From Thermoplasmatota archaeon (GTDB lineage: Archaea > Thermoplasmatota > E2 > DHVEG-1): a stretch of DNA of 64,000 bases. Positions 1-64,000 of this stretch are shown in pieces. The DNA lies in NCBI GenBank assembly GCA_041550515.1, contig JBFEOQ010000004.1, positions 1,190 through 65,189 of the forward strand, read 5' to 3'. The notes beneath the pieces were generated by a model, which was given only the letters and a program-made list of their open reading frames with translations, was not told the origin of the DNA and ran no database searches. The position numbers were made by a program, and so were the translations under genes. Position 1 is the first letter of the stretch, and each line of letters starts with the position of its first letter.

Positions 1-2
1 AA

Positions 3-212
3 TGGCTAGATATTCATTTCTATGAAAAATACGCAAAAAACAATATAAACATTTTAGGTGAATGTTGGTCAAATACTATTACAAGTTTTTTACAAAACTT
101 TACAATTAACTGGTCTGATACTAGTAATAAAGGCGATGCTATCATAGTAAAAAACTGTCAACAATGGTTATTAATCGGTGATCCAAGTTTAAAGATAGGT
201 GGGTACAACTAA
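3..212 (+). CDS. C-terminal fragment (gene begins upstream of the window) of a gingipain-like peptidase C25-family protein
   Basis: The frame is open from the window edge to TAA at 210-212. My translation ends ...NCQQWLLIGDPSLKIGGYN*. This parallels the ...YYGMCLFGDPTLRIFK segment of the 878-aa protein at 10072-12708, which is typical of the end of C25 catalytic domains. Confidence 0.45.
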   Translation, partial: WLDIHFYEKYAKNNINILGECWSNTITSFLQNFTINWSDTSNKGDAIIVKNCQQWLLIGDPSLKIGGYN

Positions 213-245
213 TTTTTTTTAATCTTAATGAGTTAAACCAAAAAA

Positions 246-650
246 TTATTTTTTTAAATTCTTTTTAACTTGAAAAACATAACGGGTTGGGATACGTTTT
301 TTTTTACCCGTCCAATAACCGCAATTGTCACATCTAAACTCTATTGTTACTTCTCCACCCCAGATTGTTAGATTTTTAACATTTTTTAGGTTGTTACTGC
401 ATACTGGACATTTATTCATTGTTTTATGCGGATTACCTTCCCTAGAGTGGATATCTAATTTTATAAAATGACTATTTATGGCAATATTTCTAAGCCTGCT
501 ATTACTAACACCATATTTTTTATTTTTTGTTTTCAGTTCTTTTTCAACAAGATTTTTAAGTTTCAACTGAGAATTAATAGTTCTATGTTTTGTAAATATT
601 TTTTTAAGAGCTTTTCGAACCTGTTCATCTGAAGGTATATGATAACTCAT
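246..650 (-). CDS. hypothetical basic protein with C-terminal zinc-ribbon
   Basis: 134-aa ORF with a Lys/Arg-rich N-terminal half and two CxxC pairs (CPVCSNN and CDNCGYW). No family recognised. Confidence 0.55.
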   Translation of the reverse strand: MSYHIPSDEQVRKALKKIFTKHRTINSQLKLKNLVEKELKTKNKKYGVSNSRLRNIAINSHFIKLDIHSREGNPHKTMNKCPVCSNNLKNVKNLTIWGGEVTIEFRCDNCGYWTGKKKRIPTRYVFQVKKNLKK

Positions 651-687
651 AAATGATGAAAGATATATTTTTTCTATTTATATTGTT

Positions 688-1467
688 TTATAAAGAAATA
701 GTTCTGAGTAAATCTGTTCTACTGATTATTCCAACTATTTTTTCATTTTCAATTAAAGGCAGCATTCCAATATTATTTTTTAACATAATATTTGCTGCTT
801 CATAAGCATATATATTTGGTTGAATCCATATAGCTGGTTTTTTCATAAAATCTTCGATAAGTAATTCTTCAAGCTGATGTTTCTGTCTGCCTAATGGAAA
901 TGAACTTTTGAGATTAGCTAATGCAAAGGCTATCTCATTATCACTTATTATTCCAACAAGTTTTCCATCTTTAAAAACAGGTAATCTTGCAATATTATGG
1001 TCAACCATAATCCGTCTTGCATGAATAACACGTTCATCAGAAGAAACAGTAATAATTTTCTTATTAGCAAGTTCACTTACTTTCTTTTTACTTTTAACAA
1101 AGGGTAATAAATCTGCTTTTGTAATAACTCCTAATAGTTTTGCATTTTCTGTAACACATAACATAGTGGGCCCTGGTTCACCTACTTTTTCAAGTATTTT
1201 TTCAACTTCTGTTTCAGGATGAACACATTCAATGTTTTTATCAGTTACACTTGATGCATGTAGTCTTGATGGAGGTACTCCTTTTTTACGAATTGAGCCA
1301 AGTTTATATGCAATTATATTATCGGTTACTAATCCGACTAACTTTTTTTCTTCTAAAACAGGTATCTTTGTTATTTCATGTTTTTTCATAAGATGTAACA
1401 CATGTTTTAGATTTTCATCTTTATCAACTGCTATAATATCTTTTGTCATAACTTCTTTAACTTTCAT
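688..1467 (-). CDS. CBS-domain protein (four tandem CBS motifs)
   Basis: 259-aa ORF with repeated CBS signatures (GLVTDNIIAYK, GVITKADLL, GIISDNEIAF, GIISRTDLL). Confidence 0.8.
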   Translation of the reverse strand: MKVKEVMTKDIIAVDKDENLKHVLHLMKKHEITKIPVLEEKKLVGLVTDNIIAYKLGSIRKKGVPPSRLHASSVTDKNIECVHPETEVEKILEKVGEPGPTMLCVTENAKLLGVITKADLLPFVKSKKKVSELANKKIITVSSDERVIHARRIMVDHNIARLPVFKDGKLVGIISDNEIAFALANLKSSFPLGRQKHQLEELLIEDFMKKPAIWIQPNIYAYEAANIMLKNNIGMLPLIENEKIVGIISRTDLLRTISL

Positions 1468-1500
1468 GTCTTTTCCCTCTTATTATCAAAACAATTTATA

Positions 1501-2067
1501 TTAGTCATATTTTAAAGAGTCTATACAACTTTCACATAGCAACTTACCATCAACATTTTTAAGATTAGTTGATAGAACTCCACAATCTTCACATTTACCA
1601 GAAAATATCTGATCTTTATAATGTGCTTCATCCCTTACAGTTATATCATGCCACTCTCTTGATATTTCATGGAGAACTGGTGAAATCCTTGAAATGTCTT
1701 TCTGTGTAATAATACCAATTAATTCATTGTTTTCAACAACAGGAAGTCTACGAACATTACATTTACCCATAGTTTTCATTGCTTTTTCAAGAGTAAAAAA
1801 AGAATCAATAATTATTACTGGAGTTGACATAACATCTCTTATTTTAACATCTTTTGGATTTTTTGTTTCTGCAACTACTTTTTTTATTATATCACTCTCT
1901 GTTAGTATACCTATAGGTAGATTTTTTTGTACAACTAATACATTTCCTATTTTTCTTTTTTTCATTAGTTTTGCCGCATCTAAAACTGTTAAACCCGGAT
2001 CAATTATTGCTAGGTTTGTACTCATTGCTTCCTTAACAATTATCTCATGACTCATATTTTTTCCCAC
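1501..2067 (-). CDS. CBS-pair protein with C-terminal Cys4 zinc-ribbon
   Basis: 188-aa ORF with two CBS motifs (GILTESDIIKK, GIITQKDISR) followed by CEDCG...CESC. Confidence 0.8.
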   Translation of the reverse strand: MGKNMSHEIIVKEAMSTNLAIIDPGLTVLDAAKLMKKRKIGNVLVVQKNLPIGILTESDIIKKVVAETKNPKDVKIRDVMSTPVIIIDSFFTLEKAMKTMGKCNVRRLPVVENNELIGIITQKDISRISPVLHEISREWHDITVRDEAHYKDQIFSGKCEDCGVLSTNLKNVDGKLLCESCIDSLKYD

Positions 2068-2124
2068 TCGAACTATTTTTTGATACCAAACATTAATACC
2101 TATTACGGTATTTTATATTTTCAT

Positions 2125-2637
2125 ATGTCTGCAAGTCAATATGAACGTGAACTTAAAGGTATATTTGAAGGAGATACAAAAATTATTTCTAAGATTACAA
2201 AAACTTGTACAACATTTGAAAAAGATAATTATTTAAAAATCTCAACAAAACCATTTGCAGTTATAAGAGCTGCAGGCTCACTTGGAATAGATTTAGTTGC
2301 AGTAAGAGGCGATGTTACTTTTTTAACAGAAGTTAAAACAAGTATCGATAATACCCTTCATTTTAGCAGCAATAGCGGTAAACCACAAAAACAAGCAGAA
2401 AAAATGATTAAAATATGTGAAAATACAAAAACACTACCAATTTATGCATTTAGAACAAAGAATATTAGGGGTGACAGCTGGCGTATATTTACACTTGACT
2501 TTTTTGGTTTAGAAGGTAGACTTAGTGTAGTTCATAATAGGTTACCAAAAATAAAACGTAGTAATAATGGTAATTTTGTTATGAGATGGGAGGAAGGTAT
2601 GCCTCTATCTGATTTTATATCTTATTTATGTAAATAA
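2125..2637 (+). CDS. hjc: Hjc-type Holliday junction resolvase-like nuclease
   Basis: From ATG 2125 the protein reads MSASQYERELKG...AVIRAAGSLGIDLVAV...FLTEVKTS...SWRIF. This matches the ERELxxxL / RSxGS..DLVA / EVK / WRF layout of archaeal Hjc. The track ORF start at 2047 adds a hydrophobic non-homologous extension. About 30 extra residues follow the first helix. Confidence 0.55.
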   Translation: MSASQYERELKGIFEGDTKIISKITKTCTTFEKDNYLKISTKPFAVIRAAGSLGIDLVAVRGDVTFLTEVKTSIDNTLHFSSNSGKPQKQAEKMIKICENTKTLPIYAFRTKNIRGDSWRIFTLDFFGLEGRLSVVHNRLPKIKRSNNGNFVMRWEEGMPLSDFISYLCK

Positions 2638-2645
2638 AAAAAGTT

Positions 2646-3134
2646 ATGGAAACGTTTTTAGCACCTTTCTATATTCATGCTATGCTGATTAAAATGAAAA
2701 AAATGCTTGTTGCATATGATGGATCAGATGCTTCAAAAAAAGCAATTGAATTAGTAAAAAAATGTGCTAACAAAGAAGATGAAATAACACTCCTTACGGT
2801 TGTTCCTGCAGAACTTGCAGAGTCTTCTTTTACAAAAATGCTTCTACCTACAATAGACTTAAGTGATATAGTTAGAAGTGGTAGTTTTAAAGATAAAGCA
2901 AGTGAATCATTATCCAAAGTTGTTAAAGATTTTGAAGATCATGTTTCAAAAGTAAAAGTTGCAGTTGAAGATGGAGATCCAGCTGATGAAATTTTAATAA
3001 CTGCAAAGAAAACAGATGCAGATATTATAGTATTAGGATACAAGGGTTATGGAAAAGAAGGTCGTTTTCTACTTGGTAGTGTTACAGATAAAGTAGTTCG
3101 TCATGCAGCTATATCTGTTCTTGTTGTAAGATAA
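2646..3134 (+). CDS. universal stress protein (UspA family)
   Basis: The LVAYDGSDASKKA N-terminal motif and C-terminal GSVTDKVVRHAAISVLVV are typical of Usp. In-frame ATGs at 2682, 2694 and 2703 are alternative starts. Confidence 0.8.
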   Translation: METFLAPFYIHAMLIKMKKMLVAYDGSDASKKAIELVKKCANKEDEITLLTVVPAELAESSFTKMLLPTIDLSDIVRSGSFKDKASESLSKVVKDFEDHVSKVKVAVEDGDPADEILITAKKTDADIIVLGYKGYGKEGRFLLGSVTDKVVRHAAISVLVVR

Positions 3135-3174
3135 AAACATTAATAACAGCCTTTATTTATCCCATTTTTTATTT

Positions 3175-4371
3175 ATGCATCCTGTAGAAGATATAAGAGG
3201 AGGTAAAAGCCAAATTTTAAAAGGAAAAATAATAATATTAGCAGTAACAGGCAGTATTGCTGCCGTAGAAACAATAAAACTTTCTCGAGAATTAATACGT
3301 CATGGAGCAGAAATAATACCAGTACTCAGTCCTTCTGCAATTAAATTTATCCATCCAGATAGCTTATGGTTTGCAACAGGAAAAAAACCAATCATAGAAC
3401 TTACCGGCGAAACAGAACATGTACGCCATCTTGGTAAAGTAAAAAAACCAGCAGATATGCTTCTTATATGCCCTTGCACTGCAAATACAATATCAAAAAT
3501 TGCAAATGGAATTGATGACACAAATGTTACCACTTTTGCAACAACTGCAATCGGTTCAAAAAAACCAGTTATAATTGTTCCTGCAATGCATTTATCAATG
3601 TACGAACATAAAATAATACAAAAAAACATAAAAAAACTTAAGGAGATAAATATAATTTTCATCGAACCTTTAATCGAAAAAAACAAGGCAAAAATGCCTG
3701 ATATCAACAAAATCGTAGCTAATGTTATTAAAAATATTGGTAAACAAGATTTGTATGATAGAAAAATACTTGTTATTGGTGGACCTACATCTGAAAAAAT
3801 AGATGATATAAGATATATAACTAATCGCAGCTCAGGAAAAACCGCAGTTTCTCTAGGAAAAAATGCTTTTTACAGAGGTGCAGATGTTGAACTATGGTAC
3901 GGTATAGGTTCTGAACCAGTACCAAATTATATTAATAAAACTGATTTTACTTCTATAGATGATATTCTAAAACTTATTAAAAAAAATAACCTGAAAATTT
4001 ATGATTCAATTATAATTTGTGCAGCAATTTCAGATTATATTCCTATAAAACATAAAGGAAAAATTTCATCAGAAAAAGAAAAATTAATAATTAAATTAAA
4101 AAAAGCTCCTAAAATAATATCTTTACTACGTAAAGAATCACCGAATTCAAAAATCATAGGTTTTAAAGTTGAAGATAAAAAAGATAAATTACCTAATAAA
4201 GTAGAGAATCTACTAAAAAATAATAAACTTGATTATGTTATAGGAAACACGATTTCTGGATTTGAAAGCAAGGAAAACGAAATCTGGATTTTTGATAAAA
4301 ATGGTAAAACCTTTTACAAAAAAGGAAAAAAAGATAACCTTACAAACATAATTTTAGATCTTATAAAATAA
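3175..4371 (+). CDS. coaBC: bifunctional phosphopantothenoylcysteine decarboxylase / phosphopantothenate-cysteine ligase
   Basis: 398 aa. The flavoprotein half carries ILAVTGSIAAVETIKL and PCTANTISKIANGIDD. The ligase half carries ITNRSSGKTA and AAISDY. Confidence 0.85.
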   Translation: MHPVEDIRGGKSQILKGKIIILAVTGSIAAVETIKLSRELIRHGAEIIPVLSPSAIKFIHPDSLWFATGKKPIIELTGETEHVRHLGKVKKPADMLLICPCTANTISKIANGIDDTNVTTFATTAIGSKKPVIIVPAMHLSMYEHKIIQKNIKKLKEINIIFIEPLIEKNKAKMPDINKIVANVIKNIGKQDLYDRKILVIGGPTSEKIDDIRYITNRSSGKTAVSLGKNAFYRGADVELWYGIGSEPVPNYINKTDFTSIDDILKLIKKNNLKIYDSIIICAAISDYIPIKHKGKISSEKEKLIIKLKKAPKIISLLRKESPNSKIIGFKVEDKKDKLPNKVENLLKNNKLDYVIGNTISGFESKENEIWIFDKNGKTFYKKGKKDNLTNIILDLIK

Positions 4372-4384
4372 ATTGGAAAAACAT

Positions 4385-5254
4385 ATGATAGCTAAAGCAT
4401 TTGCACCTGGACATATATCTGGTTTTTTTGAACCAGTTTTACATTTTGAAGATTTAATGCATACTGGTTCAAGAGGTGCAGGTTTTAGTATATCTCTTGG
4501 AGCTTTATCAGAAGTAATGGTTGAAGAATCACAATCAAATGATATACAAATTTTTATAAATGGTAAAAGATCATATGCACAAGTTACTAATCTTGCATTA
4601 AAAAATATAATAGGTAATAATTCTTTTAATGTTGTTGTTAAAACCCAACTGGATTTACCTACCGGTCAGGGTTTTGGTATGAGTGCAGCAGGAGCACTTA
4701 GCTCATGTTTAGCTCTATGCAAATGTTTTAACTTTCCTCCCGAACATGCCTTAAAAGCAGCCCATGCCGCAGAAGTTCAACTCAGAACAGGTCTTGGTGA
4801 TGTAGTTAGTAGTTATTTTGGAGGCCTTGAAATTCGGAAAAGTGCAGGTTTACCCCCATGGGGGTTTATCGAACATATTCCTGGTAAATTTGAACTTGTT
4901 TTATGTGTTACTGGTAAAAAAATTGATACAAAAAAAATATTAAATAATCCAAATATTGTAAAAAAAATATCTCAATATGGTAGAATTTGTACTCAAAAAT
5001 TACTTGAAAAACCATCAATTGAAAACTTTTTTTACCAATCTCAATTTTTTACAAAAAAAATATGTCTTGCTGATAAAAAAACTTATCAAGCAATTAACAC
5101 TGTAAAAAACCTTGGTACTGCTAGTATATGTATGCTTGGTAACAGTATTTTTGCGACAGGTAATACAGAAAAACTATGTCGTGTTTTATCAGTTTTTGGA
5201 AAAATATATGTCTGTTGTATTGATGAATATGGAGCTAGAATTATAGAAAAATAA
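4385..5254 (+). CDS. pantoate kinase (archaeal GHMP-kinase-family CoA pathway enzyme)
   Basis: N-terminal FAPGHISGFFEP and a GHMP phosphate loop (PTGQGFGMSAAGALS). It lies directly downstream of coaBC. ATG 4385 is preferred over the TTG at 4373 used in the track. Confidence 0.7.
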   Translation: MIAKAFAPGHISGFFEPVLHFEDLMHTGSRGAGFSISLGALSEVMVEESQSNDIQIFINGKRSYAQVTNLALKNIIGNNSFNVVVKTQLDLPTGQGFGMSAAGALSSCLALCKCFNFPPEHALKAAHAAEVQLRTGLGDVVSSYFGGLEIRKSAGLPPWGFIEHIPGKFELVLCVTGKKIDTKKILNNPNIVKKISQYGRICTQKLLEKPSIENFFYQSQFFTKKICLADKKTYQAINTVKNLGTASICMLGNSIFATGNTEKLCRVLSVFGKIYVCCIDEYGARIIEK

Positions 5255-5449
5255 AATCAGTATTTTTGAATTTTTTCAGGATATTTTTTAATCTAAATTA
5301 CCAAATATGTTTTATATAATAAACAGATTCCAATTGTTTTATCACATTGAAAATTTACCCATTAATATATTTAAAGTTTAATCGAGCTAAATTAAAAAAA
5401 TAAGCCTCTTTCACAAAATTAAGTTTAATAAGTACGCAATGAGGTTAAA

Positions 5450-6382
5450 ATGATAAAAATATATAAAACAATCAACAGAGAACTAAAAGAAATTGATTCT
5501 TATACAAAAGATAGTTGGGTTAATATTACTTACCCTAAAAAAGAAGAAATTGAAAAAATATCAAAAGAATTAGAGATTCCATTAGATTTCTTAACAGATC
5601 CAACAGATATTGATGAACGAGCACGTATAGAAATTGAAAAAAAGACAATCCTAACTGTTTTAAGAATACCTTGTTTTGAAGGAGATGAAGTTGAGATACC
5701 ATTTACTACAGTACCACTTGGTATAATATTCACAGATGATATGGTAATAACAATATGCTTAAAAGATACTGAAGTAATTAATGATTTTATAAAAGATAAA
5801 GTAAGAAATTTCTCTATACTTAATAGAACCAGGTTTTTATTACAAATATTACTTAAAACCTCAATGTTGTATGTGAAATATTTAAAAGAGATTAATCGCA
5901 GAACATCTTCGATAGAAAAAGAGTTACATAAAGCAATGAAAAACGAGGAGTTAATTAAACTTTTAAACATTGAAAAAAGTCTTGTTTCGTTTACTTCATC
6001 ATTAAAGTCAAACGAATTAATGATGGAAAAACTTCAAATTGGAAAGATAATTAAAATAAATCTTGAAGATAAAGATTTTCTTGAGGATATAACTATTGAT
6101 AATAGACAAGCAATTGAAATGTCAAATATATATAGTAATATTTTAAGTGGTATGATGGATGCATTTGCTTCCGTTATTTCCAATAATTTAAATGTCGTCT
6201 TAAAATTTTTAACATCTGTAACTATAATACTAATGATACCTACACTGGTAGCAAGTATTTATGGAATGAATGTTGAATTACCATTTCAACGTTCCCCTCA
6301 AGCTTTTGGTATAACAATGATTATTTCACTAGTTTTCTCTATAATCGGAGTTTTGATCTTTATGAAAAGAAGATGGTTTTAA
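5450..6382 (+). CDS. corA: CorA-family Mg2+/Co2+ transporter
   Basis: 310 aa with two C-terminal TM helices around the YGMNV (GMN) signature. Confidence 0.85.
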   Translation: MIKIYKTINRELKEIDSYTKDSWVNITYPKKEEIEKISKELEIPLDFLTDPTDIDERARIEIEKKTILTVLRIPCFEGDEVEIPFTTVPLGIIFTDDMVITICLKDTEVINDFIKDKVRNFSILNRTRFLLQILLKTSMLYVKYLKEINRRTSSIEKELHKAMKNEELIKLLNIEKSLVSFTSSLKSNELMMEKLQIGKIIKINLEDKDFLEDITIDNRQAIEMSNIYSNILSGMMDAFASVISNNLNVVLKFLTSVTIILMIPTLVASIYGMNVELPFQRSPQAFGITMIISLVFSIIGVLIFMKRRWF

Positions 6383-6398
6383 AACTTGTCCATATTTT

Positions 6399-7304
6399 TT
6401 ATAGATAGCATGTTCTATATCTTTCCCAGATTATATCAGTATTATCTTGAATAGATTTTAAAGTTTTTTCATCCCTAACTGGTGTAAAAAGATGTTTGAA
6501 ACGACCTTGATACTTAATCCATTCTTCAATAGGTTTTGGCTTAATCTTTTTCTCAAGTAAAAGCTTGCTTTTACCATTAAAAGTCATTTTTTCATTTTCA
6601 AATTCATAAAGAGCCCATGCACCAGTTTCAACTGCTAAAACCCCCATTTCAACTGTTTTTTCCATAGGGAAACGCCAACCAGGTGGACATGGTGCAAGAA
6701 TTTCTATATACTTTGAACCTTTGATGCTTTTTGCTTTTTTTAATTTTTTATATAAATCCTCAGGGTAAGATACACATGTTTGAGCAGCATATGGGACATG
6801 ATGAGCACGAATTATATCACCCATTTCTTTACGAATTTCTGTTTTTCCACTAACAGTAGTTGTAGTCCAAGCGCCAAGAGGTGTTGCACCACTACGTTGA
6901 ATACCTGTATTAGAATAAATTTGATTATTATAACAAATATAAATAAAATTTGTTTGACGCTCTATTGCTCCTGAAAGCGCTTGAATACCAATATCATATG
7001 TTCCACCATCACCTGCCCAAGCTACAACCGTGGTATCTTTTTTGCCTTGCATTCTAAGTCCTGCTTCAACACCTGATGCACCAGCTGCGGCTGCTTCAAA
7101 AGCAATATTCATGACAGGTATATCAAAACAAGTTTTAGGATACAAACTTTCAATAACTGCTGTACAACATGCAGGAACGATCATTATAGTATTTTTACCA
7201 AGTGCTTTAAAAACTGTTCTTAATGCCATTGTAGCAGGACAACCCGGGCACGCAGCACTACCTGCTAGAACACACTCAGTATCAGGAATATCTTTAATCG
7301 CCAT
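6399..7304 (-). CDS. porB: 2-oxoacid:ferredoxin oxidoreductase beta subunit (pyruvate/2-ketoisovalerate type)
   Basis: 301 aa with N-terminal Cys motifs (CPGCP, PACC) and TPP-binding WAGDGGTYDIG. It is the last gene of a gamma-delta-alpha-beta operon. Substrate is not determinable from sequence alone. Confidence 0.8.
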   Translation of the reverse strand: MAIKDIPDTECVLAGSAACPGCPATMALRTVFKALGKNTIMIVPACCTAVIESLYPKTCFDIPVMNIAFEAAAAGASGVEAGLRMQGKKDTTVVAWAGDGGTYDIGIQALSGAIERQTNFIYICYNNQIYSNTGIQRSGATPLGAWTTTTVSGKTEIRKEMGDIIRAHHVPYAAQTCVSYPEDLYKKLKKAKSIKGSKYIEILAPCPPGWRFPMEKTVEMGVLAVETGAWALYEFENEKMTFNGKSKLLLEKKIKPKPIEEWIKYQGRFKHLFTPVRDEKTLKSIQDNTDIIWERYRTCYL

Positions 7305-8471
7305 TTATGCTTTCACCTCTTTAAAACCATACCAGATAGTATCTTTGAATTTTCCTTTAATCGATTTTTTATACATATCTATAATATGATTGTAGGTAAC
7401 GTCTTTTCCACCAAGTCCTGCTATAAAACCAGTAACTTTAACATTAGATTTTTTATACAAAGCACTTTTAACTTCTGTGAATAATGCTCCTTCATTACCA
7501 CATGAAATATTTCTATCTATTACAATTAAATCTGCTTTTTTTGCAAGTTTAACTATTTCCTCATTAGGAAATGGTCTAAAAGTTCTAATACGTGCAAGTC
7601 CAATTTTGCATCCTTCTCTTCTGAGGTAATCAATAGCAACTTTACTTTCAGCAGCAATTGCACCCATTGCTAGGAGAATTGTTTCAGCATCTTCACATTT
7701 ATATTTTTCTATTAAATCACCATTAAAACGACCAAATTTGTTTTCCCATTCTTTTGTAATTTTAGGAATAAGTTTTTTTGCATTTTCATGAGCATCTTGC
7801 ATAGCTCGACGTATTTTCTCATAATGTTCAGGCATTATGATATTTCCAAAAGTAATTGGATTTTTTGGATCTACTTTCCATAGAGGTTTGTATCTACCAA
7901 GATAATCATCAATTTCTTTTTGATTTGGGATTTCTGCAGGCATTGATGTATGTGACAAAATAAATGCATTATAACTTATCATTACTGGTAGAGCAACATC
8001 TCTGTTTTCACCTAGTTTAAATGCTTGTATAACGGTATCAAAAATCTCTTGGTTACTACTGCAATAAAACTGTATCCATCCAGTATCTCTCTGACTGATG
8101 CTATCATTTTCATCAGCCCATATATTCCAGCCAGGTCCTATTACACGGTTAATGTTACACATGACAACCGGAAGACGAGCAAGTGCTGCCCAATGAAGCA
8201 TTTCATGCATAAGTAAAAGACCATGTGATGATGTTGCTGTGAATGTTCGTACACCTGTAGCTGCGGCCCCAATACATGCACTCATAGCAGAATGCTCACT
8301 TTCAACACATATGAATTCACCTTTGTATTCACCTGATTTTATAAAACTTGCTATAGCTTCTACAACAGTTGTTTGTGGTGTAATTGGATATGCAGCAACA
8401 ACATCAGGTTTTGCCATAACGGCTGCTTTTGCAGCAATATAATTTCCAGTGTTAATCATAATGTTTTTCAT
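7305..8471 (-). CDS. porA: 2-oxoacid:ferredoxin oxidoreductase alpha subunit
   Basis: 388 aa. N-terminal GNYIAAKAAVMAKPDVVAAYPITPQT is typical of OFOR alpha. It abuts porB with no gap and overlaps porD by 4 nt. Confidence 0.8.
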   Translation of the reverse strand: MKNIMINTGNYIAAKAAVMAKPDVVAAYPITPQTTVVEAIASFIKSGEYKGEFICVESEHSAMSACIGAAATGVRTFTATSSHGLLLMHEMLHWAALARLPVVMCNINRVIGPGWNIWADENDSISQRDTGWIQFYCSSNQEIFDTVIQAFKLGENRDVALPVMISYNAFILSHTSMPAEIPNQKEIDDYLGRYKPLWKVDPKNPITFGNIIMPEHYEKIRRAMQDAHENAKKLIPKITKEWENKFGRFNGDLIEKYKCEDAETILLAMGAIAAESKVAIDYLRREGCKIGLARIRTFRPFPNEEIVKLAKKADLIVIDRNISCGNEGALFTEVKSALYKKSNVKVTGFIAGLGGKDVTYNHIIDMYKKSIKGKFKDTIWYGFKEVKA

Positions 8472-8740
8472 TGTTGTCCCTCTCTTTCCATAGTTATTGC
8501 TTTTACATTACATACATTTGCACATATCCCACATCCTTTACAATAATTCATATCAATTTTTACTGAGCCATCTTTTTTTTTCTTAACAGTACCTTCGGGA
8601 CAAAATATCCAACAACGGAGACATTTAACGCATTTATCTTTATTAAAAATTGGTTTAAATACTCTCCAGCTACCTGTTTTTCCCATTGATCCTTCTTGTG
8701 GATAAGATATGGTTGTTACAACATTGTATTTTTTACTCAA
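8468..8740 (-). CDS. porD: 2-oxoacid:ferredoxin oxidoreductase delta subunit (2x[4Fe-4S] ferredoxin)
   Basis: 90 aa with CVKCLRCWIFCP and CKGCGICANVC motifs. Confidence 0.8.
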   Translation of the reverse strand: MSKKYNVVTTISYPQEGSMGKTGSWRVFKPIFNKDKCVKCLRCWIFCPEGTVKKKKDGSVKIDMNYCKGCGICANVCNVKAITMEREGQQ

Positions 8741-9351
8741 AAATTCACCTCTGTTGAATCATACGCATCTTGTGTTGCTCTTATATTTTGTTTTCCTTGT
8801 TCACCTTTCCATTTTTCTTGTATAACACTTTGTATTGATTTTAAAGTAACTTTATCAAGTACTTTTGGTAATGCTCCAAGAATTGGTGTATTTACAACAG
8901 GTATTCCTCCAACAAGAATATCATATTTTATTGCAACTCCTGTTGCATCAACTGTTGCAACTTTATATTTTTCTGAAAATGGATATTTATCTGGTTTTTT
9001 ACGAGTGTTTATTAATATTTTTCCATCTTTTTTTAATCCTTTTAATACGTCTACAATGTTCATTATACTTTCATCTTGAACTATTACTATGTCTGGGTTA
9101 TATATCTCACTTCGAAGATTTATTTCATCATCTGATATTCTTGCAAATGCACGTACTGGAGCTCCTCTTCTTTCAGCCCCGAAAAAAGGGAATGCTTGTA
9201 CTCCTTTATTTTTATCTTTTAATGCTGCTGCAACTAATAAGTTTGCAGCTGTGACAGAACCTTGTCCTCCACGTCCATGAAACACTATTTCTATTAAATA
9301 TTTTGATGGCACTATAATACACTCCCGAAACTGGGAATATAAATACCACAT
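8737..9351 (-). CDS. porG: 2-oxoacid:ferredoxin oxidoreductase gamma subunit
   Basis: Carries the FHGRGGQGSVTAA motif. The N-terminal 13 residues of the track ORF look non-homologous, so the true start may be the in-frame GTG at 9312. Confidence 0.75.
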   Translation of the reverse strand: MWYLYSQFRECIIVPSKYLIEIVFHGRGGQGSVTAANLLVAAALKDKNKGVQAFPFFGAERRGAPVRAFARISDDEINLRSEIYNPDIVIVQDESIMNIVDVLKGLKKDGKILINTRKKPDKYPFSEKYKVATVDATGVAIKYDILVGGIPVVNTPILGALPKVLDKVTLKSIQSVIQEKWKGEQGKQNIRATQDAYDSTEVNF

Positions 9352-9404
9352 ATAACTGTTTTGAATCTATTTAATATCATGTTAACATCTTAAAAAATTT
9401 GATT

Positions 9405-9959
9405 TTATAATGGATATTTTTGTAAAATATCTGTTTTTGATATTATTCCTATAGCTTTACCATTTTTTACAACTAGTATTGCTGGATATATCTTTAACAT
9501 TTCATTAACAAGTGTTATATTTGTATCTTCTGGAATAGTTGGTAATGCTTCATCCATTATGTCTTTAATTTTTAAATTCTTATTTTTAATTTTATCATAC
9601 TTTTTTATAAATAATTCCTCAGATATACTTCCTACTAATACTTTTTCTTTAAAAACTGGCATTTGTGATATTGCATTTTTAACCATTAAATTCAATGCTT
9701 TATTTATAGTCTGCTCTTCTTGTATTGATATTATTTTTCTTGAAAAAACATCTTTTGCTTTTATTTGATCATGTTTTCCAGCTATTTCTTGTTCAAGTGT
9801 GATTAATATTTTTCTAGCAATTGAATAAGATGGTTCAATCTTTGCATTTTCTATTTTAGTAATTATTGATTGGCTTACACCTGCGAGTTTTGCGAGTTCT
9901 GCTTGTGTTAATCCTAATTTTTGTCTCATTTTTTTTATTTTTTTTAGTTCCTCGAGCAT
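9405..9959 (-). CDS. XRE-type HTH transcriptional regulator fused to a CBS pair
   Basis: 184 aa. The HTH is LGLTQAELAKLAGVSQSIITKIE, followed by two CBS motifs (GSISEELFIKK, GIISKTDILQK). Confidence 0.75.
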   Translation of the reverse strand: MLEELKKIKKMRQKLGLTQAELAKLAGVSQSIITKIENAKIEPSYSIARKILITLEQEIAGKHDQIKAKDVFSRKIISIQEEQTINKALNLMVKNAISQMPVFKEKVLVGSISEELFIKKYDKIKNKNLKIKDIMDEALPTIPEDTNITLVNEMLKIYPAILVVKNGKAIGIISKTDILQKYPL

Positions 9960-10071
9960 GTATATAATAATAATATCTATGTTTTTATTCTTATTGGAAT
10001 AAATATCACATAATAAATTCTAAAAATTTTATATAGAATAAAAACTCCTATAAAGCTATAATATTGAAATT

Positions 10072-12708
10072 TTAAAGAGATTTTTCAAAGAGATATTGTA
10101 ATATCTTTAATAAAATTGAATTTGATTTTATTTTATTTTTTATTACCTTAAACTCCATTATTCCCCAGTCACTTTCTGCACCATTTACATCTTTTAATTT
10201 GGCTTTAATTGTATAAGTTTTTGTTATATTCCAGTTATGGTATTCAGTAATATCTGTACCAGATATATAGGGTCCTTTCCATCCACTGGTGTTACCATCA
10301 CCCCAATCCCAAAAGCAGTAGATTATATTATCCTCAGGATCTTCTATATTGGTAATTTGAAAAGTATATTCTTGTTCAGGTTTACCTGTAATAGGTCCTG
10401 TAATTTCTGGTTTTTTTGGAGAATAGTTATCAAGTTTGAAAATCCTGAGTGTTGGATCTCCAAAGAGACACATACCATAATACCATTCTTGTTCCCAAAG
10501 CTCAAAAGGTGTTTGTTTGTCAAACCATATTTGAAATGCTTCTCCTACTGTGAAGCCTTCTCCAAGTGGTTTTGTAAAATCATTAAAGTTAAGCATACTT
10601 CCAGATTTTGATGATGCAACAGTTATTAATCCATATGTTGTATTAAATATATATGAGCCTGCAAGGTAGTTTTCATCTGTATATCTACCTGGTCCACATG
10701 CAAATAAATTATAAAAGAGTACAGGGGGATCATTGGATTGAATATTAGAGGAGTTCACCCAATCTCCGTTATCAAAAAAGTTACCTATGTTAAAGGGGCA
10801 TCCATTTCCTATTCCTCTTTCCCATTTTCCTAATGTTGCAGGTTCATTTAGACTTGGTTCAACGTTTAATTCTCCATTTAAGTAATCATATGATAGTCTT
10901 GTATTTTGATTTTTATTGACATATGGTCCATTTATCAACCATTTACCAATATGTGTAACTGGATTTGATTCGGGATTATAACTTATACCCTCAATTTTGT
11001 CACCATTTGAATTACATATTTTTGCACTGAAACCAGTATCACCCATCCATTCTGATATTTTAACAAGAAGTCTGTTTTCATCTGGTTGGAGGGTGATATC
11101 TATTTTTTTATAATCTGGGGTAAAATCACCATATTTATTATCATAAAGTATTTGTTTACCATTAAGCCATACTCGTGCTCCATCATCGTATCCTATCCAT
11201 AATTGACATGTTTTTTCTGAATCTGCAATTATTTTTGTAAAAGCATAATATGCTCCATAATCAGCATCATCATAATTACTATTTATATCTATATAGGGAC
11301 TTCCTGAGTTATATAATGTCCATGTTTTTCCACCCATGCTATCTCCTTGATTTGGATTGATATTTGCTTCGATTTTTTTAAGATAATTAGTACTTAGATA
11401 TACCCAAAAATTATCAGATGAATCTTGATGAAAACCATTTAGTAACCAACTGCGAATGTATTCAGCCTCTGTTCCATAATAATTAGGGTTACTTATTTGA
11501 TATATTAGATCATTAAAAGCTGTATTATATGTGTCTGTGATTCGTGCAGAAAATTTATAGTCTCCCCCACCCTGGCTTATTTTTAACAGGAGTTGATTCC
11601 AACCTTCGTTTAAATGTATATTGATTCTAAATTCATCTTTTCTCCATCCAGAATATCTATCTCTTGTAAAAATTTCTTCTTTGTTTAACCAGACTTTTAT
11701 TCCATCGTCAGAGCCTAAAAGAAGTCTAGCATCTCTGTTTATTGGTGAGTAGATATATATATGAGCATATGCAGCTGATTCAGTTGGTCTTGTCCCAAAA
11801 TAATGACCACCTGAGTAACTATGAGCACAAACTTGTACAAAATGGTATCCCAAACTCATTTGATCAAGATAGTCCTGAGCAGTTGTATAAAATCCATTAT
11901 CAAATCTTGTAACATCATCATCATAAATATTATCTATACTTACATCCATATCAAACCAATCTTCTTCAACATATTCCAATCCCCGCCATGGTTGCCAGAG
12001 TTGACCAGTTCTATACTGATTAACTTTTGAAAAATAATCGTTTATCATATTTTTTTCAGAGTCATATTTTAAGGTTGATGCATAAATACGACCTACATAT
12101 ATTTCTGGTCCAGTGTCACCTGTATCAGAAGTATGGAATTCATAATCTCCATCTTTATCATTATCTTGCCAGTTACCATCAAGATCCATATAAAATAAAT
12201 CACATGGAAATACATCCCCAGATACTTCAGCCCAAGCAGCAGTTATGTCACCTATGAAAACTATACCTTTACTACCTTGATTGTATTGTTCTTTTATCCA
12301 ACTTTTTATTTCATCAGGTGTACCATATAAAACCGTTTCTAAATGTACTGAATATCCTTCAACAGTAAGATCATTGATATATTGAGTTATATTTTCAGAA
12401 ATTTTTGGATAAAGTATTTCATCAACTAATAGGGAGATGATATTATTATTTTTTATTGAAACAATGTCTGGTTTAAAAAATTCTGCCGGTTTTAATGGAT
12501 GAGTTTTTATATATTCTTTATAAATTCCAGGTAGTTCACCATTTGGTGAAAACCATTGTAATTTTTTAATATATCTTCCATCTTGAATTTCTGATATTTC
12601 TAATTTTTCATTAATATTTTGATATATTAAATTATGAGCAGGAATTGATGATAATGATAATATTAAAAAAGTTGTTATAATAATATTTGTTATCATGTAT
12701 TTTTTCAT
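10072..12708 (-). CDS. secreted gingipain-like (peptidase C25 family) protein with two PA14-like beta-sandwich repeats and a C-terminal PKD-like domain
   Basis: 878 aa with an N-terminal hydrophobic signal/anchor. C25-like motifs are present: VFIGD, EIYVGRI, the His motif VCAHSYSGGH (His codon 11821-11823), the Cys motif LFACGPGRY (Cys codon 10696-10698) and FGDPTLRI. Two repeats read GxDDGxxVWLN...LLxKIS...FSAxI. The PKD-like segment reads CFWDWGDGNTSGW. Confidence 0.6.
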   Translation of the reverse strand: MKKYMITNIIITTFLILSLSSIPAHNLIYQNINEKLEISEIQDGRYIKKLQWFSPNGELPGIYKEYIKTHPLKPAEFFKPDIVSIKNNNIISLLVDEILYPKISENITQYINDLTVEGYSVHLETVLYGTPDEIKSWIKEQYNQGSKGIVFIGDITAAWAEVSGDVFPCDLFYMDLDGNWQDNDKDGDYEFHTSDTGDTGPEIYVGRIYASTLKYDSEKNMINDYFSKVNQYRTGQLWQPWRGLEYVEEDWFDMDVSIDNIYDDDVTRFDNGFYTTAQDYLDQMSLGYHFVQVCAHSYSGGHYFGTRPTESAAYAHIYIYSPINRDARLLLGSDDGIKVWLNKEEIFTRDRYSGWRKDEFRINIHLNEGWNQLLLKISQGGGDYKFSARITDTYNTAFNDLIYQISNPNYYGTEAEYIRSWLLNGFHQDSSDNFWVYLSTNYLKKIEANINPNQGDSMGGKTWTLYNSGSPYIDINSNYDDADYGAYYAFTKIIADSEKTCQLWIGYDDGARVWLNGKQILYDNKYGDFTPDYKKIDITLQPDENRLLVKISEWMGDTGFSAKICNSNGDKIEGISYNPESNPVTHIGKWLINGPYVNKNQNTRLSYDYLNGELNVEPSLNEPATLGKWERGIGNGCPFNIGNFFDNGDWVNSSNIQSNDPPVLFYNLFACGPGRYTDENYLAGSYIFNTTYGLITVASSKSGSMLNFNDFTKPLGEGFTVGEAFQIWFDKQTPFELWEQEWYYGMCLFGDPTLRIFKLDNYSPKKPEITGPITGKPEQEYTFQITNIEDPEDNIIYCFWDWGDGNTSGWKGPYISGTDITEYHNWNITKTYTIKAKLKDVNGAESDWGIMEFKVIKNKIKSNSILLKILQYLFEKSL

Positions 12709-12834
12709 GTATATTTCTCCAGCGGATTTTTAATTAATACGTTTTATGTTAAATAATAAATTTTAATTAATAAATGTTTTGAACTATTATAACATTAGCA
12801 AAATCAAAATAATACTTACAAAATATTATATTTA

Positions 12835-13536
12835 ATGTATAATCCTATTGAATTATCAAAAAAAACTGAAAAAATTGTAACAAAGAATGACATGAAGAAA
12901 TATTATAGATTCCGTCCAACAGCTTTTTATGGTGGAATAGCAACTGCTGATACTGTTGGTTGTAATTTACGCTGCAAGTTTTGTTGGTCAGTAAAAAGCG
13001 TTTGCAACTCAAAAAATACTGGTGAATTTTATACGCCTGAAAAGGTAGCTTCGATATTAAACATTCTTGCTAAAAAAAATGGTTATCGACAAGTTAGAAT
13101 ATCTGGTGGTGAACCAACTATTGGTAGACATCATTTAATCAAACTTCTAAGAAACATAGATTCTAGTCTATCATTCATTCTTGAAACAAATGGTATTCTT
13201 TTAGGAGAAGATAAAAAATATGTACATAAACTTTATCAATTTCATAATCTTCATTATCGAGTTTGCCTTAAAGGAGTCAACTCAGAAGAATTCTCTTTTT
13301 TAACTGGAGCAAAATTAGGATTTAATTACCAGTTGAAATCTCTAGAAATTTTAAAAGATAAAGGTTTAAATTTCAATATAGCTGTAGTTACTTTAAAAAA
13401 GGATAAAAATGAGTTATATGAAAAATTACAAGAGATGAATCTTGAAAAAATAATGATTGAGGAAGAAGAAATTAAGCTATATCCTCAAGTTGAAAGAAGA
13501 TTAAAAAAAGAGGGTTTACTTAATTATTTTAAATAA
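12835..13536 (+). CDS. radical SAM protein, function unknown
   Basis: 233 aa with CNLRCKFCW (CxxxCxxC) and the ISGGEPT motif. Confidence 0.75.
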   Translation: MYNPIELSKKTEKIVTKNDMKKYYRFRPTAFYGGIATADTVGCNLRCKFCWSVKSVCNSKNTGEFYTPEKVASILNILAKKNGYRQVRISGGEPTIGRHHLIKLLRNIDSSLSFILETNGILLGEDKKYVHKLYQFHNLHYRVCLKGVNSEEFSFLTGAKLGFNYQLKSLEILKDKGLNFNIAVVTLKKDKNELYEKLQEMNLEKIMIEEEEIKLYPQVERRLKKEGLLNYFK

Positions 13537-13632
13537 AAAAAAATCATTTATGTAAATTCGTAATTTAGGTCTTTAATATCTTGATCTTGGGATTTAGATA
13601 AATAAAACAGTAATTTGAAAGATTATTAAAGC

Positions 13633-13785
13633 TTATTTTTTCATAATCGACATATCAGATAATTTTTCCCAAAAACGACTATGACATTCAGGACATAAAA
13701 ACATTGTAGTATCAAGTCCATCAGAAAATTCTTCTGGTATCATAAAATCACTGTTACATTTTTTACAATGATTTATAGTTATCAT
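13633..13785 (-). CDS. possible small zinc-ribbon protein (50 aa), below the ORF-track length cutoff
   Basis: My translation is MITINHCKKCNSDFMIPEEFSDGLDTTMFLCPECHSRFWEKLSDMSIMKK*. It has two CxxC pairs (CKKC, CPEC) and lies in an otherwise unassigned 350-nt gap. Confidence 0.35.
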   Translation of the reverse strand: MITINHCKKCNSDFMIPEEFSDGLDTTMFLCPECHSRFWEKLSDMSIMKK

Positions 13786-13889
13786 TTTTACCCTTCCAAT
13801 TTTTATATATATATTTACTTTATACTTATATAAAAATTTTACTATTAAAAATAAGCATTTTTAGGGTAAAATAGAAAAATTTTATTTTT

Positions 13890-14432
13890 TTACCATTTAT
13901 CATAATGAATTATTTGATCAAGATTTTTTCTCTTTTTACTTTGCGTAATAATCTTAGCTACATTTTCAAAAAAAAGTTCCTTTTCAGCAGGATATCCAAG
14001 AGGCGTTAAAGCAATAACGCGTATATGCTCTGGAATTCCAAGGATTATTTTTACCTTTTTTTCATTGAAACCTCCGATCCAGCAAGTTCCAAGTCCTTTA
14101 TCTGTTGCTGCTAATATTATATGTTCCAATGCAATAGAAACATCCACAATAAAATAATTTATGTTATTTCTCAAACCACTCTGTTTAGGATCACCACATG
14201 CAACAATAACAATAGGGGCTTTTTTTAACCATTGATTTATGATACTTGTTCTTGATAAATCTTTAATGATTTTTTTATCTTTTATTACTATAAACTGCCA
14301 ACATTGTCCATTTCCCCAAGATGGTGCTAATCGTGCAGATTCAAGTACATAATTTATCTTTTCATCTTCAACTTCTTTATTTGAATAAGATCTAATACTC
14401 CTTCTAACTTTTATTATATTTTCAAAATTCAT
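13890..14432 (-). CDS. nitroreductase-family flavoprotein
   Basis: 180 aa with RRSIRSY, APSWGNGQCWQF and a GIPE...PLGYPA layout typical of the nitroreductase fold. Confidence 0.8.
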   Translation of the reverse strand: MNFENIIKVRRSIRSYSNKEVEDEKINYVLESARLAPSWGNGQCWQFIVIKDKKIIKDLSRTSIINQWLKKAPIVIVACGDPKQSGLRNNINYFIVDVSIALEHIILAATDKGLGTCWIGGFNEKKVKIILGIPEHIRVIALTPLGYPAEKELFFENVAKIITQSKKRKNLDQIIHYDKW

Positions 14433-14552
14433 TATAAATCACTTGGTATTAATTTTATAATTGATTTTTCAACTGATTTTAAACAAATTTTATTATTTAA
14501 CATTCGAACTTTAGATAGATGAAATTCAGAGTTTACAAAACATTCTTTATAT

Positions 14553-15419
14553 TTAACTATGAGTCTCTATTAAACCTGCTATATCAGTAGGAAATTTAGC
14601 AATTTTAACATCTGCTTTCTCAAAGGCTTTAATTTTGGATGCTGCTGTTCCTTTTCCCCTTGCTATTATTGCACCGGCATGTCCCATACGTTTTCCAGGT
14701 GGAGCTGTTCTTCCTGCAATAAAAGCAAATACTGGTTTACTAATATGCTCGGTAATATACTCTGCAGCATCTTCTTCAGCAGTACCACCGATTTCACCAA
14801 CTAAAACAATTGCTTTTGTATCTTTATCTTTTTCAAAAGCATTTAGCGCTTCAATAAAATTTGTTCCAATAATTGGATCACCACCAAGACCAACACATGT
14901 ACTTTGTCCAATCCCTTTTTCTTTTAAGGAATTTACAATTTCATATGTTAATGTTCCTGAGCGACTTGCAACACCAACATCTCCTTCTAAAAAGATACTT
15001 CCAGGTAAAATCCCTATTTTTGTTTTTCCTGGACTAGCTATACCTGGACAGTTAGGTCCAATTAATACTGCATCCTTATATTTTGCGTAATGAACAAAAT
15101 CCATCGCATCATGAAAAGGAATATTTTCAGTAATCACTACAACTGTTTTTATTTCTGCATCAAGTGCTTCAAAAACTGCATCTTTTGCAAAACGAGCTGG
15201 AACTAAGACAAGTGATGTGTTTGCACCTGTTTGTTCAACTGCTTTTTTAACACTATTAAAAATTGGTACTCCCTGTACTTCTTCTCCCTCCTTTCCTGGA
15301 GTAACACCTGCTACAACTTTTGTTCCAAAGTTTTTCATTTCACCTATATGAAATACACCTTGGTGACCTGTTGCACCTTGAACAATAACTTTATTTTTCT
15401 CATCAACAAATATTGACAT
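14553..15419 (-). CDS. sucD: succinyl-CoA synthetase alpha subunit
   Basis: 288 aa with GPNCPG, SRSGTLTYE and MGHAGAII (phosphohistidine loop). Confidence 0.9.
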   Translation of the reverse strand: MSIFVDEKNKVIVQGATGHQGVFHIGEMKNFGTKVVAGVTPGKEGEEVQGVPIFNSVKKAVEQTGANTSLVLVPARFAKDAVFEALDAEIKTVVVITENIPFHDAMDFVHYAKYKDAVLIGPNCPGIASPGKTKIGILPGSIFLEGDVGVASRSGTLTYEIVNSLKEKGIGQSTCVGLGGDPIIGTNFIEALNAFEKDKDTKAIVLVGEIGGTAEEDAAEYITEHISKPVFAFIAGRTAPPGKRMGHAGAIIARGKGTAASKIKAFEKADVKIAKFPTDIAGLIETHS

Positions 15420-16526
15420 TTATTCACCTCCTGCCATACCAGATGATCTTTCAGCAGCATCTTGCAATGTTGTTGCAGTGATCAGCCCAGCATCTTTCAA
15501 TATTTCTTTTGCAGCATCTTCATTCATACCTTTTATTCTTGTTATAACTGGACAATCTATTCCTTCCTTTGTTATTACTGATTTAACACCTTTTGCAACT
15601 GTATCACATTTAGTAATCCCACCGAAAAGATTTAAGAAAATCACTTTTGGTTTTGCTTTTTTCATTAATTCAAATGCTTGCTTAACTTTTTCAGGATCGT
15701 CTGTTCCACCTAAATCTAAAAATACTCCACCTCTTCCTTTATAATAAGTGAGAGCATCTAGTGTTGCCATAGTTAGTCCTGCACCATTTGCAATAACACC
15801 GATGTCTCCTTCTAACTGAATAAATGCAATTCCTTTATCTTTTGCATCTTTTTCTAAATCTGTTATATCAACATATTCAGGAAGAATATCAGAATGTCTA
15901 AACATTGAATCATCATTGATTATAACCTTAGAATCTAAAGCTATTGCTTTACCATTTGAACTAATAATAAGTGGATTAATTTCAACAAGTTCACAATCAT
16001 AGTCTCTAAACATTTTATAAATTTTTGAAATAACATTTGCAATCTCTTTTGCCTCTTCTTTTTCTACTTTTAATTTTGAGGTGATATTGCGAATGTTGAA
16101 TGATTGTATTCCAATGAGTGGATTAATCCATTCCTTGAAAATTTTTTCATCAGCAACTGATTCAATATCAATTCCACCTTCTTCACTTATCATTATAAGT
16201 GGCATTCTTTTTGTTCTGTCTAAAGTTATGCTTAAATATAGTTCCTTTTTGATGTCTACTTTTTCTTCTGCATAAACTTTTTTTACTGTAAATCCCTTGA
16301 TGTCCATACCCATAATTTTTGAAAAATGAGTTTTAGCATCATTGATATTCTCAGCAGATTTTATACCACCTGCTTTACCGCGGCCACCAATTGGAACTTG
16401 TGCTTTTAAAACATAAGGAAATTTCAATCCTGTAAGGTCTTTTTCATTATTTACAAGCTTGCCATTTGGAACTGATATGTTATATTTATTAAACAGTTCT
16501 TTCCCCCTATACTCAAAAAGTTTCAT
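15420..16526 (-). CDS. sucC: succinyl-CoA synthetase beta subunit (ATP-grasp)
   Basis: 368 aa with MKLFEYRGKELF, GGRGKAGGI and GIANGAGLTMATLD. It abuts sucD with no gap. Confidence 0.9.
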   Translation of the reverse strand: MKLFEYRGKELFNKYNISVPNGKLVNNEKDLTGLKFPYVLKAQVPIGGRGKAGGIKSAENINDAKTHFSKIMGMDIKGFTVKKVYAEEKVDIKKELYLSITLDRTKRMPLIMISEEGGIDIESVADEKIFKEWINPLIGIQSFNIRNITSKLKVEKEEAKEIANVISKIYKMFRDYDCELVEINPLIISSNGKAIALDSKVIINDDSMFRHSDILPEYVDITDLEKDAKDKGIAFIQLEGDIGVIANGAGLTMATLDALTYYKGRGGVFLDLGGTDDPEKVKQAFELMKKAKPKVIFLNLFGGITKCDTVAKGVKSVITKEGIDCPVITRIKGMNEDAAKEILKDAGLITATTLQDAAERSSGMAGGE

Positions 16527-16544
16527 GGAAACCTGAATACAAAT

Positions 16545-17657
16545 TCACATATTTAATAGCTTTTTCACCCAAAAATCGCAACCTACAATTTTATGAGTGA
16601 TAGGAGCAAACTTGAAATCCTTAATAGAAACCATAGTGGACAGACCATATGTTTTAATCAGCGGATCCTCACCAATCCATTTATTTTCTTTTAAAACTTG
16701 CATGATCCTCATCATATCAGCTTTGTAATCATCATAATCCATGTGAACAGAGATCATAACAGCTTCAAATCTTCTACTGGCAAAAAAAACAGTGGAATCA
16801 CTCATTAATCCCACGGCTTCATCATTATCCATATTGGGTGGATTACGTGGATCAAATTTAATATGATAAAAGACCAATATTTCAAAACCTAATTTATGGA
16901 GATTTGGAAGACTAATTCTCCTCACAAGATTGGTTTTATCAAACCTTCGCCTTAAACGAGAAACAGTATGGCGAGATACACCAATCTCACGACCGATATC
17001 GCTATCAGCCATCTCAGGATAGCTAACCATCATACAGTATACATTCTTCTCTGTATCTGAAAAAACAACGTTTTCAACGTCTTTTAAGCCAAAATCGTGA
17101 ACATCTCTATCGTTTTCGAAATACAAACTGAAACTACTATTCAATAATGGGCTAAAGTCGAAAAATCTATAGATACGACTAATTTCAAAAGGAAAAACAA
17201 CCATATTTGAATACTCCTCTTCTAAAAGACCACGACTACCAAAAGTTTGAGTTCTAATATCATTAATTTTACCAATAGTTGCATAATCACGTGAAAGACT
17301 CAGGGAAAATCCTTTATCTTGTTCACCAACTGAAAAAAATATCTCTTCAAAAACCTCAATTGTTTCACCAGTAATTTCAACTCTTTCTCCTAATGGAATC
17401 AATGGACTAAAATTTGTATAAGTTGCTACAAGCATTTGACAACCCATGTTTTGAAGTCTAGGAATTATAAGCTTTCTAAAATATTCATTGTTATGAAGTC
17501 TGTGTCTGATAGATGTAACCGTTGAATGCTTTAAATTTAGTTTCTCTGAAAGTATTTTGTCGGTGAGATGTGGATACTTCGCAAGTCCATATAGCATTAA
17601 CTTTTCTTTGTCAGTTAATTCAACGTTTTTCATCATTATATGAATGAGCATTTTCAA
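16545..17657 (-). CDS. putative transcriptional regulator with two internally duplicated HTH modules
   Basis: 370 aa. Module 1 reads LTDKEKLMLYGLAKYPHLTDKILSEKLNLKHSTVTSIRHRL...IPRLQNMGCQMLV. Module 2 reads FSDTEKNVYCMMVSYPEMADSDIGREIGVSRHTVSRLRRRF...LPNLHKLGFEILV. It is divergent from the redox block. The start may be Met8 or Met9. Confidence 0.55.
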   Translation of the reverse strand: MKMLIHIMMKNVELTDKEKLMLYGLAKYPHLTDKILSEKLNLKHSTVTSIRHRLHNNEYFRKLIIPRLQNMGCQMLVATYTNFSPLIPLGERVEITGETIEVFEEIFFSVGEQDKGFSLSLSRDYATIGKINDIRTQTFGSRGLLEEEYSNMVVFPFEISRIYRFFDFSPLLNSSFSLYFENDRDVHDFGLKDVENVVFSDTEKNVYCMMVSYPEMADSDIGREIGVSRHTVSRLRRRFDKTNLVRRISLPNLHKLGFEILVFYHIKFDPRNPPNMDNDEAVGLMSDSTVFFASRRFEAVMISVHMDYDDYKADMMRIMQVLKENKWIGEDPLIKTYGLSTMVSIKDFKFAPITHKIVGCDFWVKKLLNM

Positions 17658-17934
17658 TATAAACCTTTTTCTCGTTTTTATAAAAATAACTGTCTTTTTT
17701 ATTAATTAGAGCAACTTTCTTATTAATTCTTATCAAATATACGATTTTTTAGAATCACCTTATTATTATGAGATTTTTCCCAAAAAGTTTATAATATATT
17801 AAATATATATAGTTAATACTTTGGGAGGAGGCCTTTTGGTCCGGCAAATAGTAAAGGATATTATCCATAAAAAGAAAGGATTTACACCATATTTTAAGAG
17901 CGAATTATTTAAGTCATTTTTAAGAGGTTAAAAA

Positions 17935-18690
17935 ATGAGCAAGAAGGAACAGGTTCTATTAGAGGAATCTGAAGTTAAAAAAGCAGAAGATGTTGAAAAA
18001 AAAGCTGGAACTGTTGAAGTTTTTATCATGGGTAAAAGCTACAAAGTTCCTGCAGGTCTTACTATAATGAAGGCTTTGGAATACGCAGGCTATAGATATG
18101 TAAGGGGCTGCGGTTGCAGAGCTGGTTTTTGTGGTGCATGTTCTACGATTTATAGAATTGAAGATGAGCAAAAACTTGGTTTTGATCTAGCTTGTCAAAA
18201 AGTTGTTGAAGATAAAATGTATCTTGTTCAACTTCCTTTTGTTCCTGCAACAAAAGCTGAGTATGATATTGAGAAAATTAAGCCAATAGATAGTATTATT
18301 TTAGAAATATATCCTGAAATTGCTCGATGTGTTTCATGTAACACTTGTTCAAAATCTTGTCCTCAAGATATTGAGGTTATGAAATACATCCAAAGAGCAG
18401 TACGTGGTGAAATTTCAAAATGCGCTGAGATATCTTTTGACTGTATTCAATGTGGCTTGTGTGCTATGCGATGTCCAGCTGATATTAAGCATTATCATGT
18501 TTCTCAACTTGCACGAAGACTTCGGGGTAAATACCTTGATACAAAATCGAAGAACCTTGCAAAAAGACTGAAAGAAATTGACAATAGAAAATATGATGCA
18601 GAAATCGAAAAAATGATAAAAATGGGTAAAAACGATATTACAGAGATTTACAAGAAAAGAAGGATCGAAGCAGAAGAGGGAGGTGCTTAG
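17935..18690 (+). CDS. succinate dehydrogenase/fumarate reductase-type iron-sulfur subunit (2Fe-2S plus two 4-Cys clusters)
   Basis: 251 aa. It has a plant-ferredoxin-like CRAGFCGAC...LAC motif followed by CVSCNTCSKSCP and CIQCGLCAMRCP. It has no CCG domain. Confidence 0.7.
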   Translation: MSKKEQVLLEESEVKKAEDVEKKAGTVEVFIMGKSYKVPAGLTIMKALEYAGYRYVRGCGCRAGFCGACSTIYRIEDEQKLGFDLACQKVVEDKMYLVQLPFVPATKAEYDIEKIKPIDSIILEIYPEIARCVSCNTCSKSCPQDIEVMKYIQRAVRGEISKCAEISFDCIQCGLCAMRCPADIKHYHVSQLARRLRGKYLDTKSKNLAKRLKEIDNRKYDAEIEKMIKMGKNDITEIYKKRRIEAEEGGA

Positions 18691-20338
18691 AGTGAAATTG
18701 ATTGATGGCTACCCTGAATACATGAAGAAATCTATAAAACAGGTTGAGAAGAAACGTGAAAAAAATATGTCTGAACCTGTTAAACCAATGTCTCTTAAAG
18801 ACCGAGAAACGATGCTTACAAAATACCACCCAGATTATATGGAAGGGACTAAAAGAGAACTACGTGTCGGTATCGATAAAGGTCAATTGTTATACAACGG
18901 TCTGGTTGATCTCCTTGAAGCAAAACCCGTTTTAGATCCAAAAGATGTTGATCTTAGTAAAATCGATTATGATGTAGATTTGTTAATTATTGGTGGCGGT
19001 GGTGCTGGTACTGTTGCAGCATTATTTGCTTACGAATCTGGGGTGCTTTTAGACAAAATATTAATTGTTACTAAACTTCGTCATGGCGATGCCAATAGTA
19101 TGATGGCTCAGGGTGGCATTCAAGCAGCAGATCGTCCTGAAGACAACCCAGCTTTACATTATTTGGATATCTATGGTGGAGGGCATTTTACGAATAAACC
19201 TGAGCTTGCTCGTGCACTTGCACTTGATGCACCTGGAATAATTAAATGGCACGAGGAATTAGGAGTTATGTATGATCGCCATGAAGACGGTGAATTCCAA
19301 GAGTTATCTGGCGGTGGTACCTGTCGGAATCGTATGCACAGCTGCAAGGATTATTCTGGTATGGAAATTATGCGAAACATCCGGGATCAAGCTAGAAACT
19401 TGGAAATTCCTACTCTAGAGTTTTCTCCTGTTGCCGAGTTATTATTAGATGATAAAGGACAAGTTGCAGGTGGTATCGCATTCAATCTTGAAACATTTGA
19501 ATATTATGTAATACGCGCAAAAGCAACAATTCTTGCGACTGGTGGTAGTGGCAGATTACATTTAGCAAATTATCCAACAACAAACCACTATGGTGCCACT
19601 GGCGATGGATTAATTATGGCTTATCATGCAGGAGCAAATTTACTTGATTTAGATACAATTCAAATCCATCCAACAGGTGATGCATTTCCAGAACCTCTTG
19701 TTGGAATACTTTCAACAGAAAAAATCAGAGGATTAGGTGCAATACCAATAAACAAAAACGGTGATCCATTTGTTTTCCCACTTGAACCTCGTGATGTTGA
19801 GTCCGCATCTTTTATAAAAGAATGCAAAGAAAATCGTGGTATTGTTACACCAACAGGAATGCCAGGTGTGTGGCTTGATTCACCTATGATTAACATCATT
19901 CATGGTGAAGGAACAATAGAAACAAAACTAGCTGGTGAAGTTCGAAAGTTCAAGCGATTTGGAATCGATATGACAAAACAACCAATTTTGGTTTACCCTA
20001 CACTTCACTATCAGAATGGCGGAATTGAAATAAATGAAAAAACTGAGACAAGATTACCGGGATTGTTTGCAGCTGGAGAAGTTACAGGTGGCGTACATGG
20101 AAAAAACCGATTGATGGGAAATTCCCTGCTTGATTTCAATGTATTTGGTCGAAGATCTGGAATTTATGCGGCTAAATATATCAAAAAAGCTAAAGTTGGA
20201 AAATTAACACTTAATCATCTAGATAAATATAATAAAATGCTTGAGGAAGCAAAAATAAAACCAAAGAAAACAGCGCCGATAATTTTACCTGAATATCGTG
20301 GTGAAAAGACAATTGCTCGAGCATTGGATATATTCTAA
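18683..20338 (+). CDS. succinate dehydrogenase/fumarate reductase-type flavoprotein subunit (soluble)
   Basis: 551-aa ORF with the FAD motif LLIIGGGGAGTVAA, plus IQIHPTG and GLFAAGEVTGGVHGKNRLMGNSLLD. The track start is GTG 18683. The in-frame GTG at 18692 sits 8 nt after GGAGGTG and may be the real start. Confidence 0.8.
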   Translation: MLRVKLIDGYPEYMKKSIKQVEKKREKNMSEPVKPMSLKDRETMLTKYHPDYMEGTKRELRVGIDKGQLLYNGLVDLLEAKPVLDPKDVDLSKIDYDVDLLIIGGGGAGTVAALFAYESGVLLDKILIVTKLRHGDANSMMAQGGIQAADRPEDNPALHYLDIYGGGHFTNKPELARALALDAPGIIKWHEELGVMYDRHEDGEFQELSGGGTCRNRMHSCKDYSGMEIMRNIRDQARNLEIPTLEFSPVAELLLDDKGQVAGGIAFNLETFEYYVIRAKATILATGGSGRLHLANYPTTNHYGATGDGLIMAYHAGANLLDLDTIQIHPTGDAFPEPLVGILSTEKIRGLGAIPINKNGDPFVFPLEPRDVESASFIKECKENRGIVTPTGMPGVWLDSPMINIIHGEGTIETKLAGEVRKFKRFGIDMTKQPILVYPTLHYQNGGIEINEKTETRLPGLFAAGEVTGGVHGKNRLMGNSLLDFNVFGRRSGIYAAKYIKKAKVGKLTLNHLDKYNKMLEEAKIKPKKTAPIILPEYRGEKTIARALDIF

Positions 20339-20353
20339 AAATGGTGTAATAAA

Positions 20354-20614
20354 ATGATTGAAGTAAAAGACGACTGGTGTAAAGGATGCAACATCTGCAT
20401 AGATCGATGTCCCGTCGGTGCTTTGGAAGAATCTGATAGATTAAACAAAAAAGGGATTCGTCCACCTCAATTGAAAAAAGAAAATGAATGTAATTACTGC
20501 AGATACTGTGAGCTCATATGCCCAGATCTAGCACTGGCTGTAGTTGTAGATAAAGAAGTTAAAAAAGTTGAGAAAAAAATTCTACTAAGCCCGTTAGGAG
20601 GGAAAAAGAAATGA
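20354..20614 (+). CDS. korD: 2-oxoglutarate:ferredoxin oxidoreductase delta subunit (2x[4Fe-4S])
   Basis: 86 aa with CKGCNICIDRCP and CNYCRYCELICP. It is the first gene of a delta-alpha-beta-gamma operon. Confidence 0.75.
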   Translation: MIEVKDDWCKGCNICIDRCPVGALEESDRLNKKGIRPPQLKKENECNYCRYCELICPDLALAVVVDKEVKKVEKKILLSPLGGKKK

Positions 20615-21792
20615 AAGTTGAACGAGATCCTAAAAGGATACGCGAAGTTTTAGGAAAAAAAGTACAATTTATTCTAGGAGATATGGCCTGTGTTTATGGA
20701 GGACTTCTTGCAGGAGTCTCATTTTTTGGAGGATATCCAATAACTCCTGCGTCTGAAGTTGCTGAGGGAATGGCACGAAGGCTTCCAAGAATAGGTGGCA
20801 CATATATTCAGATGGAAGACGAAATTGGAAGTATTGCTGCAGTTATTGGTGCTGCATGGGGCGGGGCAAAATCAATGACAGCAACATCGGGTCCAGGTTT
20901 TTCTCTTATGATGGAAAACTATGGGTTTGCCTTTATGACTGAAACTCCTTGCGTAATAGTCAATGTTCAACGAACTGGCCCATCAACTGGACAACCAACA
21001 CTTGGAGCACAAGGTGATATGATGCAAGCTCGATGGGGGACACATGGTGATTATGAAGCCATTGCATTTGCACCAAGTACTGTTCAAGAATGTATGGATT
21101 TTACAATTGACGCATTTAATCTTTCAGAGAAATATCGCACCCCTACATTGGTAATGACTGATGGAGAAGTAGGACACCTTAGGGAGAGAATTGTTATTCC
21201 TGACGAAAAAGACTTGAAAATAATTGATAGAGTAACAGCAACAATTGATAAAAAGAAGTATATTCCATTCACTGAATCTCAAACTCGAAAAAGTAAGGTT
21301 CCTGATTTTGCAACTTTTGGTACAGGTTATCGTACATATGTTACAGGTCTTACTCATAACGAAAAAGGCTTTCCGGCAACGGATAAACAACCAGATCATG
21401 AACGACTTGTTAAAAGGATTACATCAAAAATCACTGATGATGCTGATAAACTTGTCATTGTAGAGACATTGAATCTTGATGATGCAGACATTGCTTTTGT
21501 AACATATGGTGCGACAGCTAGACCAGCGGAGTCAGCAATGGAAATAGGTAGAAAGAATGGTATAAAAGTTGGTCTTTTTCGTCTTAAACTTGTTTGGCCA
21601 TTCCCTGAAAAAGAGATAGCTAAACTGGCAAAAAAAGTAGATAAAATAATTGTGCCAGAAATGAACCTCGGTCAAATAGTCCATCCAGTTCGTGAGGCTG
21701 CTTGTGGTAATTGTGAAGTTATTTCAGCGCCAAAAATTGGTGGAGAAATGCACATTCCAAATGAACTTTTAAAATATCTGGAGGGAAAATAA
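20611..21792 (+). CDS. korA: 2-oxoglutarate:ferredoxin oxidoreductase alpha subunit
   Basis: 393 aa with GGYPITPASEV and MTATSGPGFSLM. The 2-oxoglutarate specificity is inferred from gene order and neighbourhood (Frd-like, SucCD), not proven. Confidence 0.8.
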   Translation: MKVERDPKRIREVLGKKVQFILGDMACVYGGLLAGVSFFGGYPITPASEVAEGMARRLPRIGGTYIQMEDEIGSIAAVIGAAWGGAKSMTATSGPGFSLMMENYGFAFMTETPCVIVNVQRTGPSTGQPTLGAQGDMMQARWGTHGDYEAIAFAPSTVQECMDFTIDAFNLSEKYRTPTLVMTDGEVGHLRERIVIPDEKDLKIIDRVTATIDKKKYIPFTESQTRKSKVPDFATFGTGYRTYVTGLTHNEKGFPATDKQPDHERLVKRITSKITDDADKLVIVETLNLDDADIAFVTYGATARPAESAMEIGRKNGIKVGLFRLKLVWPFPEKEIAKLAKKVDKIIVPEMNLGQIVHPVREAACGNCEVISAPKIGGEMHIPNELLKYLEGK

Positions 21793-21793
21793 G

Positions 21794-22684
21794 ATGGTAG
21801 AAATAAAAACCGCTGAGGAATTAAATAAAAAATTTCTCAGAGAGGGTATGTGGCCTACTATTTTCTGTAATGGTTGCGGCCATGGAGTGGTATTGGAATA
21901 CACTTTCTGGGCATTGGAAGAATTAGGTTGGGATATGAACAAAGTCATCTTTGCTTCAGGTATTGGATGTTCATCTAGGCTTCCGGGTTATATCAACGCA
22001 GATGGTTTGCATACAACACATGGAAGAGCAATTGCTTTTGCAACTGGTATAAAAGCAGCAAATCCTGATTTTAATATTATTGTTTTCACAGGTGATGGTG
22101 ATTGCTCAGGGATTGGTGGTAACCATTTTATTCATGCAGCCAGACGTAACATTGACATAACCGTTATTATGATTAATAATTTCATTTATGGAATGACCGG
22201 TGGTCAATTAGCACCAACAGCACCGCTTGGGAGTATTGCAACAACTGCTCCATATGGAAATATTGAGCATCCTTTTGATATATGTGAACTTGCAAAAGCC
22301 CTTGGTGCAAATTATGTAGCTAGATGGCCTGTTTCTCACCCGTATCAGCCTATAAAATCAGTAAAAGAAGGACTACAAAAGAAAGGTTTTTCCTTATTGG
22401 AGTTCCTTGCACCTTGCCCAACAGCATATGGACGACGAAACAAACTTGGAGATATCAAAAAACATTGGGCTTGGTATGACGATAACACCATCTTGATCGA
22501 GGATTATCAAAAAATTATGAACTATGGATCTGAAAAAGAAAAAGAACAAATAAAAGACAAAATGCAAATCGGTGTTTTCCAAGATATCCAGAAATCTGGA
22601 TTTTTTGAAGAATATGAAAAACTTGTGGATAGATTACAATCAAAAGAAAAAAAATCAGATAAAGCCAAAGGAGATAAAAAATGA
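21794..22684 (+). CDS. korB: 2-oxoglutarate:ferredoxin oxidoreductase beta subunit (TPP)
   Basis: 296 aa with FCNGCGHG and the TPP motif FTGDGDCSGIGGNH. Confidence 0.8.
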   Translation: MVEIKTAEELNKKFLREGMWPTIFCNGCGHGVVLEYTFWALEELGWDMNKVIFASGIGCSSRLPGYINADGLHTTHGRAIAFATGIKAANPDFNIIVFTGDGDCSGIGGNHFIHAARRNIDITVIMINNFIYGMTGGQLAPTAPLGSIATTAPYGNIEHPFDICELAKALGANYVARWPVSHPYQPIKSVKEGLQKKGFSLLEFLAPCPTAYGRRNKLGDIKKHWAWYDDNTILIEDYQKIMNYGSEKEKEQIKDKMQIGVFQDIQKSGFFEEYEKLVDRLQSKEKKSDKAKGDKK

Positions 22685-23223
22685 AAAAAGAAATTAGAAT
22701 CTGCGGTTTCGGAGGACAGGGAGTAATTCTTTCAGGTTTTATTATTGGAAAAGCCGCCTCGGTTTTTATGGATTATAACGCAGTACAGAGCCAATCTTAT
22801 GGGCCAGAAGCTCGTGGCGGAGCTGCTCGATCAGAAGTAATTGTATCTGATGAAAAAATTGGATATCCTCGGCCTCTTGGTGTTGATCTTCTTGTTGCTA
22901 TGTCACAGGAATCGTTTGATTCCTACCGTCATGATGTTACTAAGAATACCAAAATTGTTGTTGATCCAGATCTAGTAAAAAAACATGACATTGGTCAACC
23001 GGTTTACAAAGTTCATGCTCAACAAATAGCTGAAAGCCTGGGAAACAAAATTGTTACAAATATTGTAATGGTAGGAGCATCAATGGCGATATTTGGATTA
23101 TTAGATTTGGAAGCAGTCAAAAAATCTGTTCTTGATAGTGTCCCAAAAAGGTTTATTGATCTTAACGAAAAAGCTTTTGAAAAAGGAGTTGAGGCCGGGA
23201 AGAATGCCCTTAAAGACGTATAA
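22681..23223 (+). CDS. korG: 2-oxoglutarate:ferredoxin oxidoreductase gamma subunit
   Basis: 180 aa with the CGFGGQGVILSG motif. It has a 4-nt ATGA overlap with korB. Confidence 0.8.
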   Translation: MKKEIRICGFGGQGVILSGFIIGKAASVFMDYNAVQSQSYGPEARGGAARSEVIVSDEKIGYPRPLGVDLLVAMSQESFDSYRHDVTKNTKIVVDPDLVKKHDIGQPVYKVHAQQIAESLGNKIVTNIVMVGASMAIFGLLDLEAVKKSVLDSVPKRFIDLNEKAFEKGVEAGKNALKDV

Positions 23224-26200
23224 TAAGAAAATAGACCATGGTCTTGGTATTCCCCTAGAGGATGATTATTTCTATGATGAACCAGAAGAAATTATAGAAA
23301 ACAAAGAAGCACCACAACTTGAAAGTATAATCAAAACTTTAACTCAAAGAGCTGAAAAAGTAAAAAAACGTGTTATTGACACCGATGTTCTTATCGTAGG
23401 AGCCGGAATTTCTGGGATGCAAGCAGCACTTGACATTGCAGACAAGGGATATAAAGTTGTAATAATCGACAAAACATCAACTATTGGCGGAGCGATGGTA
23501 AAACTTGATAAAACATTTCCCACAAATGATTGTTCGATTTGTACAGCTGCACCTAAAATGGTTGAACTTTCACGTCATCCAAATATTGAACTTATCACAT
23601 ATGCAGGAATAAACAGTCTTGATGGTAAGCCTGGTAAATTCAAAGCAAGCATTTGGCGAAAAAGCAAATATGTTGATCCTGATAAATGTACAGGATGTGA
23701 TGACTGTGCAGAAGTTTGTCCGGTTGATGTTGTAAATCCTTTTGATGAAAAACTTTCAACAAGAAAAGCAATCTATATTGAATTTCCACAAGCTGTACCA
23801 ATTATCTACACAATCGATTATGACAACTGTATTGGTTGTGGTTCATGTGACCGAGTCTGCGAACCAGAAGCTATTTCATTTTTAGAAAAATCTGAAGATA
23901 TCCAGGTAAACGCCGGAAGTGTAATTCTTGCAACTGGCTTTGAACTATTTGAACCAATTGAAATGCGCAAGGAATATGGTTACGGAAAATATGACAATGT
24001 AATTACTGCGCTTCAATTCGAGAGAATTCTTTCATCATTTGGTCCTACTGAAGGAAAAGTTAAACGTCCATCAGATGCAAAAACGCCGAAGAGTATCGGT
24101 TGGATTCAATGTGTAGGATCGCGCAGTGAGCAACAAGGTTTTCCATATTGTTCACGAGTATGTTGTATGTATGCAACAAAAGAAGCATCAATTGCTAAAG
24201 AAGCAAACCCGAATATAGATATTAATATCTATTATATGGATATACGCGCGTATGGTAAAGACTTCCAGCAATACTATGATCATGCCAAAGACTTAGGAAT
24301 AAAATACATTCGCGGAAGACCTTCATCTGTTTATGAAAATAAGGATAAAAGCATCACTATTAAATACAAAGATACACTCACAGGGGAAGTAAAAGAAGAT
24401 ACAGTAGATATGCTTGTTTTATCAACTGCGATAAAACCAAATGAGGAAAACAAAAGACTAGGGGAAGCTCTTGGAATTGAAGTAGATGAAAATGGTTTCT
24501 TTAAACAACAAGACCTATTAACTGATCCAATTCAATCTTCCAGAGATGGAGTATTTCTTGCAGGTTGTATTCAAGGTCCAAAGGATATTCCTGATAGCGT
24601 ATCAATGGCTAGCGGGGCTGCAGCAAAAGCAGTAGCACCAATAAAGGATCATGAGAAACACATTGGTAAGGAATTTCCACCAGAAAAAAATGTTGCTGGT
24701 GAGAAACCTCGTATTGGTGTGTTTGTTTGTCATTGTGGTAAAAACATAGCAAATTATCTTGATGTTAAAAAGGTAACTGAGGAGACAAAAAAACTTCCAA
24801 ACGTTGAACATGCTGAGCACATTATGTTTGTTTGTTCTGAGGATAGCTGTAAAAAAATCAAGGAAGCAATTGAACAGAAAAAACTGAACAGAATTATTGT
24901 TGCTGCTTGCTCACCACGTACTCATGGTGGTCTATTTATGGATACTCTCATGGAGGCAGGTTTGAACAAGTATCTTTTTGAAATGGCAAACATCCGTAAT
25001 CATTGTTCATGGGTTCATTCAGATGATTGGGATGCAGCCACAGATAAAGCGATAAAGCTAGTTAGATCATCAGTTGCAAAATCAAGAGGACTGGAAGCAC
25101 TTTCAGAAGAAGAATTTTCAGTTTACCCTGCCACTTTAATTATTGGTGGCGGAATATCTGGAATGAAAGCTTCACTTGCCCTTGCTGATATGGGTATTAA
25201 ATCTATTATTATAGAAAAAGAAAAACAACTTGGTGGGAGACTCACAAATCTTCATTCAATGTTTCCATCTGATAAAAAAACTGAAGACATTCTTAACCCT
25301 ATAATTAACAAAATTAAAAAGAACAAGTTAATCTCGGTTATGACTGACTCAGAGCTTGACGAACTTGAAGGATACATTGGAAATTACAAAGGAAAAATCA
25401 AACAAAAAGGAAAAACCAAAGAAATTGAATTTGGAACAATAATAGTGGCAACAGGTTTTAGAGAAATTGATTTAAAAGGCAGATATGAGTATGGTAAAAA
25501 CGAAAACATACTTTCTCAAACTGAACTTGAAACAAAACTAAAAACTAACAAGTTAAAGGAACCAAAAAATGTAGTAATCATTAACTGTGCAGGCGCAATG
25601 GATGAAGAGCGCCCCTATTGTTGCAGAGTTGGTTGCGGGGTAGCTATAAAAAATGCAAAACTTATAAGCCAAAAATATCCGAAATCCAAAATTTACATGC
25701 TATATCGTGATATGAGAGTTTTTGGAAAAGAGGAAGAAGAATATTATGCTGATGTTTTAAAGAAACATCATGTAACAATGATTCGTTATCCAGGTGATAA
25801 AAAACCTGAGGTAATTCTTAATAAAAAAGATCCTAAAAAGGGTTCTGTATCTGTAATGGTTTATGATGATATTCTCAACGAAGAAATGATACTACCTGCT
25901 GATTTATTGGTTTTAACTGTGAACACTGAAGGCGGAGCAGAAACTGAGAAACTTAAAAATATGTTGAAAGTGCCTGTTGACTCTGCTGGTTTCTTTATAG
26001 AAACACATGCAAAAATCAAACCACTTGATTTCTCAACATCTGGTGTTTACATGTGCGGTGCAGCACATTATCCAAAAAATCTCGTTGATTCAATTGCACA
26101 AGCAGAGGGAGCTGCATCTCGTGCAGCAATTCCAATTGCTCAAGAAAGAATGAAAGGAGAAGGAATTGTCTCAGAGGTTATTGAAGATCTTTGTAGAGGC

Positions 26201-26419
26201 TGTGGACTTTGTGAATCAGCATGTGCTTATTCAGCAATTGAAATGAAGCCTAATCCCAAAGATCCAAGTAGATTAATTGCAGAAGTAAATAGAGCATTGT
26301 GTAAAGGTTGTGGTTCATGTGCAGCAGCATGCTTGTCAAGTGCTATTGAACAAAAGGGTTACAAGAGCAAACAGATAAATGTAATGATTGCAGCACTCTG
26401 TGAAAAGGGAGGCAGCTAG
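23204..26419 (+). CDS. hdrA: tandem-fused double HdrA (two heterodisulfide reductase subunit A-like FAD modules in one polypeptide)
   Basis: About 1071 aa from ATG 23204. The track ORF from 23132 overlaps korG. Module 1 has VLIVGAGISGMQAA, LDKTFPTNDCSIC, CTGCDDCAEVCP/CIGCGSCDRVCEP and CVGSRS..YCSRVCCMYA. Module 2 has IGVFVCHCGKNIA, LIIGGGISGMKASLA, PYCCRVGCG and CRGCGLCESACA/CKGCGSCAAACL. Confidence 0.85.
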   Translation: MPLKTYNKKIDHGLGIPLEDDYFYDEPEEIIENKEAPQLESIIKTLTQRAEKVKKRVIDTDVLIVGAGISGMQAALDIADKGYKVVIIDKTSTIGGAMVKLDKTFPTNDCSICTAAPKMVELSRHPNIELITYAGINSLDGKPGKFKASIWRKSKYVDPDKCTGCDDCAEVCPVDVVNPFDEKLSTRKAIYIEFPQAVPIIYTIDYDNCIGCGSCDRVCEPEAISFLEKSEDIQVNAGSVILATGFELFEPIEMRKEYGYGKYDNVITALQFERILSSFGPTEGKVKRPSDAKTPKSIGWIQCVGSRSEQQGFPYCSRVCCMYATKEASIAKEANPNIDINIYYMDIRAYGKDFQQYYDHAKDLGIKYIRGRPSSVYENKDKSITIKYKDTLTGEVKEDTVDMLVLSTAIKPNEENKRLGEALGIEVDENGFFKQQDLLTDPIQSSRDGVFLAGCIQGPKDIPDSVSMASGAAAKAVAPIKDHEKHIGKEFPPEKNVAGEKPRIGVFVCHCGKNIANYLDVKKVTEETKKLPNVEHAEHIMFVCSEDSCKKIKEAIEQKKLNRIIVAACSPRTHGGLFMDTLMEAGLNKYLFEMANIRNHCSWVHSDDWDAATDKAIKLVRSSVAKSRGLEALSEEEFSVYPATLIIGGGISGMKASLALADMGIKSIIIEKEKQLGGRLTNLHSMFPSDKKTEDILNPIINKIKKNKLISVMTDSELDELEGYIGNYKGKIKQKGKTKEIEFGTIIVATGFREIDLKGRYEYGKNENILSQTELETKLKTNKLKEPKNVVIINCAGAMDEERPYCCRVGCGVAIKNAKLISQKYPKSKIYMLYRDMRVFGKEEEEYYADVLKKHHVTMIRYPGDKKPEVILNKKDPKKGSVSVMVYDDILNEEMILPADLLVLTVNTEGGAETEKLKNMLKVPVDSAGFFIETHAKIKPLDFSTSGVYMCGAAHYPKNLVDSIAQAEGAASRAAIPIAQERMKGEGIVSEVIEDLCRGCGLCESACAYSAIEMKPNPKDPSRLIAEVNRALCKGCGSCAAACLSSAIEQKGYKSKQINVMIAALCEKGGS

Positions 26420-26845
26420 ATGGGTAAAAAAGTGGAAGGGAACCTTGATTTAAAATCACTGCAACTCAAAAAAGGGGAACTCCTTCAAGAAGTGGAAGAT
26501 TTGTGTGGAGAAAATCTTTTTGGTTGCTACCAGTGTGGAACTTGCACCGCTGGTTGCCCATTCATTGATGAAATGGATCTTTCTCCAGATGAAGTAATTA
26601 GATATGTAATATTAGATAGAAAGGAAGTTCTTAACTCAAAGACGATTTGGCTTTGTGCATCATGTTTTACATGTGCTGAGCGTTGCCCTCGTGATATTAA
26701 TATTACAAAGATTATGGAGGCTCTTCGTCAAATTATTCTTAGGAAAAAAATTGATAAAACAGATTTAAAGAAATTCTCAAAAGATGAAAAAGAAACAATA
26801 CCACAAATGGCATTTGTAAGCCTATTTAGAAAAAATATAGGGTAA
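26420..26845 (+). CDS. hdrC: heterodisulfide reductase subunit C
   Basis: 141 aa with CYQCGTCTAGCP and CASCFTCAERCP. The ATG directly follows the hdrA stop. Confidence 0.85.
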   Translation: MGKKVEGNLDLKSLQLKKGELLQEVEDLCGENLFGCYQCGTCTAGCPFIDEMDLSPDEVIRYVILDRKEVLNSKTIWLCASCFTCAERCPRDINITKIMEALRQIILRKKIDKTDLKKFSKDEKETIPQMAFVSLFRKNIG

Positions 26846-26850
26846 AAAAT

Positions 26851-27732
26851 ATGAAACTACTATACTACCCCGGTTGTACCCTCAAGACATCTGCAAAAAA
26901 TCTTGAGAAATCAGCTTTTGCTATAGCAGAAAAACTTGGTCACGAAATGGTTGAAATGGAGGATTGGACCTGCTGTGGCGTAGTTGCATCTTTAACCGAT
27001 GATGATCTGATGCATCATCTTGCACCACTTAGAAACCTGATACATGCTGAAGATGAAGGGGAAGAAACAATTGTTACACTATGTGATATGTGTTGCAACA
27101 CTTTAAAACAAACCAATCTCAGAGTAAAGGAGATTCCTGACGATCTTGAAACATTAAACTTATTCATGGATCGGGAAAATGATTACAAGGGAACAATCAA
27201 AATCATGCATTTCCTAGAGTTCTTACGTGATGAAGTTGGATTTAAAACTATTAAAAAAATGGTAAAAAATCCGCTCAAAGCCATGAAAATAATGCCTTAT
27301 TATGGATGTATGATGCTTCGTCCAAGGGAAGTAGCAATAGATGATGCAGAAGAACCAACAATAATGCAAGATCTTTTAAAGGCTCTTGGTGCAGAAGTAA
27401 TTGATAATCCTTTCAAAATTGAATGTTGTGGTTCATATCATACTATTGAAGACAAAAAACTTGTCTCAAATAGAGCAAATAAGATAACAAATTATGCAAT
27501 TGATCGCGGTAGCGATGCGATAATGCTATCTTGTCCTTTGTGTCGTTTCAATTTGGATGTTCGAGGAAAAGAAGCTGAGAAAATATATAACAATTATAAA
27601 CAGCTTCCGGTCTACTATTACACCCAACTTATAGCAGTTGCGTTGGGCTTGGATCCCAAAGTTTATGGATTTGATGAACATGCGGTGGATCCTGTCCTTT
27701 TGTTAAAGAAAAAGGGGGTATTTGAGAAATAA
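26851..27732 (+). CDS. hdrB: heterodisulfide reductase subunit B (two CCG domains)
   Basis: 293 aa with CCG motifs DWTCCGVV and IECCGSYH, plus YYPGC and YYGCM. Confidence 0.85.
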   Translation: MKLLYYPGCTLKTSAKNLEKSAFAIAEKLGHEMVEMEDWTCCGVVASLTDDDLMHHLAPLRNLIHAEDEGEETIVTLCDMCCNTLKQTNLRVKEIPDDLETLNLFMDRENDYKGTIKIMHFLEFLRDEVGFKTIKKMVKNPLKAMKIMPYYGCMMLRPREVAIDDAEEPTIMQDLLKALGAEVIDNPFKIECCGSYHTIEDKKLVSNRANKITNYAIDRGSDAIMLSCPLCRFNLDVRGKEAEKIYNNYKQLPVYYYTQLIAVALGLDPKVYGFDEHAVDPVLLLKKKGVFEK

Positions 27733-27766
27733 AGTAGATTAAAATCAAATAGAAATTGGTGAATAT

Positions 27767-28777
27767 ATGAGTAAGGAAAAAGGAAAGAAAAAAGAAGCTA
27801 AAAAAAGCAAACTACAAGTTGCATTTTATTGGGCTGCAAGTTGTGGTGGATGTGAAATAGCAGTTCTTGACATTGATGAAAAAATCCTTGATGTAATAGG
27901 TTTAGTTGACATTTTATTTTGGCCTGTTGCAATGGATTTCAAATATAAAGATGTTGAAGCGATGAAAGATAATCATATTGATGTTTGTTTCTTTAATGGA
28001 TCTATTAGAACTGAAGAACAAGAACATATCGCTAAATTACTTCGTCAGAAATCAAAGACTATGGTTGCGTTTGGTGCATGTGCAGTAAACGGAGGTATTC
28101 CTGGTCTAGCAAATGTTGCAGATCGAAAGGATGTCTTTCACACTGCATATATAGAAAATCCATCAACGGATAACCCGAAAAGATTAGTTCCAAAAACATC
28201 GGTCAAAGTAAAAGAGGGCACATTGACACTTCCTGAGTTTTATGATACTGTAAAAACACTGGATCAAACCATTGATGTTGATTACTACTTACCAGGTTGC
28301 CCACCAACACCTGATTTAATAATGACTGCTGTTGCTGCAATTGTTGAAAATAAATTACCTCCTAAAGGCTCTGTTATTGGTCCAATGAAATCAGTATGTG
28401 ATGAATGTCGTTTTGAAAAATCTGAAAAGAAAATAAAGGAAATAAAACGAGTTTATGAACTTGATAAATGGGAAGAAAAATGTCTTCTTGAACAAGGAGT
28501 TGTCTGTTTGGGACCGGCAACTCGTGGTGGATGTGATGCTCGATGTCTCGATGCAAATATGCCATGTACTGGCTGTGGAGGTCCAACACCTAATTCTCTT
28601 GATCAAGGTGCTAAGATGATGTCAGCACTTGCATCAATTCTTGGAATTGAGGGTGAAGAAAATATGAGTGATGAAGAAGTACAAAAATTAATTGATCAAG
28701 TAGTTGACCCAGTAGGTACTTTTTACAAATATGGTCTACCTAGTGCTATTATTAATAGGAAGGTGATAAAAAAATGA
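27767..28777 (+). CDS. mvhG: [NiFe] hydrogenase small subunit, Mvh (group 3c) type
   Basis: 336 aa with AASCGGCEIAVLD, GACAVNGG, LPGCPPTP and distal Cys clusters (CDECR, CLGPATRGGCDARC, CTGCGG). Confidence 0.85.
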   Translation: MSKEKGKKKEAKKSKLQVAFYWAASCGGCEIAVLDIDEKILDVIGLVDILFWPVAMDFKYKDVEAMKDNHIDVCFFNGSIRTEEQEHIAKLLRQKSKTMVAFGACAVNGGIPGLANVADRKDVFHTAYIENPSTDNPKRLVPKTSVKVKEGTLTLPEFYDTVKTLDQTIDVDYYLPGCPPTPDLIMTAVAAIVENKLPPKGSVIGPMKSVCDECRFEKSEKKIKEIKRVYELDKWEEKCLLEQGVVCLGPATRGGCDARCLDANMPCTGCGGPTPNSLDQGAKMMSALASILGIEGEENMSDEEVQKLIDQVVDPVGTFYKYGLPSAIINRKVIKK

Positions 28778-30234
28778 AAACTATAACAATTGATCCCATA
28801 ACTCGACTTGAGGGTCATGGTAAAATTAATATTTTCCTTGATGCAAAGGGCGATGTAGCCAACGCATATTTACAGATTCCAGAATTAAGGGGTTTTGAGC
28901 GTTTTGCGCAAGGGCGAAGAGCTGAGGATATGCCTCAGATTACATCACGTATCTGTGGTGTATGTCCAGTTGCTCATCATTTTGCGTCAACTAAGGCATT
29001 AGATGCAGCATTTAATGTTGATCCACCATCTGCTGCAAAAAAACTCAGAGAATTAATGTACTCTGGATATTACATATACGATCATATCCTTCACTTTTAT
29101 TTTCTTGGTGGACCTGACTTTGTCGTTGGACCAGATGCACCTGCTGCAAAAAGAAACGTTCTTGGGGTTATTGAAAAAGCAGGAGTTGAAATAGGTAAAG
29201 AAGTTATTAAACATCGAGCATATGGTCAGAAAATTACTGCAATTTTGGGTGGTAAAGCAACTCATCCTGTTTGTGGTCTACCAGGTGGTATTTCTAAAGG
29301 ACTTAATAAAGACGAAGTAAAAGACATTGAAAAAATGACGAAATCTTGTATTGATTTTGCTAAATTCTCCTTGAAATTATTTAATGATATTGTATTAGCA
29401 AATAAGAATTATGTTGACTTAATTCTTAGTGATCCTTATCAATTAAAAACCTACAACATGGGACTTGTAGATAAAAACAACAAAGTAAATTTCTACGATG
29501 GTAAGATAAGAGTAACTGATCAACAAGGTAAAGAGAAAGTTAAATTCGATGTAAAAGACTATACAAAACACATTGCAGAACATGTTGAAGAGTGGACATA
29601 CATAAAATTCCCATATCTAAAAAGCGTAGGATGGAATGGAATGAAAGATGGTAAGGATAGCGGAATTTATAGAGTTGGACCACTTGGGAGACTTAATGCC
29701 GCTGATGGTATGGCTACTCCACTTGCAAATAAAGAATATAAGAAAATGTTTGAGATATTAGGTGGTAAAGCTGTGAATTCAACATTAGCATTTCACTGGG
29801 CAAGATTGATCGAACTTTTATATGCTACAGAAAGAACAATGGAATTAGTAAAAGATCCTGAAATAACCTCGACGAAGATTAGAAACCCCGTAGGTGAACC
29901 TGGTGAAGGTATAGGTGTAACTGAAGCTGCTCGAGGAACATTAATTCATCATTATAAACTTGATAAAAATGGACTCATAGATAAAGCTAATTTAATTGTT
30001 GCTACAACCAATAACTCAGGAGCTATAAATATGTCAATAAGAGATGCAGCTAAGGGTATTATTAAGAAAGGTAAGGTTAACGATGGATTGTTAAACATGG
30101 TTGAAATGGCATTCCGTGCGTATGATCCATGTTTTGCTTGTGCAACACATTCACTACCTGGAGGTATGCCTTTAGAAGTTAATATTTACAATAAAGAAAA
30201 AAAATTGTATAAAACCTTTAAACAAAATCTATAG
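28774..30234 (+). CDS. mvhA: [NiFe] hydrogenase large subunit, Mvh (group 3c) type
   Basis: 486 aa. The N-terminal Ni-Fe ligands are RICGVCPVAH and the C-terminal ligands are DPCFACATH, followed by a roughly 27-aa extension expected to be cleaved by the downstream protease. Confidence 0.9.
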   Translation: MKTITIDPITRLEGHGKINIFLDAKGDVANAYLQIPELRGFERFAQGRRAEDMPQITSRICGVCPVAHHFASTKALDAAFNVDPPSAAKKLRELMYSGYYIYDHILHFYFLGGPDFVVGPDAPAAKRNVLGVIEKAGVEIGKEVIKHRAYGQKITAILGGKATHPVCGLPGGISKGLNKDEVKDIEKMTKSCIDFAKFSLKLFNDIVLANKNYVDLILSDPYQLKTYNMGLVDKNNKVNFYDGKIRVTDQQGKEKVKFDVKDYTKHIAEHVEEWTYIKFPYLKSVGWNGMKDGKDSGIYRVGPLGRLNAADGMATPLANKEYKKMFEILGGKAVNSTLAFHWARLIELLYATERTMELVKDPEITSTKIRNPVGEPGEGIGVTEAARGTLIHHYKLDKNGLIDKANLIVATTNNSGAINMSIRDAAKGIIKKGKVNDGLLNMVEMAFRAYDPCFACATHSLPGGMPLEVNIYNKEKKLYKTFKQNL

Positions 30235-30248
30235 AGGAAAAATAGAAA

Positions 30249-30731
30249 ATGAAAACAATCATCCTAGGAGTTGGAAATTTGATATTAGGTGATGATGGAG
30301 TTGGTATCCACGTTGTTAATGAACTTAAAAAACAAATTCAATCACCTAATCCTAATCTTACTATCGATGAAGCTCTCACTGGAGGTATGAACTTATTGGA
30401 GCTAATCCTTGGATATGATAAAGCGATAATAGTTGATGCAGTAAGAACAAAAAATGGGAAAAATGGAGAAGTAAAAAGAATACCTCTCAATGATTTCTCT
30501 ACAGTTCATTCTTGTAATCCTCATGATGTGTCTCTTATAGAGGCTGTTGAAATGGCAAAAAAAATGGGAGAAAATCAAATTCCAAAAGAAATCATTATTA
30601 TAGGAGTAATGATGAAAGAAATACCTTGTGAATTTGGAGAAAATTTAAGTGAAAAAATTGCTGCAGCTGTTCCAAAGGCTGTGAATATGACTCTTAATGA
30701 AAGTAATAAAGATTTGAAAATTTCAAGTTGA
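30249..30731 (+). CDS. hydrogenase maturation endopeptidase (HycI/HybD/FrhD family)
   Basis: 160 aa with the ILGVGNLILGDDGVGIHV motif and later DAV...HD acidic/His residues. Confidence 0.8.
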   Translation: MKTIILGVGNLILGDDGVGIHVVNELKKQIQSPNPNLTIDEALTGGMNLLELILGYDKAIIVDAVRTKNGKNGEVKRIPLNDFSTVHSCNPHDVSLIEAVEMAKKMGENQIPKEIIIIGVMMKEIPCEFGENLSEKIAAAVPKAVNMTLNESNKDLKISS

Positions 30732-30744
30732 GGTGAAAAATAAA

Positions 30745-31167
30745 ATGACAGATAAATTTGAACCAAATATTATAGGTTTTTTATGTAACTGGTGTTCGTA
30801 TGCCGGTGCAGATCTAGCAGGAACAAGCAGGATAAAATATCCTCCAAACATAAAATCGATAAGAGTAATGTGCTCTGGGAGAGTTGATCCTGTTTTTATC
30901 CTTGAGGCATTGAGAAAAGGGGCAGATGGGGTGCTTGTTGCTGGCTGTCACCCAGGTGATTGTCACTATCAATCTGGAAATTACAAGACTAACCGTAGAA
31001 TTAGACTTTTAAAAAAGCTCCTTAGCGAAATGGCAATTGACCCTAACAGAGTTAGATTCGAATATGTTTCTGCTTCTGAAGGTCAAAAATTTGCACAGGT
31101 TGTAACCGACTTTGTGGATGAACTTAAAAAAATGGGACCTAACCCTTTAATAAAATTGAAAGCATGA
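30745..31167 (+). CDS. mvhD: methyl-viologen-reducing hydrogenase delta subunit (MvhD), copy 1
   Basis: Carries FEPNIIGFLCNWCSYAGADLAG and GCHPGDCHY. ATG 30745 is preferred (GAGGTGA lies 9 nt upstream). The track uses GTG 30733. Confidence 0.85.
   Translation: MTDKFEPNIIGFLCNWCSYAGADLAGTSRIKYPPNIKSIRVMCSGRVDPVFILEALRKGADGVLVAGCHPGDCHYQSGNYKTNRRIRLLKKLLSEMAIDPNRVRFEYVSASEGQKFAQVVTDFVDELKKMGPNPLIKLKA
30754..30815 (+). repeat. near-identical 5' coding block shared by the two mvhD copies (partner 31197-31258)
   Basis: There is 1 mismatch in 62 nt (a 50-nt perfect run, 30754-30803 = 31197-31246). Immediately downstream the copies differ at many synonymous positions. Confidence 0.85.
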
Positions 31168-31187
31168 AAAAAATTGGAGGTTAAAAA

Positions 31188-31616
31188 ATGAAAGAAAAAT
31201 TTGAACCAAATATTATAGGTTTTTTATGTAACTGGTGTTCGTATGCTGGTGCAGATCTTGCTGGAACTAGTAGAATTCAATATCCCCCAAATTTAAAAGT
31301 AATCCGAGTAATGTGTTCTGGTAGAGTAAATCCTATTTTTGTAATAAATGCACTTCAGCAAGGTGCAGATGGAGTACTCATTGGTGGTTGTCACCCGGGT
31401 GATTGTCACTATGAACGTGGTAATTATCTAGCAAGACGTCGAATTTCAGTATTAAAAAAACTTTTGGACTACACAGGTATTGATCCTAATAGAGTTAGGA
31501 TGACTTGGGTGTCTGCAGCTGAAGGACATAAATTTGCTGAAGTAGTAAAAGAAGTAACTGAGGATATAAGAAAATTAGGACCAATGCAACATTTCAAGAG
31601 GGGGAACAAATGGTAA
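31188..31616 (+). CDS. mvhD: methyl-viologen-reducing hydrogenase delta subunit (MvhD), copy 2
   Basis: 142 aa with the same motifs as copy 1. GGAGGT lies upstream of the ATG. Confidence 0.85.
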   Translation: MKEKFEPNIIGFLCNWCSYAGADLAGTSRIQYPPNLKVIRVMCSGRVNPIFVINALQQGADGVLIGGCHPGDCHYERGNYLARRRISVLKKLLDYTGIDPNRVRMTWVSAAEGHKFAEVVKEVTEDIRKLGPMQHFKRGNKW

Positions 31617-32593
31617 ACGAAAAAGAACTTCAAGATGCAGTTGAAAAAACTATAAAGAGAGATGATGTAAAATACATTGTTGGTTATGAAAAGGGAACTT
31701 ATGGATTCCAAGTAACCCCATCTTTTGCATATAAACCTGAAGATGCAAAAAAATTCATTTTTACACCATTATGTGTCCATAATTTAACTGTATTTCCCAT
31801 GCTAGAAGAGAAACCTCCACTTCGAAAAGGAGAAGAACCAGATTCACGTAAAGTTGGTGTTGTAGTAAAAGGATGTGACTCTAGAGCAGTTATTCAGATC
31901 ATACAAGAAAAGGGTTTAGATCGCGACAAAGTAGTGATAATTGGCATTCCTTGTACAGGAGTTGTTGATCCAAAGAAAATTGAAGCAAAATTTCCGGGTA
32001 TATCAAAAAATGCAGATGTAAAGGATGATGGCGATAAATTCATTATTTCACTAGATGGAAAAACTCACAAAATTGTCAAAGATGAATTAATGCCTGATAA
32101 ATGTAAAACATGCGAATATCCTACACCAATTCTCTATGATATACTTATAGGACAAGAAATTAAAAGCACGAAAAAAGAAGATTACAAAAATGTAAAAGAT
32201 TTTGAAAATACATCAATGAAAAACAAATGGGAATACTGGGAAAAACAATTTGATAAATGTATTCGTTGTTACGCCTGTAGAAATGCTTGTCCTCTTTGTT
32301 ATTGTAAAGAATGTATAGTTGATCAATTGGAACCTCAATGGGTACGTCGATCTGTAGATGTTTCTGAAAATACTGTTTGGAATCTTATACGTGCATTTCA
32401 CTTAGCGGGTAGATGTATTGGGTGTGGTCAGTGTGAACGCGTTTGTCCAATGGATTTACCTTTAATGGAACTTAACAAAAAACTTGAAAAAGATATCAAA
32501 GAGATGTTCGAATATATCCCAGGAATTAATGCCGAGGAAAAACCTCTTCTTGCAATGTTTAAACCTGATGATCCGGAGGAATTTATTTTGTGA
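31610..32593 (+). CDS. iron-sulfur protein, FlxC-like (2x[4Fe-4S] with extra Cys)
   Basis: 327 aa with VVKGCDSRAV, CIRCYACRNACPLCYCKEC and CIGCGQCERVCP. It sits between mvhD and the AsrA/AsrB-like pair, as in flxDCBA-type arrangements. Confidence 0.55.
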   Translation: MVNEKELQDAVEKTIKRDDVKYIVGYEKGTYGFQVTPSFAYKPEDAKKFIFTPLCVHNLTVFPMLEEKPPLRKGEEPDSRKVGVVVKGCDSRAVIQIIQEKGLDRDKVVIIGIPCTGVVDPKKIEAKFPGISKNADVKDDGDKFIISLDGKTHKIVKDELMPDKCKTCEYPTPILYDILIGQEIKSTKKEDYKNVKDFENTSMKNKWEYWEKQFDKCIRCYACRNACPLCYCKECIVDQLEPQWVRRSVDVSENTVWNLIRAFHLAGRCIGCGQCERVCPMDLPLMELNKKLEKDIKEMFEYIPGINAEEKPLLAMFKPDDPEEFIL

Positions 32594-32604
32594 GGTGAAA
32601 AAAG

Positions 32605-33627
32605 ATGGATAAATTAGTTTTATCAAAGGATGATCTTCAAAAATTTATTGATGAATTGTTAAAGAAAGATACAATTTATGCACCTGTTGAAGATAATGGA
32701 ACGGTTATATTTAATCAAATCAAGAAATCAAATGAACCAAATTTCAATTATCAAAACTCTAAATTCCCACCTAAAGCATTAATTTTTAACCAGACTGAAA
32801 CTTTATTTAAATTTAAACCAGGCCCAAAGGGCGATATTGAACCAATTAAAATTGATGAGAAAAAAATTATTTTTGGATTAAGACCATGTGATGCAAAAAG
32901 CCTTGCAATTCTTGATCATGCTTTTACTGGCGACTATAAGGATCCTTATTTCTTAAAAAGACGAGATAATTCAATCCTTATTGGCCTTGCTTGCATAAAA
33001 CCTGGTGTAAATTGTTTTTGTACCTCTCTTGATGATAGCCCAGCATCTTCAAAATATGTTGATATATTATTTACAGATATCGGTGATAAATACTATGTCG
33101 AAGTTATAACTGATAAAGGTAAACAAATTATAAAAAATGTAAGTAAATTCTTCAAACCTGCTAAAGAAAAAGATACTAAAAATAAAAAAGAAATAGAGAA
33201 ACGATCTATTAATTCAATTAAAAGAAGTCAAAAAACTGAGAAAATCGTTGAAAAATTAGATAAAATATTTGAAAACAAATTTTGGAAGGAAGTTGCAGAT
33301 AGATGTATTGGATGTGGAACTTGTACTTATTTATGTCCGACTTGTCATTGTTTTGATATCCAGGATGAATCAACGCTTACAAAAGGAGCACGTATTCGTG
33401 TTTGGGATACATGTATGAATCCAGAATATACTGTGCATGCATCAGGTTATAATCCACGACCTGCAAGAACAAATCGTGTTAGAAACCGAGTTTATCATAA
33501 ATACAACTACTACCCAAAAAATTTTGATATAATTGCATGTGTTGGATGCGGTCGTTGTATTGATTTATGCCCTGTAAATATCGATATAATTGATGTTGTT
33601 ACTCGTGCGGGGGAGGTGAAACCATGA
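32605..33627 (+). CDS. iron-sulfur protein of the AsrA / sulfhydrogenase beta (HydB) / FlxB type
   Basis: 340 aa with GLRPCDAKS, CIGCGTCTYLCPTCHCFD and CVGCGRCIDLCP. Confidence 0.65.
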   Translation: MDKLVLSKDDLQKFIDELLKKDTIYAPVEDNGTVIFNQIKKSNEPNFNYQNSKFPPKALIFNQTETLFKFKPGPKGDIEPIKIDEKKIIFGLRPCDAKSLAILDHAFTGDYKDPYFLKRRDNSILIGLACIKPGVNCFCTSLDDSPASSKYVDILFTDIGDKYYVEVITDKGKQIIKNVSKFFKPAKEKDTKNKKEIEKRSINSIKRSQKTEKIVEKLDKIFENKFWKEVADRCIGCGTCTYLCPTCHCFDIQDESTLTKGARIRVWDTCMNPEYTVHASGYNPRPARTNRVRNRVYHKYNYYPKNFDIIACVGCGRCIDLCPVNIDIIDVVTRAGEVKP

Positions 33628-34463
33628 AGGAAAATCCTTATGAACCTTGGCTTGCAACTGTCGAAGAAATAAGAAAGGAAGCCGGTGGTCAAAGGCCAAT
33701 AAAAACGTTTAAACTGAAATTCAAAGATAAAAAAATTCAAGAAAATTTCTCATATGTTCCTGGACAATGTGCAATGGTTAGTCTACTTGGTATGGGAGAA
33801 TGTTTCTTTGCAATATCTTCTTCTCCAACTAAAAAAGATTTTATTGAAGTAAGTGTAATGAAACTCGGTAAGGTAACCACTGCATTGCATGAATTAGAAC
33901 CTGGTGATACAGTAGGTGTTAGAGGTCCTTATGGTAATTACTTTGATGTCAATGGTTGGAAAGGTAAGAACCTTATTTTTATAGGAGGTGGTATAGGTCA
34001 AGCACCTCTTAGGTCTCTTATCCAATACGTTGTCGATAAGAGAAAAGACTATGGTAAACTTGATATAATTTACGGTGCTCGTACATCAAAAGATATCAGT
34101 TACAAAAAAGAATTTGAAGAACTTGAGAAACGCAAAGATGTAAATGTTCATCTTTCAATTGATGTAAAAGAGAACGGTTGGAAAAAGTTTGTTGGATTCG
34201 TACCAGATAATCTATTAAAAGTTAAACCATCACCAAAGAATTCTATTGCAATCACCTGTGGTCCACCAATTATGATTAAGTTTGTAATTCAAAATTTAGA
34301 GAAGTTAGGTTTTACCGAAGATCAAATTTTTACAACTCTTGAAATGAGAATGAAATGTGGAATTGGAAAATGTGGTAGATGTAATATTGGGAATCTTTAT
34401 GTATGTAAAGATGGCCCAGTGTTTTCATACAAACAATTGAAAAATATTTATGGAGAAAGATAG
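33624..34463 (+). CDS. FAD/NAD(P)H-binding 2Fe-2S flavoprotein of the AsrB / sulfhydrogenase gamma (HydG) / FlxA type
   Basis: 279 aa with the ferredoxin-NADP-reductase-like layout (PGQCAMVS, IGGGIGQAPLRS) and C-terminal CGIGKCGRCNIG...VCKDGPVF. Confidence 0.75.
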   Translation: MKENPYEPWLATVEEIRKEAGGQRPIKTFKLKFKDKKIQENFSYVPGQCAMVSLLGMGECFFAISSSPTKKDFIEVSVMKLGKVTTALHELEPGDTVGVRGPYGNYFDVNGWKGKNLIFIGGGIGQAPLRSLIQYVVDKRKDYGKLDIIYGARTSKDISYKKEFEELEKRKDVNVHLSIDVKENGWKKFVGFVPDNLLKVKPSPKNSIAITCGPPIMIKFVIQNLEKLGFTEDQIFTTLEMRMKCGIGKCGRCNIGNLYVCKDGPVFSYKQLKNIYGER

Positions 34464-34472
34464 GTGATACCT

Positions 34473-36416
34473 ATGAAAATAGGAGTTTATGTTTGTCAAT
34501 GTGGAATTAACATTGCGCATACAGTAGACACTGAACGGGTTGTAGATCTTGTAAAGAATCTGCCAAATGTTGAAATTGCTCGTGACTATAAGTATATGTG
34601 CTCTGATCCTGGTCAAGAGCTAATAAAAAAGGATATCAATGAGATCAATCTTGATCGAGTTGTTGTTGCAAGTTGTTCTCCACGTATGCATGAGCCGACA
34701 TTTCGAAAAGTTCTTGAAGAATCAGGAATGAATCCATATTTTTTTGAAATGGTAAATTTAAGAGAGCAATGCTCATGGGTACATGAAGATAAAGAACAAG
34801 CTACTCTTAAATCAGTTGACCTTATTTCTGGAGCTGTTACACGTGCAACATTTTTGGAACCTCTCGAGAAGAAAAAAGTAAGTGTCATTCCAAAGGCACT
34901 TGTAATAGGTGGAGGTATTGCAGGTATTCAAGCAGCTTTGGGGATTGCAGATAAAGGTTTCAAGACATATCTAGTTGAGCGTAGCCCTAGTATTGGTGGT
35001 CGTATGGCTCAACTTGATAAAACATTTCCCACTCTTGATTGCTCTGCCTGTATTCTAACTCCTAAAATGGTTGATGTTGCTCGTCATCCAAATATTGAAC
35101 TTATGACCTATTCTGAAATAGAGAGTGTTGATGGATATATTGGTAATTTTAAAGTAAAAATAAAGAAGAAACCTAGATACATTGACATAGAAAAATGTGT
35201 GGGTTGCGGTAATTGTGCTGAAGCTTGTAGACTTCATGCTAGAATTCAAAATGAATTTGATATGAATCTGAGTAAACGTAGTGCAATTTATGTTCCATTT
35301 CCGCAGGCGGTACCCCTAAAATATACGATTGATCCTGATAAGTGCATTACTTTAAAAACTGGTAAATGTGGCGATCATGCTTTATGTATCGAAGCCTGTG
35401 ATAGAGATGCAATTAATTTTGATCAAAAAGAAGAAATTATAGAAATCGAAGTTGGAACAATTGTTGTAGCAACTGGTTTTGATTTATTTGATGCCAAAGA
35501 AAAACCAGAGTATGGTTATGGCAAGTATGAGAATGTGATTACTGGTTTAGAATTTGAAAGACTTGTTTCTGCATCAGGACCTACAAGTGGACACGTTGAA
35601 ATTAATGGTAAAGAACCTAAAAATGTTGTTTTCATCCAATGTGTTGGATCACGTGATAAAAAAACTAACGAATATTGCTCTCGTGTTTGTTGTATGTACA
35701 CAGCAAAACAGGCACATATGATTAAAGAAAAATTACCTAATGCAAATTTAATAATTTACTATACGGATGTTAGAGCTTTTGGTAAAGGTTTTGAAGAGTT
35801 TTATAACAGAGTACAAGGTGAAGGTATCATTTATAGACGTAGAGAGCTTGATGATTTAATTCAAATTAATAAGAAAGGGGATAAAACTATTATAAAAGCT
35901 GAAGGTCATCCTGATATCGAAGCTGATCTTGTTATTCTTGCAACAGGTATTATCCCACGTAAAGATTCAAAGGACTTCGCTAGAATTTTAAATATTAATC
36001 AAAGTGCTGATGGATTCTTTTTAGAGGCTCATCCAAAACTTAGACCAGTTGACACATTTACTGAAGGTATTTTCCTTGCAGGTTGTTGTCAGAGTCCTAA
36101 AGATATACCTGATGCTGTTGCTCAAGCGAGTGGGGCAGCGATTAGAGCATCTGAACCACTTGCAGCAGGAGAGGTTGAAGTAGAAGCGATTTCATCATAT
36201 ATCGATGAAGAATTATGTAGTGGTTGTAGAATTTGTGAAGATCTTTGTGCATACAATGCCTTGGAGTTTGATCTGAAAGAAAAAGTGATGCGAGTAAATG
36301 ATGTTATGTGTAAAGGTTGTGGAAGTTGTGCATCAGCTTGTCCAACTGGTGCTATTTCGATGAGACATTTCAATCTGAAACAAATACTCGCACAAATAGG
36401 AGGATTGACAAAATGA
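34473..36416 (+). CDS. hdrA: heterodisulfide reductase subunit A (canonical single-module form)
   Basis: 647 aa from ATG 34473 (AGGTGA lies upstream; the track uses GTG 34464). It has IGVYVCQCGINIA, LVIGGGIAGIQAA, LDKTFPTLDCSAC, an inserted Fd domain (CVGCGNCAEAC...CIEACD), CVGSRD..YCSRVCCMYT and a C-terminal CSGCRICEDLC/CKGCGSCASACP. Confidence 0.9.
   Translation: MKIGVYVCQCGINIAHTVDTERVVDLVKNLPNVEIARDYKYMCSDPGQELIKKDINEINLDRVVVASCSPRMHEPTFRKVLEESGMNPYFFEMVNLREQCSWVHEDKEQATLKSVDLISGAVTRATFLEPLEKKKVSVIPKALVIGGGIAGIQAALGIADKGFKTYLVERSPSIGGRMAQLDKTFPTLDCSACILTPKMVDVARHPNIELMTYSEIESVDGYIGNFKVKIKKKPRYIDIEKCVGCGNCAEACRLHARIQNEFDMNLSKRSAIYVPFPQAVPLKYTIDPDKCITLKTGKCGDHALCIEACDRDAINFDQKEEIIEIEVGTIVVATGFDLFDAKEKPEYGYGKYENVITGLEFERLVSASGPTSGHVEINGKEPKNVVFIQCVGSRDKKTNEYCSRVCCMYTAKQAHMIKEKLPNANLIIYYTDVRAFGKGFEEFYNRVQGEGIIYRRRELDDLIQINKKGDKTIIKAEGHPDIEADLVILATGIIPRKDSKDFARILNINQSADGFFLEAHPKLRPVDTFTEGIFLAGCCQSPKDIPDAVAQASGAAIRASEPLAAGEVEVEAISSYIDEELCSGCRICEDLCAYNALEFDLKEKVMRVNDVMCKGCGSCASACPTGAISMRHFNLKQILAQIGGLTK
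34588..34741 (+). repeat. near-identical nucleotide block shared by the two adjacent hdrA genes (partner 36527-36680)
   Basis: By hand alignment at constant offset 1939 there are 4 mismatches in 154 nt, and 34648-34741 is a 94-nt perfect match to 36587-36680. Confidence 0.85.
34986..35093 (+). repeat. near-identical nucleotide block shared by the two adjacent hdrA genes (partner 36925-37032)
   Basis: By hand alignment at offset 1939 there are 2 mismatches in 108 nt. Confidence 0.85.
35531..35701 (+). repeat. near-identical nucleotide block shared by the two adjacent hdrA genes (partner 39148-39318)
   Basis: By hand alignment at offset 3617 there are 6 mismatches in 171 nt, including perfect runs of 63 and 71 nt. 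Confidence 0.85.
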
Positions 36417-39400
36417 AGGTAGGTGTTTATGTCTGTGAGTGTGGAATTAATATTGCATCTACTGTTGACGTTAAAAAAGTTGCAGAACGTGCAAAATCTC
36501 TTCCAAATGTTGCAGTTAGCCGTTTTTATAAGTATATGTGCTCTGATCCTGGACAGGAGCTTATAAAAAAGGATATCAATGAGATGAATCTTGATCGAGT
36601 TGTTGTTGCAAGTTGTTCTCCACGTATGCATGAGCCGACATTTCGAAAAGTTCTTGAAGAATCAGGAATGAATCCATATTGCCTTGAAATGATAAACATT
36701 AGAGAACAGTGTTCATGGGTTCATAAAGACCGAGAGATGGCTACTGAAAAAGCATTTGATCTTGTAAAAAGTGCTGTTCTTCATGCATCTCTTTTAAAAC
36801 CATTAGATAAGAAAGCTGTTGATGTCACTCCTGCAGCTTTAGTTATTGGTGGTGGTATTGCTGGTATACAAACAGCACTTGACATCGGACAAATGGGTTT
36901 TAAAACTTATCTTGTTGAAAAAACCCCTAGTATTGGTGGTCGTATGGCTCAACTTGATAAAACATTTCCCACTCTTGATTGCTCTGCCTGTATTTTAACT
37001 CCTAAAATGGTTGATGTCGCTCGTCATCCAAACGTTGAGCTTCTTACATATTCAGAGATTGTTGGAATCGACGGTTATGTAGGTAATTTTAATGTTAAAA
37101 TTAAAAAGAAACCACGCTACATTGATGTAGATAAATGTACTGGCTGTGGTGAATGTTTCAATGGTTGTCCGGTAGAATTGCCGAATGAGTTTGATATGGA
37201 TAAGGCCATAAGACATGCTATATATACGCCATTTCCACAAGCAGTCCCACTTAAGGCAACTATTGATAAACGTGGTATACATCCTTGTAGAGATGCCTGT
37301 CCAGCAGGAGTTGGAGCACCTGGTTATGTTACTCTTATTGGACGAGGTAAATTCTATGAGGCACTTCGAGTAATTAAAGAACGTTTGCCGTTTCCTTCTG
37401 TTTGTGGAAGAGTATGCCATAGACCATGTGAGAAAACTTGTACACGTAAAGATATTGATGAGCCTCTTGGGATAGCTCACCTAAAAAGATTTGTTGGTGA
37501 TTTAGAACTTAATATACCAGCTATGGAAGTTCCTCCAATTGAAACTAAAGCAGAAAGTGTTGCGATTATTGGTGGTGGACCTGCAGGTCTTACTGCTGCT
37601 CATGACCTTGCATTAAAAGGATATCACGCAACAGTTTTTGAAGCAGCACCAGTACTTGGCGGTATGATGAGATGGGGTATTCCTGCTTTTCGTTTACCTA
37701 AAGAAATCATTGAACGTGAGATATCTGATATTCTAGCTCTTGGTGTAAGAGTTCAACTTAACACAAAGCTTGGGAGAGATTTCACTATTCCGGATTTATT
37801 TAAACGTGGTCATAAAGCTATTTTCCTTGCTGTTGGAGCACAACTTGGTAAAAAAATGACTATTCCCGGTGAGGAATTAAATGGTGTATTTCAAGCAATT
37901 GACTTTTTAAAGGAATTAAATCTTGGAAAGATAATCTCAACACCAATTGCAGAAATTGATGATGATCTTTGTATCGGGTGTGGAAAATGCGCAGAAGTAT
38001 GTTACTATGGAATAATTCATTTAATACCAGATGAACTTGATCCTAACAAGAAATATCCCACAATTCATAAGAAATACTTATGTAAAGGTTGTGGTAAATG
38101 CGCCTTTGTTTGTCCATCAAAAGCAATTAAATTAAGTGGGTTCAAAAATATTGCTCCAAAAATTGGAAAGAAAGTAATGGTTATAGGTGGAGGAAACGCT
38201 GCACTTGACACTGCAAGATCTGCATTACGTTTAGGCGCAGATGATGTTGCTATTTTATATCGCCGATCACGTGAAGAAATGCCTGCAGAACCTGATTGGG
38301 AGATTGATGAAACTCAAGCTGAAGGCGTACGACTTGTTTATCTTATTGCTCCAACAAAAATCGTAAGTGATGATAAAGGAAATGTTAAAGGAATTGAATG
38401 CATCAGAATGGAGTTGTTAGATGAGCTTGATAATAGTGGTAGACGAAAAATAAAATCAATTCCTAAATCTGAGTTTATTATCAATTGTGATAGTGTAATT
38501 CTTGCTATTGGCCAAGAGGTAGACACAGATATATTATCAAAGGATGTAAAATTAGAAGTGACACCCTGGAGTTCAAAGAGAGTTGATCCTCTTTCATTTC
38601 CGAAAAATGGGTTTGATGATATAGAATTAACTCCTTGGAGTACAATTCACGCTGATTCATTGACATTGGAAACCAATATTAAAGGTGTTTTTTCAGGTGG
38701 TGATGCAGTATGGGGTGCTGGAACCATAATAGAAGCTATTAGTGCTGGAAAAGAAGCCGCAGAATCAATTGATAGATATCTATCTGGTAAAGATCTGAGA
38801 GAAGGTCGTGAAGAGAAACCCGAAATTGCAGAACCATCTATAGAGGGTGTAAAAAAGAAAGTAAAAATTCCTATGAAATATATAGATCTTAAAGATAGAA
38901 AAAACAATTTCAAAGAAGTTGAATTAGGTTATTCTGAAGAAGAAGCAATTGAAGAGGCTAGACGTTGTTTAGATTGTGGTGGTTGCTCTGAATGTTTTGA
39001 ATGTGTTCAGACCTGTGAAGCTGGTGCAATTGATCATAATGCAAAACCTGAGATAATTGATGTAAAAGTTGGAGCTATTGTTGTTGCAACAGGTTTTGAT
39101 CTTTTTGATCCACTAGCAAAACCAGAATATGGATATGGTAAATACAAGAATGTGATTACTGGTTTAGAATTTGAAAGACTTGTTTCTGCATCAGGACCTA
39201 CAAGTGGACATATTGAGATTAAAGGTAAAGAACCTAAAAATGTTGTTTTCATCCAATGTGTTGGATCACGTGATAAAAAAACTAACGAATATTGTTCTCG
39301 TGTTTGTTGTATGTATACTGCTAAACAAGCTCATCTTGTTAAAGAGAAAATACCTGATTCAAATCTAGTTTTGTATTATACTGATATGAGAGCTTTTGGT

Positions 39401-40051
39401 AAAGGTTTTGAAGAGTTTTATAACAGAGTAAAAGGTGAAGGTATTACTTATAGACGTAGAAATCTTGATGATCCAATTGAAGTAAAGATGATAGATGGAA
39501 AGACTATAGTTAAAGCTAAAGGTCATCCTGATGTGCAAGCTGATCTTGTTATTCTTGCAACAGGTATTATCCCACGTAAAGATTCAAAAGATTTAGCAAG
39601 ATTACTGAATATTAATCAAAGTTCAGATGGTTTTCTTTTAGAGGCTCATCCAAAGCTTAAACCAGTTGATACATTTACCGATGGTATTTTCCTTGCAGGT
39701 TGTTGTCAAAGTCCAAAGGATGTACCAGATACTGTTGCACAAGCCAGTGGTGCTGCATCTAGAGCATGTGATATTATTTCTAAAAAACAGTTATTAATTG
39801 AAGCAACGATTGCAAATGTTAATGAGGATTTATGCCGTGGCTGCGGCATTTGTGTTGAGTCATGTCCATATAAAGCAATTGAATTAAAAGAAGTTGATCG
39901 CAATGGACATAAGATACTTATAGTTACTGTAAATGAAGCTTTATGTAAAGGATGTGGTTCTTGTTCCGCTGCATGTTTGAATAGTGCAATTGGTCATCTA
40001 GGTTTTACCGATAGTCAAATCCTTGCTATGATCAAGGCTTTAGGAGAATGA
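36413..40051 (+). CDS. HdrA with a nested GltD/NfnB-like NAD(P)H:FAD oxidoreductase module (HdrL-like)
   Basis: 1212 aa from ATG 36413, in a 4-nt ATGA overlap with the preceding hdrA stop (the track ORF from 36317 is an out-of-context extension). HdrA motifs flank a roughly 560-aa insert carrying PFPSVCGRVCHRPCEKTC, VAIIGGGPAGLTAAHDL, VMVIGGGNAALDTA and GVFSGGDAVWG. Confidence 0.85.
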   Translation: MKVGVYVCECGINIASTVDVKKVAERAKSLPNVAVSRFYKYMCSDPGQELIKKDINEMNLDRVVVASCSPRMHEPTFRKVLEESGMNPYCLEMINIREQCSWVHKDREMATEKAFDLVKSAVLHASLLKPLDKKAVDVTPAALVIGGGIAGIQTALDIGQMGFKTYLVEKTPSIGGRMAQLDKTFPTLDCSACILTPKMVDVARHPNVELLTYSEIVGIDGYVGNFNVKIKKKPRYIDVDKCTGCGECFNGCPVELPNEFDMDKAIRHAIYTPFPQAVPLKATIDKRGIHPCRDACPAGVGAPGYVTLIGRGKFYEALRVIKERLPFPSVCGRVCHRPCEKTCTRKDIDEPLGIAHLKRFVGDLELNIPAMEVPPIETKAESVAIIGGGPAGLTAAHDLALKGYHATVFEAAPVLGGMMRWGIPAFRLPKEIIEREISDILALGVRVQLNTKLGRDFTIPDLFKRGHKAIFLAVGAQLGKKMTIPGEELNGVFQAIDFLKELNLGKIISTPIAEIDDDLCIGCGKCAEVCYYGIIHLIPDELDPNKKYPTIHKKYLCKGCGKCAFVCPSKAIKLSGFKNIAPKIGKKVMVIGGGNAALDTARSALRLGADDVAILYRRSREEMPAEPDWEIDETQAEGVRLVYLIAPTKIVSDDKGNVKGIECIRMELLDELDNSGRRKIKSIPKSEFIINCDSVILAIGQEVDTDILSKDVKLEVTPWSSKRVDPLSFPKNGFDDIELTPWSTIHADSLTLETNIKGVFSGGDAVWGAGTIIEAISAGKEAAESIDRYLSGKDLREGREEKPEIAEPSIEGVKKKVKIPMKYIDLKDRKNNFKEVELGYSEEEAIEEARRCLDCGGCSECFECVQTCEAGAIDHNAKPEIIDVKVGAIVVATGFDLFDPLAKPEYGYGKYKNVITGLEFERLVSASGPTSGHIEIKGKEPKNVVFIQCVGSRDKKTNEYCSRVCCMYTAKQAHLVKEKIPDSNLVLYYTDMRAFGKGFEEFYNRVKGEGITYRRRNLDDPIEVKMIDGKTIVKAKGHPDVQADLVILATGIIPRKDSKDLARLLNINQSSDGFLLEAHPKLKPVDTFTDGIFLAGCCQSPKDVPDTVAQASGAASRACDIISKKQLLIEATIANVNEDLCRGCGICVESCPYKAIELKEVDRNGHKILIVTVNEALCKGCGSCSAACLNSAIGHLGFTDSQILAMIKALGE

Positions 40052-40074
40052 AATAAAAAAGGAGGTATTGAAAA

Positions 40075-40554
40075 ATGGGTATTGATTTTAATGCAGATGA
40101 AGTTTTTGAAATGGCCGAACAAATCGAAAGAAATGGTGCAAAATTCTACAGATCAACAGCTGAAAAAATTAAAGAAACTAATAAAAAACAACTTTTAGCA
40201 AATCTAGCAAAAATGGAGGATGAACATGAAAAAACATTTAGAGTATTAAGATCTGAACTTTCCACTGATGAAAAAATTCAAACAACTTTTGATCCTGAAG
40301 GAGATTCAGAACGTTATCTACGTGCGCTTGCAGATACTAGGGTTTTTTATGAAAAAGAGGTTATCCCTACATCGTTGGAAGATATTCTCAAATTTGCTAT
40401 TACCATCGAAAAGGATTCAATAGTTTTCTACTTAGGTTTAAAAGATATTGTTCCAGTGCATCTTGGTAAACAAAAACTTGATGATATTATAAAAGAAGAA
40501 ATGGGTCATATTCGCCTTCTTAGTAAGGAATTAATCGAACTCAATAAATATTGA
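40075..40554 (+). CDS. rubrerythrin/ferritin-like di-iron four-helix-bundle protein
   Basis: 159 aa with two ExxH motifs (MEDEHEKTF, KEEMGHIRL) and paired upstream Glu residues (MAEQIERNGAKFY, IEKDSIVFY). Confidence 0.65.
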   Translation: MGIDFNADEVFEMAEQIERNGAKFYRSTAEKIKETNKKQLLANLAKMEDEHEKTFRVLRSELSTDEKIQTTFDPEGDSERYLRALADTRVFYEKEVIPTSLEDILKFAITIEKDSIVFYLGLKDIVPVHLGKQKLDDIIKEEMGHIRLLSKELIELNKY

Positions 40555-40602
40555 TTTAATAGGAAAATTTAGGTAATAATAAAATAATATGATGTATGAA
40601 TT

Positions 40603-42030
40603 ATGTTAAAAGAAATGTTAAAAGATTTGAAAAAGTTGAATGGAGAGAATTTCAAAACAGATACAGCTGTATGTTATTCTTATTCTTCAGATGCAAGTAT
40701 TTACCGACATTTACCTGATGCAGTTGTACGTCCAAAGAATACAAAAAATATTGTTGATATTGTTAGACTTGCGAATAAATATAAGATACCATTAATCCCT
40801 AGAGGTGGAGGTACTGGACTTTGTGGAGGTGCTGTTGCTATAAACGGAGGCATCATTATTGATATGCAGTACATGAATAAAGTAAAAGAAATTCAACCTG
40901 AAAATTTATATTGTATAGTCGAACCAGGTGTTATATATGACGAATTAAATCGCCAATTAAAAAACTATAAATATACATTTCCAGGATCTCCAGGTAGTGG
41001 AGAAGCAGCAACTATTGGAGGTATGGTTGCAACTAATGCATCAGGTATGCGAGCTGTAAAATATGGTGCTACTCGTGATTATGTTCTTGGTTTGGAAATT
41101 GTCCTTCCTACAGGAGAAATTATGAAATGTGGTACGCATACCTTGAAAAACAGTAGTGGTTATCAAATTGAAAAGTTAATAGTTGGTTCTGAAGGTACTT
41201 TGGGAATAATCACAGAAATTACCTTAAAAATCATTCCATTACCAAAGAGCCAGATAACTGCACTTGTAACATTTGATGAATTGGTATCTGCAGGTCAAGC
41301 AATCTCAAATATTATTGCATATCCAATTATTCCATCTTCAATGGAGATAATGGATAGTTTGAGTATTGTTGCAGTAAACAAAGGAACTGATGCAAAACTT
41401 CCAGATGTTGAAGCAATACTTATTATCGAGTGTGATGGACCCATCGAAGAAGTTCGTCGAGAAATGTCTATTGTCGAAAAAATATGTAGAGAAAGTGGAG
41501 CGAGAGATATAACTATATCTGAAAAACCAGAAGTATTTAATAAATGGCATAAAGCACGAAAATCTGTTTTACCTGCATTAGGAAAATATCGCCCGGATTT
41601 GAAGATTGTTTCTTTAGTCGATGACATGGCAGTTCCAATTTCAAAGATTGCCCAGTTGATTATAGCTATTAAGAAGATAAGTAAAAATAACAATATTCTA
41701 ATCACTACATATGGACATGCAAGTGACGGTAACCTTCATTCAAAAGTCTTACTCGATCCAACCAATAAAGATGATTGGAAACGAGCTGAAATAACCGTTA
41801 AACAAGTATATGATGCTGTTTTGAAATTAGATGGCACAGTTTCTGGTGAACATGGTGTGGGGATATCAAAAGCTCCCTTTATGATAAAAGAAAGGAAAAA
41901 TGCTATAGGTACTATGAAAGCAATAAAAAAAGTATTTGATCCAAATAATATTATGAATCCCGGGAAAACGTTTGAATGGGATAAAGAATATATTATTACA
42001 AATCTTCGATATCCTGCAAAGGTGGACTAA
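40603..42030 (+). CDS. FAD-linked oxidase, GlcD / D-lactate dehydrogenase family
   Basis: 475 aa with PRGGGTGLCGGAV and the C-terminal GTVSGEHGVGISK...DPNNIMNPGK. Confidence 0.85.
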   Translation: MLKEMLKDLKKLNGENFKTDTAVCYSYSSDASIYRHLPDAVVRPKNTKNIVDIVRLANKYKIPLIPRGGGTGLCGGAVAINGGIIIDMQYMNKVKEIQPENLYCIVEPGVIYDELNRQLKNYKYTFPGSPGSGEAATIGGMVATNASGMRAVKYGATRDYVLGLEIVLPTGEIMKCGTHTLKNSSGYQIEKLIVGSEGTLGIITEITLKIIPLPKSQITALVTFDELVSAGQAISNIIAYPIIPSSMEIMDSLSIVAVNKGTDAKLPDVEAILIIECDGPIEEVRREMSIVEKICRESGARDITISEKPEVFNKWHKARKSVLPALGKYRPDLKIVSLVDDMAVPISKIAQLIIAIKKISKNNNILITTYGHASDGNLHSKVLLDPTNKDDWKRAEITVKQVYDAVLKLDGTVSGEHGVGISKAPFMIKERKNAIGTMKAIKKVFDPNNIMNPGKTFEWDKEYIITNLRYPAKVD

Positions 42031-42031
42031 C

Positions 42032-43213
42032 ATGGTTCCAAATATTAAAGGTGATAAGTTAAAAGAGTTTTTTGATCAAACGATGTTATGCACCTCGTGT
42101 GGATATTGTAAGTCGGTTTGTCCAACCTTCAAATCAACTCTTTGGGAAAATAATTCTGCACGCTCAAAAATTATGTTAGCCTATGGTCTTATTAAGGGAG
42201 AAATTAAACCTGATGATTCAATAGTTCAATCCATTTTTGAATGTACAGGATGCGAAGATTGCATGAGAAGATGCCCATCGAAAGTAGAAACTATTAAAAT
42301 AATTATGGCGACTAGAAGCGAGCTTGCTAACCTAAATTTAATACCTGATAATATAAGAATTGCTTTAGATAATATAAAAAAATCAGGTAATCCATTAGGG
42401 GAACTAAAAGAAAAACGCATTGATTTTATTCCAGAAAAAGCTAAAAAAAGAATTGGAAAAGGCGCTGAAGTTTTACTTTACCTTGGGTGTACAACCTCAT
42501 TCCAAGAAATGAAAATGGCAAAAAGTATCTTTGAAGTTATGGAACGTAGTGGTATTGATTATACATTTTTAGGGAAAGAAGAACCATGTTGCGGATTCTT
42601 GAATTATCTTTCAGGATATAATATAATGGAATTTGGTAAACAAATGATAAAAGCAATGAATACACTTAAACTAAAACCAAAAACAATTGTGACATCATGC
42701 CCAGGATGTTTTAGAACATTTAATATTATTTATCCGAAAGAAGGTGTATACTTAGATGTTAATGTTAAACATATTACTGAATTCCTTAAAGAACTTATAG
42801 AAAATGGAAATCTCATCGTAAGTAAAAAATTGGAAGGTAAAGTATTATATCATGATCCTTGTGATCTTGGAAGAAATTGTAATTATTATGATCAACCAAG
42901 AAAATTATTATCCCATTTCACTGATGTCCAGGAATTTGAATACAATAGAGATGAGGCGCATTGCTGTGGTGGTGGAGGAGGTCTTCAATCAACAAATTAT
43001 GCATTAACAACCGATATTGCTAAAAAAAGAATAAAAGAAGCATTAGATTTGAACGCGGATATGATTGTAACAGCTTGTCCTGCATGTAAATCAACATTAT
43101 TAAATGCAGCATTTGAGATGAGGGCAGAGTTTGGAAAAAAGATAAAAATAAAAGATATAGTTGAGATTGTTGAACGAAATACTATTAAAAAGGATTCTGC
43201 CTTTTCTACTTGA
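42032..43213 (+). CDS. Fe-S oxidoreductase, GlcF / HdrD-like (2x[4Fe-4S] plus two CCG domains)
   Basis: 393 aa from ATG 42032, 1 nt after the glcD-like stop. It has CTSCGYCKSVCP and CTGCEDCMRRCP, with CCG motifs EPCCGFLN and AHCCGGGGGLQ. Confidence 0.85.
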   Translation: MVPNIKGDKLKEFFDQTMLCTSCGYCKSVCPTFKSTLWENNSARSKIMLAYGLIKGEIKPDDSIVQSIFECTGCEDCMRRCPSKVETIKIIMATRSELANLNLIPDNIRIALDNIKKSGNPLGELKEKRIDFIPEKAKKRIGKGAEVLLYLGCTTSFQEMKMAKSIFEVMERSGIDYTFLGKEEPCCGFLNYLSGYNIMEFGKQMIKAMNTLKLKPKTIVTSCPGCFRTFNIIYPKEGVYLDVNVKHITEFLKELIENGNLIVSKKLEGKVLYHDPCDLGRNCNYYDQPRKLLSHFTDVQEFEYNRDEAHCCGGGGGLQSTNYALTTDIAKKRIKEALDLNADMIVTACPACKSTLLNAAFEMRAEFGKKIKIKDIVEIVERNTIKKDSAFST

Positions 43214-43405
43214 TTAATTATATGTAATGTCTATTGGAAGAAATAATTATTCTTTCTATCAGGAAGCTTAAAACCAAAGTTTTTTGTTTTAGACTATTAA
43301 ATTTAAAGCTTTCTTCGGAGGAGTTTTTCATATTTAAAATATGTATATTTTCTAAAAATAAATTTATTAATAAGAAGAAAAAGTTATTTATTTAATTATT
43401 GCGTT

Positions 43406-44101
43406 TTATAGGTCTCTAGAAAAAGCTCCTGTTAACATCGCATATTCTTCAAAATCTTCAACCCAGTCAAAATCCTTATCGATTTCACTCTCGTCCATTT
43501 TCTTTGCACTTTCAGCAAGATGCTTCTGCTGTTCTTCGATTAATTTTTCAAGAGAGGCAAATCGTTTAGCTTTGATTACAGGGTAAAGTAAAATCGTGTC
43601 TGGTCCTTCAAGGCTCCGAATCTTATTTCTTACAAAATCCATAGCAGTTTGTTTACTATCTGCAGCGATATTCATTACAATATCTTCATCTCCAAGAGAA
43701 TAAGAGATATATATTGGGAATAGATTATTTGGATATTTATATTTAATCAAATAATCATAAATATTTTTATAATATTTGGCATGTGTATAAATACGAATTA
43801 CATATCGTTGAATATTTTTTGGTCTATTTTTAGGAATTGGAAAAAATATTGGTTTCATTAATGAAATTGTACTAGAGTGATGGCATTCTTCACAATTAGA
43901 GAGACTTTCTGTGACGAAATGAGCGATGTCATCTACTTCTTTCACATCAAAAATAATTGCTACACTCATCATACCTTCTGCTTGTGTTGCATACAAAGGT
44001 GTTACATATTTAGTAGTTTCTTCTTTTATTACGTTTTTTTCAACAAAATCCCATATTTTACTAAGATCACTTTTTGGGGCTAATCTCACAATAATCATCA
44101 T
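43406..44101 (-). CDS. hypothetical protein, possibly two AsnC/RAM-like small-ligand-binding domains plus an acidic tail
   Basis: 231-aa ORF with GGAGGT upstream. There are two roughly 80-aa beta-alpha-like halves (IIVRLAP...VAIIFDV...; YVIRIYT...VMNIAAD...). The domain call is by eye only. Confidence 0.4.
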   Translation of the reverse strand: MMIIVRLAPKSDLSKIWDFVEKNVIKEETTKYVTPLYATQAEGMMSVAIIFDVKEVDDIAHFVTESLSNCEECHHSSTISLMKPIFFPIPKNRPKNIQRYVIRIYTHAKYYKNIYDYLIKYKYPNNLFPIYISYSLGDEDIVMNIAADSKQTAMDFVRNKIRSLEGPDTILLYPVIKAKRFASLEKLIEEQQKHLAESAKKMDESEIDKDFDWVEDFEEYAMLTGAFSRDL

Positions 44102-44263
44102 AGAATATAACCTCCGAATTTCCCTATAAATTGATTTAATCCGTATTAGTAATTATAATATAAGTAGTTTTTGTAAAAACAATAAAGAATTCTCCCTATA
44201 AAAAGTATTTTTTAAAAACAAACATTTTGATAAAAAATTTATAAATTTTAAAAATGATTCAAT

Positions 44264-44638
44264 TTAAATAATGGATTGTTTTTTTATTGTTTTTGTTGCA
44301 ACAATATCAACATCACTATTTAAAACATTTTTAATAATAATCTGACCTGATGCTACAGGAGCATTAATTGTAATTTTTTTAATTTGTCTAAGAATCGGAA
44401 ATAATTTATCCTTTGGTACTGGTCTAGTACTTTTTACACTAACTAGAGGCCATTCTCCACCTTTTACTAATACCGATGTTGTTAACATTCTCCTCGGATC
44501 AAGAGCTTCACTTTTTGCATATTCAATCCCTTTTTTACATATATTTTCCTCTGTTACTATAATTTGCTTTCCATCTATTTTTACGAATATCTTGCAACCA
44601 ATTGGACATATTATACAAGTGATTTTATTTTCATCCAT
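44264..44638 (-). CDS. DUF1667-family small Cys protein (third subunit of G3P-dehydrogenase-like modules)
   Basis: 124 aa with N-terminal CIICPIGC. It has an 8-nt overlap with the upstream oxidoreductase gene. Confidence 0.7.
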   Translation of the reverse strand: MDENKITCIICPIGCKIFVKIDGKQIIVTEENICKKGIEYAKSEALDPRRMLTTSVLVKGGEWPLVSVKSTRPVPKDKLFPILRQIKKITINAPVASGQIIIKNVLNSDVDIVATKTIKKQSII

Positions 44639-45890
44639 CGAGTTTAACCTCTAAATTATCTGACGATTTTATTAAATTTTTATCTATTATAAAATTAAAT
44701 TTAATCATATTAGAAGGAGTTACATACCGAAACTTTTTCTTAAAAATTTCTTTATCTAAATTAATTATACGTAATGTAGTATTCTTTTTAGGTTTTTCAA
44801 CTCTTAATCTGAAATTTACTTTACCAGATTTGGTTACTCTTTGAGGAATTAAATATCTAATTCCCTTGCCTGGAATGATTTTTATATATTTACCATTATC
44901 AGGTATTTTCTTTTTTTTTGAAATTGCATATTCTGCAGCATACGAACCAGTTTTTTTAGAATCTCTTGATAGAGAATCAACGATATCATACACATGAAGA
45001 CAATTACCACAAGCAAAAACTCCTGATAACGAAGTTTCAAAAAATTGATTGACTACCGGACCACCTGTTATATCATCAATTATAATTCCAACATTTTTTG
45101 ATAATTCATTTTCAGGTATCAAACCAAGTGAAAGAAGAAGAGTGTCACATTTAATTTTTTTTTCAGTTCCAGGAATAATTCTCGTTTTTTCATCTACTTG
45201 CGAGACAGTAACACTTTCAAGTCGTTCTTTTCCCTGTATTAGCACAATAGTATGATTCAACATAAGAGATATACCATAATCATCAAGACATTGGACAATA
45301 TTTCTTGGAAGACCACTTGGATTAGGTAAAAATTCTATAACACCTAAAACGTTTGCACCTTCTAATTTTAAACGACGTGCCATGATTAATCCTACATCGC
45401 CAGATCCAAGAACAACTATATTTCTTCCAACCATTACATTATAAAGATTAATGAACGCCTGTGCTACACCAGCTGTGTAAATACCACTAGGTCTATCACC
45501 TGGAATCATAGCAGCCCATCTTGTTTTTTCTCGACAACCCATAGCAAGAACAATAGCTTTAGCTTTGATTTTATGCAATCCTTTTTTATTAATAGCAGTT
45601 ATTTCTTTTTTATTATTAAAATTAAAAACCATTGTTTCATTCAAAAGTTGTATATCTTTTTTTTCGGCTTTTTTAATGTAAAGTTCTGCGTATTCAGGAC
45701 CAGTTATTGATTTTCCAGTTTCCTCAACACCAAAACCGTCATGAATACATTGTGGAAGAATACCTCCCAACCAATTATTTCTATCGATAACTATAACGTA
45801 TTTAGCACCGTTTTCTTTTGCAGATATCGCTGCAGATAAACCTGCTGGTCCCCCACCGATAACGGCGACATCCACATCCCAATCACTCAT
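44631..45890 (-). CDS. FAD-dependent pyridine nucleotide-disulfide oxidoreductase
   Basis: Starts at ATG 45890 (GAGAGGT upstream) with MSDWDVDVAVIGGGPAGLSAA. A second Rossmann motif is VVLGSGDVGLIMA, and GVFACGN lies near the C-terminus. Confidence 0.8.
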   Translation of the reverse strand: MSDWDVDVAVIGGGPAGLSAAISAKENGAKYVIVIDRNNWLGGILPQCIHDGFGVEETGKSITGPEYAELYIKKAEKKDIQLLNETMVFNFNNKKEITAINKKGLHKIKAKAIVLAMGCREKTRWAAMIPGDRPSGIYTAGVAQAFINLYNVMVGRNIVVLGSGDVGLIMARRLKLEGANVLGVIEFLPNPSGLPRNIVQCLDDYGISLMLNHTIVLIQGKERLESVTVSQVDEKTRIIPGTEKKIKCDTLLLSLGLIPENELSKNVGIIIDDITGGPVVNQFFETSLSGVFACGNCLHVYDIVDSLSRDSKKTGSYAAEYAISKKKKIPDNGKYIKIIPGKGIRYLIPQRVTKSGKVNFRLRVEKPKKNTTLRIINLDKEIFKKKFRYVTPSNMIKFNFIIDKNLIKSSDNLEVKLDG

Positions 45891-47349
45891 CTTTAACCTC
45901 TCTAGTTCGACCATTAAATAGATTAGAATTAGGTGATCGAAGTTTTATATCATTGATATTCATACCAAACTTCTTTTCCATAATTTTTATAATATGCTGG
46001 GCACAAAATCCCCCTTGACATCTACCCATACCTGCTCGACAACGATATTTAATAGATGAAATTGTTTTTGCACCAAGCGGATTTGAAAGAGCTTGAATTA
46101 CTTCCATCTCTGTAACATTTTCACATCTGCAAATTATTCGTCCCCATCTATCGTCTTTTTTAATTAATATTGCCTGTTTTTGTTCAGATATTTCAGAGAA
46201 ATGTTTTCTTTTTTTTGTTTTCATTATATATGTTTTTTTATATTCTAGATTAATATGTTTGGATATCATTTGTACTGTCTTTTTTGCTATGGCAGGAGCC
46301 GCGGTTAGACCAGGTGATTCAATTCCTAATAGATTTATTAAACCCGGTGTTTTTTTACTTTCTTCGATTCTATAATCTGCCCATCCTCCTTCTTCTTTAG
46401 ATGCGAGTTTACAACGAATTCCAGCATATGCATTTATAACTGCGTTATTCGGTAAATTTGGAATAATCTTTTTTGCTTCCTTGAATAAAGTCTTCATGGT
46501 TTTTCTTGTGGTTTTTTTATCATTAATATCATCTATGAATTCAGCACTTGGACCTACTAGAATATTTCCTTTAATAGTAGGGGTGAGATGAATTCCTAAA
46601 AATCCACTATTCTTTTCAGGAATGGGGTATATCATTGATTTTATCAAAGAACGATAATTTTTATCTAATACTAAATATTCTCCCCGACAGGGATATATAT
46701 TAAAATCAGGTTCTTCGAGCATTGCTACAATTTCTCTACAGTTTAACCCTGCTGCATTCACTAATAATTTAGTCTGATATTCACCTTTGTTAGTTTTTAT
46801 TAAAAAATTATGTTTTTGTTTCTTTAACCCAGAAACTTTAGTTTCAAGTAAAAATTTTACATTATTCTCTGCAGCATTCTCGGCAAGGGCAATAGTTAAC
46901 TCATATGGCTCTATTATACCAGCAGATGGAACCCACAAAGCTGCATGACATTTAACATTTGGTTCTTTTGATTTTATAGATGATTTATCTATTATTTCAA
47001 GATATGGAACTTTATTTTTCTCACCTATTTTTTTAATATATTTGAGTTCTTTAACTTCTTCATCGTTTTTAGCAATAACATATTTTCCAATCCAATTCAC
47101 TTGGACACCTAGCTGATTAGCTAATAATTTAAACATTTGATTTCCTTCAACACAAAAATGAGCTTTTAGTGAGGAGGGAGTAGAATTTAATCCACTATGT
47201 ATTACACCACTATTTGCTTTACTAGTTCCAGATGCAACGTCGCTTCCTTTCTCAAATACAACGACATCAATATTATATTTTGAAATCTCCCAAGCAATTG
47301 CAGAACCGATAACTCCTCCACCAACAATAGCAACTTGGAAGTTTTTCAT
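45883..47349 (-). CDS. FAD-dependent oxidoreductase of the GlpA / glycerol-3-phosphate dehydrogenase type with a BFD-like [2Fe-2S] domain
   Basis: 488 aa with VAIVGGGVIGSAIA and C-terminal ICRCENVTEMEV...RCRAGMGRCQGGFC. Confidence 0.75.
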   Translation of the reverse strand: MKNFQVAIVGGGVIGSAIAWEISKYNIDVVVFEKGSDVASGTSKANSGVIHSGLNSTPSSLKAHFCVEGNQMFKLLANQLGVQVNWIGKYVIAKNDEEVKELKYIKKIGEKNKVPYLEIIDKSSIKSKEPNVKCHAALWVPSAGIIEPYELTIALAENAAENNVKFLLETKVSGLKKQKHNFLIKTNKGEYQTKLLVNAAGLNCREIVAMLEEPDFNIYPCRGEYLVLDKNYRSLIKSMIYPIPEKNSGFLGIHLTPTIKGNILVGPSAEFIDDINDKKTTRKTMKTLFKEAKKIIPNLPNNAVINAYAGIRCKLASKEEGGWADYRIEESKKTPGLINLLGIESPGLTAAPAIAKKTVQMISKHINLEYKKTYIMKTKKRKHFSEISEQKQAILIKKDDRWGRIICRCENVTEMEVIQALSNPLGAKTISSIKYRCRAGMGRCQGGFCAQHIIKIMEKKFGMNINDIKLRSPNSNLFNGRTREVKDE

Positions 47350-47439
47350 CTGATTCGTTGAATATCAAGACTTATATAAATATATTAGTTGTTTACTTAT
47401 TTACTTTATATCATAAAAAAATTGAGCTGAGGAAAATAA

Positions 47440-48696
47440 ATGAAGGTAAATATTCCTTATGGAAGCAAATATATCAATGTTACAATACCTAAACCTTTTC
47501 ATATGTTAGTTCCTAACAAAGTAATGATAAAGAACCAAGAAAAACTAATAGATAAGGCTTTAGAAAAGCCTTTAGGTTTTAACTCTTATGATGATTTTGC
47601 TGAAGATGCTGATAGATTACTTGTTATTATTAATGATGCGACAAGACCTACTCCAACATCTAAAATTTTAAAATATCTTTTACCAGTTCTCTCATCTCAT
47701 CCTGACGTAAAGTTTCTTGTTGCGACTGGTGTTCATCGTGCGCCCACAGAAGAAGAATATAGATATATTTTTGGAAACACATATGAAATTTTTAGAAGAA
47801 AAGTTTATGCTCATGATGCAAGAAAAGATAATGATATGATCTACTTAGGTAAATCAAAGAATGGAACTGAAATGTATATAAATAAGTTAGTTCCAGAATA
47901 TAAAAATATTCTTGTTATCGGTAGTGTTGAACCGCATTATTTTGCAGGTTATACTGGAGGAAGAAAATCTTTCCTACCTGGAGTTGCCTCATATAAAACT
48001 ATTGAAATGAATCATAAACTTGCATTAAGTGATAAAGCATGTTCTCTTGCCCTTGAAGGAAATCCTGTGCATGAAGATATGGCTGACGCAATGCAGGTGC
48101 TTAAAGATCTTAAAGTTTTTTCTATACAAACAGTACTTACAGGTGATCATAAATTATATGCAGTTACCGCTGGTGATTTACATCAATCATTCGATGCGGC
48201 AATAGAATTTTCTAAACAAGTTTTTTGTGTACCTTTAAGAGGAAAAGGTAACTTAGTTATAACTGCCGCCCCTTATCCTATGGATATTGACTTATATCAA
48301 TCGCAAAAAGCTCTTGACAATGGTAAATTAGCTCTTGAGGATGGAGGAGTTATAATTCTTGTATCTAAATGTCGTGATGGTATAGGTGAAGATGCATTTC
48401 TTGAACTTTTAGGAAAAGCTAATTCTCCTAAAAAAATAATGGAAATACTTGGGGATGAATACAAGCTAGGATACCATAAAGCAGCAAAAATGGCTCAAAT
48501 TGGAATAAGAGCAGATATGTGGGCTGTTACTGATCTTGATGATAAAATTATTAAAAAGTCACAATTGAAACCTTATTCAACTATTCAAGTTGCAATAGAT
48601 GACGCAGTTAAACTTATTAAGAAAAAAGGTAAAAAACCAAAAACTATTGTTATGCCATATGGAAGTCTAACAGTTCCCCTAATTGGAGAAAAATAA
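47440..48696 (+). CDS. larA: nickel-dependent lactate racemase (LarA family)
   Basis: 418 aa with INDATRPTP, ATGVHRAPT and EPHYFAGYTGGRKS. Confidence 0.75.
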   Translation: MKVNIPYGSKYINVTIPKPFHMLVPNKVMIKNQEKLIDKALEKPLGFNSYDDFAEDADRLLVIINDATRPTPTSKILKYLLPVLSSHPDVKFLVATGVHRAPTEEEYRYIFGNTYEIFRRKVYAHDARKDNDMIYLGKSKNGTEMYINKLVPEYKNILVIGSVEPHYFAGYTGGRKSFLPGVASYKTIEMNHKLALSDKACSLALEGNPVHEDMADAMQVLKDLKVFSIQTVLTGDHKLYAVTAGDLHQSFDAAIEFSKQVFCVPLRGKGNLVITAAPYPMDIDLYQSQKALDNGKLALEDGGVIILVSKCRDGIGEDAFLELLGKANSPKKIMEILGDEYKLGYHKAAKMAQIGIRADMWAVTDLDDKIIKKSQLKPYSTIQVAIDDAVKLIKKKGKKPKTIVMPYGSLTVPLIGEK

Positions 48697-49083
48697 ATGG
48701 ATTTTAGATTATTGCATTATCTTTATCTTTTTGTATTAATATAAAGATCTTATAATAGTATTTGTTTTCACAAAACATGCAATATATTTCAAAATACTCT
48801 AATACGTCTAATAGTATATTTTTAAAATAATCAAAAGCGTTATAGTTTTTATCTATTTATTTATTGAATTTTATTGAATTTCACAACAAATTTTTCTATA
48901 ATTCTTCTATTAAATGGATTAATAAAATAAATATCCTGATATCCCTCTTTTCTATTTTAAAATAGACTTCATAAATATTTTATAACAAATAAACTTAAAT
49001 TTATAGATAATGATATAAAATTAAATAAGAAGAAAAAACTAAAAACATAATTACTATTCATTTTGACAAAGGAGCGTGATTTT

Positions 49084-49944
49084 ATGGATGAAACAAGTTT
49101 CGAAGACGGTATAGTTTCTCTAATTAGAAAAGCTGAAACTGAATTACCACAGGATGTCATTAGAGCTCTAAAGAAAGCATGTGATTTTGAAAAAGGAATT
49201 GCGAAAACTCAAATTGAAACTATTCTAAAAAATGTAGAGTTAGCTAAATCATCAAAACGCCCTATGTGTCAGGATACCGGTATTCAGACATTTTTTGTTC
49301 AGATTGGTATTGATTATCCAAAAATTAAGGATCTAGAAGGCTGGATCATAAAAGGAGTTAAAAGAGCAACAAAGGAAATACCATTAAGGCCAAATACCGT
49401 TGATCCATTCTCGGGGAAAAACCATGGTGATAATGTCGGAGAAAATATTCCATATATAACTTGGGAATTTATGGATGGAGATAAGATATTAATAACTGCA
49501 TTACCAAAGGGTGGCGGTAGTGAAAACATGAGTAAACTTGGGATGTTAAAACCTGGAGTTGGTATCGAGGGAGTAAAGGCTTTTGTAGTTGATGAAATGA
49601 TTAAGGCTGGAGGAAATCCATGTCCACCAACCGTTGTAGGTATAGGTATCGGGGGAGGCGCTGATCTTAGCTTAAAACTTGGAAAAAAAGCCTTATTAAG
49701 ACCCATTGGAATAAGACATCGAGATAAAATGATAGCATCTATAGAATTAGAACTAATTGAGCGCATAAATGCTAGTGGTATTGGACCTATGGGACTTGGT
49801 GGTAAAACAACAGTTTTAGATGTACATATAGAAAAAGCTCATCGTCATCCTGCTAGCCTTCCTGTCGGAATTGCTGTTCAATGTTGGGCTGATAGACGAG
49901 CCCATCTAACTATTAATTCAGATGGAACATGGGAGGTATCATAA
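49084..49944 (+). CDS. class I (Fe-S) fumarate hydratase / tartrate dehydratase alpha subunit
   Basis: Carries the PMCQDTG motif and PKGGGSEN. ATG 49084 lies 9 nt after AAGGAG. The track uses TTG 49063. Confidence 0.85.
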   Translation: MDETSFEDGIVSLIRKAETELPQDVIRALKKACDFEKGIAKTQIETILKNVELAKSSKRPMCQDTGIQTFFVQIGIDYPKIKDLEGWIIKGVKRATKEIPLRPNTVDPFSGKNHGDNVGENIPYITWEFMDGDKILITALPKGGGSENMSKLGMLKPGVGIEGVKAFVVDEMIKAGGNPCPPTVVGIGIGGGADLSLKLGKKALLRPIGIRHRDKMIASIELELIERINASGIGPMGLGGKTTVLDVHIEKAHRHPASLPVGIAVQCWADRRAHLTINSDGTWEVS

Positions 49945-50484
49945 ATGAAGTATCATTTTAATCTACCAGTAAACATTGATGATATACAGAAACTTAAGGT
50001 TGGAGATATATTATATGTTTCAGGTGAAATCTTCACCGCTCGAGATGAAGCACATCATAAGATGTTAAATATAGAAGAAAACAAATTGCCATTTACTCCT
50101 TCAAATATGGCACTTTTTCACTGTGGACCACTCATGAAAAAAGAACATGGTAGTTGGAAAGTAGTTTCTGCTGGTCCAACAACTAGTAGCCGTATGGAAC
50201 TTTTTGAGGATCAATTCATTGAAAAATTTGGTATTAATATCATAATCGGAAAAGGAGGAATGGGTAAACGTACGGAAACTGCTTTAAAAAAGTTTGGTGG
50301 TATTTATACTGCGTATACTGGAGGTGCAGGAGCACTTGCAGCCGATTGTGTGAAGAATGTAAACGCAATATATTGGCTTGAAGAACTTGGAATGCCAGAA
50401 GCAGTATGGATATTTGAAGTAGAAAAATTCGGTCCACTAGTTGTCGCTATGGATTCGTATGGAAATTCATTTTATAAAAAATAA
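49945..50484 (+). CDS. class I fumarate hydratase / tartrate dehydratase beta subunit
   Basis: 179 aa with GEIFTARDEAH and IGKGGMG. It abuts the alpha subunit with no gap. Confidence 0.85.
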   Translation: MKYHFNLPVNIDDIQKLKVGDILYVSGEIFTARDEAHHKMLNIEENKLPFTPSNMALFHCGPLMKKEHGSWKVVSAGPTTSSRMELFEDQFIEKFGINIIIGKGGMGKRTETALKKFGGIYTAYTGGAGALAADCVKNVNAIYWLEELGMPEAVWIFEVEKFGPLVVAMDSYGNSFYKK

Positions 50485-50521
50485 TTTATAAGATTAAAAA
50501 ATATGATATATCAGAATATAG

Positions 50522-51574
50522 ATGGAAAAATATGATGTAGTCATCATTGGTGCAGGCCCAGCTGGGACATCGGCTGCTAAAATTCTTGAATCTAAAAGAC
50601 ATAACTACCTCATTTTAGATAAAATGTTGTTTCCCAGAAACAAACCATGTGCGGGTGTACTATCTCCAAAAGTTAATTCTATACTTAAAATTCCAAGAAA
50701 TATACGTGAACGTCCTCTTTATGGTTACCGTGTTTTTTCTCCATCTGGTAATATTGTAGAATCACCTTTCCCTGAACCTGGTTCTATAGTCAAAAGAGAT
50801 ATTTTTGATATGTTTCTTGTTGAATCCCTAATAAAAAAACCTACGCATGTAGATGTTACGAAAATATATAAAGATGATTATGGTATGGTAATTGTTGGGA
50901 ATAATTGGAAATGTAAAGCTAAAAGTATAATTGGAGCCGATGGAGCTAATTCAATTGTAAAAAAGTATTGTAAAATCTCATCAAAGAAAATTGCAATAAC
51001 CGCCCAATATACCATTTCTCTTCCATTTAATATTATAAATAAATTTATTGGTAATTGGTTTGAAGTGTATTATACTCTTAGATATGGATATGGATGGATT
51101 AGCCCTAATAAACAAAGTTTAAAAATCGGTGTTGGTATCCTCTCAAATTACCTAAAAATGAATATATGGGATGTATTAAATAATTTCATGAACCATCCAA
51201 TAGTAAAAGGAAAATCTAAGGATGGAAAAATTATTGGAAAAGAAACTCATATTATTCCTATGTCCGGACCGTTGGATAGACTTGTAGGTAATAAATGCAT
51301 ATTAGTTGGGGATGCAGGGGGTTTTGTATATCCTGGAACAGGAGAGGGTATATTTTATTCTATTAAAACAGGTCAAATAGCGGCAAGAGTAATTGATCAA
51401 GCAATAATAGATGACGATTATCATAATATTTCTATTGAAAAAAATTATTTAAAAGAATTAGATAAAAATGGAATTTTATGTCTTCGTAATATTGATTTCG
51501 TGGAAAAAATTCTGTCAAGCAGTGAAAAAATTGAAAAATATGTTAAGCGGTTAAGATATTTAAACAGAAACTAA
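50522..51574 (+). CDS. geranylgeranyl-reductase-family FAD flavoprotein
   Basis: 350 aa with YDVVIIGAGPAGTSAA and LVGDAGGFVYPGTGEGI. Its 3' end overlaps the convergent lplA-DUF116 gene by 4 nt. Confidence 0.75.
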   Translation: MEKYDVVIIGAGPAGTSAAKILESKRHNYLILDKMLFPRNKPCAGVLSPKVNSILKIPRNIRERPLYGYRVFSPSGNIVESPFPEPGSIVKRDIFDMFLVESLIKKPTHVDVTKIYKDDYGMVIVGNNWKCKAKSIIGADGANSIVKKYCKISSKKIAITAQYTISLPFNIINKFIGNWFEVYYTLRYGYGWISPNKQSLKIGVGILSNYLKMNIWDVLNNFMNHPIVKGKSKDGKIIGKETHIIPMSGPLDRLVGNKCILVGDAGGFVYPGTGEGIFYSIKTGQIAARVIDQAIIDDDYHNISIEKNYLKELDKNGILCLRNIDFVEKILSSSEKIEKYVKRLRYLNRN

Positions 51575-53133
51575 TTTGTTATTTTTAAATAATCAACTAC
51601 TTTTTTGATTAAATCTACGCGTAGATTGGTAAGATTTTCAAAGTTACCGTCATATGCATCTTTTTCCTCCCCAAGATCATAACATGTTTGATTATCAATA
51701 TCGATTAGAATACCTGGTAATCCAGCATTTTGGAAATCGTCTATATGTTTTGTATAGAATGCTTCACAGCAACTTCCAATAAATGATTTAATGCCCTTTT
51801 GTTTCAAATCATTTAAAGTTCGAATAAGATCTTTAAAGTTTAAAATGGTAATAGGAGTTAAGTTATTTTCTATGGCATATTTATAGATATCACCTACTGT
51901 ACATTTACCACAAAGAATACATCCCTTTTCTTGTCGGTATTTACATTCAGGTAATTTTGAACAATAGGGAATTAAAATTACTGATGATTCTCTAATATTA
52001 TCAATTGATTCAATAACTGTGAATATATTATTTACATTTTCAAGAGAAATTCCAAGTTTTAGATATTCAATTTTTTCCAATGATTTATATATTGCTTTTA
52101 TAAAATCAATAGGCTTAATACCAGGAATATCAACTTGTCTCTCATTAAAGAATTGTATAATTTTTTCTTTAATTTTAATTTTATCGATTGTACTATCTTT
52201 TAATAGTGCTTCAAGATCAAAAATTGTACGTTTTGGATGTATAAAAAAATCTCCTGTTATAAGAGCTGCCTGGATACGTTTATTTGGTATATCAACAATG
52301 AGAGATATGCGAATTAGGCCACCTGGAGTTTTATAAACTGATCTTAAAACCTGCCTTTGTTCAATTTTTTGTCGAACTCCATAAATCCATTCATTTGACT
52401 GATAATATTTAATTTTTTCATTAAATAATTTTATTTCTTTTCCAGTTAATTTACGTTCTATAGGATCAATATTTAAAACTTCGATAAATCCTTCTATTAA
52501 TGCCTTTTTAATGATTTTTAATCTTGGTAAATATCCTAGTTCCCATTTTAAGCATGTGACACGTTCCTTGACAGATTCTATTTCTTTATCTTTTAATTTT
52601 TCAATTGGAATTTTAAGTGATCGTATCATAGTGTTGACATCAAAATCGGTAAGAAGGGTTCCTTGAAAGAGAAATGCTTTTCCTTCAAACGCTCCTCCAG
52701 TTCCTGAAATCTTACGACCGTTAACCTCAATATCGTTTTTTGGACGGAATTCAGCTTTTATCCCTAAACGCTTTAATCCCCCTATTGAGCATTCACAAAT
52801 CTTTTTGTATATTTTCTCCATGTCTTTTGGAATTATTGGATTATTTCTATTTACAATTAGTTCCCATCCTAATTGAGGTTCATCTATGTAAATTGCTCCA
52901 CCACCAGTAATCCGTCGATTAATCTCTATGTTATGATTTTTACAGTAATCAACTCTAATTTCTTGTTCAACATTTTGATGAAAACCAACAAGGACATTGT
53001 TTGGTGAAAACTGTAGAAATCTAATTGTATTTGGAATATAATTCTTATTTCTACACAAAAGAAGAACTTCATCAAGAGTTATATTCTCTGCAGCATTTCT
53101 AATTCCAGTATCAAGAATAGACCAATCTTTCAT
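51571..53133 (-). CDS. lipoate-protein ligase (LplA/LipB-fold) fused to a C-terminal Cys-rich DUF116-like domain
   Basis: 520 aa. The ligase half has NRRITGGGAIYID and GRKISGTGGAFEG. The C-terminal roughly 150 aa carry CSKLPECKYRQEKGCILCGKC and GSCCEAF. Confidence 0.7.
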   Translation of the reverse strand: MKDWSILDTGIRNAAENITLDEVLLLCRNKNYIPNTIRFLQFSPNNVLVGFHQNVEQEIRVDYCKNHNIEINRRITGGGAIYIDEPQLGWELIVNRNNPIIPKDMEKIYKKICECSIGGLKRLGIKAEFRPKNDIEVNGRKISGTGGAFEGKAFLFQGTLLTDFDVNTMIRSLKIPIEKLKDKEIESVKERVTCLKWELGYLPRLKIIKKALIEGFIEVLNIDPIERKLTGKEIKLFNEKIKYYQSNEWIYGVRQKIEQRQVLRSVYKTPGGLIRISLIVDIPNKRIQAALITGDFFIHPKRTIFDLEALLKDSTIDKIKIKEKIIQFFNERQVDIPGIKPIDFIKAIYKSLEKIEYLKLGISLENVNNIFTVIESIDNIRESSVILIPYCSKLPECKYRQEKGCILCGKCTVGDIYKYAIENNLTPITILNFKDLIRTLNDLKQKGIKSFIGSCCEAFYTKHIDDFQNAGLPGILIDIDNQTCYDLGEEKDAYDGNFENLTNLRVDLIKKVVDYLKITN

Positions 53134-53228
53134 TTTTTCACTTTTAAATTCAATTAATTCTATATTCTAAATCTAAATATTTATAATCTTTTTAAAGAAA
53201 TGTATATTTATTTTGATATTTCTTCAAA

Positions 53229-54260
53229 TCACGAGTAGTTAAACAACTGCTTTTGAATTATTTCAATATCTGATTGTTCTGGTTTAAAAGCATAATTTCT
53301 AATTGGATGAGATGGACGTTCATTACCATAAGGCCGATTACATGCAACAAATCCATCACTCCCAGAACATCCTGATGTCATAAATGCATATCCAGATTTG
53401 ACTACAGGTTCAATATCTACTCCAAACTCTATTATCTGGTTTTTATTGTTAAAAACCATTTTTTCAAATCTACTTATTCCTTCATTTATGAGATAACGTG
53501 CAAGTTGAATTCTACGATAATTTCCATAAGTTGGCTGTGGGTATTTCTCCATTTTACTACCTAGTTCAGGATAAAATGAGAATAACTGACCCTTAGCACC
53601 CATATCTTCAGCTCTTTGTATTATTTCAGCCATTTCCTTCTCTGATTCATTCAAACCAACTATTAGATGTATACCAACCTTTCCCTTTCCAAAATATTCA
53701 ACTGACCACTTAACAATCTGCCAATAATGATCCCATTTATGAGGACCATTAACACCTTTACCGCGCAATTTATCAAATATTTCAGGAGTTACGGCATCTA
53801 ATGCTATTCCAATCATATCTGCTCCTGCCTGCTTTATTCTCAATAAATCATTTTTTTTTATTAAAGTTGGGGAAATCAGTCCACTAATTAAAAGATTTGT
53901 TTCATCACGAAATTTTTGTATTATATTACACATATCATCAAAAGCATTTGGATGTGTTATCATAGAAATGCAAACTCTTTTAAGATTTTTACCATATTTA
54001 TTTGTTCTTTTAATCACATCATCGGTTTTCAATATTGGCCAATCAACCCTGATAAATGTCTTTTTATTGATATCCCGCGATTTTGAGAGACCACAATATG
54101 CGCATCTTGCAATACATCCATCTTCATAATTTAAAAGAAGATTCAATGCTTTTAGATGTTCGCCTCTATTAAATTTCCCAGGAAAAAACTTAAGTGTCAT
54201 TGCTGCAGCTGTACTAATCTTAACATATTCAGGGCTTTCTTTTTTATTCATCTTCTTCAA
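53229..54260 (-). CDS. radical SAM protein, biotin-synthase/lipoyl-synthase-related (candidate LipS-type)
   Basis: 343 aa with CIARCAYCGL (CxxxCxxC). It is embedded between the lipoate ligase and gcvH-like genes. Confidence 0.7.
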   Translation of the reverse strand: MKKMNKKESPEYVKISTAAAMTLKFFPGKFNRGEHLKALNLLLNYEDGCIARCAYCGLSKSRDINKKTFIRVDWPILKTDDVIKRTNKYGKNLKRVCISMITHPNAFDDMCNIIQKFRDETNLLISGLISPTLIKKNDLLRIKQAGADMIGIALDAVTPEIFDKLRGKGVNGPHKWDHYWQIVKWSVEYFGKGKVGIHLIVGLNESEKEMAEIIQRAEDMGAKGQLFSFYPELGSKMEKYPQPTYGNYRRIQLARYLINEGISRFEKMVFNNKNQIIEFGVDIEPVVKSGYAFMTSGCSGSDGFVACNRPYGNERPSHPIRNYAFKPEQSDIEIIQKQLFNYS

Positions 54261-54684
54261 CTCTTTGAATTTCTGCAGATATCCAATTTCTTATGTCTTC
54301 TTCTTTTTCTATAATATATCTAGTATCAACCTTCATATTTTTAGGTTTTATAATAACTATCCACGATTCATATGGATTATCATTTATTAAACTTGGATTA
54401 TTGATTACTTCTTTATTTATAGATACAATCTCCCCGTCTATTGGAGAGTAAAATCTGCTAACAAACTTTGCTGATTCGAAGCTCCCTATTGGTTCTCCAT
54501 TTTTTACTTTATTTTTGGTAATTTTAAGATATGTTAAAAAACCAACTATTTCTGCGGCAAATGCATCCATACCAATCTTATAATAGTTATTATCTTCTTT
54601 TAGCCATATGTGTGCTCCATCTTTTATATAATATTTTCTATCTAATGGAAATTTCATGCCATTTATTTCAAACAATAAATACAC
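54244..54684 (-). CDS. GcvH-like lipoyl carrier protein
   Basis: Has the H-protein layout: HIW, IGMDAFAAEIVG, lipoyl-lysine context GSFESAKFVSRFYSPIDGEIV, then NPYESW. The start is uncertain (GTG 54684 in the track, TTG 54675, or ATG 54657). Confidence 0.8.
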   Translation of the reverse strand: MYLLFEINGMKFPLDRKYYIKDGAHIWLKEDNNYYKIGMDAFAAEIVGFLTYLKITKNKVKNGEPIGSFESAKFVSRFYSPIDGEIVSINKEVINNPSLINDNPYESWIVIIKPKNMKVDTRYIIEKEEDIRNWISAEIQRVEEDE

Positions 54685-54688
54685 CTCC

Positions 54689-55693
54689 TTAATTTTCTTT
54701 TTTAAATATACTCATAATTTTATTATTAACCATATTTCTATTATATTCCAAACCTTCCAATTCATTCATTAAATTCTGTTGATTTTCAGAAAACAATGGA
54801 GAGGAATTTAAAAATAATACATTTTTGATTTTATTTTCCTTTATCTCACATATTATTTTCTGAACCCAGTTGGATAAATTTAATTCTTTATAAAAAAGTA
54901 GAACTCCTTCTCTTATTTTAATTTCACGACCAGTTGGTTTTTCCCCCTTTTGATATAACCAAGATTTTGAAGTGTAGTATTTATTAAGCTCAATCATTTT
55001 TGTGTTTATTTTTTTATCTAATCTTTCTTTTTTCATTGGTCCTAATATTTTAATAAAATTTGAAGAAAGAATTTTATAAATCTTTTTTTTTGGAGGGACA
55101 TTATCACCTAATTCTTGTTTAAGTGTAGTTAAATTATCTTTCATTAGTTCTAGGTATCTTTTTCTTAAAATTTCTGTTAATTGTAATGCATTTGCCATTG
55201 TATTATAGTCAAAGTCAAATAAAATGCTTCCTCCTAAAATTTTACATTCACCAACCTCGCCTCCTCCATTTCCTGAAATTTTTTTTTCATTTACAATTAA
55301 ATCACACAATGGTTGATATTCAGCTGAAATTCCGATATCATGATATGTGTGAATAACTGGTTGGAGGAATTTTTTAAAAAAATTTTGTGGAATTCGTGGA
55401 ACTTCAGGATTATTTCGATTTATGATTAAATGATAAAAAATCTGATTTTTATCTAACAAAACTGTTCCACCCCCTATTTCCCTTCTAAATATACCTATAT
55501 TGTTTTCTTTACAATATTTTAAATCTATCTCATCATTTGGATTCTGATGTAAACCTATGCATATATATTTTCCGGTAGATGAATGTAAAACCAGACTCTC
55601 GATATTCATGTAAGCTAGAGCATGATAAATCAATTGTGAATCTATCCATTGAAGTTTGTCTAATATGAATAGTTTCATTAAGTTAGCCTCCAC
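54689..55693 (-). CDS. lplA: lipoate-protein ligase (LplA family)
   Basis: 334 aa with FRREIGGGTVLLD and KKISGNGGGEVG (ligase lysine context). Confidence 0.75.
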   Translation of the reverse strand: MEANLMKLFILDKLQWIDSQLIYHALAYMNIESLVLHSSTGKYICIGLHQNPNDEIDLKYCKENNIGIFRREIGGGTVLLDKNQIFYHLIINRNNPEVPRIPQNFFKKFLQPVIHTYHDIGISAEYQPLCDLIVNEKKISGNGGGEVGECKILGGSILFDFDYNTMANALQLTEILRKRYLELMKDNLTTLKQELGDNVPPKKKIYKILSSNFIKILGPMKKERLDKKINTKMIELNKYYTSKSWLYQKGEKPTGREIKIREGVLLFYKELNLSNWVQKIICEIKENKIKNVLFLNSSPLFSENQQNLMNELEGLEYNRNMVNNKIMSIFKKEN

Positions 55694-56015
55694 TTTTAGA
55701 AAGATATTTAATTAGGTAATATTACTAAAATAATAATATAATTTTCGAAATTCGTTAATTTGTAATTTTGTTATAATTAAAAAATCCTTACTATATTTTA
55801 TAAAATTGTTAATAAAAATTATATTTTTATTCTATTCATTACTAAAACAGTCTATAGCCTATAATCTATCAAATATTCCTACTTAATAAATTTCTTCTTT
55901 AGCTTTCGAAAGTTATATATTATTAGGCAAATTAGGCAGTAATAACCTCCTCTACAATCGCTACCACATTTATAGGGTTTGTACGACATTCTTCTCACTA
56001 TAAGTTATCTATTAA

Positions 56016-56900
56016 TTATATAAAAGAATTAACAATTGTATGAAAAATTATTCCAATGTTAATCATAAATATTGAAAACATTACAAGACCTAAAGATCGA
56101 CCAAGATTTACAGGTTTAAAGTTCTTTCTTATAGATATTTGACTATATAATAAAGATATCCCTCCAATTAATGAAAATATTAGAAATATGATACTATTAT
56201 CAAGAAGGAAAAACATCCAAATAATAGTGATAAATGTAGCTATTGCAAATAATAACCCAATTTTAACAAATTTTTCTCGACCAAAAAATACTGCAAAAGT
56301 TTGTGGATGAATTTTTATATCTCCTTCATAGTGTAAAATGTTTTCAGGGACATCCAATGTTAACTCCCAAAAAAATAATAAAAGAAATAATGCAAGTGGT
56401 ATGAAATTAATTGATGCAAAAGCAATCCATACAGCAACTGGTATTAAACCAGCACCTAAACCAAGTAATAAATTATTTTTATATTTAGAGGAGTAAATGG
56501 CTATAAGAACTATGCATATTATTTGTATCAAAGAACTGACAATGTTATAAAAACTAAACCACCATAAGAAGATTCCAAGTAAAATAAATATAAGTGAAAT
56601 AATTAATGCTATATTTTTTTTTATTCTTCCCGAAGGAAGTGGACGTTTTGGATTAACAATTTCATCTTCTTTTAAACCTACTATATCATTAAATACATAA
56701 ATGCCTACTATTGATGCCCAATAAGCAAAAGCCCATATTAATGTTTTAATTTGGAAAAATTCATCTAATGAACCATTTACCCAAAATATAGCTAACATAC
56801 CGGGAGTTAATCCTATAAAAAAGCATGCAAGCCACCAACCTGGTCGTAATACTTCGATATATGCTATGTTTTTGGTTTTGTTTTTTATCATTTTCATCAT
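56016..56900 (-). CDS. UbiA-family prenyltransferase (polytopic membrane protein)
   Basis: 294 aa and multi-TM. The first motif is NDIVGLKEDEI (the second Asp of NDxxDxxxD is replaced by Gly). The second acidic motif is LDVPENILHYEGD. Confidence 0.75.
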   Translation of the reverse strand: MMKMIKNKTKNIAYIEVLRPGWWLACFFIGLTPGMLAIFWVNGSLDEFFQIKTLIWAFAYWASIVGIYVFNDIVGLKEDEIVNPKRPLPSGRIKKNIALIISLIFILLGIFLWWFSFYNIVSSLIQIICIVLIAIYSSKYKNNLLLGLGAGLIPVAVWIAFASINFIPLALFLLLFFWELTLDVPENILHYEGDIKIHPQTFAVFFGREKFVKIGLLFAIATFITIIWMFFLLDNSIIFLIFSLIGGISLLYSQISIRKNFKPVNLGRSLGLVMFSIFMINIGIIFHTIVNSFI

Positions 56901-56994
56901 TTTATTACTTATTTAATTTCATAATATTGAGAATATTTTAAGACATAACAAAAAATATTAATAAATTTACGATTTTTTAAAATACAGAAGATGT

Positions 56995-57969
56995 CTATGG
57001 AATAGATAAAAAACCTGCATTGTATAAGAGTACTAAGCTTTGTCCAAATGTAACTAAAAGTGAAAAAGATAAGATTGCATAATATCCTCCAGTAAAATCT
57101 TGTTTTCTTAAAAAGTACCAATAAGAAAAAATTTCAGCAATAATTATTGGCCAGACGAAAAATAAGAAACTAGTGGTAATGATATAATTTAGTATACCCA
57201 TTAATACAATTATTGAGTTTGATATAATTACACAAGCCAATCCTAAATAAAAAACTTTTTTTTTCTCAAGAAATGTTGCTATTGTTCTTAATCCTTCTTT
57301 GATATCAGGTTCGTAGTCTATAATCGTTGTTGGAATGTATATTGCACCAACACCAAAAAAACCTAACAATCCCCATAAAATAGGAAATTCAGTTATTGGT
57401 TTTACTAAAATCCAACCTGCTAATGAACAAATCACACCACTGCCAAAGGCATTTGTAATAAAATCTAAACCAGGTCTCTCTTTAAATCTCATTGGTGGTG
57501 AAGAATATGAAATAGAAAGAATTATACAAATAGTAATAAGTATAACGAACCATAAAGAAATAAATAAAGCAGATAAGAATGCTAGGAAAAAGAGAAATAT
57601 TGATACAAATAAAACAGATTTTGGCTTTATTATACCTCCTATCAAAGGAAGATATTTTTTCCTCCTGCTATCAAAATCAGTATATCTGTCAAAATAATCA
57701 TTAAAAAGAATTGTTGCACCGCCTAAAAGAGGACCTATTGATATTATTCCAATTATAAACAAAAAAAACTCTTGATAAATATTATATACAGGGGAAGGAT
57801 CAGTGAGTAAAAAAACCTTTGCTATATATGTAGGATAAATCTTGTTAGATGCAAGTGACCAACCCATGTAAAATGGTAGAATTGAAACCCCCCAAAACAG
57901 AGGAGCCATTTGTTTTAAAAAATGTCGAATTATTAGAAATGGTGCAAGTATTGAATCATTATTATTCAT
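56995..57969 (-). CDS. UbiA-family prenyltransferase (polytopic membrane protein)
   Basis: 324 aa and multi-TM, with a canonical NDYFDRYTD first motif and DYEPD second motif. Confidence 0.75.
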   Translation of the reverse strand: MNNNDSILAPFLIIRHFLKQMAPLFWGVSILPFYMGWSLASNKIYPTYIAKVFLLTDPSPVYNIYQEFFLFIIGIISIGPLLGGATILFNDYFDRYTDFDSRRKKYLPLIGGIIKPKSVLFVSIFLFFLAFLSALFISLWFVILITICIILSISYSSPPMRFKERPGLDFITNAFGSGVICSLAGWILVKPITEFPILWGLLGFFGVGAIYIPTTIIDYEPDIKEGLRTIATFLEKKKVFYLGLACVIISNSIIVLMGILNYIITTSFLFFVWPIIIAEIFSYWYFLRKQDFTGGYYAILSFSLLVTFGQSLVLLYNAGFLSIP

Positions 57970-57992
57970 AATTCATCAAACTCTATCATTAT

Positions 57993-59294
57993 TTATAGAG
58001 ACTTGGCAGCAATATCAATTACATCCATTACTTTCATTTTGAAATCCTGCTCCATTTCTTTCATTTGTTCCTTTTTTATCTTAATAGCATTTCCTATCGA
58101 ACCTTTACAATTTGGACACGCAGATACAATAGTTTTTGCCCCTAAATCATAAGCTTCATTGATTTTCCTAATTGTAATATCTGTTGTTAAATCATAATTA
58201 ACAGCTTTTAAACCTCCACCACCACCGCAGCAGATACTATCCATACGATTATTAGGGAATTCAAGAATTTCATTAATACCAGGGATATTTTTTAATATAT
58301 AACGAGGAGCATCAAAAATACCCCTACCTTCATATTCAGATATTCTTCCTAATTCACAAGGATCATGATAAATAATTGGAAGATTTTTCTCATTAAATTC
58401 TTTTGTAAATTTTAATTTTCCATCTTCAATTGCTTTTGCAATCAATTCAGTTATATGTAAAAGTTCAAATTTGAAATTAGCGAATTTTTTATATTTTTTA
58501 ATAGCCCTATAACATCCAGGACACCCCGTTATTACCTTTGTTGCACCTCTTTTTTTAATTTGTTTTAAGTTATATTCTGCAATATCTTTAAAATTACTCC
58601 ATTGCCCTGACATAGTATTAATAGCACCACAACACATCTCATCTGTTCCTAATGTAGTAAAATCTATTTTGGCACTTGTAAGAATTTTTAAAGCATTCAA
58701 TAATGTTTGATACTCATGATAAGATGTCACACAACCAACAAAATATACAATATCTGCTTTTTTAGGGAGTTTATACTCATCACGATACCATTCATCTCTT
58801 TTTGATAAAGGTTCCATAAATGGATTCTTAAATTCTTTATTGGCAATGTTATTATACATATCAATTGTATTTTTTGGGGGTATAATTTTATTTTCAACCA
58901 TCCATTCTCTGATTTCTTCCCAATATTTATGAAAATCAATGTCAACATGACAAATTGTTTCACATCGGCTACAAAGTGTACATGTATATATTTTTGTCAT
59001 CGCTTCTTCAAGAGATATTTGTCCTCTACTGGTAAGGAAATCCGTTATCTTTTTTCCTAGTATCTTATCCAAAAAACTATCCTTAGCAATAAGATGCTTC
59101 AAAAGATATACTTTCCCTCTTGGAGTTAGAGATTCCCATCCTGTCTCTCTATATACAGGACAAACAGATTTACAATAACCACATTGCAAACAAGCGTATA
59201 CATCATCTAAATGAGGAGGCTTGTTTCGTACAAGGTTTTTCTTATCTATGCTTTTTGATTTTTTCTTTTCATCTTTTTTATTTCTTTTTCTCAT
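57993..59294 (-). CDS. Fe-S oxidoreductase, GlcF / HdrD-like (2x[4Fe-4S] plus two CCG domains), paralog 2
   Basis: 433 aa with CLQCGYCKSVCP and CTLCSRCETICH, and CCG motifs EMCCGAIN and SICCGGGGGLK. Confidence 0.85.
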   Translation of the reverse strand: MRKRNKKDEKKKSKSIDKKNLVRNKPPHLDDVYACLQCGYCKSVCPVYRETGWESLTPRGKVYLLKHLIAKDSFLDKILGKKITDFLTSRGQISLEEAMTKIYTCTLCSRCETICHVDIDFHKYWEEIREWMVENKIIPPKNTIDMYNNIANKEFKNPFMEPLSKRDEWYRDEYKLPKKADIVYFVGCVTSYHEYQTLLNALKILTSAKIDFTTLGTDEMCCGAINTMSGQWSNFKDIAEYNLKQIKKRGATKVITGCPGCYRAIKKYKKFANFKFELLHITELIAKAIEDGKLKFTKEFNEKNLPIIYHDPCELGRISEYEGRGIFDAPRYILKNIPGINEILEFPNNRMDSICCGGGGGLKAVNYDLTTDITIRKINEAYDLGAKTIVSACPNCKGSIGNAIKIKKEQMKEMEQDFKMKVMDVIDIAAKSL

Positions 59295-60846
59295 ATTTAT
59301 TTATCCTAATCTTATCCGCCGGCATTATTTGTTTTAATATAGCTAAAAAATTTAAGCCAAAATTCATAACAAAACCTGGAATAGGGATTCCAAAACGTGT
59401 TGAACTCTCTATTAGTTTTCCGGGATTCATTATATAATGAGGATCTATAGTGGATTTGATATCATCCATGACTAGAACGCCTTTACCATGTATTTTTTTT
59501 AGATTTCCACTAAAAAGAAGACCAAAACCACCAGGTCTTCCACCAACTTTGAATACTTCATCTGTTAATTTTTTTATTAATGCCATAGATGCCATATTTT
59601 TTATAAGTTTTTGTTCATTTGAAAGAGCATATGTCATAAATAACGCTGTATTTGGATCTGATATATAACCCACCACTGCTCCTTTCATCTTTAACTTTTT
59701 TAATATCTCTTTTGATCTTTTAGTCATGATAGTAAATTTTGATAAAGGACAGAATCCTTCTCCTACTATTAATCCTGGTCCAAGACGACGTGCTCTTGAT
59801 TCGAAAAATCGCTCATCCCATTCATGTTTTGCAAATTCTTTAGTTTCTTTTTTGCCACCATTTTTTATCATTATATCTTCTGCTTTTTGTTCCTCAAGAT
59901 CAATAATATTGCTATCTCCGCTAAAGATAATATTGACTACAGCTCCAATCTTTTGAGATTTTCTATCAAGCTTTTGTAATATATCATAGTGTGCGCCATC
60001 AGTAAATGCTATGTGATAAGGATTTATGTTTGATCGTGTTAGTTTATATATTGCTTTACTAGCGTCTTCTAGATTTGAAAAAACATATGATGTAGGTCGT
60101 ATTTCTAAAGGTGCAGGTAAAACTTTTAAAGTTACTTTTGTAATAATTCCCAATGTTCCTTCAGAGCCTACAAATAAATCTATTAGATTATAACCCGATG
60201 AATTATTTACTATTTTTTTATTACCTGTGTTAATAATACTTCCATCTGGTAAAACTACTTCTATTGACCGAATCAGTTTATCAATTCCGCCATATTTATA
60301 TGATCCAATTCCAACACCTCCAGTATTTATCCAACCACCAATAGTTGCTCCGGGGGCACTACTTGGATAAGCTCCAATAAGAAGGTTTTTACTTAATAGG
60401 GTGTCATAAAGATGTTTCCAATTCACTCCGGGTTCAACTGTTACATATAAGTTATCTTCATTTATCTCCAAAATCTCTTGCATACTACCCATATCTAAAA
60501 TAATGCCACCAAAAGCAGGAACTACTCCCCCAAATGCCCATGAAGAACCTCCTCTTGGTATAATCGGAACATTATTTTTAACAGCATATTTCATTATTTT
60601 TGACACATCTTCGACATTACGTGGCTTAACTACTATATCTGGAATTGTTTTAAATACAAGAGACATTTCTTTAGGTAATGGAGCTAAATCATGGCTGTAT
60701 AAGAGCCGATCAATGTTACTTTCACTGATATTACCCTCTCCGACTATATCTGCTAACTTTTTATAAATCTCTGAATTTGTAAATTGTTTTTTTGGAAAAT
60801 CGGAGTCATTATTCGTTTCATTTATTTTTTCACTCAATTCTATCAC
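59278..60846 (-). CDS. FAD-linked oxidase, GlcD family, paralog 2
   Basis: 522 aa with PRGGSSWAFGGVV and the C-terminal DPHYIMNPGK. It has a 17-nt overlap with the downstream HdrD-like gene. Confidence 0.85.
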   Translation of the reverse strand: MIELSEKINETNNDSDFPKKQFTNSEIYKKLADIVGEGNISESNIDRLLYSHDLAPLPKEMSLVFKTIPDIVVKPRNVEDVSKIMKYAVKNNVPIIPRGGSSWAFGGVVPAFGGIILDMGSMQEILEINEDNLYVTVEPGVNWKHLYDTLLSKNLLIGAYPSSAPGATIGGWINTGGVGIGSYKYGGIDKLIRSIEVVLPDGSIINTGNKKIVNNSSGYNLIDLFVGSEGTLGIITKVTLKVLPAPLEIRPTSYVFSNLEDASKAIYKLTRSNINPYHIAFTDGAHYDILQKLDRKSQKIGAVVNIIFSGDSNIIDLEEQKAEDIMIKNGGKKETKEFAKHEWDERFFESRARRLGPGLIVGEGFCPLSKFTIMTKRSKEILKKLKMKGAVVGYISDPNTALFMTYALSNEQKLIKNMASMALIKKLTDEVFKVGGRPGGFGLLFSGNLKKIHGKGVLVMDDIKSTIDPHYIMNPGKLIESSTRFGIPIPGFVMNFGLNFLAILKQIMPADKIRINKYEKKK

Positions 60847-60996
60847 CTTGCGAAATTAGAAAAACTCCTTTCAATATTAACTTTTTCATATTTAATATAT
60901 AATATTTAAAATTACAGGTAATTTATGTCTAATTTTGTAATAATTAAAATATTTAAAAAAATTGGACATTTTGAATTTTTTCCCAAATTAATCGCA

Positions 60997-61431
60997 TTAT
61001 TTATTGATTAAAGCTTTTTTCTCTTCAATTTCTTTCTTCATCCATTTCTCAAAATCTGGCCCAATTTTCATCAATTTATTTAACTCTGCATCTAAATTGT
61101 CAGAAGAAATTTTTAATATCCAACCTTCACCATATGGATCAGTATTACAAAGCGTAGGGTCATCTTCAACATCTTCATTAATCTCAGAAATCTCTCCACT
61201 TACTGGAGCATATAGTTTACCAGTCCATTTTCCACTACTCATTGTTCCAAATGGTTTATCCTGACTTACTTCATCGTCTTCTTCAAGTGTTACAATACGT
61301 TTAATTGTTCCAGCCAATTTTTGCGTAAAATCAGTTATACCAATTTTTACCTGGTCATCTTCAACTCGAGCCCACATATGCTCTTTGTGATAGTATAATC
61401 CTTCGGGAAATTCATATTCGTCTATTTTCAT
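60997..61431 (-). CDS. GcvH-like lipoyl carrier protein, divergent lipoylation motif
   Basis: 144 aa with HMW, IGITDFTQKLAG, GTMSSGKWTGKLYAPVSGEI and DPYGEGW. The lysine is aligned with the canonical ESVK lysine. Confidence 0.75.
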   Translation of the reverse strand: MKIDEYEFPEGLYYHKEHMWARVEDDQVKIGITDFTQKLAGTIKRIVTLEEDDEVSQDKPFGTMSSGKWTGKLYAPVSGEISEINEDVEDDPTLCNTDPYGEGWILKISSDNLDAELNKLMKIGPDFEKWMKKEIEEKKALINK

Positions 61432-61669
61432 ATAAAATTCTCCAATATAATGGTAATATAAAAAGTTAGTAATATATACTTTTCGTTAAAATATTTTATA
61501 AAGCAATATAGATAAAAATTATTATAATTTTTTAAAAACTTTGGAAACTTTTAAATCTTTGATATATATTAATTTTAAAAAATGAAATGTTTAAATTTAT
61601 CATTTTCGTATCCAAATAAAAAAAAAAACATTAATTTATTTAATAAAAACTAAAGGCTGGATGTAGTAT

Positions 61670-63139
61670 ATGGATCTTTTATACTCTACAATTGTATTAT
61701 TGATTTTATCAATAATTTGGGCGGTAATAATTTTTCTAGTATTTAGGAGAATGATTGGAAAACAAACAAAAAAAGATAAAATAATGCTTTTTGGTGGTTT
61801 TCTTATTTTTGTGGGTTTAGCCGCTATTGTAATAGCAGGAACGATTACATTTGAGTATATTGAAAGTCCTAAATTTTGTGGAACATCTTGTCATGTTATG
61901 GAGCCTTTTTATAATTCTTTTAAGTTTCCAGGCAATAACCAAATGATGGATATTCATTTAAATGAAAAAATAAGTTGTTCCAACTGTCATAATAACCCTG
62001 GTATTGTTGGAACTATTGAAGGTTTTTTATCTGCTATTCCAGAGGCATATATATATTTTACAAATACTTATGATATTAATGATTTACACGGAGATATTTC
62101 ACGTGAAGCTTGTCTAAAATGTCATGAGGAAGGTATTGCTAAATTACCTGGAGAGATTAATGCATTAGATGATATTGTTGTTAATCCTCATGATGATGAA
62201 ACTAAGTGTGATGCATGTCACGATCCTCATGAAAATGGATTTGGTCTAACTCAATATGCTTGTCCTATTTGTCATGGAATTTATTTAGATAATTTTGAAA
62301 TTCGATTATTAAATCATTCTGAAAGAGTTAAATTAAATTGTGCGGATTGTCATAATAGAAAACATCCAGATAATGCAAAAATCTTTTTCTCTGAATATCC
62401 CTCACTTATAAATACTGATTTTTGCTCAGATTGTCACGTTGAAGAAATTGAAAGTCTTAATAGAGGAGTGCATAAATCAATTAGTTGTATTATCTGTCAT
62501 AATGAACATAAATCTTTGAGTATAAATTTTGATAAATGTAATGAACCTTGTCATAATCCACCTTCGGATCATAATAAGTTTACTTCAAATTGTATTATAT
62601 GTCATGATACTACAAGAATACATTCTATATCTACTTCTAGTGTTGAACACGATGTAACTTTCTCTGATATTGTATGTTCAACATGCCACAAATTGGAAAA
62701 TTCTGCATATGAATATAGTTTTACTCCCTCTTCTTTAGAAATTTATGGAGATAATGGATGTATTGACTGTCATCCGAATCATAATACTACATTTTATCCT
62801 CATATTATAATATCTCCATTCAATAATTGTAGCAGTTGCCATCCAACCTATAATACATCAGTTACAATACATGATCGTACAGCAACAAAATATCTTGGAT
62901 TTTTAAATATTACAAGCGATTTCTGTTCAGATTGCCATGAGAGTGAAGTTAAAAAATTTAATTTAGGGATACATTACGAATATGAATGTATTGACTGTCA
63001 TGAAGAACACTTAATCGTGAAGATAAATTTTGATAGCTGTAATAATCCTATATGTCATATTACTCCTTCCTATCATAACAATTATCTGAGAAATTGTTTA
63101 GATCCAATTTGTCATACTGATATTTCAAGTATTCATTAG
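61670..63139 (+). CDS. membrane-anchored multihaem cytochrome c
   Basis: 489 aa with two N-terminal hydrophobic helices. I count 13 canonical CxxCH motifs plus CGTSCH and CNEPCH (CX3CH) and CNNPICH and CLDPICH (CX4CH). Confidence 0.85.
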   Translation: MDLLYSTIVLLILSIIWAVIIFLVFRRMIGKQTKKDKIMLFGGFLIFVGLAAIVIAGTITFEYIESPKFCGTSCHVMEPFYNSFKFPGNNQMMDIHLNEKISCSNCHNNPGIVGTIEGFLSAIPEAYIYFTNTYDINDLHGDISREACLKCHEEGIAKLPGEINALDDIVVNPHDDETKCDACHDPHENGFGLTQYACPICHGIYLDNFEIRLLNHSERVKLNCADCHNRKHPDNAKIFFSEYPSLINTDFCSDCHVEEIESLNRGVHKSISCIICHNEHKSLSINFDKCNEPCHNPPSDHNKFTSNCIICHDTTRIHSISTSSVEHDVTFSDIVCSTCHKLENSAYEYSFTPSSLEIYGDNGCIDCHPNHNTTFYPHIIISPFNNCSSCHPTYNTSVTIHDRTATKYLGFLNITSDFCSDCHESEVKKFNLGIHYEYECIDCHEEHLIVKINFDSCNNPICHITPSYHNNYLRNCLDPICHTDISSIH

Positions 63140-63308
63140 TAAAAAATTACTTAAAAAGAGGAGTATAAAATTTGAAAAATAAAATATTATACAAAGAAAT
63201 AAACATTAGAAAACCAGTTGATAAAAAATTAAAATTTTTAAAGAAATTTTCAGGTATATTTAATATAGGTTGATATATTTCTTTTTAAAAATAGAATAGA
63301 AATGATAG

Positions 63309-64000
63309 ATGGCTATGGAAAAAGATATGAAATCAAAAAATAAGGAATTGAGAAAAAATTCAGAAAAAAATAATCTCTCAAAAAATGTAGATAATAATGA
63401 TATTAATAATAAACTAAAAAAAATTATACAATCGTATAATAAAATTCAAATTTATCATCCAATCACAGTTGTTGAAATATGGGCTTTTACAATAGTTCTA
63501 GGAGTCATGGTAATTTCAGGACTGCTGCTAATTAGAGATTGGCTTTTTTTAAATTTTGGAGTTTATGGTAGGGTATTTATTCCAACTCCAAAAATTACAT
63601 TAAATATACATATATGGTTTGGTTTTTTATTGATAATTTTGGGATTTTTTCATTTAGTTATTCATCTTTTATCAAAAAATAAAAAGGATATTTTACCAAA
63701 ACGAACATCTAATGATTTTAAGTCTTTTTTACACTCGGGCATGTATTTAATTGGACTTGCTCGACGTGAGACTTATGAGAAATCTATTAAATTCAATGGA
63801 AGACAACGAATTGTATATACTGCCCAGGTTTATATTATTGGTTTAACTATTATAACTGGATTTATTTTTTATATAAATTACATTTCAGATGACTTAGCAC
63901 TTGTTCATGTTATTCCAGCTGGTTTTACTATAATGGTTCTCTTATTTCATGTTTTAATTACAATTAGAAATCATGATTCAATTGCTTTAAAAGCTGCTTT
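63309..64000 (+). CDS. b-type cytochrome membrane subunit (FdnI / Ni-Fe hydrogenase cytochrome b family-like), 3' end beyond the window
   Basis: I translated the frame by hand from ATG 63309 to the window end without a stop (absent from the ORF track). After a Lys/Asn-rich N-terminus there are at least 4 hydrophobic helices with His in or near them (YHPITVVEIW, NIHIWFGFLLIILGFFHLVIH, VHVIPAGFTIMVLLFH). Confidence 0.6.
   Translation, partial: MAMEKDMKSKNKELRKNSEKNNLSKNVDNNDINNKLKKIIQSYNKIQIYHPITVVEIWAFTIVLGVMVISGLLLIRDWLFLNFGVYGRVFIPTPKITLNIHIWFGFLLIILGFFHLVIHLLSKNKKDILPKRTSNDFKSFLHSGMYLIGLARRETYEKSIKFNGRQRIVYTAQVYIIGLTIITGFIFYINYISDDLALVHVIPAGFTIMVLLFHVLITIRNHDSIALKAA

Follow-up and report, generated by a model that had tools for sequence, protein, structure and literature searches.

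What would a protein with 17 haem-binding motifs do in an archaeon of a group known for fermentation, and where would its electrons go? Few archaea are as widespread in marine and lake sediments as the MBG-D/Thermoprofundales, which genomic descriptions cast as organisms fermenting protein and further kinds of organic matter. In the main genomic paper on the group, the terms cytochrome, haem/heme and quinone have zero occurrences (PMC6461988). The window analyzed here, a 64,000-nucleotide stretch from an archaeon of this type, ends in a gene for such a protein, which we call MHC17, and in the first part of a second cytochrome gene.

Haem motifs, membrane base and haem chain of MHC17

The MHC17 gene (61670..63139, forward strand) encodes 489 amino acids and scores above the cut-offs of the Pfam families Cytochrome_C7 and c3_2. 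The open reading frame contains thirteen CxxCH motifs (C103, 148, 180, 198, 224, 252, 273, 308, 336, 364, 387, 419 and 440), two CX3CH motifs (C70, CGTSCH; C290, CNEPCH) and two CX4CH motifs (C457, CNNPICH; C476, CLDPICH), reproducing the count of thirteen canonical and four variant sites in a first-pass annotation of this DNA. All 34 cysteines are inside these 17 motifs, together with 17 of the 35 histidines, the other 18 being outside. This motif density is far above chance: a six-frame scan of the 1.83-Mb genome yields 7,935 open frames with a length of 50 aa or more, and only three of them contain six or more CxxCH motifs. MHC17 has 38 close homologues, and the haem count in its relatives reaches 28. 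The 17 motifs are kept in 21 of 21 aligned close-clade orthologues and 16 motifs in five distant ones; every motif Cys and His is retained among orthologues at an overall identity of 50–72%, which indicates purifying selection. Furthermore, thirteen non-motif histidines are invariant across 26 aligned MHC17 sequences, as expected for bis-His haems. Judged by these features, MHC17 appears to be a genuine archaeal, membrane-anchored multihaem c-type cytochrome with 17 predicted covalent haems, and we infer haem occupancy of the CX3CH and CX4CH sites from the conservation of the variant sites among the orthologues.

The N-terminus forms two putative transmembrane helices (residues ~4–27 and ~39–62; 61679..61855, forward strand) connected by the basic loop RRMIGKQTKKDK. 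Hydropathy peaks at residues 1–31 and 35–65 coincide with helices at residues 3–28 and 34–64 in the AF2 model (pLDDT about 70–78), and the positive-inside rule predicts that the N-terminus and the haem domain face outward and the loop inward. The structure models, with pLDDT of 47 and 60, are too poor for testing the haem chain. A NrfH/NapC-like module follows (residues 45–185; 61802..62224, forward strand), whose first site is CGTSCHVM, a CX3CHxM motif. The best NCBIfam match of this region is TIGR03153 (E 1.7e-15), at 57.2 bits against a cut-off of 134.2, and PF03264, for which precomputed matches exist on several orthologues, gave no match on MHC17 at E ≤ 0.1. Alignment to NrfH (2j7a_C) locates a one-residue Gly insertion in MHC17 (FC-TSCHIM versus FCGTSCHVM), and C70, G71, C74, H75 and M77 are invariant in the 26 sequences. 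Like the NrfH/NapC/NirT/CymA proteins (TIGR03153, PF03264; 2J7A chain C), MHC17 has an N-terminal helix, then a first haem site of the C..CHxM form and then three haems, but it differs from them by the extra residue in CGTSCH, an extra N-terminal helix, thirteen more haems and an obligate pairing with a cytochrome b. With a score below the cut-off and CX3CHxM in place of CxxCH at the first site, where the Met is nevertheless kept, MHC17 falls outside the NapC/NirT/NrfH family.

Beyond this module, residues 268–442 have their best PDB match in MtrA (6r2q_A, E 9e-8), and the DmsE-family model TIGR03508 matches at E 1.8e-8 and 34.2 bits, below its cut-off of 192.2; the relation to the MtrA/DmsE decahaem family thus appears to be one of resemblance, not membership. 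Taken from these alignments, the architecture of MHC17 is probably that of a NrfH/NapC-type four-haem base by the membrane carrying a 13-haem chain of MtrA/DmsE-like character. The earlier description of a membrane-anchored multihaem cytochrome c with two N-terminal helices and a NapC/NrfH-like first site therefore holds, after both the topology prediction and the homologue search that it proposed, with the NrfH likeness staying below the family cut-off.

The haem chain contains two related four-haem modules, copy A (62408..62632, forward strand; CSDCH, CIICH, CNEPCH, CIICH), which is kept in orthologues, and copy B (62909..63136, forward strand; CSDCH, CIDCH, CNNPICH, CLDPICH). Copy A (residues ~259–330) and copy B (residues ~433–489) share 51% identity over 76 aa (BLASTP E 2e-22), in agreement with the internal repeat seen at first pass, and their DNA has only moderate likeness. 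In 21 orthologues, copies A are 62% identical to one another and copies B 60%, compared with 48% between A and B within one protein; hence the duplication predates the MHC17 family, and part of the 13-haem chain seems to have arisen when a four-haem unit was duplicated long ago. The first-pass annotation had also proposed that the CX4CH sites of copy B arose from the CxxCH and CX3CH sites of copy A. Both CX4CH sites are present, at 457 and 476, but the orthologues reveal that the direction of change was partly misread. At site 457, most orthologues have CxxCH, one has CX3CH, and CX4CH is confined to MHC17 and its closest homologue; the insertion of two residues there is lineage-specific. At site 476, members of the close clade have CX4CH and those of the distant clade CxxCH.

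The cytochrome b partner and the surrounding island

Directly downstream of MHC17 lies a FdnI/HyaC-type cytochrome b gene, of which the window holds the 5' two-thirds (63309..64000, forward strand). It extends 292 bases beyond the window end and is complete on the contig at 327 aa (positions 4499–5482 of locus L001), which substantiates the earlier view of the partial gene as a b-type cytochrome. The protein scores 33.0–35.8 bits with PF01292 (cut-off 30.1), and a profile of ten orthologues has a single significant match in the PDB, FdnI (1kqf_C, E 1.2e-4), spanning residues 16–212 of 217 and including the C-terminal GK..W..K.HP.WY motif. Given this score and the near-full-length match, we assign it to the FdnI/HyaC/VhtC-type (PF01292) family on sequence grounds. 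It has four hydrophobic helices. A spacing of 14 residues separates H101 from H115 and likewise H200 from H214, and H101, H200 and H214 align with H57, H155 and H169 of FdnI. For the TM1 His of FdnI no equivalent is present, and the distant clade lacks H214; the invariant H115 could substitute for the TM1 His. The gene directly follows MHC17 in nine of nine archaeal loci, down to 32% identity of the multihaem protein, and MHC17 and the putatively dihaem cytochrome b most likely constitute a 'bc-type' membrane module.

Further downstream on the same contig, 3–8.5 kb from MHC17, lie ccmF, ccmE, ccmC, ccmB and ccmA, each identified by its family match, and the locus has no further ccm-like ORF. 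The CcmE C-terminus reads ...GCPSKY, the CxxxY form. The streamlined archaeal System I consists of CcmABCEF with CcmE of the CxxxY form and lacks CcmD/H/I (PMC9084895), and the island cluster appears to be of this archaeal type. Absence of a Ccm system had been named as a finding that would overturn the cytochrome reading, and its genes turn out to adjoin MHC17. A second contig, C75, abuts the end of this one: an independent assembly (L059) matches both at 99.8–99.9% with ~7 bp between them. C75 adds two cytochromes next to ccmA. First, a decahaem protein ~10 kb from MHC17 has ten CxxCH motifs and matches the MtrC/MtrF domain PF22113 in two stretches (85 bits, cut-off 30); its match to the equivalog-level TIGR03507 (E 4e-34, 118 bits) stays below the cut-off of 209. 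Second, a hexahaem protein ends in a Heimdall-CTERM archaeal sorting tail (27.5 bits, cut-off 24). With these two more cytochromes, one of them MtrC/OmcA-type, the suggestion of an extracellular electron conduit made at first pass gains support.

Upstream of MHC17, a divergent operon on the reverse strand contains five genes. The first encodes a GcvH-like lipoyl carrier (60997..61431; Pfam GCV_H, 118.7 bits) and adjoins MHC17 in loci L002, L003, L004, L006 and L008. It is followed by a GlcD-like FAD-linked oxidase/dehydrogenase (59278..60846; PF01565, PF02913), which scores 218 bits with TIGR00387 (glcD), below the cut-off, and is syntenic with the MHC17–cytochrome b pair even in the distant lineages L009 and L011. 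The third product is an HdrD/GlcF/TmcB-like Fe-S protein with two [4Fe-4S] motifs and two CCG domains (57993..59294; Pfam CCG, 101 bits; Fer4_8), whose NCBIfam matches, TfrB, LdhH, GlpC, TmcB, DsrK and HmcF, are all below cut-off (TmcB 76 bits against 735, HmcF 65 against 750). The last two are the UbiA prenyltransferases noticed at first pass, both of unassigned subfamily: UbiA_1 (324 aa; 56995..57969), whose best NCBIfam matches of 57–69 bits are far below the cut-offs and which adjoins ccm genes in L009, L010 and L011, and a second UbiA-family protein (294 aa; 56016..56900), which is syntenic in L002 and L004.

Distribution, haem and quinone pathways

MHC17 occurs in 6 of the 197 species genomes of the class, in line with the earlier remark that such a trait is uncommon in these archaea. 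CcmF orthologues of the island type are found in the same six genomes, an exact match within the family-level clade. Orthologues of the HdrD-like protein are confined to five of the 197, all MHC17 bearers, and UbiA_1 to the same five; in one bearer, the UbiA_1 and HdrD-like genes are ~815 kb from the cytochrome genes. The outer partners are not conserved, since within the class the decahaem is found in this genome alone and the hexahaem in two genomes.

The search for maturation, haem and quinone genes proposed in the first-pass annotation thus succeeded for maturation and failed for the other two. HemB and all orthologues of the hem/ahb cluster of the relative G059 were not found in this 88.6%-complete assembly, and its one AhbD-like gene falls in a paralogue family that 73 of the 197 genomes possess, with or without cytochromes; haem synthesis genes are present in three cytochrome-bearing relatives. 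For quinones, MqnA/D (PF02621) is absent and MenA never exceeds the cut-off in this genome and the five other bearers, and the earlier label 'quinone-linked' thus finds no support. By these MqnA/D and MenA searches the six bearers show no known quinone pathway, and the usual substrate of NrfH- and FdnI-type proteins appears to be missing.

Probable extracellular electron transfer and its alternatives

From the gene content, motifs, conservation, synteny and co-occurrence observed here, we infer a b–c complex, an outward flow and an external acceptor: MHC17 and its cytochrome b are probably the bc-type membrane module of an extracellular-electron-transfer island delivering electrons to insoluble or external acceptors. 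Reducing equivalents of cytoplasmic dehydrogenases would be the source, and the step from cytoplasm to membrane might use a prenylated carrier or direct docking on cytochrome b. The two b haems would then take the electrons across the membrane, and the c haems of MHC17 would lead them along the outer face to acceptors such as a partner cell, humics or Fe(III)/Mn(IV) minerals. The island would be self-contained, comprising ccmABCEF, the exported hexahaem and decahaem, the GlcD-like flavoprotein, the HdrD-like Fe-S protein, the lipoyl carrier and two UbiA proteins.

FdnI/HyaC-type cytochromes b normally conduct electrons inward, from the outer to the inner face (1KQF), and the cytochrome b here, by its homology in the PDB profile search, might do the same. 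The haem chain might take electrons from Fe(II), reduced humics, a syntrophic partner or a cathode, and cytochrome b might pass them to the HdrD-like protein and to Hdr/fumarate-reducing systems; HdrD-like proteins are indeed reductases in HdrDE, DsrMK and Tmc, to which the family matches point. However, terminal reduction is the best-known role of MtrC/OmcA-type cytochromes, and the linked GlcD-like flavoprotein is of a dehydrogenase type that is usually an electron donor, so that, with the direction not fixed by sequence, we consider such uptake fairly unlikely. About as unlikely is a role of MHC17 as NrfH/NapC-like membrane donor to a surface-bound reductase. The candidate reductase is the hexahaem, which has an NrfA/c554-like region, and it would act on nitrite, sulfite, tetrathionate or similar rather than on minerals. 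For the base module, no NCBIfam model matches better than the NrfH equivalog, and the hexahaem has matches to Pfam Cytochrom_C552, the family of NrfA (40 bits, cut-off 24.1), and to Cytochrome_C554; the G093 island contains the hexahaem as well, with 69% identity. Yet it is found in only two of the six MHC17 genomes, its sequence lacks the CxxCK active-site motif and an MtrC/OmcA-type cytochrome adjoins it, and NrfH-type donors need only four haems, against the 17 of MHC17 and up to 28 in its relatives.

It is very improbable that the island is a non-functional relic, acquired horizontally by a species that cannot make haem and whose cytochromes stay unmatured. The missing hem/ahb genes fit this idea, as do the single-contig relative G054, which has no HemB, UbiA_1 or HdrD-like gene, and the patchy distribution, with two same-genus genomes that lack the island. 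On the other hand, the island frames are all intact, the motifs are under purifying selection and the genes recur in the second assembly at 99.8–99.9% identity, and one 10-kb haem cluster is easily missed at this completeness. Bacterial contamination of the bin is scarcely credible, although most members of the NapC/NrfH, MtrA and MtrC/OmcA families come from bacteria and decahaem homologues 60–70% identical occur in MAGs labelled Chloroflexota, Planctomycetota and others, because MHC17 sits on a 71.8-kb contig with archaeal Hdr and lipoylation genes, its orthologues, always beside cytochrome b, share the same flanks on two Thermoplasmatales chromosomes (CP070798.1 and CP070712.1) and in other Thermoplasmatota MAGs, CcmE and the hexahaem tail have archaeal forms, C75 fits the genome in composition (GC 0.30, tetranucleotide r 0.96) and bacterial matches to MHC17 are only 21–28% identical; the archaeal host assumed at first pass thus withstands the binning-error objection.

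The MHC17–cytochrome b pair fits the bc-type modules of extracellular electron transfer as an architectural class and not as a homology family. In ANME-2a/b/c, Mco joins a VhtC-like, PF01292-family archaeal cytochrome b to a large cytochrome of 7–11 haems, has archaeal Ccm genes alongside and has been proposed to serve extracellular electron transfer at the membrane (Chadwick et al. 2022, PMC9012536). The likeness is one of gene architecture: MHC17 has 17 haems and an NrfH-like CX3CHxM base, its host is a non-methane-cycling Thermoplasmatota of the MBG-D type, no methanophenazine/quinone pathway is evident here, and GlcD/HdrD-like, lipoyl-carrier and UbiA genes are linked. In Geobacter sulfurreducens, CbcL and CbcBA, which are needed for extracellular respiration, have a dihaem quinone-oxidoreductase-like cytochrome b fused or next to an outward multihaem c of 7 or 9 haems (bioRxiv 10.1101/2021.04.15.440034). 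They resemble our pair in architecture but are bacterial, periplasmic and menaquinone-dependent, and CbcA is anchored by a C-terminal helix in place of the two N-terminal helices and NrfH-type module of MHC17. With MtrCAB of Shewanella the island shares the MtrA-like stretch (6R2Q) and a nearby MtrC/OmcA-type decahaem; it differs in that the scores are below family cut-offs, the wire is fused to a membrane-anchored base and there is no MtrB-type porin in the island, the archaeon having no outer membrane. The Desulfovibrio Hmc/Tmc complexes (16-haem HmcA, 1H29/2E84; TmcABCD) likewise combine a large multihaem c, predicted here to face outward, with a cytochrome b in the membrane and an HdrD-like CCG protein on the cytoplasmic side, and weak matches to HmcA, TmcB and HmcF exist, all far below cut-offs. 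Nonetheless, their cytochrome b (HmcE/TmcC) is NarI-type instead of FdnI-type (PF01292), they have an NrfD-like subunit that is absent here, and their HdrD-like subunit is encoded in one operon, whereas here it lies in the divergent operon with the GlcD-like flavoprotein; the cytochrome b type and this gene arrangement place the island outside Hmc/Tmc.

A bolder extension, which we hold to be doubtful, is that the island encodes a complete undescribed respiratory chain working without a known quinone, from the GlcD-like and HdrD-like proteins and the lipoyl carrier through cytochrome b and MHC17 to the exterior. The link would be a new UbiA-made prenylated carrier or docking of the HdrD-like protein as in Tmc/Hmc, and a subset of MBG-D would respire minerals or partners and not only ferment.

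The MHC17 family itself offers two natural experiments, namely a haem site that is CxxCH, CX3CH or CX4CH depending on the orthologue, and an NrfH-type first haem with an invariant one-residue insertion. The co-occurrence of HdrD-like, GlcD-like and UbiA proteins without a known quinone raises the question of what couples cytoplasmic dehydrogenases to outward cytochromes. Altogether, the locus suggests that a few members of this sediment archaeal group can exchange electrons with the outside of the cell. If this is true, a conserved, horizontally mobile island would let some MBG-D dump or take up electrons extracellularly, and the role of MBG-D in iron, manganese, humic and syntrophic cycling would have to be modelled differently.

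Architecture of the multihaem cytochrome and its family

The membrane-anchored c-type cytochrome MHC17 (window 61670-63139, plus strand; 489 aa) contains, as the first-pass annotation had proposed, 13 CxxCH motifs and four variant sites, namely two CX3CH (C70, CGTSCH; C290, CNEPCH) and two CX4CH (C457, CNNPICH; C476, CLDPICH), each numbered by the first Cys of its motif. All of its 34 Cys residues lie inside these 17 motifs, and 18 His residues lie outside them. This motif richness is not due to chance, since, over all 1.83 Mb of the genome read in six frames, only three frames have at least six CxxCH motifs. Rfam and tRNA scans of the 64-kb window gave no matches. The two N-terminal helices noticed at first reading were located at approximately residues 4-27 and 39-62, both by hydropathy and in an AlphaFold2 model from 26 aligned sequences, of which they are the only confident part (mean pLDDT 47, pTM 0.27; the model is unusable as a whole). 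A basic loop, RRMIGKQTKKDK, connects the helices, and the positive-inside rule predicts that the haem domain lies outside the cell.

The internal repeat noticed at first reading is real: its copies A and B, with four haem motifs each, are 51% identical over 76 aa (E 2e-22), and their DNA is only moderately similar. Among orthologues, the identity is 62% between A copies and 60% between B copies, higher than the 48% between A and B within one protein, which indicates that the duplication is older than the family.

Residues 45-185 match NrfH (TIGR03153, E 1.7e-15) and residues 251-394 match the DmsE decahaem family (E 1.8e-8), both in NCBIfam and both well under cut-off, so that by their own thresholds MHC17 falls outside the NrfH and MtrA/DmsE families. 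The best solved relative of the MHC17 profile was chain 6r2q_A (333 aa; E 9e-8, residues 268-442), which is labelled 'cystathionine beta-synthase' in its entry and which we take to be MtrA of the MtrCAB complex; weaker profile matches were to NrfH, NrfA and the 16-haem HmcA. Given the NrfH match at the base and the MtrA/DmsE-like matches beyond it, MHC17 would function as an MtrA-like wire joined to a membrane base of the NrfH/CymA type.

Among 5.8 billion proteins searched, 38 were close homologues (35-72% identity), most of them ~460-500 aa long and a few longer; below these, E drops from 1e-65 to 1e-22. In the alignment of 26 sequences, the motif Cys and His are invariant at all sites except 290 and 364, and 13 non-motif His are likewise invariant. 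Seventeen motifs are present in 21 of 21 close members and 16 in all five distant ones, while the longer variants contain 20, 21, 25 and 28 motifs and likewise have no Cys outside them; judged from these sequences, the family forms a modular haem chain.

The first site has the form CGT[FS]CHxM in the close family, and CX3CHxM is kept in every member. Compared with the NrfH of Desulfovibrio (2J7A chain C; FC-TSCHIM), MHC17 has a one-residue Gly insertion (FCGTSCHVM). Among 146 cluster representatives (P0055-P0200), which match MHC17 mostly via its N-terminal module, the first such site is CX3CHxM in 31 and CxxCHxM in 76; the insertion in the NrfH-type first site is thus spread wider than the MHC17 family. 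The distant clade has lost site 290, which the close clade keeps as CX3CH. At site 457, most orthologues have CxxCH and one has CX3CH; CX4CH is confined to the present protein and its nearest homologue. At site 476, the close clade has CX4CH and the distant one CxxCH. The first-pass annotation held that the CxxCH and CX3CH sites of the first copy have become CX4CH in the second; this is right for the pairing of the sites, but sites 457 and 476 have had different histories, as their distribution among orthologues shows. Both CX3CH and CX4CH sites carry haem in other cytochromes, such as the CX4CH of tetrahaem cytochrome c3, and System I is able to mature them.

Cytochrome b, ccm genes and continuation on a second contig

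The gene directly 3' of MHC17, partial in the window and read there as a cytochrome b, is complete on the contig (C4, of which the window covers 1190-65189), encodes 327 aa and matches PF01292 above the Pfam cut-off. A profile of ten orthologues had FdnI (1kqf_C) as its sole match (E 1.2e-4), nearly over the full length and including a C-terminal GK..W..K.HP.WY motif. The protein has four hydrophobic helices, with H101 and H115 on one and H200 and H214 on another, 14 residues apart within each pair. H101, H200 and H214 align with the FdnI ligands H57, H155 and H169, whereas the TM1 histidine of FdnI has no counterpart, and the invariant H115 may stand in for it. The two hydrophilic ends of the protein are predicted to face the cytoplasm. 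All orthologues share the membrane core, and a C-terminal helical domain of ~60 residues is conserved in the close clade and at the MHC17 locus L008. The N-terminal extensions of the cytochrome b orthologues (L005 12092-14317, plus strand, and others) are very variable, of low complexity and Lys/Glu-rich, with ~45 aa here and up to ~400 aa in the relative G093, where the extension also holds a small Cys-rich motif. An AlphaFold2 model of the cytochrome b (pLDDT 60), too poor for use, gave nothing under E 1 in a Foldseek search against the PDB.

Past the cytochrome b, the minus strand carries a CBS-domain gene, ccmF (688 aa), ccmE (128 aa), ccmC, ccmB and ccmA; the maturation system on which the first-pass annotation had made its reading depend is therefore encoded downstream of MHC17 on the same contig. 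The CBS-pair protein (183 aa; L001 5608-6159 in the C4 end region, minus strand), between cytochrome b and ccmF, may regulate the island or act as its nucleotide sensor. The ccmE product terminates in GCPSKY. Streamlined archaeal System I has a CxxxY CcmE (PMC9084895), and the C4 cluster is a system of this kind.

C4 stops 158 bp past the ccmA start. In the relative G059, the gene adjoining ccmA encodes 466 aa, and its homologue in this genome stands first among the genes of the 6-kb contig C75. An independent NCBI assembly (GCA_041562115.1; L059) matches C75 1-5013 at 99.8% and C4 69699-71693 at 99.9%, with a gap of ~7 bp between the two matches. Since this assembly spans both contigs, C75 continues the C4 island. 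The terminal 82 bp of C4 (L001 11695-11776) have no match in L059, which passes straight into C75, and are probably an assembly-end artefact or a strain variant.

C75 (L054) adds two cytochromes to the island. The protein encoded ahead of them (490 aa; L054 77-1549, plus strand) has a signal or anchor, an outer domain rich in Asn, a single C-terminal helix and a charged, coiled tail; it is 49% identical to the ccmA-adjacent protein of G059, and no family match was found for it. One of the two cytochromes is a hexahaem (465 aa; L054 1710-3107, minus strand), which has a signal peptide and a region like NrfA/c554; CGDSMLPCH and CGGTNDAGCH in it are possible haem sites with long spacers. Its C-terminal tail, PGFEFIAFIITLGIVFIIYKRRKI, matches the archaeal Heimdall-CTERM sorting domain of NCBIfam (27.5 bits, cut-off 24), and an orthologue with 69% identity lies inside the G093 island. 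The other is an MtrC/OmcA-type decahaem cytochrome (760 aa; L054 3412-5712, plus strand) with an N-terminal anchor and MtrC/MtrF domains (PF22113, 85 bits, cut-off 30; OmcA/MtrC TIGR03507, E 4e-34, under cut-off). Its homologues number more than 1,000, many of them with 60-70% identity, in MAGs labelled Anaerolineae/Caldilineaceae (Chloroflexota), Planctomycetes (Planctomycetota), Gammaproteobacteria and Bathyarchaeota. Such identity across differently labelled MAGs points to horizontal spread, and the gene looks like a widely exchanged single-gene module. Mis-binning of its contig, suspected because the gene is absent from all other genomes of the class, was dropped once the C4-C75 junction had been shown in L059.

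Distribution of the island and supply of haem and quinone

When one genome per species, from 185,579 species, was scanned for the pattern, ten archaeal MHC17 loci came up: five orthologues (49-56% identity) in Thermoplasmatales/Thermoplasmatota MAGs, two of them in records titled 'chromosome' (CP070798.1, CP070712.1), one fragment in a MAG labelled Nanohaloarchaea, and four distant members (32-39%) in an uncultured archaeon, a Thermoplasmata MAG and a 'Methanobacteriota' MAG. The cytochrome b gene is directly 3' of MHC17 in nine of the nine archaeal loci analysed, and the recurrent neighbours are ccm genes and genes for GcvH-like, GlcD-like FAD oxidase, HdrD-like CCG and UbiA proteins; at locus L011, MHC17, cytochrome b, FAD oxidase, CCG, UbiA and ccmABCE lie in this order on a single strand. 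These archaeal orthologues and shared neighbourhoods, together with bacterial matches of just 21-28% identity, exclude bacterial contamination of the contig.

Among 197 species genomes of the class, MHC17 occurs in six, all of one family, and two genomes of the same genus are without it. A close type of CcmF (58-63% identity) occurs in the same six, and a distant CcmF in 34 genomes of three other families. Five of the six have UbiA_1 (window 56995-57969), and the same five have the HdrD-like protein (window 57993-59294). The hexahaem cytochrome is present in two of the 197 and the MtrC-like decahaem in this genome only. In G093, the UbiA_1 and HdrD-like genes are ~815 kb away from the cytochrome genes, so that the co-occurrence goes beyond adjacency. 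UbiA_1 is directly beside ccm genes in distant archaea (L009, L010 and L011). The two divergent UbiA prenyltransferases (window 56016-57969, minus strand) fit no characterised subfamily, and may produce an unknown lipid-soluble carrier or modify a haem. The single-contig genome G054 (CP070798.1; locus L003) has MHC17, cytochrome b and ccmF intact and is without HemB, UbiA_1 and the HdrD-like gene, its GlcD-like match covering only about half the length; the island there may be in decay, or the organism may scavenge haem.

Neither the futalosine marker PF02621 nor MenA above cut-off was found in this genome, the five other MHC17 bearers and the two genus mates, while controls worked; the substrate normally used by NrfH- and FdnI-type proteins is thus unaccounted for. 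HemB is absent from this assembly (107 contigs, 88.6% complete, ~11% missing), G054 and G092, and present in G057, G059 and G093. In G059, a ten-gene cluster (L065) can be read, by position, length and family matches, as ahbD, ahbA, ahbB, sirC, hemA, hemB, hemL, hemC, cobA-hemD and ahbC; this incomplete assembly yielded no orthologues of the ten. Two HemB homologues looked up as same-species candidates (P0326, P0331) belong to other assemblies, and PF17805, the AhbA/B ligand domain, had no match in the genome. Contig C21 (L053 being its stretch 6000-24000) encodes an AhbD-like radical-SAM/SPASM protein (472 aa with a 116-residue N-terminal extension; L053 8067-9485, minus strand; 333 bits, cut-off 500) and, 2 kb away, a 348-aa protein with two NirDL-like HTH domains (L053 11405-12451, minus strand). 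We dropped this pair as proof of haem synthesis because the AhbD-like paralogue, of 470-490 aa, occurs in 73 of the 197 genomes whether or not they have cytochromes, and most of these 73 are without c-type cytochromes or HemB.

Proposed electron path and novelty of the island

By its anatomy, the island fits among the 'bc-type' membrane modules for which a role in extracellular electron transfer has been proposed or shown, such as Mco of ANME-2, a VhtC-like cytochrome b with a 7-11-haem cytochrome (PMC9012536), and the bacterial counterparts CbcL and CbcBA of Geobacter (bioRxiv 10.1101/2021.04.15.440034). Electrons would cross the membrane via the two b haems of cytochrome b, the outer of which would exchange electrons with the NrfH-like base of MHC17; the other MHC17 haems would form a chain on the outer face, handing electrons to the hexahaem and MtrC-like decahaem cytochromes. 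On the cytoplasmic side, the probable partner is the GlcD-like/HdrD-like enzyme of the same phyletic pattern, which would be coupled via a carrier from the island UbiA enzymes or would dock directly. This whole path, with its direction, acceptor and haem occupancy, is inferred from homology, synteny and co-occurrence, and we hold it reasonably probable. The same haem chain could instead serve inward electron uptake, which we regard as unlikely, and MHC17 could act, in a reading we rank next and hold quite unlikely, as electron donor for a surface reductase. That the island is a relic is highly improbable.

One MHC17 orthologue is labelled 'NapC/NirT family cytochrome c' at NCBI. Cytochromes c in Thermoplasmatales single-cell genomes were mentioned in passing by Kletzin et al. 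(PMC4429474), and the main genomic paper on MBG-D (PMC6461988) leaves cytochromes, haem and quinones unmentioned; in the open-access literature, we found no description of this island and nothing specific on multihaem cytochromes in MBG-D/Thermoprofundales. The architecture of the island is familiar, and its host group is new. New in MHC17 is the fusion of an NrfH-like base with a wire, with CX3CHxM as the first site, and new for the island are the lack of a known quinone and the linkage to genes for HdrD-like, lipoyl-carrier and UbiA proteins.
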